64,000 bases of DNA from Paragordius varius (GCA_964247055.1 OZ176051.1:8432001-8496000), one strand, 5' to 3'; shown: positions 1-64,000, counted from the first letter of the stretch. Notes: generated by a model not told the origin, from the letters alone. Numbers and translations are program-made.

Positions 1-334
1 TGGATGCACATATTTATATTGTGCCTATTGGTCAGGAAGTGTAAAATAATTCGACAGTTAGCTAAGACTTTATTTTGATTAAGTTTGATGTGACTGTTTC
101 GAAATTTTCTCCACTTTGCGGCATGAATCATAAGTATGCCTAGGGTGACCAGATTTTTTGAAGGAAAGAGCGGGACAAATCTGAGAAAGGGGGGGGGGCA
201 TCGGCGTACACCCAAAAATTATACAAAAAATTTATTGTGATATTTATTTATTTTAAAACAAATACTTTATAAATATAAAAAATATTTTATCCCTTGGTCT
301 CAGGTTATTCGTACCTTATTCAATAAATTTACAT

Positions 335-1430
335 GTGCAAGAACAAAGGGTGAAGCGATTGTAAGCAATGTCATTTCACAGATTCATTTTCTAAAATAGA
401 AAAAGATTTGCAGAAAATTAATCTCATATCGCTATATTCTAATGCACAAAATTATTTTCCACTCTCATTCTTTAACCAGTGAAAATTCTGACATAAATTT
501 TACCTCAATAATGAATATTCTGGAAAAAAATAATTTAAATGACAAAATCATCGCAAAGTGCGCTAGGTGGAAATGCAAGGAGCGGCACAAAAAATATTTT
601 AAATAATTTAGCGAATAATCTTAACCAAAACATTATTGGGGGATACACAACTTTATTCAAACAGCTGCTGATTGTCCATGGATGATGAAAATGTAGTTGT
701 AAAAATCCTAGGATATTGTAGAACTTGTTGGTTAGTTCTTTTGCCAGCTATTGAAAAAATTTTAAAAATGTATGATCGCCTAGAATCCTATTTTTTATCA
801 CAGGACAAATGTCTTAAATTCCAAGTCAAGAAAGGTTAGAAAATAATTTTATACCATTAACCATCCGCAATATTATAAATATAGGAAAACAAGGCTAAAT
901 AAACCGCCAAGATATCCTGTACTATATAAAAATGTTTTATACAAACTGTAAATATTATTGAAAGACTGGACGGTGCAAATCAATGAAATTGATCATTTTC
1001 ATTGGATAACATTAAAACCAGAATTTAATTGGTGCGATGTTCAAATATCATTTGATTACATCTGCATCTCCCAAAAATTCCCAACAAGTAATCTTTAAAA
1101 AATGATCTTTTTTCTGAAGTATCATTAGTTTATATTAATAATAAACTTAAATTATGGACAAGAGAAAAAAAAACAGTAGAAAAGAAATGGTAGAAATATT
1201 TTATCATTTTGAAATAAACTATGTTCCATACAATTATAAAAATTGTGGAATTTGCATTATATTTACCTGGATCCAACGCTGCTACTGAGCGCGTTTTTCC
1301 CACAGTAAATCAAGCGTGGACATCGGAAAAATCTTAAATGTTGAAACTTTAAAGGCCATTCATTCTGTTAAATATAATTTGACTCCTTGTGAAAACTTTT
1401 AGAATATTTTTAATAACATTTTGAAAGAGA
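335..1430 (+). pseudogene. hAT transposase fragment (middle to C-terminal dimerisation region), plus strand
   Basis: Broken frames read ARTKGEAIVSNVI... and KIVEFALYLPGSNAATERVFPTVNQAWTSEK...NVETLKAI (hAT C-terminal motif); many stops and frameshifts. Confidence 0.85.
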
Positions 1431-1489
1431 CAAGCTTGATTATATAGGAACTCTAACCATATACTTTGAAAAATTTTTTTCCAAAGTTA

Positions 1490-2450
1490 CATTTGTCCTG
1501 TGATAAAAAATAGGATTTTAAAAGATCATACATTTTTTAAATTCTTTCCATAGCTTACAGAAGAGCTAACCAACGAGTTTTACAATATCCAAGCATTTTT
1601 TGATATTGAACTTCTGCATTTTCGCAGAATTCCTTAAGCGTTCAACGTGTACCGTGTATATAAAAATAAGAATATATTTTAACTACATTTTCTACATCTA
1701 GGGGTAACAAATCAGCAGCTGTTTGTATATCGTTGTGTATTATATGCGCTGCACACACAACGCCAATAATGTTTGATTAAGATTATCAGCTAATTTATGA
1801 AAAATATTTTTTGTACCCCTTCTTGTTTTTCCACCGAAGTTCGTATTGGTGTTGTCAGTGCAATATGCGATGATTTTGTCATTTAAATTATTTTTTTCTA
1901 GAATATTCATTATTGAAGTAAAAATTATGTCGGAATTTTCACCGGGAGCGAAATAAAATCTAAAATTAAATTTTTACTTCGGTTAGATTATAATATCTTA
2001 TTAAAGTGGGAAATAATTTTGTTTCCTTGTGATTTGATGAATCAGAGTATAGCGTATGAAATTAATTTTCAGCAAATCTTTTTGTATTTCAGAAAATGCA
2101 TGTGGCGAAAGGACATTGCATACAATGACTTCAGACTTTGTACGGGCACTGTAAATATTTTAGGAATAATCTGTGAGGTACAATCCATAAAAGGAATAAC
2201 TGTGATTATTCGCGTGAAAAGATAAAACGCCTTCGGCTAGTGCAAAATTCTTTTCTTCCTCTCCAAAAGCGGTTTTCGATAAAAATCGCTCGTTTTGTAA
2301 GAAGATAACGCCATATCTAAACATTTTATATGTTTCTGTGTTTCCATATGCTTTGTAATATCATGCTTGCCGCCATGTGCTAGGGTGAATTCCCCCTCGC
2401 GCAAAAAACATTTAACAAATGATTCACTCTTCGTTTTTTTGATAAAAGGA
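1490..2450 (-). pseudogene. hAT transposase fragment (N-terminal to middle), minus strand
   Basis: Reverse strand reads ALAEGVLSFH..MDCTSQII, ARTKSEVIVCNVLSP, DSSNHKETKLFP, DNTNTNFGG, CAAHIIHN, KTRWLAL across frameshifts. Confidence 0.85.
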
Positions 2451-5419
2451 ACTTCTTTTATTAATTTATCGTTGAATTTACAACCTCTTTGTGTACTCGC
2501 ATTCTTAAAATATCAGTACAAAAAAATATTTTATTCCCTTAATTTTCTAGAGTAAACGTATAAGCTACCGATTTGTGGTATTTATTTGTCCTAATGTTGG
2601 CAGTAGGAGTAGGAAGCAAAATGTATAATCATATGATATAAATTCGAAAAAAATATTTTTAATTTAGAAATAAAAAAATTAAATTTAGAATTGATATAGT
2701 TAAAGATAACTAATGATAAAAAATTTAAACGGATAAAAAAATAAATTTTTTATAAAAAATTTAAATGTATTTAAAAAAATTTTTTTTATATAATCGTGAA
2801 AAAGCGGGACATTACAAAAACGTAGCGGGACGCGGGACAAAGTGTAAAAAAGCGGGACGTCTGGTCACCCCAGGTTGCCTTAATAGGAAAAATATTATTT
2901 TATGGGACATTTTATTTAAATAGGTTTTTGGGCGTTAGCCGTCTAATATTGTAATAAACCCATTAAATCTTGCATTCAAGTGTTTAAAAAGTAAATTAGC
3001 GATATATCTCTTAAAATTTAAGCTTATTTTTTGTCAATATTTTTATTGTCCTGCCCCAATTTTTTATTTAAATGGCTGAAAGAATATATAGTCTAGGTGC
3101 ATTTTTACCCTTTATCATTGTGCCATGCATTGAATGACATTGTTTTCTCCATACATTTTTAGATTATTGATTTATATGCATATTAACAGACTCTAACATC
3201 AACCCATTTAATACCAACATCTACTTCGTGATACTAATCCAGCAATTCCACATACTTTTCTATGTGGCACGCTGCTTATTTATGTTTTAAAAGCTTCAAC
3301 CCTTTAGTATCCATAGATACGATCATGGACGGATATTAATTATTTTGGATAACAAATAATTTTGAATATTATTTTAAGTAAACCTATATCTTTGATATAT
3401 CGATAAATTCAATGGGATACATAAAATCCTAAAAAGGTTTAAATTATAATTTCTCCCTAACTTGATAAACAATTGATTATGGCTTTAAGTAATAAATCAT
3501 ATTATTTTATTTAATTAAATAATTGTTTAAAATTGTCAAATCTTCGTTTTATATAAATTCATAAACGCTAAGGGATATTTATTTATAAAATAGGTAAAGG
3601 TTGTTTCATCATAAAATTTCAAATGTAATGAATCAATTATAAATAATATTTCGTTGTTATAATTTATTTCCATTATATTAAGCTTACAAAATGAGTAGAA
3701 AAACGTGAAGAAGTTTGGAGAAATATTTGAATTACTGGGACACTGAGGCAGATAATTTTTCACTTGAAAAAAAACTCAAAATATAAAAACGACTATTTAG
3801 TAATTTTGGTGTACCTTAGAAAAAATACTCTATAATTATTATGTTTTATTCCTAAAAGCATTATGCTAAACTTGTGGTAAAATAGAAAAGTGTTTGGACA
3901 AATGGTTTCATCTTCATCAACTTTACGAACTTTAGGTAACTCTCAATATTTAAAAAAATCTATATTATAATTACATAGGTGCCATTGAGCTTTAAAAACT
4001 TAAATTAATTGAATTTGTTGTTTATATTTTTAGTAGCTTTTTCATGAATTTCATTTGAAAAAAATCAAAATAGTTTCAGTAAAATTAGAATTAGGTGGCA
4101 AAAAAATATTACACTCATAAGCAAATGATTTGACTTAAGTGCTTTTTATCATCGAACACTTGCTGCCTTAGGTAAACCTCAACTTTCCACGCTTGACTTA
4201 CAAGTCACACCCATCCGGTATGGAGCAAATACCACAAAAGTGCAATTCTTTACCATAATGAAGCAAAAGCACTATGAAAATTTGATGCAATTTATTTTTT
4301 TATCAAAAATAAATATTACCAAAGTTTTTTCTGCTGCTCTAGTTATGCGACTTTTGGAATCGTTTGCATTGTGTTATTTTGAAAATATTAAAAATTCCCT
4401 CATTGAATTTGAATGGTGGGCCTAGTTAGTCGTGAACAAGACAATATTTGTTCGAAAAGCCCATACCTTAGGGGATGACGTAGCTACAATGAGGAATCGA
4501 TTCCGTAAAATTGCTTTTGGGTCCATATTTGCCCAAAAGTATTGGGAGTGATAAAACATAGCATAAGGTATATTATTTAATTCTTTTATTTTCGTATCGC
4601 TACTCAAATTAGTCAAAAAGAACATAGTATTTATTTCTGCATCATATATCAATCAGTAATTATGCAAAGCTCTCCAAATCATAACTGTTTTTATAACACT
4701 CACACAAAAAATATCTGAACGAAAATATGTCATCGAAAGCAAAATTTTTGCAAATATTCAGATGTATAAATTTTGAGCAGGAAAACGGTAAAAATTTTAA
4801 GATTAAATCGATATTTTGCACATTTTGCTTTTCATGTACTTAATTACGTTTCATTGCATTTGCTCCGAAGAATGATATGCCATCCCCTGCCCTAAGGCGT
4901 GTAAACGCGTAGAGAGCCGTTAAGGGTTTTACTATGTAGACAATGATGGTAAGAAGCAACACTGTTACATCCTTTACTGGATACCTGGATGATTATCACA
5001 TTTTAACATATGATTTGTTGATGCTAAATAATTTCTCAGATAAATTTTCATTTTCTTAATAATAAATGGTATAAATAATTTAAGTTGCGGTATATACAAC
5101 TCTAATTAATAAACATGTTTAGCGCCATCGAATATATTTAAATCTCAAGATTTATATCGTTTTCATTATGATTCGAATTAAACAAAAAGTTTAGCAAATA
5201 TCAAAATATATTTATGAAATACTAATGTAAATCTCGTGCTGCGGAGCCCGAGGAAGTCCTTCGGACTTTTTGGGGGGTGGAGAAGGGGGTGCTATTTGAA
5301 AAAAGGGATCAACAAAATTGTAATCCATATATGTGGATTATTTCGAAACATTATTTAATAGTTATGATCTCATAAAATTTTCAAAACTTTGCATTCATAC
5401 TAATATATTGTTTACTATT

Positions 5420-7010
5420 TAGAAGGCCAAAAATTGACGGCTAACGGAATAAACCGCTAAACTATAGTTTATACTTTTTTATGGGTATTATTTAAAGCCT
5501 TTATTGAACTTGCATGGCTTCTTAAGTTTTTTGAAAATTAGCTCCATAACCACGCCATTTTTATATGGCGTACCGGTAGACCCCTACCCAAACGTGTATG
5601 GAAAAAGCGCTGAGTTAAATTCTTTGTCTTTATAGGGCAAATGTTTGGAATTACCTTCGATACCATCGACTCATGGGTTATTCGAAAAAATACCTCAACA
5701 CTAAAAATCTTTATATGATGGCGTAAGAGCATAAAAGCTTTAAAAAAAAGGTAATAAAAATAACCGCCAAACCTTAATTTTTACCTAGTTACGGGTAATA
5801 TTTCAAGCTTTTATTAAGCTCATATGGCTTCATAGATTTTCTGTAAATTAGCTGCAAAACAATACAATTTCTATATAACCCAGTTTTTGGCGGATGCCCC
5901 CTACCCAGCCAATATAAAGACGTTCGATAAATTTTTTTGCCTTTATCAGGGAATCTGGAATCATCATTAAATCCAGATGTTTAGTTTTTGGAAGAATGGC
6001 TTCAAAACTAAATAATAGTTGATTAAGAGCGCATTTTTTAGGGCGTAAAGGCCCTAATTAACGGCTAATCCAAAAAACCGCTTGACTTAAATTTTTGCCT
6101 GTTTAAAGATAATATTTTAGGCCTTTATTAAACTTATATAACCTGATAGGTTTTCTTAATGTTAATAGGTGGCGCAGTTTTAGGCGGGTAGCTCCCCACC
6201 CAGAGACTGATGCAAAAAAAGCGCTTGATTAAAATTTATGTCTTTTTAGGGAGAATACCTGTAATCATGATTCATTCCATATGCTCTCATGAGTTTTTGG
6301 AAAAATTCCCTCAAAACTAAAAAATCATTCTATGGTGGCGCATTTTTCTGGGCGTGAAGGGCCTAATTAACGGCTGATTTTAAAAAACAGCACGACCTAA
6401 ATTTTTGCCTCGATACGGGTAGTATTTTAAGCAGCTATTGATCTCATATGGCCTGATGGGTATTCTAAAATTTAGCCCCAAAGGCACCCAAATTAGATAT
6501 GACGGGTCAGTTTTTAGCGGGTATTCCCTCACCCGGCAGCCAATATAAAAGAAACGCTGGACTAAAAGTTTTGCCTTTTAACAGGGATTACCTGGAATTA
6601 ATTTTTACGGTCTCATACCTTGGGCGTAAAATAGATTCAAAAAATTGTTTTTGTGGACTTTTTTGAGAAAGTGGCATTTTACGGGGGAAGGGGGCAAAAA
6701 GAGGGCTTAATTTTAAAAAGCGAGCCGACTATATTTTTGAATCGAAAATAGGTAAAATAATCATACTTGATGAATGGTCCAACACGTTTTCCGTAAAATT
6801 GCCTCAAAGACACTTTTGTGGACTTGTTTTAAAAAGCCCCGTTTTATACACGGGGTGGGCCGAACTGGGGACTTAATTTAAAAAAAGGCGAAGCTATTGT
6901 TAGGGCATTCATTAATGATTATATTTTTTTAAATTTAAATGGGCCTACCGGTTTTCCGGAAACAGATCACAAAGCCACCACTTTCCATTTTTATAAATAT
7001 ATAGATATAG
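5420..7010 (+). repeat. Modular repeat, left arm: about 310-bp tandem units plus an inner non-repeated cap; inverted copy at 20085-21460
   Basis: Motif AAGCCTTTATTGAACTT-like recurs at 5495, 5805, 6119, 6429. 6849-6870 CACGGGGTGGGCCGAACTGGGG is the reverse complement (one indel) of 20227-20250. Confidence 0.9.
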
Positions 7011-7527
7011 ATTGCTTTTGATGTCATAATCCAACACACAGTGGTTTTCACAAATTAAAGAAGGCCCAAAAAATTTTTTCTCAAGGGCCGTACACCATAT
7101 AATAATTAATATTTCATAGCTGTTTGACACGTTTCAAATATTATTCTTCAAATAGCCATAAAAAGCACTTTTAGGGTCGGAGCGGCCGTTGGTGGGTGTT
7201 TGATTACCTCTTAAACAGCATATATCAAATTTTTTCATAGAGCACATTTATAGGTTTATTTTTTAATAGTTTATTAAAAAAACTGGTAAAAAAGTTAGAC
7301 ATTCAATATCCACATAGAGCTTTCTTGAACACAGTTTGCAATGTGATAAACATATATTTGGAAAATTTAGCTTCCACCAAATTTTAAATGGCATAATGTT
7401 TGGGGTATTTGATATAAATAAACAAAATTTCCACCCATTTATAGGCGAGTCGGAAAGCCAAAACCTACCCTAAGAAACATGACAGATTTTTATTAGATAT
7501 ATTTCTGCACTCTACATGTGATTATGA

Positions 7528-8701
7528 ATGCTGGAAAATAATTTTGATTGTAAAAAATGTGGACAAAATTTAAACTTAAAAACCTACGATTTGGATATAA
7601 TTCAAAAAACATCGTATGAAAATGTAGAGGTTTTTTATTATGGTATTTTATAGGTTTTTGAACATCTCATTGATATGGCCAAAGGATATATCGAGTTAGA
7701 ACACCCTCTTTGTGACGTTTTTTAATATAATTATAGAAGAAATGCCTTAATATTATAGAAAACTATCAGATAGAAAATTTGGAACTAATCGATAAAGAGA
7801 TCAATCATTATAAGAATCTTGAAAATATTTTAAATGTAAACGGTGGCTCGTTTAAAAAACATATTTTTACTACAGCCATAAATTTCAAGAAAGATAAAGT
7901 TTATTAATTTATATTTATGAGACAAAATTGGATTTAAAAAATAACGATATGGAATTAAATAAACGGTTAAATCAATTAAAAGTTTTGTATACTCAAGCTG
8001 ATAAAGAACATAAATTAGCGGTAGAGGAAAGTAATCGTATTCATGAATTGGAATCAGCGTATATAATTAATTTTTTTACCTATCATTGCTAATAAAAACT
8101 CGTATTTATGTCGTATAATATAAGTTACAAATCAATTTTTCCTTTAATGCAATTAGTGGATGTTTTGAAAACAATTATGGCTTTGTGATATTTTTTGGCT
8201 AATGGTTATCATTTTATGCTATTTTTTGAAAAGTATTATAAAAAATGATTTTACGTTTACGTTGTAAAATATTGTAAGGAGTTTTTACTTTAAACATTTT
8301 CTAAAATTTAAATATAAATGTTTTTATAAATATTGAAAATGTTTTATGAATATAGAGCTATCGAACAACACAACCGTTCATCCCTTGATAATCTTGTTGA
8401 ATCCGATAAAGACTTTACGTAAATTTTTAAATTTTTTTAATATTATGTTAAATTGTGCTATTAAAACTAAAAATGTGCCTTATGAGGTTGATGATTGATA
8501 TTACAAAATTGCTATCATATATTTTAAACTTGGTGTACATATGTCCTCCAAATTATAAACGAAATTTAATTAATAAATTAGTGAATTGGATACATACCAT
8601 TGTTTGCGATTCATATTTTGCATTTCAAATATTTTGGATTAGGTATAAATTATTTAAATTATTATAATGATAGCAGTTTACTGCGCTTTATATATATATA
8701 T

Positions 8702-8738
<37 letters not shown>

Positions 8739-11700
8739 GAAAAATTTCAAGATAAAATTTCCATAAGGTTTATTATTGTTTTGGCTCTATATGCATTGCA
8801 ATTAATATACCATTTACAATTCAAATTTACCCTTGAACAAATTAAAATCACCCTAAAACTATGTATTTTCGGGTTAATGAACAATATAAAATATATCTCT
8901 ATTGCTTCGTTTATCATATTTTCTGCATTACTTTAATTTTGAACAAAATTTCATTTTTTAAAAATATTAAAAAATATACGTAATTTTTAATTAAAAGCGT
9001 ATAATTTATTTTAAGGTGAATTTGAATTGTTCAAGGGTAACTTTGAAGTGTAAATCATATAATATATTTCTTTTTAGAAACAACAATCACCTAAATTACA
9101 TGAAATCTAAAGTTGCTAAATGGGATAATATTGACCCTATTAGTTTCGTCTTCAAAATAAGGTAATAAAAATATAAATTATTCGAAATTATATGTATAAA
9201 TGGCTTCTTGTAATTGTTTGGTTAATGTTTTAGTTCTTTTGAAAAAATGGTTTCATGATTTAGATTTTGAGTCTTTTAACCTTATATACTGCATTATTTT
9301 TATTTCCAATTTATGTCGCATTTCTTTACAATTATTACTAACACCGCAAACAATTATTATTAAACATAAAAAAATATTTTGTTGCCATAAATAAAATGAG
9401 AAACTTTGTAAAAAAGCGTTATTATATATATCGAATAAAAAGATTTGCGAACTTTAGAAACCCAAAACCGTTTTTATGAAATTGTTCCAAAAAAACACTT
9501 ATTTTTTCAGTCCAGCCTTTTTTCTAACTTTTTTTCAAAAAAACGGTGTTTTCATCTTGATATCTTTAATCACCTTTTTAATAATATGTAGTTTTAACCC
9601 GCAGTTCGGCTGTATAAATTCGTATCGTATGGGTCGATTATCAAAATCACACTCAACCCAAAATAATGAGAATTGTTTGCAGGATGGAAATGTCCCTTGG
9701 TCTGAAATTAATTTGGCTTGGGGTCAAACTGCTCTACTCCTACACGTATTAGCCCGTAAATGTCAATACGAATTTAAACGGTATCATTGTTAATACACAG
9801 AATTGCTTTTTATTCCAAATTTTTTTTTAGAATGACCCTTAACTAAATCTTATTGATTATTTGCATTTTTACGATTATTATTTAACTAAACAATAAAATA
9901 TATGTTTAATTATATAAATATCTGTAGAATATACTTAAAGAAAAAATGATAAATAATAAGAATAGCAATAACCATATAAAGGAAAATCTGTTGAATGTTT
10001 TAATTTAATGAAAATTTGCAGTACAAATACAAATTTTTAAGGCCTAATTTTATATTATTGTTTCACTTAACTTCCTTATACAATATGCATTTAAATGCTG
10101 TCTTATTCATACTATAGTTGATCAATTCGCAACACAGTAGTGTATAGAAAAAAAACAACAAAATATTCACTAAAATAAACAAAGTAATGTAAGATAGGAA
10201 AAACTTTTTTATTTAACACTTTGTCGCTTTTCCCATACACTACTGTGTTGCCAAAATAATTCAACTATAATGTGAATAAGCCAGCATTAAAATGCATAAT
10301 ATAGATACCATTTTTACACCCATGAATGTGATAATTAAAAACATTGTGTTATCATAAACGCAAATTATGTTCTTTTAGTTGGAAACTAATTTTGTTGGGC
10401 CAAAATTCAGAAATTCAACAACAATTACCACATAATCCTGGTAAACCTTGTGAAGCAACTAAAACTAAATCATCTAATGAAGGCGAAAAACAAAACGAGA
10501 ATCAAGAATGTGGTCAAACTTACCCCCTATATTATTCTGGACGCGGTTTTAAACTTTTTGGTGATACCCGATTTGATTTAGGCATGACAGCTTTTTCTGA
10601 TTGTATGGTAGAGGTGTGTTTATATAAAATATTACTGTTTTTGTGACCACTTATCAAAATTCTAATCATTGTATTTAAGAATATTTAGGGTTGAACATCT
10701 CCATATATTTGTTTTAAGAGTCTTCGTTTGATTTATTAATGGAGAAGAAAAATAAATTTAACAGAAAAGATATGCTTACTATACCATTTGCAATTCAAGA
10801 CTTACACACCCCAAGTTGGTCTTTGAACACTTCAAAGCGGTCCTAAATTTTTTTAAGGTTGGATTTATCTTTAACTTTTGCATTTATTTATTATATTTTT
10901 AACCTAATTCTCTAAATTTTTATATATTATTCAAAAAATAAAATTTTTTATTCAAAAACAACCTTTTTTGCTAACTTTTGCAAATATAACAACATTATTA
11001 ACTCGTAAATGTTTTGAAGGGAAAATTGTAATAACCCAGAAAACTTATATTTTTTTAATTACATGTTAAAATATTATTGAAATTCATGTATTTTTTAAAT
11101 TAATTAAGATATACGGTTTATGAATGATTAAAAATTGATAATGATTTAGAATTTATGTTAAATAAACGAAATAGGTTAACAATGATAAAAGAGATGAATG
11201 ATACACGATTTTATTCATAAAAGTTAAAAAAAAACTAAAAGTCAAAGGACCAACTCGAAGTTTTCAAGACCAACTTGAAATGTTCAAGGACCAACTTAAA
11301 GTTGTTTAAGGACTGACTTGAAGTGCAAATGGTATATTATGTTCATTTTCAATATTTATATTACAAAATTCTACCCATAAAGTTAAACCGAACTGTAAAT
11401 TAGATGAGATGTATAGTGTCAAATACCGAACTTTATTACCTTTGGAATTTATATTTTTGAGTAAATTAAACAAAACCTCATTACAAATTCGTATCGTCTT
11501 TGTGTAATGTCTAGCCATTGTATCCGTGTCTGTAATATTTGCGATCCCAGGCGTTATCATCAATGTTGGCAACACTTAAATCATTATTTATTGTTTTTTC
11601 CCAGTTAAATGTTGGTCTACCCCTGCGATTGTTACCTTCGGGATGTAGGGATAAATTTTATTTGTCCAAATATCTAATTCAATTTTTAATCACATATTAT

Positions 11701-12133
11701 ATCAAATATTTAATTAATTAATTCTCTCTATGCAAATATTTTTTAGTTATCGGAAGAATTACAAAAGCGAGACCCATCTTTTAATTTGCCATATCGCATA
11801 GAAAACGGCCGTTTTCTAGAACCAGTTAACACGGGTACCTCTCAAACCACTGTTTTAGTTTATTCTATCAAGTATCACATTTTTATGATCCCTCTCTATT
11901 ATATTTTATAAATATTTCCACAATATAGAAAATTTAAAATTGATAAAACAACCTATCTAGAGTCAATTTTATGCTTTTTACGTAAATTTAGCCGTTATAT
12001 TAGCTAATTATATTGATATTCAATTTTGTTTGTTTTTAGGGCACAATTCAACTCGGAAGAAAATTGGACTAAAGCTTTACGATACATGTTAAAGAATATG
12101 CAATGCTTACAGAGTTATGTCACGAATATGTGA
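7528..12133 (+). CDS. BECN1: Beclin-1 / ATG6 / VPS30 (class III PI3K complex subunit)
   Basis: Exons 7528-7629, 7654-7716, 7740-7898, 7922-8058, [8356-8418 and 8487-8642 uncertain], 9592-9780, 10379-10613, 11747-11871, 12040-12133. Motifs [93 protein letters not shown] match the Beclin-1 BARA and coiled-coil domains. Splice phases are consistent for the 3' exons. Confidence 0.95.
8689..8737. repeat. (TA)n microsatellite in a BECN1 intron
   Basis: Direct reading. Confidence 0.95.
8817..9052. mobile_element. Palindromic MITE, family A (AGGGTGAATTTGAATTGTTCAAGGG arms)
   Basis: Imperfect inverted arms CAATTCAAATTTACCCTTGAACAA ... AAGGTGAATTTGAATTGTTCAAGGG; related copies at 22763-24305 and 62908-63170. 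Confidence 0.75.
10085..10297. mobile_element. Palindromic MITE, family B
   Basis: Arms ATGCATTTAAATGCTG..TTATTCA..TATAGTTGA / TCAACTATAA..TGAATAAGCCAGCATTAAAATGCAT; relatives at 19226, 27335, 37543. Confidence 0.75.
10795..11310. repeat. Degenerate inverted-arm element with about 22-bp tandem units (TCAAGGACCAACTT..) in a BECN1 intron
   Basis: Three TCAAG(G)ACCAACT units at about 11245-11300; reverse-complement AAGTTGGTCTTTGAA near 10815. Confidence 0.55.
11511..11650 (-). mobile_element. RTE-clade non-LTR retrotransposon 3' fragment, antisense in a BECN1 intron
   Basis: Minus strand reads [24 protein letters not shown]...AWDRKYYR*, the typical RTE ORF C-terminus. Confidence 0.7.
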
Positions 12134-12718
12134 TACATACTATTTTAATTATATGATTAAATCTATAAATAAAATAATTTATTTATTGATTTATATGTTG
12201 GAAAAAAATCAAAAATTGATCATTTTTATTTTTTAAAAAATTATTAAATTAATAAAAAAAAGCTTTAGGATTGGGCGGTTATATTATTTAAACCCCAAAT
12301 ATTATCAAATATATTAATTGTTTGTCAGTGTGATTAATTAGCCAATTTAATTTAATAAGATTGATTCAATAATATATTAATTTATATTAGTCACGCAGGA
12401 TTATGAAATTAAAGTGAGTGTTATACATAGGATAAAAATTTGATCATTATTTACATATAATTATTTGAAAAAGGGAAATTTTTAACTTCAAATGCCTTTT
12501 TATATTGAAAAATATATCTTTCTGGTTACGTTGATCCTGATAAAATGTTAGCGCTAAAACTACCCAAAAATTGTCAAGCTAACTAAAAATATAACATTTT
12601 TTCTAATTTATTCTTGATAAATAAAATTTGTATTGAGCATTTTTCTGATATCTCTTTAGCGGCGTTATTTCTTATTTTTCTTTCTAATTCAGTCTTTAAA
12701 GTTCTAATATGTTAATGC

Positions 12719-13866
12719 TTAAATTAAGTTATCGGCAATCGGATTTGCATGAATAGTTATATTTTTGATATGGATATCTTCTATTGGTTTATGTTTTGGC
12801 GTTACTGGTACTTTTTCAAATTGATCTAACACATCGAAACCATCAATGACTCTAACAAATTAATTATGGTGAGAATGTTGTTTAAAACGTACATGTATTT
12901 AAATAAAGCCATTTATAGTGCTTTGTGATTTCAACTCAGACAAGATAAATATCGAATAACAAATAACAACTATAGAGACCATTCCGATAGATGTTAGAAA
13001 AGCTTAAATAAACCCATTTTAATTCAATTGTTTCATTTTAAAGTGTAAAATCGGGTTTAATAATCAATCATGGTTTTACAGGAAAGGTTGAAATGCATAT
13101 GCCAAAAAAATATTTTTTTAAATTGTGATATTCTAAAACTATTTTTGGTACATAGAACTTTTACCTTAAAAAAACTATAGAAACGGTCAATTTTTTACCA
13201 CAATGGAAAAAATGAAAATAAAAATCTAGTTGTTGACTTTACAAAAAATAAAGTTTTAATTTTTAAGACCCATATCCTTAAGGAATTGAGATTATTCAGA
13301 CAAAAGGAAAAGGGCTAAAAATATTTTTTTGAAAAGGCTAATCGATTGATTAATTCTATTATATATCTTATACATACAATTTTAAAATGTATAATTGTAT
13401 CTCGCTTATTTTACGATCCAAAACAATAAGAACTTTTACTTTTTATGGTTACCTTTTAACTTATGATATATTTATACCTGCCAAATATGGTGTATTTCAT
13501 ATCTAAATGCGTTTGCTTAGAGTATGTGATAAAAAATTGTGAGCCATTTGTATCAGGTCCCTTGTTAGCCATCGATACGATACCTCGGCTACTGTGTCTA
13601 AGGCCAAGATTGAATTCATCTGGAAAATTTTTGGTCCAAATGCTTTGGCCCCCCTTCCCTGTGCCTATAAAATATAAAATTTGTGTTTAGAATTTAATAA
13701 GTCTTTTGTCTGAAAAATATGATAACATAATGGATAAAAAAATTATAAATTAATTAGTTGGTTATATTATTTTAATTTTCAGATAGACTACTTATAACTT
13801 TTTTGTCATATATCGGTATTATAAAAAATGCAGTAAAACTGATTTTTTTTCTAAATCACCAAGACG

Positions 13867-13911
<45 letters not shown>

Positions 13912-14504
13912 TGATAAAAATATATGTTGAAGCTAAGTGCTTTTTAAGGCTCGTTAATTGAGAAGTTATATGATTATTTATTATTACTTAAAATGGAATT
14001 TTTAAGTAAAAATACATGAATAATCAAGTAAATAATTATTAATTTGAAATATATTTAGAATATGTTGATGATCCCAGATAAATTTTAAATTTGAATATCT
14101 TCAATCCTGATAAGGATTTACGAAAAAAACTTTTAAACTGGTTAAATATTTTTTTTCATAATATTTTTTCAATCTAGTTTTTTAAATGATGACAACTGGC
14201 AAAACACACCCCAAATATATTCTAATATAAAAATTAAATAGAAAATGATATATCATTATATTATTCTTATCTAATAATATTATTTTAATATAAAAATATC
14301 CATGAACCTGTTGGATCTCCAGTTTGAACCATGAAGCCTTTGATGTTACGATGAAATATACAATTATCATAATAGTTGCTGGCGCATAAAGCCAAAAAAT
14401 TCTATGATATTACAGATATAAAAAACTTCGCATGTTTTAGGGCATGCTTCACAGTTCAGTTCAATTTTTATGTCCCCAAGATCGGTGTGTAGCGTTACTG
14501 CCAT
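12719..14504 (-). CDS. PPIL3: Peptidyl-prolyl cis-trans isomerase-like 3 (spliceosome-associated cyclophilin), 163 aa
   Basis: Exons 14504-14427, 14401-14308, 13664-13478, 12851-12719 (492 nt, all phases consistent). Translation [26 protein letters not shown]|[31 protein letters not shown]|[46 protein letters not shown]|[35 protein letters not shown] is colinear with PPIL3. Confidence 0.97.
13870..13909. repeat. (TA)n microsatellite in PPIL3 intron 2
   Basis: Direct reading. Confidence 0.95.
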
Positions 14505-14605
14505 GTGAAAATTTAAATTTTTGCCATCATATGATGTGGATTCATGGATAAAAAAGTGAAAAAAGGAAAACCACTCCTAAAAAATTTTTTGGTTCCTTAG
14601 TAAAT
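14505..14605. promoter_or_regulatory. Putative bidirectional promoter / 5' UTR region between PPIL3 and the L7Ae-family gene
   Basis: Inferred from divergent start codons about 100 bp apart (14504 on -, 14606 on +); no specific motif identified. Confidence 0.5.
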
Positions 14606-15150
14606 ATGGTGTAATTATTTATTTTAGTATAAGACTTAAACAAGAAAAAGATGTAGATGCCCTTTTATTAAGGTAAATTATATTTAATTTTAAGTTATTT
14701 TACCAAAAAATTGTCACAAACCCCAAAGGATAAGAAGTTTGATAGGACAATAAGTTTAGGGATTTATATATAGGCATAAAGGAAGTTTTTAAACACTTGT
14801 ATAAGGATCCAACCATCAAGCTAGTTTTTATTGATGAGCAAAACTCCCAATCGTCACCTCTCTTTTCTTATATATCGCATGCCTCTCAAACTTTACCTTT
14901 TGTTATTTACCCAATTAAAAACATAATGAGCAAGTTTGCTTTTTCTAAATGTTTGGGATTTGCCATTAAAAATTCCGAAGATACGGATACTCTGAAACTA
15001 TTAGAGGCAATGTTTACTAAACTTCCATGTGTGACAAAAACTGATATCACTCAATCTATTGGTAGACAATCGTATCCGACAATTAAGGCTAATAATTCTG
15101 TGTGCGAAGTTATATTAGGCCTTCAATCTCCTGGTTGTATACCCCTTTGA
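14606..15150 (+). CDS. L7Ae-family RNA-binding protein, RPP38 (RNase P/MRP p38)-like, about 161 aa
   Basis: Model exons 14606-14610, 14628-14672, 14695-14753, 14774-15150 (5' exons uncertain). RTISIKEVFKHLYKDPTIKLVFID...SYISHAS..LPFVIYP...FAFSKCLGFAIK...MFTKLP aligns by eye with the RPP38 L7Ae core (IGVNEVTRAL..LLLVLVC..SHLIQLS..VPACQVP..GLKCVLALAFK..IIPRVP). Confidence 0.65.
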
Positions 15151-15449
15151 TAAATTAGAATCTCCTCTTAAATTATATCAAAATAAACGTATTGATACTT
15201 TGTAAATTATGCTATTTATTATTATAATCTTTCTGGTTTTATTATGTAGTATGTTGGCTTTTATGCAGATTTTAGAATGCCACATTTTAATACAAAGAAT
15301 TTTATTGTTGAAAATGGTCGGGCCACTTTGAACCAGTTAGGCCTAAAAAAATATAATTATTTGGCTATTTAAAAATATAAGACTCTGAATGGAAAAATAC
15401 ATAAAGTAATATTTTTATCTTCATTTATGTCCAAACTGATAGCATAGGG

Positions 15450-17808
15450 CAGTGATACTCAAACCGCGGGCCGCATGCGGCCCTAAGAGTGCTTTAGAAT
15501 TGCCCTTTGACCATATTGATATTTACATTATTTTTTTAACACATAAACGAATTTTCGATTATTTTAATATTATTATATTTTCTTTAGATTTAATTTTGGT
15601 AATTTATTTTTTACCCAATTCAAAATGTAGAAAAATTCCCTCATTAAAATAATTTCAAAATTTTGAAACACGTTGTTTCTGTTTTTGTATTCTATGTACT
15701 TTTCTATTTTGAAATTTTTATTGCATTCCTTTTTTGTATTTAAGCAAGCCTTTCACCCAAACTTGCATATACATAATCTTTTCATAGTTATCCTGCCTCA
15801 TTTTTTATTACTCATTCCCATAAAATATTTTTAAAATAAACATCATTAAATTTCAACTTGTTTTTTTTATAGCGTAATTCAAATTATATTTCTATTTTTT
15901 GAAAAATTTACATAATATTTAAAAATAAATTCAAAGGATGACATCTAATGCTAAAAAACGTTAATTATCCTATGAAAATCGCCTTTAAAAAATAATGGGA
16001 AGAATTTTTTGTCGTTTAAAATAAAAATGTTATTACCTACCTTATATGTAAGGACAACATTATTATAAAAAAATACAATATTGAAAGAATTTTACAATCC
16101 ATTTTTCTCATAAATTACCAGAAAAACGAAAAATATAAAAATATTGAGGTGTTATACCAGAAAGGAAAATCTATTATGTCCATAGCTTTCTCCCAGAAAA
16201 AAGTTGTATAATTAGATTCGTATGATATTTGTTATATTTTAGGAAAAAATATGAAACCGTTTACCCAACTAAAAGAATGTCTAATAAATGGTTGCACTTT
16301 TTTATTTGATAAATTCCTTATGAAGATCAAATCATGAGGCAAATTAAAAAACTTCAACTTTCTGCAACATGTGCTCGACGCATTGAAGATATGCCTAAAT
16401 ATATTTTTTAACAATACATTATTGGCTCTGAAAAACTGCAAATATTTTAGTAATGCTATTGATTCTAGCACTGATATTAGTACAACACTTCAATGTGAGC
16501 TCTTAGTAAGATTTTGCAACGACAACATAATCAACGATAAATATTTAAATTTTTTACCAATGAATAAAACCACGAAAGGAAGTGGAAATAATTATTACTT
16601 TTTTCGATTGTAATGGTATATCTATGCAAAATTGGTTTCGATCTGCACAGATGGCTGACCCTCTATGATTGCAATAACCAAAGGATTTATTCCTCTTTTA
16701 AAAAACAAATATAATTTACAAAATATTTTATCCTTTCACTGCTTTATTCATTAAACTTGGTTTCGCGTTCACTCAATTCAGTAATTAAAACGGTTATGGA
16801 TATAGTTAACCACATCCGTGGCAGAGAATTTAACCGCCGTAAATTCAATAACCTTCTGAAAGATATCCACAGTCAGTTTTATTATATTCTTTTGTGCACC
16901 GCTTTGAGATGGCTAAGCCTTAGCAGAGTATTAAATAGATTTTTTGTTTTAAGACATAAAATTCTATTTTATAAAAGATAACAGAAAGTTTGACCAGGAA
17001 ATTAATAGTGACATATGGTGGGTTTTATTAGCCTACCTTTGCGACATCACATATAAACTTTTTTAATACGTCGTCAAGGAAGCAAAATAATAGCCCAATT
17101 TGCAAATAAAATATCTTTTAAATATTAATATTAGAATTTACCGCGGAGATTAATTTAGTAATAGATCATCTAACATTTTTATCTGATGATATAATTCAGA
17201 TTTCAAATAAGATATATTAAAAATTGCTTAAAACTCGTTGAAAATCCATGGCATATGGATATATTCAATATTAAACAACTTGAGCATTTCGGTTTTCATC
17301 AGGCGCATATCATTGAAGAATTCGTAGATTTTAAATAATTCCAATTTGGAGGCTATATTCAAGGAGAATCTTAAAGAAGAAAGATATGTGGAGTTTTGGC
17401 AAGATGTGCCAAATAAATATAAAAATATAATGTGCTCAAGTTATCCTAAATCCTTTTCCCACAACTTAAACGTGCGAGACGTCTTATTCATAAATAATAT
17501 ATGTCATGAATACATACAGAAACTGCTTAACCGATGATCATATGGACGACATATTAAGATTGGCCTATTATGAGGTGGAACCAAATTTGTCAAAAAATAT
17601 TGGTTAATATCGAAATAAAATTGTTATCATATTTTAATTTTTTAAACTAAATGGTAAACCAGTTTTTAGGATTTACATGCGATCCGCAAAAATTCATTGT
17701 GCTGATTCTTATGTGTTAAATAGCTATGGAAGCCTTTATAAGGTTCATGGCCCTCGAAAAAAAATATGTTTTATTTGGCCCGTCAAATTTTTTTGGTGAG
17801 TACCACTG
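15450..17808 (+). mobile_element. hAT Charlie/SPIN-like DNA transposon with decayed transposase
   Basis: TIRs CAGTGATACTCA / TGAGTACCACTG; perfect 8-bp TSD GCATAGGG (15442-15449, 17809-17816). Fragments FSNAIDSSTDISTTLQCELLVRF, KLVSICTDG, SFHCFIH, VMDIVNHIRGR..NRRKF..RWLSLSRVLNRF, with stops and frameshifts. Confidence 0.92.
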
Positions 17809-17811
17809 GCA

Positions 17812-18097
17812 TAGGGTGTTCAACACGCGGCTCTCAAAATTTCTGTGGCCCGCGAGAAATTTCAAATACAAGGTTTTGCGAAATCTATCAACAAAGATAT
17901 TTTCTTCAAAAAATTCTCTGGTAAATTTTCACGAATTTTGGCAAAGAACTACCAAAAATTTTAAAATAATTAGTTTTTACAGTTTTAGGTTTAAAATCTA
18001 ATAAAATATTTGTAATTGCCATAAAATTTTCCAAATACACGCCAGATTTTTTGATCCAAAAATGCGGCCCTCGATACCATTTATGTTGGGCACCCTG
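17812..18097. mobile_element. hAT-type MITE, family C
   Basis: Ends TAGGGTGTTCAACACG / TGTTGGGCACCCTG; shared internal AAATGCGGCC motif with 51827 and 58227. Confidence 0.75.
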
Positions 18098-18706
18098 ATC
18101 TAATCGTGACACTTCGATTCAATTTGGCTAGTGACCCCACACCTTATTTAAATTGATATTATTAACAAACTACTGAAGACGGTTCTATATATTTATCCTT
18201 CTATTCTAATAAAGTAAGTAAAATTAGCCTTCTTTTAATTAAATAGGTTCCATTTCAAACTACTTCGACGCCATTTTTATTTTGTAATATATCGTGTATT
18301 TCTAACGCTAAAATTAAAGTTATTAAAATTAATCAGATCTAACATTGATATAAACAGAAAAGTGGATTATTTTGAATTAGCTAATGCACATATGTTAGAT
18401 TGTTTCTATTTCTACCTTGGGCTTTTCCATAAGTAATAAGTTTTTTTGACTGAACCCTTTTTTTATATTTCGGTTCATATATGTTATATAAGTGCAAACT
18501 TTTGCCATGTTTAAGTTTATTCCATATCATTTAATATATTTGATTTATTAATATGAGTCTAAGGACTGAAGTCCAAACTGATCATACCCCGCTGGTATAT
18601 ATAATTTATAAATTAAATATTTTATGATGAATGGTTTTTACAGAAGAGAGAATAAAACAATGATACCGGTATTTTGGTCATCGGCATAAAATTATATACC
18701 CTAGGT

Positions 18707-19016
18707 CAGTGGTTCTCAGGGCCACGTCCCCAAGGGGGCCAGGGGTAGAAAAATATAAGAGGGCGCAAAAAAATTGGACAATTTAATTAAAAAATATAAC
18801 TAGAAACAAATCGAAGGATTTCAGGTGCGAATTATCAAGATTGGTCACCAATATGGAATAAATAATTTAAAAAATGCAGGTATCAGGATCTCATTGATTG
18901 GGATTTTTATAATCTAATATATTTTACATTTTCATCTTGGAATTTTTGAGAGGAGGCGCAGGGATTTTTATTTTCAATTTGGTGGGGCGTTAACAAAAAA
19001 AAGATTGTAACCATTG
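18707..19016. mobile_element. hAT-type MITE, family D
   Basis: TIRs CAGTGGTTCT / AACCATTG; TSD CCCTAGGT / CTCTAGGT (7/8); body shared with 32465-32760. Confidence 0.85.
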
Positions 19017-19225
19017 CTCTAGGTTATAGGGATATCGGAAAAAGCAATCTCTGCTTTTGCAAAAAGTAAAAAAATTTTTTTTATATCTAAGTTAAGAAAT
19101 TGAAAAAAATACCATAAACCTGATCTTTTTTGGAAGGTTTTTTTATTTTTTTGTATGTCATGGATTCGTAACCCAGGTGTTTGAATTTTTTTACAACGTG
19201 TCAATTTTTGTTATCATACACCATA

Positions 19226-19415
19226 CACATTTATGCTGGCCCATTCACCTTATTGTTGGCCAATTTGTAATACAGTAGCGTGTGTTTTAAAACAAATTTG
19301 TATATAAAAAAATAAACAAATTAATGTAATAAGATAGGAAAAAAATATTTAATTTTAATATTTTGTTGTTTTTATTCACATACTAAATAATGTGAGCTCA
19401 GATTAAATGTGCATA
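19226..19415. mobile_element. MITE family B copy
   Basis: CATTTATGCTGGCCCATTCAC...ACAGTAGCGTG...AAGATAGGAAAAA shared with 10085 and 37543. Confidence 0.65.
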
Positions 19416-20084
19416 CTGTAAAACTCGTGTGGGACTTTTTGAATTTAAATATTTGCCTAACGAGTATTATTTGGAAAAGTAGTTTTTATATATCATGTTT
19501 CCTTTGACGCTTTTCTTTTACAACTACGCCCGAATGTTTGTTTTTTTGATTCTGTTGTGAAAGGGCATATCGCAATTTTCAGAGTACGACATAGTATCTA
19601 ATATTTACTGTTGAATATAGTTTAAGGTTAGATAATAATAAGCAGAGGTTAGTAAATTTGAAATTTTATGACAGGATGTTTATACATATTATTCTTCTTC
19701 TTTTGTAATTCACATATGTAAAAAAGTAGTTTTAAGCCTTTTGAAAAATATATTATAACTAAAATTATCTCAATACCAGACCAAATAAGTTGATAAAAAT
19801 AAAATCTTTAAAGATTGGAAAGTTGGATTAACTTTATGGCATAATTTAAGTTATATTTAAATATTAAAACAAAATATTTTATAGAAAGAATTGACTTAAG
19901 TCGTGCTCTTAAATATTTACACCATTTTAAGCTAACAAAACCTAACAGGCGACATAAAAAATATACCAATCCGAAAAGAATTCATATTTTGAAACGCACT
20001 ATCGAATTATTATTGGCTCAACCTAACCTCTATCAACAAACTTAATATAACTTTTATTTTATTCAAACTTTAAACAAATTATAT

Positions 20085-21460
20085 CGATTCTACATATTTA
20101 TAAAAATGGAAAGTGGTGGCTTTGTAATCTGTTTCCGGAAAACGGAAGATTCAGTCTAATCCAAATGTCGAAAAAATATAATCATTATTGCACTCCGACA
20201 ATAGCTTCGCCCTTTTTTGAATTAGGCCCCCAGTTCGGGCCCACCCCGTGTAAAAACGGGTTTTTTTTTAAAACACAAGTCAACAAAAATCGTTTCTTTG
20301 ATACAATTTTCCGGAGAACGTGTTGGACCATTCAATTTCAAATATGATTTTTGTGTACTTATTTTCAATTGCGCCGAACATTGTCGGCTCGCGTTTTTAA
20401 TTTAGGCCCTCTTTTTACCCGCTCTCCGCGTAAAATTCCACTTTTTGCAAAAATTCAAAGTCCACCAAAATAATTTTTTGAATCTATTTTTCGCCCAAAG
20501 TATGAGACCGTAAAATTTTAATAAGGATTCCAGGTATCCCTGTTAAAAGGCAAAACTTTTAGTCGTGCTTTTCTTTTATATTGACTGCCGGGTAAGGAGC
20601 TACCCGCTAAAATCTGAGTCATATAATAGTGTGCCTTTGGGGCTAAATTTCAAAAAACCTCTCAGGCCATATGAGTTCAATAACTGCTTAAAATATTACC
20701 CGTAACAAGGTAAAAATTTAGATCGTGCGGTTTTTAAAAATTAGCCGTTAATTAGGCCCTTTACGCCCCGAAAAATGCGCCACCATGGAATATTTTTTTA
20801 ATTTTAAGGCAATTTTTCCGAAAACTAATGAGAGCATGTGAAATCAATCATGATTCCAGTTATTCTCCGTAAAAAGGCAAAAATATTATCAAACGTCTTT
20901 TTTACATTGGCCTTAGGGAGCTACCGCCTAAAGCTGCGCCACAATATCAAAATTGAGTTGCTTAGTATTAATATTCAAAAATCAGGCCATATAAGTTTTA
21001 TTATGAAATATAACCCATAAAAAGGCAAAAATTTAAGTCGAGCGGATTTTTAAATTAGCGGTTTAATAGGCTCTGGGCAGGGCGCTGCCCGCAAATGCCT
21101 CACTATATCGATACAGCATACCTTAGCCAAATTTTAGAAAACCTATGCGACTATGTGAGTTCTATAAGGGCGTATATATTTATTACCCCTTACTATTTTA
21201 TTATAAGGGGTTATTTCAATGAGTCACTAAGTAAAGTTTTACACCCTGAAAAATTCGCCGCCATAGAATAATTTTTTGGTTTTGAAGCAATTTCCAAGAA
21301 CTTATAGGAACATATGGACTTATAATTCCAGATATTCCCCATATACAAAAATGCCCGACGCTTTTTATACCTGTCTTTGGGTAAGAAGCTACCCCCCAAA
21401 AACTGTGCCACTATATAGAAAGTGCGTTGTTTCGGAACTAATTTAATTTGATATAAAAGC
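20085..21460 (-). repeat. Modular repeat, right arm (inverted copy of 5420-7010)
   Basis: Colinear reverse-complement match including the cap (ATATTTATAAAAATGGAAAGTGGTGGCTTTG..TGTTTCCGGAAAA at about 20094-20142 vs about 6952-7000) and the 310-bp units; carries about 160 bp extra near 21060-21230. Confidence 0.9.
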
Positions 21461-22830
21461 AAAAAGACACGTACGAAAATGGCGAGCTTTTCGGAAGAAC
21501 AAATGCCGAAAACCTAGATATATTATTTATGATAAAATGCCAAATCTGATGGTTTTTAAAGTGGAAACCACTGGAAGAAATGTCTAGCCCTGTCATTATT
21601 ATCCTAAAAAACAGTCCAAAGTAAACCGTAGCGTCCGAAATCGAACACAGCTAATTTAACAGAAATCGTAAATCAAACAATTTTGAATGTCACTAACATC
21701 ACATGAAGGGTTTCTCTCTTTTAATACCCTAATAGTTTGGTCTAATACACGTAAGGCAATTCATTACCTAGAGCCAATAACCCATTAAGACATGAGTTTT
21801 TATTTCAATTTTCAGTATTGTTGGACTTTATAATTTAATTATTTTTTAAGTAATAAATTAAATATTAAATTAATATATTTTAAGATAAATATTTGCGAAA
21901 TCTAAGCAAATTCGATAAATTAAATTCTTTATTGAAATATTGGCACAATATAACAAGCCATCAAACATAGCTTTTGTTTATTAAGCTGTGCCCTATCGCG
22001 TGTCGCTGTGCTTAGTCCAAATCAGGTGACAAATGGCTTCGCGGGCGGCATTTTCGACTCAAAAAGTTTGGCGGAACGCATGCTTAAGGATTTAATAAAA
22101 CAATTATTTGTATTTCAAACACGTGAAATAAGTTACCACGAACGGATTATTATCTGCAATCTTTGCGAATTCGTTTCAAATTTGAAAGGACTTATTCAAA
22201 TTTAATTTGTTATAGAAATATCAATTTTACAAAAATTTTTTAGATAGCCATTTTTACAGATTATAGAATGGCCCACTTTTGGTATTTTCATTTTGAAAAT
22301 ATTTCGGATGGCTAAAACTATTCTAACTTAGTTTGCCAAAAACGACGGGGCTAACGAGGGAATTTAAAATAATGGCTTAACCATGATTTGCACATCAATA
22401 AATGAATTTATCAATTATTCCGATTGAATGGGTGCTTCTAAGCCACATTCTACCCTTATAATAGTCTATAAGAGTCAGTAGAAATCAGGTGCCTCCTCAA
22501 TTTTTTTATTTATTCCAAAAATGCCTTTTCAAAATTTTAGAGGTTTTAGCGCAACCAAAATATACAACTACATAATGCGACTGGCTCTACGTTTTCTTTT
22601 ACCCGAAGGCTAAATTCATAGTAATATAAGGATCAGTGCATTTAAAAAATATTGTAGGTTTTGCGATTTCTGATATATTGCTGTCATAATTTTTAATCTA
22701 CCATGGTCATTAAAAAATATTTAATTTTTTAGTATGGAAATTATCAGACAGGTACTTCTACATCAAATTCACCCTTAAACAATTCAAATTCACCCTCAAA
22801 TAATTTTTTTAAGATTAAATACCTAAATTT

Positions 22831-23295
22831 GGAACTCGTCGGTCATAAGATTTCTAACCAAACTTGCCATCCTGAAGGCGATGATATACCTCGTGACAAT
22901 TTATGGGTCCGAATCATGGATATGCAAATCCATTGACAAAGCCCGCATAAACTCTTTAAATGTGGTGCTTTCGGAAAATATTGAGAATCTCCTGGAAAGC
23001 TCCCATCTCCAATTCTTATATTCTCAACCTCATCAAACCCGAACGATTTAATAATCTTCAAACAGCTAAAATATCTGGGTCATATCCTGCGATCCGACTA
23101 GCTAGTAAAAAGTATACTCTTTGGGTTGGTAGATGGCACCCGCAGAAGGGGCCGACCCAAAAAGCGGTGGATCGTCATGCTTAAATCAATAAAAAACCAA
23201 ACTGAGAGAATCACATGATCGTCAAAAATGGAGAACATTAATTAATGAGAAAGCCAAGAGTCACTACATGACTGACTAGCTTATAACACACACAC
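22831..23295 (+). mobile_element. RTE-clade LINE 3' fragment, BovB-like
   Basis: TKLAILKAMIYLVTIYGSESW..., WCFRKILRISWKAPISNSYIL, RRGRPKKRWI, DRQKWRTLINEKAKSHYMTD*, followed by an (AC)n tail. Confidence 0.8.
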
Positions 23296-23404
23296 ACTTA
23301 TTTTTATGTCTTTTTAAAAAATAAAATTTTGTTAAAATAAAAAAATACTGAAAAAGATAATAAACTATGTCATAAAGATATATTTCATATTAATGAGTTA
23401 CATT

Positions 23405-24233
23405 CAGGACTTGAAACCAGAACTGGAACCCGGTTTCTAAGATTTTAGCAAGAACCGGTTCCATTGGGATGGAACCAACGCGGTTCTGATTCCACTTCTC
23501 CGGGAACCACCCCGGTACCGATTCCGAAATTTCAGGAACCACCTTCTATCTATAAATTTTTAAGAACCAACCCGGTTCCGGTTCCATCTCCTTAATTACT
23601 GGTTCCCAAAAAGATTATTATTATAAAAATTCTATTTTATTATTTAAATTTGATTGTACCACTACATATTACATACTCCAAACTTTAAACCTAAAGCGCC
23701 TAATATTATATTAGCGATACTCTCTGAATTTTGGGAGATTCGGCTGTTCTAAAAAACTAATAGTCACAACTCAAGTTTTTTGTAATACACATGTTAGCAT
23801 ATATATAGGTCTCTGAGGAAAAGAGTTTTTTAGCCCTATTATTTTCAGACCTGAGACAGTTTGACCAGCGAATTGCTTTGCAATAATTTTTTAAACATAA
23901 TCTCATTTTATACCTTTGTTATACATTTTCTTATTATATTTTTTTAATTTGTTTCAATTATTATGCTACATTATATTTCTTTCAATATACATTTGCCAAT
24001 TTATAAAAAATTGTTTGATTTATAATTGTTAATATTTTGGTTGTATTATTATTATAATAATAATTTTGTAAGAAAATTATTTAATCAAAAGTCAGGAACC
24101 GAAAATAATACCGGTTCTAAATGTAAAGAACCGGTTCCGGAACCGCAAAATTTTATAGGAACCAACGCGGCTCCAGTTCCATTTGTTCCGGAACCACCCC
24201 GGTTTCACTTTTTTGAGCCGGTTCCAAGCCCTG
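23405..24233. mobile_element. Non-autonomous hAT element with GGAACCGGTTCC subterminal repeats
   Basis: TIRs CAGGACTTGAAACCAG / CCGGTTCCAAGCCCTG; TSD GTTACATT / GTTATATT (7/8); empty site seen at 62988-62995. Confidence 0.9.
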
Positions 24234-27200
24234 GTTATATTAGTTCGAAAACACATAATTTATTTTTAGGGTGAATAATTGTTAAAGGGTGAATTTGAAC
24301 TGTAAATTGTATATATATGTGATATAAAAATTTTATCAAAAGATTGAACCAAAGAGACAATTAATCATACGTCCAAATGTTCCATAAAAATGTCCTTACA
24401 TTCATTGTTACTATATTTTTATATAAAAATAAAACAAGTTAGTATATTTATCTTTTTAAATATCAAACATTAATCTACATCCTTCGGAATATGCATGAAT
24501 ATCCAGATTCGTGGCCATTAAATATGAAACGATTATACAATAAAAGCTGCTGTTTTAAAGTATAATTAACTACACCTGAAACTTTGCTCACCTCATATTT
24601 TTAAAACTAATTTTCAAAATTTTCTTGCAAGCACACAAAACAGTATTTTTACCCCCTGCCAAACGAATAAAACTTTAGATTAAAAGTTTGGACATTAGAT
24701 AAAAATACGAAAAATGCCTCGTAAAGAAAATATGAAAAATGTTAATCCCATCAAGGGTTTAAGGTTGGGCAAAAGATTCAGGCTTAGTTTATATACGCTT
24801 CAAGGCGGTGAGTATGAAAAAAGTAATCATACGATATTTTTTCGAATTTCAGAACAAATATAATTTGTTGCAATAAAATTTACATGTTTGAATATAAAGT
24901 TGTCATTTCCGATAAAAATAATTAAAAAAAAGATAATTGGGTGCATTTTATATCACTAGAGGTTATTACTAAACAATAGATAAAGTACAATTGCGTTACA
25001 ACCTTGCGAAAATGTAAAATAAAATTAATTGGATAATTATAATTAATTTGTTTGTACAATTAGATATTCAATTATTTTGGCAATATTTCCAACTATATTA
25101 TATTTTAACACAACGGCCACCAGACATATATTTGGTGACAAGTCGCGTTTAAATTAAACAAACAAGCAGGCATGTTAAATTCATAATTTTTATTAACAAA
25201 TCATCAAGACAATCAACATATTTTATTGTAAGAAAATAAATAGTTTTGAGAGTATAACAATAGATTTTTTAGGCGAGAACACCTTTTTTTCTGTTCTTAT
25301 TAAGGACACAACACTATTCTTATAAATTCAATAAAACGACAGAGATAAAAATCAAGAATATTTTGACTTTACAAAATGCATGCCGTTTTTTTAATTTTTA
25401 ATAGACATGACCTGTTTTTATTGTTTGTTGAGGAGTTAATTGACAATTATTTTTTACAGGTGTAACGGAATATGATTGATTTTTACGCAACATTTTTTAA
25501 CATTTCCTTCCTTTTTTATATTATATTATTATAAAAAAGACTTTTTAAAATATTTGATTATTATTGTTTGTTTATGGATTCAATTATTTTTATTTGTTGT
25601 GACGCAATTCAATTAAAAAACTAATTGGCTTTTAACGTCTAAAGCAATTATTTTAATTAATTAAGTTAACATATATGTAATTTATTGGGATGCGATAGAT
25701 AAGAATAGGGTGGGCGTCTTATCAAAAGAGTAAATTAACTATATTTTTTTAATAAATCTAATTCAATACAACTTTATAATATTTTTTGTAACTAATTAAA
25801 AGAAAGTTGAATATTTATGAATTTTACAAGACTTAAAGTTTAAGAGGCGATAAAATATTTTTAACAATCTTTAGGGATTATGGCGACCTTATTCTGATTA
25901 TAGAGGAATTAACATTTTGAGCGTTTAATTTATTTCAGTGTTTAGGATGAGCACATGAGCCTATCCAAAACACAAAAATAAATAAAAAACTCAAAGTTTA
26001 ACGGAAATGGTAGCAGACGATAGTATTCCAAAAAAATTATATTTTGTTATCATTTAACTAATTAACGTGATGATTCATTGTTACCACAATACCTAACTAT
26101 ATTATAAGATAAAAATCTGTAAATATCAAAAAAATAATTATTTTAATTGGAATTGTTATAATTTATATTTTCCTAAAGGACGCTAAAATAATTGGGTTAA
26201 TAAGTTTACAATCACAATTAACTATGAAAACTAACAGTATACAATAGGTAAAAATTATCAACGATCTATTTTAAATATATTAAAATTTTTTACATAAAAC
26301 ATATTATTAAATCAAACCTTAAAAAATTTTAATACCAACTATTTTTTTGTAAATATCTAAATTCTAAAATAAAAAATTACTTAGCACATCCAAGAATTCC
26401 ACTATACTCCCAAAATTATCAGCAAAATAATAATGAGAATAAGTATTGATAAAAAATATATATTGATAAAATTAATATATTATAAATAAATATTAACAAA
26501 AAAATGATAAAAATATGGGAAAATCGAGGCAATATACTAAACAATCATTTATACATTTTATAATAACAATAATATAATAATGGTTCATTATTATCTTTTC
26601 CTATAATTTAAGATGAATAAGCACATTTCCTATAACGCATATATAACGGAAAGATATAAATTGGCTAACAATAAATCTTTAGATACAACATACATAACAC
26701 TTATTTCTTTTGTATATGAAAGTAGGATTAATAGATCCCTAGCCCAATATTAAACTGGTGACAGTTATTGTAAATCACCACTAAAACTAATACATTGTTT
26801 AAAACACAAAGAATAAAAACCACAGATATTACTTCAATAAATGTGTTTAATAACCAGGTGATATTGTTTGATGTTTTCCCTTTCTTTATTCATGGCAATG
26901 ACCTTTTAAATTAGTCCATTTATAAATCTGTCTGTATTTTAATTAATATTTATATTATGATATCGTACTAAGAAAAATATATATATTAGTGAACTACACA
27001 AGTGAAAGTTTTTAATTAAACACATATTCTCAATTAAAATCAAAGAAACACCAGTTTATAGGCATACAGATTACGTTACTGTAATGTATAGTTAAAAATA
27101 ATCTATTATAAATAAAACATCATTTATTCATATATCAGACATTTTTATATAAATTTATGGACAGGCTTAATTATACACCATACGGTAGTGTAAAAATAGT

Positions 27201-27334
27201 TGTTAGCCAGTACAATAAATATTTACATATACATATATGTCCCTCTACATTTCTCTTTTGTGTCTTGCTGTTAAACAAACAAACAAACTCAAATGTACTG
27301 GCTATTTAATTATTGATTATTATTTTTATGATGT

Positions 27335-27560
27335 GTAACTCTCCCCCATAATGTAAAATTATCAATACAATATATGTACAGTAGCGTATGGCATAAAACA
27401 ATATTAGTCCGTAAAAGAAAAAAAATGTTTTTTTAAAAAATACAAGGGGATATTATGGATATGTGTAAAGATAACTAAGCTTGTTTTTTAAAAAAAAATT
27501 TTTTTATTCTTTTATGGACTAATAATGTTTTATGCCATACGGTACTGTATGTGCATATGT
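27335..27560. mobile_element. MITE family B-related copy
   Basis: Inverted TACAGTAGCGTATGGCATAAAACA / TGTTTTATGCCATACGGTACTGTA. Confidence 0.6.
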
Positions 27561-30500
27561 ATATATACTAGAAAAGAGTACATTTTGGGATGTGGACAAC
27601 CACAGACACATAAAAAGCAGGCAGATAAAAAGATCAATGACATTTTTATTGTTATAAAATAGGAAAAATATAAATTGTTGTATATATATACCATTTAAAA
27701 TGGTGTCCCCTTTTATGTCCATAAATATATTTTTATAAACAAGATAAATGGAAAGAATATTTTAAGGAAGGCTATGGATCTTAATATAAATTTGAATTCA
27801 AAAATACAGTTATAACTTAGTCCATAAAAATCGGCGGAACTAAGAGTGTGAAGTTCTGTCTGGTGAAGATATTTATTAAGTGTACTAAAAATATATTTTG
27901 TTGTTCTCTTTTTGGGTGTGTTATTATAGACTTTTCTCCATATACTCAGTTGTAGAAAGCAAAATTATTTTTCTTGTGGTTTTTTTTACATCAAAAGCAT
28001 AAATGTATTCCACTTAAATAAACTATAGGAGTGTAATTAAAATGAATCAAAAATTTTTAAATTATATTTAAGGACCAATCCTAACTTATATGAAAGCATT
28101 ACCTTATAGAAAGAATATGGTTGGAATTTCAAAATACCCACTTAAATTTTTTTAAATATCATTAGAACTTGTAAGAATAAACGCGAGTTTTTTTAAACGG
28201 ATATTACGTTAACATAAAGATATATAAATGAGTCATTTGTAACAAAAGGTATATGATTCTGAGAAAAATCGAAAATACCATGTTTTCATTTAAATAAAAT
28301 TGTGTGAATGGATTAATATAATATACTTTATTGCTTAATTAAGATATGGAAAATATTAAATTATAAATTAAGATATGGAAAATATTAAATTAGATTCAGA
28401 TAAATACAAATATTTTATTATTGAAATTCAAAAAGGAAATATCCGAATACCACTAAAATACTAAAGAAACATAAAAGTTGAAAATTAACTTCTTGGCAAA
28501 TGGGTAGATATAAAATATTAAAAAAACATTTTCGCCCTTTTTTCTACCCAACCACATCTAAAAATTGACAACACAAGAGTTCAAATATATTTATTTATTT
28601 ATATTTTTAAGTTCTTATATACATACCCTCTATGAAACAACAAAAGAAAAAATGAACTTTTTTTGTTTTTGTGGCAAAATGCTTTTTACAGATGAAAAGA
28701 AATTTTAAAATACCCAGGTAAAACATATTTGAATATATTCCAAAAAATGTTCAAAAAAACATTTAAAAGAATCATCTTAAAATTATTTAAAACAAATTTA
28801 CTTGATTGGATGGAATAATTTACAGAATTGTTACAAAGATGATTAAACGTATATTATAAAAAAATTGTCATACTAATTAATAATTGTCACAGAGAAGGCA
28901 AAATTTATATGGTAGCACATATTTTTAAAGGATATATTTAATACAAACAAACAGTAATTTGGGAAATGTATTTTATTTTATTTTTTTAAAAATTTTTGAG
29001 TGCGTAAAAATAGATTTATTCGGAAATTTTTTGAACTATAAGATACAAGCAGAGGCGTATGTGTGGTTGCTATTTTTACAGCATTTTCCTTTGTTGTTGG
29101 ATAGAAGAAATACAGAAATAAAAATTTCTTTGTTGTTTTATCATTTCATATTGGTATTTTAAAAACATTTTTTTTTTCAAAAAAAATTGTAGGGTTAGCA
29201 TAAAAATATCATTATACCGCAACACAATAAAATCAACACAACCAAATTATATAAATTTTAAAGGTGTTTTTTTTAGTTATACTTTTTCAATAAATCTCAA
29301 ATCTCATAACAATATCTAGTTTACAATCTTTAAAAAAATTGTCGTTTTAATTTTCGCGCTAAAATATATAAAAATTATTTATCAAAAATTTGGCTCTGTG
29401 TAATCAAGTGTAGAGGGGGATACAATATATACCACTGTTTCCATTACTTTTTATTAAAAAATTTACGGTACAATCAATGGCTAGAGAATAGAATAGAATA
29501 TTTATATTATTGGAAATATATATATATATAATTTTTATTTATTTTATGCTACACATTATTTAAAATTAATAAAAAAGGTTATTGACCGTTAATTTATATT
29601 TATTGTGGTGTTTCCCATTTTAACAGTAATGCACACAAACAATGTATGTGTGTATGGTACATATGAAAATTAAATCAATAATTTTAACAATACAAATAAT
29701 AAAAAAATGATAATTAAATTAAATAAACAACAAGTAGTTTTAAATGATGAAATCGAAAAAAAATTAAAAGATATTTCCTAAAAAAAATAAAAATTTGGTC
29801 TATTAGGTTCACAAATGCCATTTTTTATTAATATGCACGACACTTCTTCCTTATGCATTCATTAATTACTATTTTTTATTTTAATTAGAATTATTGATTT
29901 TTTGGATGTGTACTCTATATATTTCCTAGTTCAGTAACGCCCATACTTCTACTTCAAAGTTAATCAGTCTTTATAGAGCACAACGTGAGATTTTACAAAA
30001 TATCAGCTGTATTTAGGCTTTAAAGTTTAAGAATTAAACACATATAAATTTTCAAAAAATATTTTGTTATCCAGTGTGTCTATTTGTTACATATAAACAA
30101 AAATGATCTCTAAGCAAATCTCTAGCCTTCCAAAAGATAATCAACATTTATAATATTAATTTAATTTGGTGGACCAACTAAATCTTAGTTAATTTCAGGT
30201 AATTTATGTGGGTTTATATATATATACATATGCATAAGAGGCACATTGTCTCTTCGTTTTTATGCAGTTAAATCCATAATAAAAAACACTGGAATATAAA
30301 TTTTAGCAAATAACCACCACAAAAGTTCAGTGAACAGACACATTTTGTTGTACTCTCTCTGTGTGTGTGTGCATGAGTTTGTATAGCTAACGATTGTCAT
30401 AAAATTTTGTTGTGTCCATTCAAGTTGGACCATCATAGATCAATAATCATTATCATACTAACTAGAAAAAGAATATTACCAAAATATATAGGAAAAACTC

Positions 30501-32464
30501 AAAATATATAAAGGAAAAAGCATCAGAGCACACATTAAAAGGGTATTGACACTACAGTTGTGGAATTAGCTAAAATAAGCGAAGATTCTAACATTTTACT
30601 ACTTTTTGGAAATATATATATTTTTGCACACCAACCAACAAGTAATAACTTGCAATATAAATGGCTTCCGTAACGCATAAAGAACTAACTTTAATCGATT
30701 TTTTCTCTCCATGCTATCTTAGGTATGAATGAAAAAAATAAATTATTCCAAACAGGATATTAAAATTTGATATTTATTAAAAAGTGTAAGTTTAACGGGC
30801 ATCGTAGTTAAATTTAATTATTTGTAACAAAGATTTTAGGAAGAAATAGAAAAATGTAAGCGGTGTTAATCACGTTATTTAAACTTGTGAAAATAAACAA
30901 AAAAATTAAATTTTTAATCGTTTAGTTTTAAAATTAAATTAACACCTTATTATACACCCGTGTTCAAAAATAATTTTATCTAAACACAACTTTTAAACAA
31001 GACATTTCATTTAAATTCAATACTGCCCTTATTCCTATAAAAATGTCGAATAATTTTTATATTTTTTAACATTGATGTCATAAATATATTTTAGAATGGT
31101 AAGAATATATTATGAAAAACCTAAAACAACAAATAATTATTTGACTTATTTCTATCATCATAAAAAATGTGATTAATTATACGGGTTATATATATATTTT
31201 TGATCAATTTCAACATTTACTAATAATTGATCCTTGAACATGGTTTTAAGACATATCTGGATCTTATGTAGACCATTACATATGCTTTGCACATGATAAT
31301 CTTTTACATGTATTTTATTTTGAATAAACATTTTTTCTACCAAAAACAATTTTTTTTAATTATCTTCTCACTATATTTTAACTTTATTTTAGATCTAAAT
31401 TTATTATTAATTTATCTAGCATTTAGTATTCATGTGAGCTTGTATAAAATATTTACAGTTTGATAAGATTAAGGCAAAAATTATTTAATATTATTTTTTA
31501 TGTTTTAATATGATCAATTAATTAAGATTGTATGTTTCATATCACTGAAGGCAATGATAATTGTATCGGAAATATACTTTGGATATGCGAATTTTTATTC
31601 GGCGCACTAATTTTTAATCACCTTAAAAAATAATTTTATTTTAAAATAAATTATGGATATTAAGTATACGGACCCTAAAATGAGCCATCTTTAAATTCCT
31701 GGGAAAATATGATTTTATAATATGATTTTAATTAATACAGTTGAAGCAAGTACTAATAGTGTGCCTGGATTGGGGCCTAAATTGACCTAACTATTACTAT
31801 TGTCAAAATGAAAATCAATTTGTGATACATAAAAATTTAAATTTTATGTTGTAATCCAAAATTTGTAGGTTTCGACGGATAAATAGTTTCTCCTTTTTAT
31901 CGAAAATTATTTTATCAATGTATTACTGGGCATAGCATTATATTTCAATAATTTCTGAAGTTTTGATAATGTTTAAATACTGTGTAATATGTTCAGTTAC
32001 ATCATCAAATATAAATTATATATTCTGTCAAATCAAAGTCATATTTTTGATTTAATTGCCATTGTGGAAAATAATGGCTTCTCTATCACATTATGAGTGA
32101 AAATGCATTGCTAGTTTCCCGTATAATATTGCCGATAAAATTATAAAGAAGAAAAATTATGGGCAAAACTAAGTAAAAACACATTACATTCAATTGTTAT
32201 GGGGGTATTTTACTAATATACTAAATTAGTTTAGAAGTGAACTTGAAATATAAAAATATAAATGGTTCAAAAAATAGCACTTTGTCTTTTATATGTTTAA
32301 TATTATCGAATCCGGTAAAAGCTATATGGCAATATATTTTATAAAACAACGTTTGTTTTTACAATCTGGAAGCATTTCTTTTAATATGTTCTTTATTGCC
32401 CCGGTATAAAAATTTATAAACTGCGGGCACTAATTACCCATGCTAGTTTTATATCCTATTAGGG

Positions 32465-32760
32465 CAATGGTTCCCAAAAGGGGGGCACTGCCTTCCAAAG
32501 GTGGCCTAGAAAAATCTAAGGTGGAGAATTTAGTTTAAAAAAAACTATAAATAAATTTAAGGTTTTCAGGTGCGAATTATCAAGATCTATCACTAATTGT
32601 AAAAAGTATTTTTAAAAATGAAATTTTGAGGATCTCATTGATTGGCATTTTTATAGGATTATAATATAACATTTTTTTTATCTTGAATTTTTTGAGAGGG
32701 GAGGGGAATTTTCATTTTCAATTTGGTGGGACTTGAACAAAAAAAGGTTGGGAACCACTG
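32465..32760. mobile_element. hAT-type MITE, family D copy
   Basis: CAATGGTTCCC / GGGAACCACTG ends; CAGGTGCGAATTATCAAGAT and GATCTCATTGATTGG shared with 18707. Confidence 0.8.
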
Positions 32761-34922
32761 TGTTTTAAGGTGTAATTAATTTCTTGTTTCAAGATAGCTT
32801 GCGCATTTCACAAATTTAGGGTTTTAATTTAAATTATAAATTAGTAAAAAAAGGAATAATGTTAAATTTAAACGATGGTTTTTTTTCCGAAAAAGGGTTA
32901 AGAGGGTTCGTACTGTACTGGTTAGCTATCAATATTAATTTTTTAAAACAACTATAATATATATTTATTTAAAATAATTTTTAATGTTGCGAAAAATAAT
33001 ATATGCCAACCCACATATTGTTTTGTTAAAAGTTTCGGTGCACTACCTAAAATGTGTTTTAAATTAAAAATTAATTATGTGAAATATGATAATTTTTAAT
33101 TATACAACATCCTTTCTTTTTATATTCCTTACCGTTATGGTAAATTAAACCCTAACATTTTAATTTAGGTAGGTGCCTACTACTACAAGAATATAAAAGT
33201 TCATTATTCTTATTATTTTCCTCCAATATAAATTAAAGTTATTTCAAGAATTCCGTTTATTAAGCGTTAACACTCCTTAATATTAGGTCGAATTTTTCAA
33301 ATATTTTGTTTCTTTTATGCGATTTTTTTAATATATCAATTTGTAATATCTTAAAAATTTATGAAAGGGATGGGTTTAAAGCCAAACACAGCTAGCTCAA
33401 TGACCTTTCCCACAACAAAGCCAATAAAATATAAATTGTGGATTATCTATTTGATTCTCCAGAGATTTTTTATTCTTTCTGTGTGTGCATAATTTGTTGA
33501 AATTGAAGTATTACACATGGAAAAGAAAGGAGGAAATTAATATATATATATATATTACAGGATTGATATCGATATTGAGAGAGCACAATATAATGAAAAT
33601 TATAATTATAACATTCAGCACATATTGAAGAGATTATATCCAATTTTATAGGAAATGGGAAGAAAATTTAATTAAAATTTTTTATTTTATGGTAGAGTTA
33701 CTCAATATTTGTGGTATATTAGGTAATCCCATACTGTGCAGGCACACCATGCATCCACACAAAATTATAAGGATTCCTGGCAACTCATACTCTATTTTTC
33801 CATATATATATTTTATCTTAAATTTTATTTACATTCTCTGAATATATAAAAAGTAAGTAAAAAAGCTATCATATTTCGTAATTTCCGAACACTTAAAAAT
33901 CAATCAATATTTCTCTCTCTCACCATAATTTAAAAATTGATGTAAGTGAAAACATATTTTTCCCCCTAATTATATCATTGAACCGGGGATTTATGATGAT
34001 AGATGGATGAAATAGATATAGATAGGATGTATCATTCAACATTTATAATTTATTCTCATAGGGATGCTGCTAAAAAATAAGGAATTTCTGAAAAGGGTTG
34101 AATACTACAATAAGGCACTTAAAATAAAATTGAACTTAATATATGAGTATTATTTTGCGAAATCCTATATGTTAACGATTTATGGTGATGATGGCTGTTT
34201 CTTAGTTTGCGGCTGAAAAAATAAATTAAATTCCAAACACTTTTTAGTAAAAAAATTTAAATTCCCAACCAATTATATATTACTAAATGTATGTGTTTTA
34301 AAGTAAAAATTATCTGTTTCTTTTTAGTGAAGTTACCTATGGCATGCATTAAATAAAGTTTTTTAAATAAAAAAACATTTTTCAATTAGAATCTATAAAC
34401 ATAAAATCTATGATGCATCAAGACAATCTTTCTCATGGCTATGCTTTAGAAGTGGGACACAAATGGCTTCCCAGGTTGCATTTTTGGATAAAAAATTGGT
34501 ATTAAAAATATTTTTGTAAATTTTAAACATAAGACTGACTAATATTTTTTAACATTTTTTGCTAGTTAATTGTTAAATTCAGAAAGATTGATTCAGAAAA
34601 CTTGTTTAAAAAAATAATTTTACTTGGATTTCAAATTTTATATTTAAAAAATTTTGCGGTTTGCAGAAATTATATGGAGGGCCGTGTGACCATTCCTGCT
34701 TTAGAAAATAATATCATAATTTGATATAAATTCATTCTTATTAAATGCCTATTTTTAATCTATAATAGATAAGATTGTCATAAGTTCTATATTTATTATA
34801 TAAAGATTATATGTAATTAGATTTACAAAAAAAATTGCATAGCTAAACCTGTATTTATTGAACATAAATTACAGCATGGTCTTAACTACATTTTTTACGA
34901 CCATTTAATCCAAAGCATATAT

Positions 34923-34959
<37 letters not shown>

Positions 34960-35020
34960 AAAATTTAATTACTTTATAATAATATTGAAAAACATGTTAA
35001 CCGTTTACCATTTATACATA

Positions 35021-35940
35021 CCAGGTCTTATTATATGTTTTTACCGGTTTTGTGATAAAGAACTTGTAATTTTGAAAGAAAAGCACTATTTGTTGTATTA
35101 AAAATATGGTGCATCGTCTGCACATTCACCCTATCTCACGTAATATATGAATGCCCTGCCGGAAAAACTAATTAACTTTTGCGGTATTAAGCCATTTTCT
35201 AACGTCGAGATTATTTGATTGCACAAGTTATATGGCGCAAGGTCAGGAGAGTTGAGAGGGTACGAAAGAATTTCCCATTGAAATAATTTCAAGGTGTCTT
35301 TTATTAGTTTTGCTGTGTCATTGTCATCTAGCAGAATCTGTTTTCCGCCCAATTCTGGTTATTATACAGTTTCCCGGGTTTTAAAAGTTCCAAATAAACA
35401 GTATGACTTTGTTCCCACCAGACACGGGCTGCTTCTTGCCAAAGGGATTTAGTATTGGTGTTAATAGACCAGCTTGATACAAGTCACTTTGGAATTTTCA
35501 ATTTTCCATTCATTGAAATTGTGTGAAACCCAGTTTGTTAGTCATTCCCGTTGTTCGTAGACATCTATTGATTGTTTTTGATTAACTGACTTGCTTCTGC
35601 CAATTTTAAAATTTAAGTTGGGTCATCCATCATTTAATAACTCACACACTTTAGTGTCTCTTCAGTTGTGTGGTCTACGAGGCACATTCTTTCACATGTA
35701 ATCACAATTTTATGTTTCACATGTGTTAATCGATAGAGCATGTTACCCATATGTTTCTGCCAACAAACAATAACTTTAAATAATTCTTTTGATGGCAGTG
35801 CTTGTCACAAATGTTCTTTTCAGGCAAAAAATTCGACATTATTACTGAAGGATAAAAAAACGCGGTGGTTTTTGGCGAACTCAACTTGCCTTTGTTTGTC
35901 GTTTGATGTCAGACGAAAAAAAGATCTGTATTAAATTGAC
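35021..35940 (-). mobile_element. mariner transposon remnant (Mos1/mauritiana-like), pseudogenised
   Basis: Minus strand: MSNF..., ETYG*HALSINTCE, CVWWEQ..LELLKPGETV, LLDDN..AKLIKDTL..FQWEILSYPLNSPDLAP. One TA|CCAGGT terminus at 35019-35026. Confidence 0.85.
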
Positions 35941-37136
35941 AATTTTTGGTTGACTTCCTTTATTAAAATCTATACTAACTTATGACTATACTTTGGTTCA
36001 CTTTATCTTAAATGGATTATATAAATGAAATACAAAAATGTACCAAACATAATAAGCTGTTTTATATTTTAAAATTTGGACGCATATATTGTTAATCTTG
36101 GGTCAAAATTTGCAATTAAAATTTTTATAATCTCCTTATATCATCTAATATTGCCAAGTTAATAATCGCGCCCTTTTCAGCAGTGGTCCTGTAATTTATC
36201 ATATTACAATGGCGTAAATTTATAAGCTTTAAAATTCAATGTTTTAAATTTTAAATTAACGTTAAATGTTAATTCTTAATTTGGCATTACTTATTAAGAG
36301 TCTTTATAGATTATTGGGTGTCGTTAGTTTTAGCAGGACAATATAAATCTAATATTATTTAAGTTTTAATATATTAATCAATTCGTCTCGTAAAAAATTT
36401 AGACATTTTACCCTGTACTCAAAAAGTTAAAGGTAGATACGAAAGCTGTTTCTTAAATTTGCTTGCCTATATTTAATATAGTTTGAGATCAAACTATATA
36501 AACTCTACATGCAACTTATTTAAGAATAGAGTATTCCAATTTGTACTAATAGGAAAAATATTTCCATTTTTATAATTTATGAATTAACCAATAAATAATC
36601 TCTAAAAATGTAGCAAATTATTTAATTAAATCTGTCCTTTACCAGTTTTATGATAAATCTATATTCCGTTTAATTTTGGTATTCAAAACATAATCAAACC
36701 ATATTTTTTAGCTTTTATATTATTATTAAATTTAATATTGTCAAAATTGTCACCTTTGTATTTCCATTTCCTGTAATTCACTGTAATATATATTTTTTAT
36801 CGTTTTTTCGGACGACCATAAACAAAAAAAGCTAACTAAAGGGGTGAATGTCCTTTTAAATTTTTTTTCTAATATATATCACATATTGACTAACGAGACT
36901 CTGATGCCACATTTTGGCTTCCAAACAAAAAGTCAATATTATATTTTGGATTATCAGAAATATGTAATATAAAAAACTATTTTTTTGTGAGATATATTTT
37001 AAAGCATCATAAATTGTAATAAAATAAACTAAACAGAAATTAAGACCAAATAATCCGTTATCCATTAGAAAATATTTTATTTAACTTTGCTTATGCCAAA
37101 CATTGGGTAAAAATTTAAAATTACAGTAGGATTAAG

Positions 37137-37297
37137 TATACATTGCTAGAAAGTTATTAATTATTGCCAAATAGCGAATAAAACAAAGGGCAGTATTATT
37201 GGCTTATTGTTTTTTTCACTTTTTACTATTATTAGCCAACATAATACTGTCCTTTGTTGTATTTATTATTTGGTAATAATTAATAACTCAATGTATA
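37137..37297. mobile_element. Palindromic MITE, family E
   Basis: TATACATTGCTAGAAAGTTATTAATTATTGCCAAA arm shared with 52466-52626. Confidence 0.7.
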
Positions 37298-37542
37298 TTT
37301 AATTTGTTCATATTGTATATTGAAGTGTTAGAAGCACATTTCTTAACGAATAAAATTAAATATGCAATCCATATTTAATTGAATGGAAAATCTAATTTTT
37401 GAACCATAATTTATAATTAAATATACATAATGTCAATATGTAAAGCTCCAAAGGGTTAGTCAGTTTTTAATATAAACACTTAATTCACCATTACAATATT
37501 GATATTTAAGTTCCGCTGTTGTGTTTTCTGTTAATTTATAGG

Positions 37543-37738
37543 ATGCGCATTTATGCTGGCCGATTCACATTAGAAGTGGTCAATTGGTAATACAGTAGCG
37601 TATGATATAAAACAAATTTTGTCCATATTAAATAAACAAATTTATTAGAAGATGGGAAAAATTTATTATTCTACCATTTGTCATTTGCAACCCACGCACT
37701 AATGTATTGCCAAATGACCAATAATAAATGTGCATATC
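37543..37738. mobile_element. MITE family B copy
   Basis: ATGCGCATTTATGCTGGCCGATTCAC...ACAGTAGCGTATG ... AAATGTGCATAT. Confidence 0.65.
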
Positions 37739-37809
37739 GCAGTTTATTTTAAATGATTCCAAATAAATGCGACCTATATATTCTTTATTTTGTTAGAAAA
37801 TTGATATTA

Positions 37810-37916
37810 GACTACACGAATAAAATATATTGAGAATGGCTACAGGGCTATAAAAGAGCACTTTTAGGACGCCGCATGCGGCTCGTGGGCCAACCACGGT
37901 TTGAGTATCATTACTG
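37810..37916 (-). mobile_element. Solo left-end fragment of the 15450 Charlie-like element
   Basis: GCCGCATGCGGCTCGTGGG..CGGTTTGAGTATCATTACTG is close to the reverse complement of 15450-15500. Confidence 0.7.
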
Positions 37917-39248
37917 TGGATATTTTTAAATTTGAGCAACTAAATTAGAAAATTAAGTAATATTTAAATTAATATTTATTATTTAAATATTTTTTTATTT
38001 ATTTTTTCGGGATATTTAAATATATATGATTAGGCGTAAGCGCCACTTCATTACAGTGTTTTAAGCAATTAAATTGTAAATTATATATTAGAGGAAAAAA
38101 TATACTTATCACTATGATTATGAAAATAATGGTTTTTTGACAATTTATAATCAATTTCGTTGATTATGACTACGCCTCTAGAGATAAGTAATAACGTGGT
38201 ATTACTGTATATCAGAGCAGATTTGTTTCTAAACTATTAGCTACTCGGTTTAATGATAAATCTATTGATTTAGACTCATAAGAACAGGTACTGCTTTAAT
38301 CTCAGGAGCCAGAGAGTTGGACTTAAGCAATCTCAAAATGTTTTTTCTAAAACGGGTATTTTTGCTAAAACGTCTCTGTAATGCCAACTAAAAATTAGTT
38401 TATGTAAAATAATAATAAGACCCACAAACCACTCACTATTATAATTATTCAACATATCATAGATAAAAATTATATTTATTTATATCAATATATCGAGTAT
38501 TTATTTTTAGTTTTATTTTTGATTGCTTTAACGACTTCATTTTATCCCTGACTATATTGCAGAAGCACAAGTTTGGTATACAAATGAATTACTTACTTAT
38601 CATCATATCAGTTTAGGGAAATCATAGTAGGAAGTTATAAAAAAATTTACGAGTTTTTGTGTTTTTACCTTTGTATTGTTAATTTTATGGATTGTTTTTA
38701 TATCTCACCGCCTTGTTTTATTGAACCATAATTATCTGAAATGGTTTACATTTAAACCCACTGGCTAGATTACCTTATATACAATTTATAGATCATAAAT
38801 TGGCTTACGTACTATCGTTCGATACCTAATATTTTTAACGGACAAAAAAGATGAATATGCAACTACTTATCAAACCATTTTAGTTATTCTATTGCAAAAT
38901 TGCCCAATTTTGGCGTGCCCAACTATAAAAATTAAACTAAAGTATGGATATTCATGATTTATTGTGTTTAAAAATTCCAAAATTAAAAAGCAGTTGTATA
39001 TAAAACAGCGGGGTAATATATTTTCAAGTCAAACAGCTTTAAAATTAAATTTGTAAACATTTATAGATGAAACATAAAAAATGAAGGAAAAGTTTGAAAA
39101 AACAATAATTTAAAAATAATTAACTGGGGATAGAATTGCACAGTGTTGTATATTATTATTATCATATTTTTAAATATTCTTATATTTATAGATGTAATGT
39201 ATATTTTATAAAATAATTTAAAATTCACTTTCAAATGCATGAAAACAT

Positions 39249-42200
39249 TTAATCTGGTGTTTTATGATGAATTAATGTTCCCATTTTAACTGGATTTTGT
39301 GGTTGTTTTTTGGTCTTTTTATTACTTTCAAACTCATGATATTCCGGAACTCCATTTTCAGAATCGCCGATTTTTGATTTCGATTCCATTAAATTACTTG
39401 AACCGTTAGATTGGAAATTGGTTATCATATTATCTTTTTTACCATCTACAACATATACAATCTTTTTACGCGGATTGCCATCCAATATTTCATTGTCGCT
39501 CTGGGTAAACTCTCTTTTTGATTCGTCAGATGTGACAAACTTACAATCATTGTCTGATACACTATCAATGGCTGATAGGGGTTTGGAGTCGTCTGAAAAG
39601 TGATTGTTGCCATTGAAATGATGGGTGTTTTTGATAGTCTCTCTGTTTTTCTGCATATTATGATTTTTCGAATTGTTTTCATACATTTGGTTGGAATTAT
39701 TTCCCTCGGAATATTTATCGCCATTAAAATCATTGCTGATATGGTTGTTGAGTGCTAGATTTGAATGATTATGAGTTGGAGCGGAAAAATTATTGACACT
39801 GTTTTCTTGTAAACCATAATGCGAACCATCAATTGTGCTATATATATTTTCTTCGGGAAGGAGGGAAGATGTTTTATTCATACAATCAGATGGTGCCTTA
39901 TCTGTTTTATCATGCATAAAATTGTTGTTTGGTTCATCATATATGATTGGGACGCTATAATTACTTTCCGTACCAAATCCACTCAAACCCAAAACAGACG
40001 AATTTAGACTGCAGCGAGAATCGCTTAATTCACTTGGTCGATAGTAGGAGGAAATGGAACTTGCGTTTAAATTATCATTACCATTTGGTAGGTTATTATT
40101 AATCTTTGTGCTAAACGAATTCAAAGATGTCGTTTCATTATTTGAGTTTCGAATTAAATTGTTTAAGTATGGTTGTTGAACCGTTTTAACAGTTAATGGT
40201 TTTTCAGGGTGAGTGCTCAAATTTTCTTTGCCTGACCACCCAGAATATTGTTTGGTATAAGAGGCAGATTTTTTATTTTGCTTGGCTAACGCCGCTTCAG
40301 CGGCTATTTGTCTTTGAAGGTTAGCAAATTCCTTCCAATAAGTTCCTTTAGTTACATTATTGCTTGCATTTGAGGCCCGCGCACCGACAACCTTACTATA
40401 CACGTTCGAAAAATTATTTTTACCATTTAGGTTTTCAACATCTCCCTTTAATGTTTTCGTGCTGCTACTCATATACTTATTATTGATATGGTTTGATATG
40501 TTATTATTGTTTGATGTTCTGATGGGGATTTTACTTGGACTAGGAAATCCGGTTTCTGCAGAAGCGAGAGTTTGAGTGCTGTAAGAACTAGCAGACGCTA
40601 ATTTAGGCAAAGGTGGGGCTTGGGGTGCTATCAAAAGTTTTTGATTTTCATTATTCAAATTTTTATCGTTGAGATGACTCGAAGCATTGAGTTGGTTTAA
40701 TGATGAGGTGTCATAGTTGATGTCCTCCTTCGAACATCCATTTTGATAATTATGGCCAATGGATACATTGTTCAAATCGTGCCCTACATAAGACTGGCTT
40801 TCCATTTTTGATTGACCGCATTTCATTTCTGTTAGAGGGTTGTAGGATGGGGGAGGTGACACAACATTCAAGGCCCTTGTACTACCAGTTTTCATATCAC
40901 TTTGTTTATATGCATTTAAAGTTGCGGATTCCTGGTTTTGCCAAAAGGCTTTAGGCCCTAAATTCGTATTTTTGTTGGGCAGAGTCGTCGTTGGTAAGAT
41001 ATTAGATTGTTTATTATCATTATTGTTAAAGGACACATCATTGCCAATATCTTGTGAATGGATAGAACATGCTGGTTTCTCATATATGTATGAATTTGCC
41101 TGTTGCTCTTTATCGCTTTCGATATTGTTGGGTACGTGTATATGGTCATATATACGATTAATTTTATCTTTCAAATTTATAATTGTCGCCTGGGTGGGAC
41201 TCATAGTTAAAGCCCTTAGAGTAGCGGGATCATGCACTTTGGCAATCATTTCTTGAGCAGGACTATGAAAACCGTTCATTTCCACGGTTGAAACAATTTG
41301 TTCAGCGGTGACGGATAATTCTTGTTTTTTATTATTTTCTTTAACATCTAAGTCGCCGTTTATTCCCTCTTGTCCATATTTCCATGATAGGTTATTGCAT
41401 GATTCATAGTGATCATTGTTGTAATGATTATTCTGAGGAGCAGTGTCAGCAATATTATTCGTACAATTTAACAAATTATTCTGTGAACTTAGTGGCGACA
41501 TCTCTTTGATAGGACTCAAATTTCCAGACACGGGTGACATAATGGGAGATCGTATGGAGGAAAGCGTGTTAGGTTGTTGACCTGCTTTAATAAACTTTCG
41601 AACTGGTGGTAATGGTATTTGACTGTTAGAGCCTGTAATTCCCTCATTTGCTGATAAAAGAGGCGATTGGGAATGGCTATGACTGCTACGAACCGAAGAA
41701 AGATGTTGGTTGATATCTTGCTGTTGATCTTCAATAATTTTCTCGAATTTATCACGCTTTCCTAAAACATTTCTAATGCCAGAGGGGTTAGGAGAGTCGT
41801 TCTACACATACATATTAAAGTCAAAGAAAAATATTGATATAAGGCTCTATAAGACACAAAATAATTGTTATAAAAAACTTAATTTCCATTTTTGTTTGGT
41901 ATATTAATGAAAAACCTCATCAGCCGGCCTAGAAGCAGATTCTGACACTAAAATTGCTCTGTTAATACTTTGGTTAAGGTAGGAATCTGAACGGGTTGAC
42001 ATGGTAGAAATACGACCACTAGACACGCTTTTCTAATTTAACGATATTAAGAGATTTTTTAAAACTTAATTGAATTAGATTAATCTTGAAGTGGATATTA
42101 GTATGAAAATTTTTTGTTAGATGCAGAAAAATCATTTTGTTTATTAGTATATTGTTACTCTTGTGAAAAGATATACCATGATTATTTATAAAGCACATGC

Positions 42201-45200
42201 AACATTTATTACGAATTTCGGCATTCAAATTATATTAATAAATATTATAGAATTACAATCACTATCTATACATTATGGTATTAAAAAATCAAAAAAAATT
42301 ACATTTTAAAACCCAACCCTCTTCCCATACAAAATTATTGCAAATAATATTACTCTAAATGTCTATAAAATCAAACATTATTTGGTAAATAAATATTTTA
42401 GTTTTTAATTTGTCTGTCCAAAATTATTTTGGCAAAATCATTAATATGTATATATTAGCAAACTATGTATACATTGTCATTTGCACAATCCTTTTTATCC
42501 ATTTTTTCGGAAAGAATATCATTGTCTGTTGTGTGATGTTGGAATATATCATTGAGATTTAAAGGGAGTTTCGACGATGCATAAACATTCGAATTCGATG
42601 GTGTTAAAGTGTAATTTCGTTTTCGTTTTTCGGATATTGTTAGAGACTTTTTCGCATTATTATCTTTATGGTGTGCTCGATGATCCTCCTTACCATTATT
42701 ACATTCTAAGTTATTAACAAAGATATTTTCTCGATAGCTGAGAATATGAGAAGTTGAGGAAGGATGACCATTTGTCAATCCATTAGTTTTTTCTGTTTCA
42801 GTTGTTACATAATTAACTTTGATACTTTGTCTATCAACATTGGCATGATCAGTCGTCATCTTTGGAGTCATTTTGACGCGTTCAACTTTTATTTCATAGG
42901 GTTGTTTCCTATGTACTTCCATGTGAATCAGAGAATTCCCAATAACAGGGGACGATATATTCGTGCCATTAGTTACCAGGTTTTGGTTGTTCAATAGTTT
43001 TTGGCCTTTTAACGAAGTTTTTACAGATACTTCTGGGCTTGTCCGATTGGATCTTAGCGAAAAATTATTGGGAGATTCACTGGGTGACGTGATATAACTT
43101 TGGCTACCACAAGCCATATTGTAATTACTGCTGAAGGTATCATCTTCACAATAGTCTTTTTTTCGTGAACTGCTTAAGTTCAGCTCGCTTGTTTGAGATG
43201 GAGCGGTTTGATAATGTCTATCTATGTGATGGTTATAATTATTGTCACAAATGGTTTCAGGCTTTTCTGGCAAAGTTAGCAAAGGTAATCGCATTGATTT
43301 AATACGTGGATCCTTTACATGATTCGATGCAGACCTACTAGCTTCAATCGGGATCTTAGATCCTATATCGTCCCTACTAGAGCGCCAATTGTCAAGGGAC
43401 CGGCTCATTATATCAATATTTTCGTCATGGTTTATTGTTCCTACGGATTTTTTTCGATTTACATAACTAAATGTATATGGTATATGCGATTTCTGTTGTT
43501 CATATAAGGAGGTCAGTTTATCAAGGGGTTCATCGATTACATTCATACAGCTGCGTGATATATGATCCAACTTTGTTTTGTTACAATTTTCCCAGACATT
43601 GTTTTTTGAGGTGGCTGGATTGCCATTCAAAATTTGTTTGGAGGATTGATAGGTGGAGCGATTGGATAGCTAAAAATTTTGTAATGGCAAAAGCAAAAAC
43701 ATTATTATAAGCATAAAGCGTTAAAAATATAATAAAATTTTGTTAATTTTTGTAACATCCCTTATCAAGCAATAAAACTCTCTATAAAAATAAGCGTGTG
43801 TATAAACTGCAGTGATATTTCGTTTATAAAGCATTTTTGTGCAAAAATTAATCATACTAAGCTGGAATTAATGCCAAAAACTTTAGTCAATTTGGATAGA
43901 GTAAAAATCAAATTTATAAAGAATATTTACCCAATTATATTTAAAATTTATTTTTTACGTTTTGTCTTTATAATTTTATAATTTAGCTGTGGATACCTCA
44001 TCATACCCATTTTTATTATGTTGTAAGCTTAAGATACGGCTAAAAATTGTTTTTAACAAGATCCGTGCATTATTATAAAATGATTAATTTATAGACAAAA
44101 CATGCAAAACATACAAATTACCATTGATGTTAAACTTTGGTTTGAGGGTGAACGTGAGAGTTTTTGGGTCCTGTTTCGTATATATTCTTCAATATCTGTA
44201 ATTTCCTCACGGAGTGCACTAAAATAGAAATATATAATATACAGTTTAGAGTTTTTCTTTTCCCTTTTTTATTAAGGGTAAGCACTTAAATTGTATCCGG
44301 ACATGTAAAGGCTTTAACACTCGCCTGCCCAGGGCAGACAGTGAGGATGAAATTGCGTAGTTTCGGGGTTCAAACTCTGGCACGCAGTGTAAGAGTCTGG
44401 CGTTTTACGTACTATATTATCACGCCTTCACTAAAATAGAAATAATACTAATCAAAAATGCGTTTACTTAGGGCCATGATGAAGCGTTACTCAGTCTCAA
44501 ATTTTACTATGTGAGTCATAAGAAAGAGCCACAAAATACATGTCCTAAATCCATATCCTCCATTTTTTGCCTTATGTTTCTAAAAAAACCCAGTAACAAA
44601 AAAGATCTTAATACCATCTGAAACTTTAAGCCATAGAACGTTTGAGCTAATCGAGCAGTTCACTTGAGTTATTTTTATGCCTACTCTTCAAATTATTTTT
44701 AAGATGATTGATTAAAAATCGGGGGTAATCCTGCATAAATGAAATGAAAATGGCCGCAATCAGGAGATGCACAATATAGCGTTTAATAACAAATAATTGA
44801 TAAATTGTTTTTTGACAATCATTATATTGGATAGAGAAGGTGATATAGGCTGGTCAGATCACTACCTAACGGTCTTAAATAGATGACAGAGTAATCAAAA
44901 TATGAGCCTTTTTATGTTTAAAAGAGTTATGGAAAAAATTCAATTTTGATTGCTTTTAATTCAGATAAATAGGTAGAATCTAAGAAGGAAATATCTTTTT
45001 AACTAGCAAAAATTAACGGAAAGGAACTTGCAATAAAAGCTTCCAGAATTCGACAACGATCATTACATTATAAAACAGACAAATTTAGGTTTTTTACTAT
45101 AATTTAATGAGTAGGGCAAAAATATGTTAAAAGATAAAAAAATTAGCGGTATGTTATCAATGAGTATGCGAAAAAGGGAATAAAACCAATGTTTACAAAA

Positions 45201-48200
45201 TAAATAATTTTACTCTTTGATGGTTAAGATAACTTTGTTTAACTTTCGGCATCGGTTCAAGTTGTTTCGCAATTTTTCCGGTTCAATTTTGATGAATCTT
45301 TAGTTGCAAAAAATTACAAATTCAAATATAATATAAAATATAATATATTTGTAAAAGTTGAGTACAAAAATTTAAACAATATATTTAACTGATTTCTTAA
45401 ACAAAAAAAGCCAAATATCAATTAAATTAAACAGGTTAAATTAAGTTTAATAAACAAATTATATGACATTCCAAAAATGAGTTATTACAAAATGTTACAT
45501 TTGTCGTTCCTTGTTGAAATTTATTTGATTCATGCCATCCGCCGGTGAATTCCGACCACAATCAATTCCAAAAATCAATTTTCTTTCAAGTTTGGTGTAT
45601 CGAGCTATTTTTTTAAAAAAATTTAAAAATTAATAAAAGTTATATGAAATATAATTTCTGTTTTTACAATTACATTTTAAATCAGTGGCAGCCCTGTTGG
45701 CAAAGTTGAGTGCAATGGCGATCGAATCTGCATCCATCTTTTTGTATTCATAATTTACATGTTCCAAATCGTTTTTAAATTCTTCGATTGAAATTTCAAT
45801 GTCACTAATCAATCAATACAATAAAATATATTTTTTGGTAAAAATTTTGTAATTTTTAGCTTTATAATTCGTTTAAATCATATATATAAATGGTAACTAG
45901 AGATAAGAGATGACAGGGCGTTTTAAAAAATTTATTTTTAATAATCCATTTTCATAAAACGCCAAATTTTTTCCATTTATATTTTAAAAGTTCCAAAATG
46001 CTTAATCAATCGTTTTTAAGGTAAATGACATCTATAAATTTTATAGGCCAGATATAATATTTTTATAATTAAAAAAGCTAGTAACAAACCATAACTGTGG
46101 GGATTTTTGAAGACAATTAAAAAAAAGTTGGGAATTACTGCCTGAAAATATTTAGTTTATTAAATTATTGGATACTTATATCAAAACTTAAATTAGATAT
46201 TAGTTCGAAATACTTTTCAAAAGTATTATATAATTCAATACAGTTTTTATGATTTAATGTAAGGCTATTACAAGTTTTTTGAATATTAATTATAAAGTTA
46301 ACCATTTATATAAATTTATTCACTTTACTTTAAATTCCTCCTTAAAATTTCAAATTATATTAAAACACTCACCCTCATAATCACTTACCTAATAATAAAT
46401 TGTGTGTTTTGGGCTAATGTAATCTTACAAATGTGTTTTTGCCCAGAAATACAAATTTAATTGAAAGCTAAATTTGCAAAATTCAAAGGGTATATAAATA
46501 AATTAGAAAGATGTTTAAAAGTATAAAATTGAAGTAAAAAGCTTTAAACTGTCGTAAATAACACATTTATTTGCGTTCGTTTTATATTTTCCAGTTTAAT
46601 CCAATATTTATGAAACACTCCTTAAAATAGTAATTATACTTTAGCGTTTTTTCCAGTTTAGCCATATCATGGCGATAATCTTCGATGTGTTTGAGAAGAA
46701 AAGCAACCTGTCCATCAAAATCCGACATATTTCCTTCATGATCGGTTCCAATATGATCAAAATTATTTTCGAAAACCGCGAAATTGGCTAATGATTGGGA
46801 AATCTTGGGAATAGCATATGACGGCACATATTGGCACACAATCTAATCAAAATTAAAATTAATGTTTATATATGTGCAATTAATTATGTTATTATTTAGG
46901 TTGGGGGGTATAGACCGGTAAAGAAATACTAACAGTTTAAAGGTAACTTTCGCGATCATTAGCCATAATTACTTAAATTTATTTTATACATAAACAAAAA
47001 ATATTTTTTTAAAAAAAGCCCCTTAAGATTTCCAAATTTAATTGGTTTTTTACATTTTGTCAGATTGTTTGTCACATTTTTATAAAAACATTTGTTTTTC
47101 ACATGATAAAAATATGTTTAAAAAAATCATTGATTCATAAAAAGCAGTCATAGTCACATGATTAACACGTCGCTAAATTTTCATTTTTTTGTATGCCATT
47201 TTTGGGTAGTTTTCGACCACAAAAGCTTAAATTTAGATGATCCTAGCGTTTAAATTCAATTAGCTCCAGAAAACTATTGGAACGAATAGCTGATATTATT
47301 AATTAATAACAAAACTTTGCTGGTAAAAGCTTTCCAAATTATTTATATTTTTAAACCCTTTAGAATTATTTGTGTGTTGATAGACGATTTTAAAATTAAA
47401 GAAAAAAATGGCGGTGAATATAATGATTTTTATACAATTTTCACACGCCTAAAAGGCTAAACATGTTATAAAATTGGCCCAATGTTCAAAATATGATTGA
47501 TATTTTAATTAAAAATGACTTGGGGTACCACCCCAAAGGGTAATTAAGTATTAATGTAAATAAAAGTTAAACAAAAATAAAATGTTTCATTTTTTTATAT
47601 ATTTATATAAAATTTGTTCTATATGCCAAACAATTTTATTTTCTTAACTACAATATAAATTTACATTCAATCTTTGTTTCGTTTGATGCATCAAATCCTG
47701 CATATCGTAATTGTAATTTCGAGTACTTTTCTTCAAAAGTTTGAAATCGAATTTAAGTTGCAAGGCTTTATCATGGAGAGTCTTAAGGATCAAAAAGTTG
47801 TTTGGGGCCAATTCATCTAATTAATATCATATAGGTAAATATAGGACTAAAAATATTTGAATAACTTTAACAGTAAATTATCAAATCAGTTAATAACTCA
47901 GATAGATTTTAATTCGAAATACTAGAATTTATTATTATTAAACATTTATTTAAGCATATTTTATTTAAAAGTGTTTAGAATAGAACAGTCACCCGCAAAA
48001 TTATAAAATCATATAAATTACCTCCAAAGTCGACGCTTGTACCCCGTAAAACATTTTGAACCATGGCTGTTAGGGCATTAAGTCGTTTTTCCATTGTCTC
48101 CATTTTCATTCTGAATTTCGCAAACATGTCATAATAAAATTAAAAGATCGTAAGACATTTTTATATAAAAACAGCCAAGTTTTAGAGAGCCTGATTTTTA

Positions 48201-51200
48201 AATTATATTGGTTTTTCATTAAATAGCTTAATTATTATTTTTCAGATTATAGAAACAATTTATATATCGCTAAACCTGAAAAAATTACCAAATATCTGAT
48301 ACCAGAATAGGCAGAATTATATTTTTTGTGATATGTTTCAAATTTAACAAATACTACTGTTTACTGCTAAGTTGATCTGATTTGCCTATCTCCATTTTAA
48401 ACTACTAGCAAATTAAATCCGAATATGGAATATATTATTTAATTTTTAGACGGTTAATAAATTTTATCATTACTTGGAGTCCGAAGATTCCCAACATATG
48501 TCATTGTTAGAAGTTCGATAAATATCATCTTTGCCAGGTGTATTGAATAAATTGCGACTTTCTATTACATAACAAAAATTTAATAAGCAAGATTGCGAAA
48601 AATAATATTTAATTTATTTTTTAACATATTTCATTTGTCCATTTGCACTTACTTAATTTAGCTTCCATCATATCTAAAATCTGTTTTTGTTTGTTGAATT
48701 TGGTGGACATGTTAGCAATATTTTCTTTGGAACTCAGCACTAATTGACCGGCCAACGGGCGTTCAGAAGTATAACGGGTATCAGTACTGTTTATCATACT
48801 ATTACTCAATTTTCTGTCCATATGATAGGGAGATTTGACAATTTGACTAGCATACATAGGGGCGAATTTGTTTATACCATTGTTCCGCTCCTAAATAATT
48901 TTATATATGGTAGATTTATATAAAATTGGCACATATTTTAAGGGTAACTTTCCATTCTTAATTTTATTTACTAATTCATTAAAATGTAACAAATGCAAAT
49001 TCTGGGTTCACAAACAATACTACAAAATTACCGGCGAACTAATTGAACAAATAAACTTTAGTTGTAACTTTTAAAAACAATAATCCAACTAAAATGCGCT
49101 CGACATAAATAAGTGACTATCGACGATAATTTAATCGAAAAATTAGACCAGTTTACCTATCTTGGAGATGTCATAGAGGTCATATAACTGGAGCACTAAA
49201 ACGAATTCAACAAGCGTGGGGTAAAGTTAACTCTCTAAAATTTGTCCTCAAAAATAAAAATGTATCTAACAATAATAAATGGCTAATATACAAAGCAGGT
49301 GTCAGACCAGCTCTTACTTACGCCACCGAAACATGGATCCTAACAAGGCAAATCTTGACAAAATGATAAATACATAAAACAAAATAATTAAAGTTCTGAC
49401 AACAATATCCTTCTTAAACACAAAAATGACACAATAGAAAAGTTTATACAGAAAATCAGACTCAAATACTTGGGCCACATTGAAAGAAGACAAACCCACC
49501 CACTCCAAACCATTTAACACATATAACCTCTGGAAACTACCGCAAAGGACGCCCGACACATTCCTGGAACGAGAATATAAAATATGACATAAAAATATCA
49601 AACCTCGACATTACCAAATGTCTAGACAATGATCTTTGGAATAATATTGCTAGTGGAAATCTTCAATGAAGATAAAAAGCTTTCATCAATCAAGTATTTA
49701 TTTATATTATAGTATAAATTAAAATTAAACCCAGAAAATGTTAAAACTAAACCATACATTTTTAATTGATATATATATATATATATACATAAAATCTCTA
49801 CTCCTTATTTTGGAGCACAATGAGTTATATTTTGATAAATTCAAGGTTTACACAATGTCGTGGCCTTTTTGAAGAATATTTGTATTTTTAACGTTTTATC
49901 TAATTTTTACTTTTATCCTACTCATCAATATTACGTTAATATTATGATTAAAAATTGAAAAAAAACCTTATTGGCACTGTTGGGAGATTGGTTCGTAGGC
50001 AAAATTTTCTTGTACTTCCGACAATCATATTCGGGTTCACTGTAATACGATGCATCTATGAGTTTTGTTGGAGTTTTAGAATAGCTATTTGTCTGTGTCT
50101 CCTTTCCTCCGCTTGTCATGCTATTTTTGTGAAAACTGTTTTCTCGGTAGCCATCACGCTGCAACATATTTTGATTCATAGTACTTGAACAGATTGAAGA
50201 TTTTTCACTCAACATATCTTGATCGGTGTTTGTGATGGTAGAATCAATGGTTGTATCATAGCTTGTAGCTTTTGAATGGGTTCGACTTAAACTGTCAACA
50301 TATGATGGGTAGTTAGTTTCAGTCTGATCCATTTCTGAAGAATGGTGATATGATAATGAAGTGGAGTGAACGGAATCCGGGGTATAGTTTCTCGTATCTA
50401 CAACGGTATCCTTGTCATTTGTATTGTGGTGGACAAGTTTAAGGACAGCTTTGTTGGTTATGTCACTAAAATAGGGGCATTAAAAAATTATCTTAAAATT
50501 TTTCCTTAAAAACGAAATTATTTTAACCAAATAAAACAAGATTAAGATATGTTTTACCTAACATCTTCAAGTTCATAAAAGATTTCTCTGGGATTGTCCA
50601 TATCTTGAATGTAAATGCAACAGTTATAACGCAAAAAATGCATGGTAAATTGGTTGGGGAAGATTTGCATATACGCTTTTCGGATATCATCTAAAGTTGT
50701 CAAATTCTTTTCTGGGGGCGCGAAAGAGTACCGTTTCGTTTCATTTTTATGTTTTAAGTATACTATAGTGGCTATTTTAACACATTAAAAACATAGAGTA
50801 AAATAAATGGACTCGCATAGGTAATGTTGAGTTCGACCGATTATCATCAATATTTTATTTGTTTGTACCTCAGATTCCCTTAATCATTCAAAATTTTGAA
50901 CATATGGTTATAATGTGAATAAGAAATATTAGTGTAAATTGTGAAAACTTTATTTCCATTTTGCTGTTTATATAAAGACACAAACTTAATTTAAAGAAAT
51001 AATTTTCTTTTAAGCTGCTTAACATATGCATTTATTAGTTAAAACCCTAAAAAACTTCATACACACAGTTTTACTAACTACTATTTTTGCACCGCTCAAA
51101 AATTACTTAAACCTCTGCACAAATGCCTTACATTTTGGTTCTTGGAGCCATGAACCTCTCCTATCAAGTGAATGGGAATAAACAGAATTCCTAACAAAAC

Positions 51201-54200
51201 TATTGGGACTTCTATTTGTTGGTGCCAAAGCTGTCCGGGTAGATTCAATTTTTCGATCATCCGCATCATTGAAACGGCGTGGCGCAATATTTATAGTTCG
51301 GTATTTGTTTTGGTAATGCCTTGTATCCATTTCGGACATTGCGCTAATGTCATCAGTGCCATCTTCAAAACGCCCTTTTGTGTTGCTTTCATGCTTGTAC
51401 TGGTTGGCTAATATTTTACAGACAAATTAGAGCGTATAAATTGGTTTTCTATCAATTATTTCTGAAATTTTTTTTGTAATATTAATCAACGGTTTCTCAG
51501 ATAATTTTTATATTTTGAAATAAACAAAATATTTATATACTTGCGAATGGTGATAAGGTATTTGGTGATGTTAGGATATTCATACTTATGCCTCGGCCTA
51601 AATCTTGATTCCGTTTTTGATTGGTATCCGAAAAATAATAAGATGAGGAAATGGGTGATTTTGCCGACAAATTAGTCTGTACAAATATAATGTAATATAA
51701 TTGACTATGTTCAAAATTAAGTTTTGCAAATTTGATTATGATTTACGGTTGCTTAGCGAAATTCACTTTTGTGTAAACGATTGACAAAATACTCGTGTAT
51801 CAACCAGTATTAATGCTCTTTTAAATCAGGGCAACTAAGAGAATACTGACGAAACATATTTATTTTGCTAAAATGCCTTAGGAAAATTATCAAATGACTT
51901 TAAGCCCGCGAGATTTTTGGGATGCAAAATGTTACGAGAACTAAGTAAAATTGATATTAAACAATTTGTCTAAGTAAGTTTAATCAACTAGCATATTAAA
52001 AAACACAGTGAGTGAATTTTGCAGTGCTATTTTATAAATTTAATATGTTTATTAATACCCATACAATCGAAAATAACCGAACGTTTTTTTTTATTCAAAA
52101 ATGCGGCCAGAGAAGCCATTTGTGTTAGATACGCCTAGTTTAGAGTATTCTTGTTTTAATTTTGATGATAATCATCATAAATATTATATTGTTAAACAAA
52201 TACTGGACAAGAACCGATGCAAAATATTACCTAGAAAAACACGCTGCTTTCCAAATTCAAGTTGCATCATTCGTTAAAACTTGTAAAAAATGTTTTACAA
52301 AAAAATAGTACCATTAATTTCGATGCGAAGAACCGATCACCTCGGTATTTTGTTTAATTCCAATACAAAAGAGAAGAATTATTAAATCAAAACTACTGAG
52401 CGATAAGAAAATGCGCCCTAAAGTTTTGCACTTTGATTAAAAAGCAAAGTATTGTAAGAAAGTGCTATATTGCTAGAAAGTTATTAATTATTGCCAAAAA
52501 GCATATGCGGCAAAGTGTTATTACTGCCTAATAATGTTAAAAAGAAAAAAAATAACTATAAGCCAATAACACTGTCTTTTTTGTATATGCTATTTGGCAA
52601 AAATTATAATTTCTAGCAATGTATACTCCTATTTTTTAAGTTATTTTAATTATATATATAATTAATAGGGCTTCTTCGTGCTTAAAAAGACCATTTTAAG
52701 GGTTTACAAAAGACAAACATAAAAAACAAATTATTATGGTTTTGATCTTGAGTTTTTAAAATATCTGTTTAATGTAATTTTTTGATATTTTTTAATAGCA
52801 ATTTACGTTAAAAATCGATACATTCTTACAACAGTATTGGTTTTATACATATTTATATACCGTAGGTCGTTCCACATATATTTCACGAAAGTTGCTTTGG
52901 TTATGATTATTCGTGTTGGCAGTAGCTGATTTGTTTGATAATCTCGGCGACTTTTCCATGGTTGGAATATGCGTTCCCAAATCATTAGATTCATTTTCTC
53001 TTTCTTGATATGACCTAAAAACTAAAGTATTTTCTCGTCGTAAAGGCGATGACATGGTTACATCGGGTTGTTCCATCGGCTTATTATTAACTTTTTTCGT
53101 TTCAAAGTAGTTACCTGTCTTTGATGAAGAATTGTTCCATGCAGAAGAAGTATTGTAATTTAATGAGCCTTTGCGCGGTATGATGTGATACATTTGTGGT
53201 TGAACCATTTTGGGTGGCGAAATTCGACTTAAATCACGATGTGAATGGGATAATTGAGGAGCCGTCATTATCCGTGCCCTAAGGGTGTTTGTCGGTGAAG
53301 TTGCTTGTTTTTCCTTTTTTTCTTTTTCACCCGACTGGGTGGGTGAAAAAGTGGTCGTCACATAAAAATTTTTCTTGGAAGGCCCTGTATCACTTTTATT
53401 GTTTTTATCCCCCATACTTATTTTATAACTCGAGGATGTGGAAGATGTTGCCGTTAATAATTTATTATATTTTTCATCCAATCTGTAAGATGGTTGATCG
53501 TTAGCTTTTTTGGTATTATCATGGTCTTTGTATGATTTTGTTGCATGATAATAATCGACTAGATTAGAGCAGTTGGAAGAATCAAATGGTGATCGATTGC
53601 TTGAACTTCTACGTTCATTTATACTGGTGGTAACAGCCGAAGGATTTTCCTTGTCATGCAGGAATGATTCATTGGTCAATTCTTTATCATAATGATCTAT
53701 GTAGGCTAGTTCGTCTCCACCATTTTGAAATTTTGTTTCAATGTTGTTGTGCTGTGATTGTCGAGTCCCGACTCCATATCGCTCACGAATATCCAAGGGT
53801 TCACACGAGCCTTGCTTAGGCACTATGTTTAACAATTTAACGCCCCCGCTTCGTTTTATGCGTTCGGTCACTTCTTTGTTATGGCTACTGTTATCCTTCG
53901 CATAGTTATCAGACTTTCCATGTCCAATATTCAATCTAGGCGACAATAAGCCATTCATATCTTCTACATGGTGTTGATCGTACTTATCACGTGAATGCGC
54001 TATTGAATGATGATTTCCATGTTTTTTCATATGGTCACGCCCCAAGCTTCCCCAACGCATTTTACTTAGGTTTAAATTCCTATTTTTAGATGTCATCATA
54101 TCCAATTGATTTTCACGTGAATCATAATGGTTATCATACCCATTATTGCTCTCATGAACATCGTCAGACGATAGTAATAATTTATCGTTTGGTTTCGCAT

Positions 54201-54997
54201 TCTTATGTTTTTTATAATGATGATTTTCATGATCAGTACTTCCGCTAATCCATTTAGGCAAAGTATGGCCCAAATTTTCCGTTAACCTTTTGACCACTCT
54301 TTTATTTAAGCTTAGGGTATTGTTTTTTTCCGAATTTTCATGGGATGAACCCTTTCCACCACCCAGGTAATACGATGCATGAGGTTTTTGATGAAATTTT
54401 GATCCAATACCATCTCCATTGTTTTGATAAGAATTATTACAGTTTTGTTGTTTACTTTTTTGAAGTGTTTCCGGTTGTACCAAATTTGACCCGCAATTCC
54501 TATCAGTTTCTTTAATGTCATCATCGAGGTAAGGACTATGTTTAAATTCTCTATTTTGATCTTTATCAGAGTATAGGCTGTTTCCTTCATAAGCTACATC
54601 ATTATTAGAATTCAAAATTTTGTCTCGTTCCCCATTTGTTTTATGTTTATTAGTGTGGTGATTGCGTTTAAAAAAATTAGCGGCGTTTGCTTTTAAAGTT
54701 GCCATTCCATTCTCTTCAAATGTATGATGATGATTATTATTATTATAACAATTATCGGGCGATTTTACGGAGAAATTTAAATCCCTCTTGGAATCTTGGT
54801 GGAAATTTGTCAAACTATCGGCCTTGGCCTTTCCGTTTTCTCCTAATATAATATAAACAACATATTACGATTTTGCGTAAAAAATATTGTTTTATATCAA
54901 ATTACCTATTACTCCATCAGGAAAGTAATTTATTTTATTGAAAAAAAATATGACCCAATTTGATAAGTGAAAAATTGAACACTATATTAGTTTTCGA

Positions 54998-55041
<44 letters not shown>

Positions 55042-58000
55042 GTTATATTAAAGCTGCCTTTTATGTTTAAAACTTAGTTTTGTATCAAACTTATAGAAAA
55101 CCGCAAAGTCTAGCGACATGTAAATACAAATAATTGAACTTATTATTTTATATTACAAATTATTGATTGATAACTACAATATATTTACAGGAAATAAAAT
55201 ATGTTAATTAAAGAAAAACATACACCGCATATTTAATAGTAAACTAATAAAACTCAAAAATTCTTACCCACATTTTATCAAACATAAAAAGCGCTTAAAA
55301 ATTTAATGCAATCTTATGTAAGAGTCTGTAATTAGACACAAAATTATTTTTCAAATAAAAATCAAATATTGTATTTTAAAAAATTATTTTTTGCATGGTC
55401 AAAATACAACGAATTAGACTGAATCTGAAGGGTATTCAGAGACTAAATCAGTGCACATTAGTATTACAATATATAAGTAACTGGATAAAATGCTAAAATA
55501 ACTGAGACAAATAGTTAAATATTATTGCGATAAAAACAACTTAATAATAATTTTAATATAATATTTTATCATAAAATTTTCTTAGATACCTCTGTTGATA
55601 GATAATATAGCTCCAAACCTATGGTGTATCTATTTTAAACTAATTTTCAATCTAGAGAGTTAACGTAATATATGAAACCAGAAATAAATTTTATAGATAT
55701 AAGTTTATATACATACTAAATAAAAGGAAGTTGTAAAATTTATATTACCAGTGTATTAATATTACAGTTAAAATTATAAAAAAATCTAATTAAAACATTT
55801 AAATTTAGTTTAATTTTGGAATAAAAGTTGTCAAGCACTAAGAAAAATCTAATAAAATTACTTTGACGAAGAATGAGAAAGCAATATATTTTCGATTATT
55901 ATATAAAAAATGAAAATTTAAAATTTAGATAAATAATATCAATAAATTTATGCATATGAAATATTATGTAACTACTAGCCTTTGAAAATATTTAAATTTT
56001 AACACGTACAAATCGCTCCCATTGCTATTTTTACTTTTTAACATTGAAGGATTTTTTTCATCAAATTATAGCATGCGTAAATTATGCAATAGTGATAGTA
56101 ACCACTATATTGAGTTTTGAATAAATTACAAATCCGATATCACAAAATTGATTTTCAATAAAAATTACTCAATATTATGATTCTTTGATCTCAACATTAT
56201 TTTTTCTTCTCATTTTATTTAAAAAAAAGGCATAGAAAAAGAGGATTTAACATAAAAACTGGAATACCAAAGGATTAACGAATGAACCATTCATAATGTT
56301 TTATAAGATAAGAGTCGATAACCTAAGCCAAGGTATATGTGTGCTATATCTGTTCTATCTGTTTAAAAAATAATTGCTAAAGTATGTAAAGAATTAATTT
56401 TTAACAGCAATAACAACATATTGTACAATGCGCTAACATTTACATAAAATGCATCTTTTCTATCCTTAAATGCTATGTAGAATTGTTAGCTTACGGTACA
56501 TTACAGGCGATTTTCCTCATTTATATTTAAAACATTTTTATATGGCCGCAAATAATTAAAATACGGTTTTTTTGAAAATTGAACTTTTTACTAAAAGTTC
56601 GAGAAAAATTATTAAGTAATAACCAAAATTTTGCCGCTGCCCACATTTATCAGTTGTACAATAAATTAACACTATTTGTTCAGAACATTTTAGCAAAAAA
56701 TTATATTTAAGTATATAAAGTTATGTAATTTTAGTTCATGTTGAAAATTTGCTTATATTTCCAGATTTTAATCAAATGTTGTAAATTCTTTTCCTATTAA
56801 CTTTTTTTCTATTTATCGAAATCCAAAAATAAAGAAATTATATTTGGAATATAAAGGTCTACTATATACACTGTGTGCAAAAAAAATTTTAACGAAAATT
56901 TTTTTTTATCATGAGATAGCTTATGACCAGCGTATTCATTTGCCGCAAAAATTTTTAACGAAAATTTTTTTTATCATGAGCTAGCTTATGACCAGCGTAT
57001 TCATTTGCCGCAAAAATTTTTATTTGTTGACAACCTAGTTTTTGAAATATTGAGAGAAAATCGAATTCGGGCAAAAAATGAAAATTAAGGATAATTAAGG
57101 ATAATTCAAAAAATAATGATAAAATCTAAAATATTATTGTTTATTATCATTTTAGGAGATATTTTCAATATATAAATAGCCTAAAATCATATAGTTAGGG
57201 TTTCTATAAAATTTCAGGTCAAAAGATGGCGTTTTTCTTTTATCACACTAAAAAACAAAACAATTTAATGAAACTATATTAAAATAATTTTTTTTAATTA
57301 TTTACTACCTAAACTCACAATTAAAATCTTACATTCATATTTTATTCAGGAAAATAAACTTCTATATCAAAATAAAACCAAAAATATTGTTTTTTATTTT
57401 TGCACATTTTTGTCATCTGGCTTATTAGTGTATAAAAAAAATTAAACTGTTTTATTTTAGATTCTTAAATGAGTGGGAATTATTAAGTATATATTTTATG
57501 CAAAATAGGATTGAAAATTAGTGGAATATCAACCAACAATCCGTACAAATCCCAGACTTGTTACAGGAATTTGTAAGGATTGTTGGTGGATATTCCACTA
57601 CTTTTAAATCCTATTTTGCATAAATTATATACTATAATGCCTAATCATCTAAGAATCCAAAATAAGACAGTATATATATACTCATAAATCAGATGACGAA
57701 AAAATGCAAAAATAAAAAAACAATATTTTTGGTTTTTATTTGATTTAGAAGTTTATTTTACTGAATAAAATATGTTTAATAGTGAGTTTAGGTAGTAAAT
57801 AATTTAAAAAAATAGTTTCAATATAGTTTCATTAAATTTTTTTGTCTTTTAAGTTTGATAAAAGAAAACCGCCATCTTTTGACCTGAAATTTTATAGAAA
57901 CCCTAACTATATGATTTTAGGCTATTTATATATTGAAAATATCTCCTAAAATGATAATAAACGGTAATATTTCAGATTTTATCATTCTTTTTGAATTATC

Positions 58001-59131
58001 CTTAATTATCCATAATTTTCACTTTTTGTCCGAATTCGATTTTCTCTCAATATTTCAAAAACTAGGTTGTCAACAAATAAAAATTTTTGCGGCAAATGAA
58101 TACGCTATTCATAAGCTATCTCATGAAAAAAAATTTTTTATTTAAATCAAAATGACCCTCTTTTTTGCACACAGTGTATATGGATTATTTATGACCGAAC
58201 AACAGCAATGCTTTAATCATTTAAAGCAGGGGTGTCCAACACGCGATTGCCAAAAATTTGGAAATCCATTATATACACAACTTTGTAAAATTAATATTTC
58301 TTAAACAAATTTTCTGAATATGTCTATTTATTCGGCATTTTCATCATTAATTCTTATGTTTAAAATCTAATAAAATATTATTAATGCCCTATATTTCAAA
58401 TGCGGCTGGCGAAGCTATTCGTGTTGACACCCCTGACCAAAAAAATTAAAAAATATTAAGTATTCTAAATTAGGCCCTTAATAAAAATATTTTTTTCATG
58501 TAAATATAAAAAAAGGGGGGATGACTCTTCCATTCTAGATAACAAATTTACCATAAAATTTATCATCATTACTAGGCATGCGGCAAAAATTATTATTATC
58601 GTCCAAACAACTTTGTCCGACATTTATGACATCGACTTTCAAAGTTTTGGGTTTTGAATATCTCATAGAAGAGGAATAATTTCGAAGGGAATTACGATAT
58701 GCCCCAAATAGAGAAACGAGTTTATTGCTTCGCTCAGAATTTGTAGAGTCCATATGGTGGTTACTTAATTTATGGCTACCATTGGAGTATATTGGGTTAT
58801 TATTATCCATTTTTTCATGGTGATAAGATAGGGAGGGAAAATGGAAAAAGTTTTTTGTTAATTTATTAGAAGAATTATCAAAGAGATAGCGTTTAGGTAT
58901 CTCCGGTTTTAATGGGTCGTTTTGTTGGGCTTCATCACACCCAAAACAATGGGACGATGGTCTAAAATATGCCATATCTTCCAAAGACCTAATATTATTT
59001 GTCTCATCAAAATTTGATGATGTCTTCAATTGCAAACTATTTGAGAGGGGCAGTGAATGTTTTCCACATCTAGGGAGTGTGGCTTCTGAACCATGAGTAG
59101 GTGTAGCCGTTGCAAAAAATGGAAGTTTCAT
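39249..59131 (-). CDS. SRCIN1/KIAA1217 (p140Cap / sickle tail, AIP3/Bud6-like coiled-coil) family protein, about 2913 aa
   Basis: 18 GT-AG exons, all phases consistent: 59131-58552, 54842-52861, 51676-51541, 51407-51132, 50771-50558, 50465-49967, 48890-48653, 48561-48474, 48110-48022, 47816-47665, 46842-46640, 45804-45674, 45604-45499, 45297-45214, 44218-44122, 43669-42473, 42032-41916, 41801-39249. Motifs SAMSEMD, IVYLKHKNETKR..IFPNQFTM..IFYELEDVSDITNKAVLKL, METMEKRLNALTAMVQNVL, LNDIEISIEEF, FIKIEPEKLRNNLNRCR. Start codon and last exon end less certain. Confidence 0.85.
44233..44428 (-). mobile_element. tRNA-derived SINE with 16-bp target-site duplication
   Basis: Minus strand GGCGTGATAATATAGTAC..CCAGACTCTTACACTG..GAGTTTGAACCCC (A/B-box-like head), A-rich 3' part; direct repeats CACTAAAATAGAAATA at 44217-44232 and 44429-44444. 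Confidence 0.7.
49100..49700 (+). mobile_element. RTE-clade LINE RT 3' fragment, antisense in an intron
   Basis: IDDNLIEKLDQFTYLGDVI, KRIQQAWGKVNSLK, KWLIYKAGVRPALTYATETW in broken frames. Confidence 0.8.
51827..52137. mobile_element. MITE family C copy (degenerate)
   Basis: GCCCGCGAGA and AAAAATGCGGCCAGAGAAGCCATTTGTGTT shared with 17812 and 58227. Confidence 0.55.
52466..52626. mobile_element. MITE family E copy
   Basis: ATTGCTAGAAAGTTATTAATTATTGCCAAA ... TTTGGCAAAAATTATAATTTCTAGCAATGTATA. Confidence 0.75.
55003..55036. repeat. (TA)n microsatellite
   Basis: Direct reading. Confidence 0.95.
56869..58176. mobile_element. Tc1/mariner-type foldback element: a 1.3-kb near-perfect palindrome
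   Basis: TA|CACTGTGTGCAAAAAA ... TTTTTTGCACACAGTG|TA; arms pair inward to a loop of about 13 nt at 57553-57565; about 65-bp tandem duplication in the left arm (56882-57011). Confidence 0.92.
58227..58435. mobile_element. hAT-type MITE, family C copy
   Basis: TIRs CAGGGGTGTCCAACACG / CGTGTTGACACCCCTG. Confidence 0.85.
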
Positions 59132-61389
59132 ATTTGTTTGTTTCACGAATCCGAAATCCAAAAGCCAATTTTTATTTCAAAATCATTTGAAAATTTTCAA
59201 GTTTGACTTAAGAGATGACCACGTAAAATAATCTCACCGTTTTTGTCAATTATTATTTATGGAAAAGAAAAAAATGCATAGCGTCAATGTTGAGAGTCCT
59301 TGAATTATGTAATAATATATACTATTGTTTTTGTTTTAGCTATTCCACATATCTCCATGTACAGTTGGAATTATAATATATAAGAAAATTCTCAAGCCAC
59401 TTTATATATTAATCTGGAATTCGCTTAGTTTAACAACAATATGCTGTTTAAAACTAAACTATAAACTTGATAAAAAATAACGGAACCTTTTAATTATTAT
59501 TATTATTACCAACTAATGTGGAAGTTTTGTTTAATATTTTTGGATACGAAAAAATTGTAAAAAAACGAAAAAATAATAAATATAAAGCAATCGATAAAAC
59601 AAAACTATTAAGCATGTGCAATGCAAAATAAAACAGCAAATAAGGCAAAATTTTACAAAAACAACCTGTTAATACTGTGTGTGTGTCAATGTTAATAAAA
59701 AATAAAATGTATTAAAAAAATTCACATCATATGAAATCATCCGAAAATGTGCAGTTTATCATATATTTTTAAATTTTTTGGGGGGAGGAACATTTAAAAA
59801 CCAGATTAAATCTTTAGGTCAAAAGTTCAAATTCCAACTACTCCAATGATCCGCGCGCTTTTAAAATGAATTTTAAAATATGATTTCATAATATTTTAAT
59901 TTTTACCATGATATATTTTTCATATGAATCCAAACGAAAAATTTAGCTAACATTTAGATTTTCGATATGCATAATTTATATTGCTAAAAAATTATTAATA
60001 ATTCATAAAACGAGAAAAATGTGTGAGAGGATTTGTTAAAGGAAAAAAAATATGAGAGGAGAGGAGGAGGTCGTTGTATTCGAAAATATGCGCGGAATAT
60101 TTGCAGAAATATTCAGATAAAAATATCAATTAGTTACTAATATAATATTATTCCTATAATCTTTGTGTAATAATTGATGCATATGGTTAAAATTTTTTTG
60201 TAATTACAACGTAAAATCGGAATTCGTTCAAACATTATATGAAACATCGATAGAAATGCAAAATATTTAATTGGAATTAAATACGATTTTTCAAATACGT
60301 GGGTTGGCGATATATTAATTGATTTTTTAAAATCTAAAATTTTAACTGGTCAAACAATGATTAAAAATTTAAGGTATTGTGTTTTAAAATAAAAAAAATA
60401 TTTTTTAAGCGAAAACTAAGCTCATCAAGCAGTACAAATTTATGTTATACGGTCAAAATTTGAAACACAACTACAATAAAAAAATATAAAAACAAATTGT
60501 TTCATCTAAAAGCAACATAGATATAGATATAAATGAAATAAAAATTTGTATACCTGTATAAATTATATTTTTATAATATATATATGAAAAGAGAAAAGTA
60601 AAATGATATTTAATCCTTTTATTCAAATGATATACATACACGATAAAAAGGTTTTAAAAAATTTCACCTGTACTCGTGATTCGTTTATATTATTTAAAAC
60701 ATTTTTGTTTTTTTGGTAAAAAAACCAAAATAAAAATTATATAAAAAGCATTATAAAACAGTATTTAAATAAAATTTTATATAGTTTTATTAAATGGGGA
60801 AAATACTAGTGTTTAAATAATTTGTTTTTTCTAATTAAATCCATTTTTAAATTTTTTAATGCTATTAAAAAGTATAATATTTAGAGATATTTTTCAGAAA
60901 CCCAGATAAAAAAGTATACTGTTTTTAAGGTGATAATTTTTGTGTTGTTAAATCAAAAAAAACTAAAACATAATTTGTGGTTAAATTAAGTTATCATATA
61001 TGTAATTATTACCTTGAAAATGATTTTTATTGCATTATTTTTATGTTGTAATTGCATCTTCACCTATTATCTTTTATCTCATACTTTATTAACACATTAA
61101 TTATTGTAAAAATATTATTCGTCGACAAAATTTAATTGGGCTTGTATAATTTTTTTGTAATATTATTGTAACAATATTTAGATATATATATTTTATTACG
61201 TTTAAAATTATCTAATCTATATATGTTTGTTTATCATTTTGGGGTTTATGTATAGATCATTATGTTTATTTTTCAATATTTTTCTGTGTAATCTAATTTT
61301 TTTAGAATTTTATCCGGGTAAAAAAATTATTTTTTACTGTTAAATGAAATGTTTAGAAGTCTTCTGTGATAGGTCTTTCATCTAAATTG

Positions 61390-61616
61390 GTTCAAATCAA
61401 GGGGTCACTTCGTGGGGCCACATTCGCTAACAAATATTATATTAACCCTAACTGTAAAAATTACTATATATTTAAATATTTTTTTTCTAGTTCTCTGCCT
61501 TTAGGGAAGATAAAAATTTGTTTAAATCAAGTTAACTTGAATTTTGTAAATTAAAAATCTTAAATTTCTCGCGGGCTGCAAATATATTCTGGAGGGCCGC
61601 ACGTTGAATACCCCTG
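61390..61616. mobile_element. Partial hAT-type MITE
   Basis: Right end GCGGGCTGCAA..GAGGGCCGCACGTTGAATACCCCTG; left end unclear. Confidence 0.5.
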
Positions 61617-62907
61617 GCATAAATAATTGTTCAAATGCTGGCATCATTAAAATATATTTTAATGTTTCTGGAACATTAAGTTTTTTGAAAATTTTTAAAT
61701 AAATATATAATGCTAATTGATAAATAATTTTTATATCCTATTTTTGACATTTTACGGAAATAAAATAATTGAAAAACATAACTTACCCAATGAATTTGAT
61801 TTGAAGGAATTCAATAAAAATAAAAAAAATAAAATAAATGAAAGTTCAAAATAATAATTATGGGAATTAAAAAATTAAAAATATGAATTATTTTTGAAAA
61901 TATGTTTCTAAGCATACAGTCTAAAAATCTAGGATTTTTTTCCATAAAACAGAAAAACTGATAAAAACCATATTGAAGATGTTTGAATGTATACTACATA
62001 TTTCGAACTATAGAAACAAGATGTACAGATCTGGCTTTTCAAATTTTTAATTTTATAAAAAAAAATGTTTTTCAGAACGGATAAAAAATTCAGTTATAAT
62101 ATTATTTGAACACTGAAATATTATAAAAAAATGTTTTAAAATAATTAGCCCAACTTGTCCAATAATATTGATATTTAAAGGATAGTATATCTTAAAAATT
62201 TTATTTAAAGATATTTTCTTCTGTTTGAGGTTATCTTGATAATTTTTTAACATTTTTCTTTCTATGGTTCGATTATAACGCCTAAATTCTATATCTACAT
62301 TTTATCACCAATTACTTTAAACCATTGCATAGAAAATAAAATAATAAATAACTCAATATATATATCTTTAAACTGTAAACTTATTTGTTGGACAAAATTA
62401 ACCTGTAAAAGTTAACTATGGCACAATATCACTATGTATATTTGCTGATTCTTTATATGTCATAAAAATTTTTGCTTGAGTTTATTCTTGATCAGAAGAT
62501 TTTCTCATTAGGTGTTTGGTATAAATGTCAAATTTTGTAGATACCTTTGCTTACCGTGTTGACAATAAAATTTTGTCTGTTTTTTTTTCAGTTGATTTTA
62601 AAATTCGAGGTTAGTATGATAATATTGTATTAAAAATATTAACACATTTTATATGTTTTTCACACTTCCAACTATTTTAAAATAGTCACTAAATTGTAAA
62701 CATTTAAAAAGTATAAAAACATAGGTATAGTTTCTTTTCTTCTTTATTTCAAAGAGGTAATAGATTTAACTGTGTAACCGGCTTTTCCTCGGTGCCCTAA
62801 GCTCTGATAAATAATTTGTATCAGGATTAACCAGTTGAGTTTTTACCTTCATTGTTTACCAGATATAGGCCTCATTTATTTAATGCTTATAATTACCATT
62901 TGCAGTT

Positions 62908-63170
62908 CATATTCAACCTCGAACAATTCAAATTCACCCTTGAACAATTTGGATTCACCTTCAAAATAAATTATGTGTTTTTGAACTAATATAACTCATT
63001 ATTAATATAAAATATATCTCTATGTCATAGTTATTTTTTTAGTATTATTTTAATTTAAAACAAAATTTTATGTTTTATATCTATAAAAATATAGGTAGTT
63101 TTTAAAACACATATAATTTATTTGAGGGTGAATTTGAATTGTTCAAGGGTGATTATTTGTTTAAGGGTGA
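62908..63170. mobile_element. MITE family A, intact copy (empty-site reference for 22763-24305)
   Basis: Arms CAATTCAAATTCACCCTTGAACAA / GAGGGTGAATTTGAATTGTTCAAGGGTG. Confidence 0.8.
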
Positions 63171-64000
63171 TAAGAATTGTTAATGGTATAGAATATGACC
63201 AAATAATCATTGAATCAAGCCACAAAACATATAATGGTTAATGTTTAAATGCAGCTCCGTATATATTATGTGCATTCAGCACCGTTATAAAAATAATTTC
63301 GTCCACAATGTTTGTCACATTAGTAAAATTTATTAATTTTGTATAAATGAAAACGTCAAACTTGCTAAATAGATTATCTGAAAACAATTTGAATACAGTA
63401 AAAATCGAATATATAACGTAAATATAACTAGTAAAGACTAAGCCTTTTACCAAAAATAAGTAGGTGGCATTATATAAATCGTATATCACTGTTGTAAAAT
63501 ATAAGTTGATGCATAGATAGGTGCAATACCATATTTGCCACCAGAATAAAAATATTAATTGAAAAAAGTATTTTTTATCTAACATCCCATTACTTTGTAT
63601 TAGATCCTAGAGCGATTATTTTGAATATCTCAAAAATTAAAAGTATTATGCTGAATTTAAAAATATGCTTTCGTCAGAAGCGCATTATACAAAAAAATTT
63701 TAAACATTTTAGCCGCCATTTTTTTCTCTATAAATTATTTGAAGCATCAGTCAAATGAATGTGTATTATGGTTAAAAATGTATATAATTAACTTTAAGAA
63801 GCTTTAACAGCAAAAACTTGAATATTTTGATTTTAATATCAGCTTTTCTTTCAATCGTATTTGGAGCTGTCCCGATTTAGACTCTATAAGTCACAAAATT
63901 GTAAAAAATATAAGCTTTTTTATGTAATACATGTGAACAATGTTTGATAATTAAATTTTAACTAAAATAATTTTCAAAACATTGGTTTACGCACATAATT

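Follow-up and report, generated by a model that had tools for sequence, protein, structure and literature searches.

Probable introns of 23–25 nt in the BECN1 and PPIL3 genes of a putative horsehair worm

Four segments of 23 to 25 nt interrupt BECN1 and PPIL3 in the window (the whole stretch of DNA analysed here, 64,000 nt), and their exact removal is required for conserved, selectively maintained BECN1 and PPIL3 proteins. The three BECN1 segments lie at positions and in phases orthologous to longer introns of other animals, and all four are real DNA, two of them varying in length among individuals without harm to the frame. With a probability of about 0.9, they are ordinary U2-type GT-AG introns inherited from the bilaterian ancestor and shrunk to about 23–26 nt in this lineage, splicing being deduced here from genomic sequence. 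The original prediction of ultra-short GT-AG introns beside kb-scale ones in an animal genome was thus upheld by homology, position orthology (BECN1), intact frames and polymorphism. It had placed such introns in three housekeeping genes; BECN1 and PPIL3 stood, and the third gene did not.

For BECN1 (plus strand), exons were placed by spliced alignment with Gordionus beclin as guide, introns being allowed from 15 nt upward and their length carrying no weight in the score. Exon 1 (7528–7629, 34 codons), aligned to Gordionus beclin P0116, carries the first CxxC. It is followed by micro-intron 1 (7630–7653, 24 nt, GTTTTTTA...ATAG), exon 2 (7654–7716, 63 nt, VF...PLC), micro-intron 2 (7717–7739, 23 nt), exon 3 (7740–7898, placed by spliced alignment and a four-species intron map) and micro-intron 3 (7899–7921, 23 nt). 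Having no length preference, the aligner selected the three micro-introns unaided, all in phase 0. The remaining exons (7922–8058, 8356–8418, 9078–9161, 9592–9780, 10379–10613, 11747–11871 and 12040–12133; whole span 7922–12133) are separated by long introns of 297, 659, 430, 598, 1133 and 168 nt. The spliced coding sequence is intact (1251 nt, 416 aa), and Pfam APG6 was matched on three exons. Two extra 'introns' proposed by the aligner, 10441–10482 (42 nt) and 11835–11858 (24 nt), are in-frame and stop-free and were taken as lineage-specific insertions.

BECN1 intron positions were compared with those of Gordionus, Priapulus and Lingula. Micro-intron 1 has the column and phase of intron 2 in Gordionus, which is 38 nt long, and of an intron of 387 nt in Lingula; the length of micro-intron 1 is a multiple of three, yet it has an in-frame TAG at its end. 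Micro-intron 2 coincides in column and phase with three introns, which measure 38 nt in Gordionus, 436 nt in Priapulus and 480 nt in Lingula. Between these two, the 63-nt exon (VF...PLC) is common to the window, Gordionus and Lingula. After micro-intron 3 the window exon begins with TKL, as does its Gordionus counterpart. The Gordionus intron at this place measures 189 nt, that of Lingula 205 nt; micro-intron 3 sits four alignment columns off these counterparts, from gap placement only. The six long introns match Gordionus, Priapulus and Lingula in column and phase on the four-species map. Micro-introns 1 and 3 had been predicted with the same boundaries, and both were confirmed by the aligner and by homologs. 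For micro-intron 2, forms of 20 and 23 nt had been put forward: the 23-nt form preserves CxxC and was retained, while the 20-nt option (7717–7736) was rejected, as it turns CxxC into CxxxC and adds one residue relative to Gordionus.

PPIL3 is encoded on the minus strand. Exon 1 (14427–14504, 26 codons) matches residues 1–26 of human PPIL3 (1xyh_A; E=1.7e-8) and positions 2–26 of Pfam Pro_isomerase, and exon 2 (14308–14401) matches human residues 27–57 (29/31 identical, E=2e-16). Between them lies the PPIL3 micro-intron (14402–14426, 25 nt, phase 0, GTTTTTTATATCTGTAATATCATAG), whose exact removal (14426–14402), as originally predicted, joins residues 26 and 27 without a gap. The remainder of the gene (12719–14307) consists of an intron at 13665–14307 (643 nt), an exon at 13478–13664, an intron at 12852–13477 (626 nt) and an exon at 12719–12851. 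Further Pro_isomerase matches cover positions 27–57, 68–126 and 126–158, and the spliced coding sequence is intact (492 nt, 163 aa). No synteny of PPIL3 with BECN1 was found in the flanks of the Gordionus BECN1 locus.

All four micro-introns have GT..AG ends and 80–87% A+T, and removing them brings together coding sequences that adjoin each other in homologs. In each, either the length is not divisible by three or a stop codon lies in frame. The window holds 1678 start positions of GT(N16-24)AG, so the motif alone is uninformative and support comes from homology. When all 256 pairs of donor and acceptor dinucleotides were scored, GT-AG came top in both genes, with small margins and, for PPIL3, a three-way tie. 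Exon variants in independent DNA runs were synonymous in 8/8 cases for PPIL3 (P=3e-6) and in 12/17 for BECN1 (P=6e-6), and some of the variant sites lie before and some after the segments that shift the frame. The lone variant in BECN1 exon 1 (Y20Y) and both in exon 2 (E37E, K44K) are synonymous.

Runs X1 to X7, which behave as DNA and come from several samples, keep the micro-introns, two of which differ in length by 1 nt. Contigs of X6 and X7 contain BECN1 micro-intron 1 with two differences, an additional T following position 7630 and G>A at 7642; those of X2, X3 and X4 contain the PPIL3 micro-intron with an extra T in its T-run and two SNPs. The joined-exon form was absent from the DNA contigs of all seven runs, and the 32-nt spliced PPIL3 junction was not found in metagenome contigs.

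The micro-introns are clustered at the 5' end and mutually adjacent, as BECN1 introns 1–3 and PPIL3 intron 1; 8 of the 12 introns in the two genes span 168–1133 nt. All four begin GTTT(T/A)TTA (n=4, a small sample). Such a U-rich start is seen in 4/4 micro-introns versus 1/8 long introns of BECN1 and PPIL3, six of the eight long introns starting with GTA. The micro-introns are too short to accommodate a pyrimidine tract, and no convincing branch-point motif was found in them; TAAT is present in three of the four, but is common in A+T-rich DNA.

Head-to-head with PPIL3, an open reading frame gene on the plus strand (14544–15150) was modelled by frame-joining only, with exons at 14544–14599, 14628–14672, 14695–14753 and 14774–15150 and introns at 14600–14627 (28 nt), 14673–14694 (22 nt) and 14754–14773 (20 nt). 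The three proposed introns have GT..AG ends, and a chance origin of the 134-codon open stretch is estimated to be unlikely in DNA of 27% G+C. The L7Ae/RPP38-like identity once assigned to this gene found no backing: there was no match at E<=10 to any Pfam family (Ribosomal_L7Ae included) or to an L7Ae-fold family in the PDB. A word-based search returned no homolog, an ESM atlas search gave a weak pointer to a family other than L7Ae/RPP38, and the AF2 model (pLDDT 45) was unusable. Synonymous changes make up 3/9 of its variants (P=0.29), which shows no purifying selection. With neither identity nor constraint, its predicted 22- and 20-nt introns are frame-joining proposals only. A 17-nt intron at 14611–14627, also suggested originally, was rejected because the common 14611 G>T allele, the sole form in X2 and about half of the depth in X3 and X4, removes the donor G. 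A model with ATG at 14544 and the 28-nt intron is compatible with all three alleles. A large minus-strand gene in the window gave no Pfam domain match and added no further cases.

Judged from its beclin and base composition, the source is most likely a nematomorph (horsehair worm) of a species other than Gordionus montsenyensis. The best match of the window beclin is Gordionus (221 bits versus 183 for the next), and Gordionus was the sole return when the C-terminal region was searched. In the other direction, the window beclin is not among the 120 matches listed for Gordionus beclin, the weakest of which scores above the window-to-Gordionus match. A clade of the window and Gordionus has support of 100/99, with the caution that it joins two long branches. 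An N-terminal deletion is common to the two beclins, as are the motifs KW..IDPI..VF.I and AQFNSEENW, and G+C content is 27% in the window and 26.93% in Gordionus.

Under the preferred reading, introns retained since the bilaterian ancestor would have been shortened in this lineage to about 23–26 nt, the reduction being confined to the 5'-most introns (three in BECN1, one in PPIL3) while downstream introns stayed at 170–1130 nt. The normal spliceosome would remove them from pre-mRNA by intron definition, with a branch A probably about 8–16 nt from the AG and a polypyrimidine tract essentially absent. The U-rich GTTT(T/A)TTA may be what marks the 5' splice site in this size class, as the four introns suggest.

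The same segments could in principle be frameshifts in pseudogenes, with working copies elsewhere in the genome. Run X10, filed under the species label shared by these runs, yields an RNA contig for a different beclin that is more like that of Gordionus and might be a paralog; the one match of this contig to the window is 35 nt long. Run X8, from the same study and under the same label, gave no match, not even to the conserved PPIL3, which points to a different, Gordionus-like hairworm species behind X10 rather than to a paralog. Degenerate copies are very improbable, moreover, when both coding sequences are complete after removal of the GT-AG segments, the great majority of exon variants are synonymous in the reading frames flanking each segment, and the supposed frameshifts have GT..AG ends and, in BECN1, fall exactly on ancient intron positions. 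Spurious insertions from assembly or sequencing carry a smaller chance still. At two homopolymers within the segments the window has one T fewer than all matching DNA contigs, and a long-read homopolymer error may account for this; at most, however, such an error would raise the lengths from 24 and 25 nt to 25 and 26 nt, and the short-read-derived contigs of X2, X3, X4, X6 and X7 hold the whole segments in place. Germline-limited DNA, lost from somatic DNA by programmed elimination in the manner of ciliate IESs, is equally far-fetched: the segments are close in size to the smallest Paramecium IESs, but their ends are GT..AG and not TA..TA, their positions in BECN1 are orthologous to those of spliceosomal introns, and none of the seven DNA runs gave a contig with the joined form.

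It is also conceivable, though unlikely, that the segments are true introns handled by a lineage-specific variant of splicing, through altered recognition of the GTTT 5' end or a U2AF-independent, SPF45-like route; the original prediction had suggested such a spliceosome mode for micro-introns. The GTTT(T/A)TTA start of all four micro-introns pairs poorly with the canonical 5' end of U1, and most long introns of the same genes begin with GTA. At human short introns with truncated pyrimidine tracts, SPF45 reportedly acts in place of U2AF (PMC8363638). Against such a variant, the pattern comes from four introns only, a GTTTTT start also occurs on one short Gordionus intron, and one long PPIL3 intron in the window begins GTTC. 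The tiny introns of myxobolids and Dicyema go with conventional U2 snRNA and U2AF (PMC13644364), so that no special machinery need be assumed. An Rfam search found no snRNA in the window. Ordinary U2-type introns that have shrunk in place remain the favoured explanation.

A wider proposal is offered tentatively, as possible rather than probable: that Nematomorpha are a third independent animal lineage with introns <30 nt, in which these make up a discrete size class that is clustered at the 5' end of genes, has a U-rich GTTT as 5' splice signal and exists beside kb-scale introns in a large, transposon-rich genome. A hairworm lineage with introns <30 bp would be the third animal case and the first in Ecdysozoa. 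If the proposal is true, extreme intron miniaturisation is not tied to genome compaction; the presence of tiny introns next to kb-scale ones within a single gene speaks against compaction as their cause. Ancestral BECN1 introns that measure 387–480 nt in a brachiopod are 38 nt long in one hairworm and 23–24 nt here, so that shrinkage can be traced inside one phylum. The lineage would also offer a natural system for how a spliceosome handles introns of about 23 nt.

Consequences for annotation are expected as well. The default minimum intron of AUGUSTUS is about 39 nt, and STAR scores gaps <21 nt as deletions; genes with micro-introns would be broken or lost in annotation under these length limits. 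The expectation that default gene finders break on such genes belongs to the part of the original prediction that is supported for BECN1 and PPIL3. Massive gene loss has reportedly been claimed for hairworms, and the BUSCO score of G. montsenyensis is 71.6%. Annotation loss through micro-introns bears on both: if the wider proposal is true, overlooked micro-introns would break gene models, inflate the reported 'rampant loss' of universal genes and lower the BUSCO scores of hairworm genomes.

The only animals recorded with introns <30 bp are myxobolid myxozoans and Dicyema (Hadjez et al. 2026, Mol Biol Evol, September 2026, PMC13644364), and further animal lineages with such introns are predicted in the same work. 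The list of tiny-intron lineages given with the original prediction lacked the myxobolids and is amended here by them. Like the window, Myxobolidae and Dicyema japonicum have GT-AG introns <30 nt at conserved positions between conserved exons, leave no room for a pyrimidine tract, and are parasitic (PMC13644364; Lu et al. 2019, PMC6736024). They differ in belonging to other phyla, the window lineage being placed in Ecdysozoa, and in having compact genomes with a median over all introns of 22–27 bp, whereas here, in a repeat-rich genome of 27% G+C, only the 5'-most introns are tiny and the rest span 0.2–1.1 kb. Their 5' signal is cut down to 'GTa', in contrast to GTTT(T/A)TTA in 4/4 micro-introns here (a small sample). 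Ciliates (Paramecium about 25 nt, Stentor 15–16 nt; PMC5014332, PMC13644364) share the length class, with introns that are not a multiple of three or hold a stop; unlike the window lineage they are protists, essentially all of their introns are tiny, and the genetic code is altered in some.

In arrangement, the window genes resemble those of the flatworm Opisthorchis felineus (PMC6530080), where intron lengths are bimodal, the short class is 5'-clustered with neighbours adjacent, and annotation pipelines under-call microintrons. In the flatworm, the peak of the short class is at 37 bp and another peak follows at 90 bp; the window class lies at 23–25 nt (20–28 nt counting the third gene). A further close parallel is BECN1 of Gordionus montsenyensis (XP_065325256, locus L001), which has the intron positions, the phases, the short-5'-then-long-3' pattern and the 63-nt exon (exon 2 or 3) of the window gene. 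Intron lengths are 45, 38, 38 and 189 nt in Gordionus but 24, 23 and 23 nt in the window, where the first Gordionus intron (45 nt) has no counterpart. The Gordionus introns of 38–45 nt would fit a flatworm-type peak near 37 bp; the 23–25 nt of the window would not.

Three genes were located at 7.5–15.2 kb of the window: the Beclin-1 gene (BECN1, 7528–12133, + strand), the PPIL3 gene (14504–12719, - strand) and a third gene (about 14544–15150, + strand) lying head-to-head with PPIL3. Micro-introns had originally been predicted in all three. They are real in BECN1 and PPIL3 (four introns, backed by homology and intact frames) and unproven in the third gene. G+C content was 22–37% across the window with a mean of about 27%, which agrees with the 26.93% reported for G. 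montsenyensis. tRNA and Rfam searches of the window gave no match.

For BECN1, one conserved exon was searched against the full library and retrieved beclins, by far the nearest being 'beclin-1-like' of Gordionus sp. m RMFG-2023 (Montseny horsehair worm; entries P0007/P0116). The Gordionus beclin served as guide for a purpose-written protein-to-genome aligner (minimum intron 15 nt, flat intron penalty). Besides six long introns, micro-introns were placed at 7630–7653 (24 nt), 7717–7739 (23 nt) and 7899–7921 (23 nt), all in phase 0. Lengths of 20 and 23 nt had both been proposed for the second. The 23-nt version stands, as it preserves the conserved CxxC (C-D-K-C here vs C-H-E-C in Gordionus); the 20-nt option yields CxxxC and was rejected. 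The spliced coding sequence comprised 1251 nt (416 aa) without stops. Two other GT..AG segments within BECN1 exons, 11835–11858 (24 nt) and 10441–10482 (42 nt), are in-frame and stop-free; the aligner favoured skipping both, and either optional micro-introns or insertions specific to this lineage could account for them.

For PPIL3, exon 1 (14504–14427) matched residues 1–26 of the human protein (PDB 1xyh_A, E=1.7e-8) and exon 2 (14401–14309) residues 27–57 (29/31 identical, E=2e-16), corresponding to Pfam Pro_isomerase positions 2–26 and 27–57, respectively. The intervening 25 nt (GTTTTTTATATCTGTAATATCATAG) are frame-shifting and require exact removal. Precisely this intron was returned by the spliced aligner, in phase 0. 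Two more introns, one of 643 nt and one of 626 nt, complete the gene, whose 163-aa protein is intact.

Exact exon structures were mapped for the beclin genes of Gordionus, Priapulus and Lingula. Micro-intron 1 of BECN1 falls in the same column and phase as intron 2 of Gordionus (38 nt) and as an intron of 387 nt in Lingula; micro-intron 2 does so with introns of 38 nt in Gordionus, 436 nt in Priapulus and 480 nt in Lingula. The counterparts of micro-intron 3 measure 189 nt in Gordionus and 205 nt in Lingula; the 4-column offset is due to gap placement, and the following exons both start with TKL. The 63-nt exon flanked by micro-introns 1 and 2 has equal length in all three species possessing both introns, and all six long BECN1 introns of the window were likewise matched in column and phase. 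These shared positions indicate that the tiny BECN1 segments are ancient introns which have since shrunk. Intron 1 of Gordionus BECN1 (45 nt, GTTTTT start) has no counterpart in the window gene. Two features separate the RefSeq isoforms of the Gordionus gene (locus L001, 3089–3319 and 3911–4652): an alternative 5' splice site that makes intron 2 either 38 or 44 nt long, and exon 7 (84 nt), which is skipped in some.

The window beclin matched Gordionus best (221 bits vs 183 for the next), with 36% identity by BLASTP and 41% over tree alignment columns. Both were grouped in the tree with support of 100/99, under a long-branch warning, and have several derived indels and motifs in common. The source of the window is accordingly taken to be a hairworm.

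With 1678 occurrences of GT(N16–24)AG in the window, the motif by itself is uninformative. When all 256 donor/acceptor dinucleotide pairs were compared, GT-AG ranked first by alignment score in BECN1 as well as in PPIL3. In PPIL3 it shares this rank with two shifted placements of the deletion, and in BECN1 several A+T-rich pairs scored near it. All four verified micro-introns are in phase 0, contain 80–87% A+T and start with GTTT(T/A)TTA; GTA starts were found in 6/8 long introns of the two genes. Each micro-intron contains an in-frame stop or has a length that is not a multiple of three, and together they take the first intron positions of BECN1 and PPIL3. GTTT(T/A)TTA...AG segments of 18–26 nt have 13 start sites in the window, of which only the four homology-backed ones are flanked on both sides by long open frames of sense-strand genes.

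As alternatives, assembly artefacts and pseudogenes were considered. Contigs from public DNA runs X2–X4 (two samples, same organism label) and X5–X7 (other organism labels) were compared with the region. The segments are not assembly artefacts, being kept in place in contigs of X2–X4 (PPIL3) and of X6 and X7 (BECN1). In X2–X4 the T-run of the PPIL3 micro-intron is one T longer (26 nt), and the intron carries two SNPs; X6 and X7 show an additional T (25 nt) and a single SNP in BECN1 micro-intron 1. The extra T's may be true polymorphisms or assembly homopolymer errors; whichever their source, the segments are real and free to vary in length. Exon variants, counted on either side of the frame shifts, were synonymous in 8/8 cases for PPIL3 (P=3e-6) and 12/17 for BECN1 (P=6e-6). 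Read in the spliced frame, both genes are thus subject to purifying selection.

Public runs labelled as RNA under the same species name were also compared. No contig of X8 matched the region. A single X10 contig matched (12041–12075); its flanks represent a beclin mRNA nearer to Gordionus than to the window gene, so this contig stems from another hairworm. Public RNA and DNA under this species label seem to derive from different hairworm species. We infer splicing of the micro-introns from sequence.

The third gene had been labelled an L7Ae/RPP38-like housekeeping gene. Its 124-aa terminal ORF had no match in Pfam, PDB or homolog searches; an atlas search gave only a weak, unrelated lead, and the AF2 model was unusable. 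Synonymous changes made up 3/9 of its variants (P=0.29). A 5-nt insertion (TAAAT) within the last codon (15145–15150) is present in each of the three DNA runs compared here (X2–X4) and alters the C-terminus relative to the window. The label is therefore unsupported. The suggested 17-nt intron (14611–14627) was wrong, its donor G being lost in a common allele. Start codons and GT-AG paths were enumerated across the three observed alleles, leaving one simple single-intron model valid in all three with a plausible ATG (14544). The ATG 14544 model has introns of 28 (14600–14627), 22 and 20 nt and yields a lysine-rich protein of 178 aa; these candidate introns are plausible but unproven. The start codons of PPIL3 and the third gene lie only about 40 nt apart (14505–14543), and this head-to-head arrangement makes a bidirectional promoter likely.

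Repeats in BECN1 introns (8688–9170 and 11264–11424) have very high copy number: contig depths there sum to thousands even in DNA runs of low coverage. Such depth, along with numerous 'opposite strands' joints, is suggestive of foldback or MITE-like elements. Short-read contigs were interrupted at (AT)n microsatellites in a BECN1 intron (8680–8747) and a PPIL3 intron (13861–13920). By eye only, Tc1/mariner transposase-like and non-LTR reverse-transcriptase-like remnants were noted at 35134–35358 (-), 22733–23181 (+) and 49130–49666 (+). A series of long open frames at 39252–59176 (-; 850, 404, 673, 213 aa and others), high in N, S and further low-complexity residues and devoid of Pfam domains, is probably a single large gene encoding a disordered protein.

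No report of tiny introns in hairworms was found within the literature searched. Introns go unmentioned in the G. montsenyensis genome preprint, as do exons and splicing in a 2024 preprint comparing four hairworm genomes. In a survey of 51 animal genomes, introns <30 bp were reported only from Myxobolidae and Dicyema japonicum (Hadjez et al., Mol Biol Evol, September 2026, PMC13644364); nematomorphs are absent from its text. The micro-introns add a new lineage to a known kind of feature, in an unusual architecture. Flatworm microintrons likewise cluster at the 5' end, but their lengths peak at 37 bp (PMC6530080).
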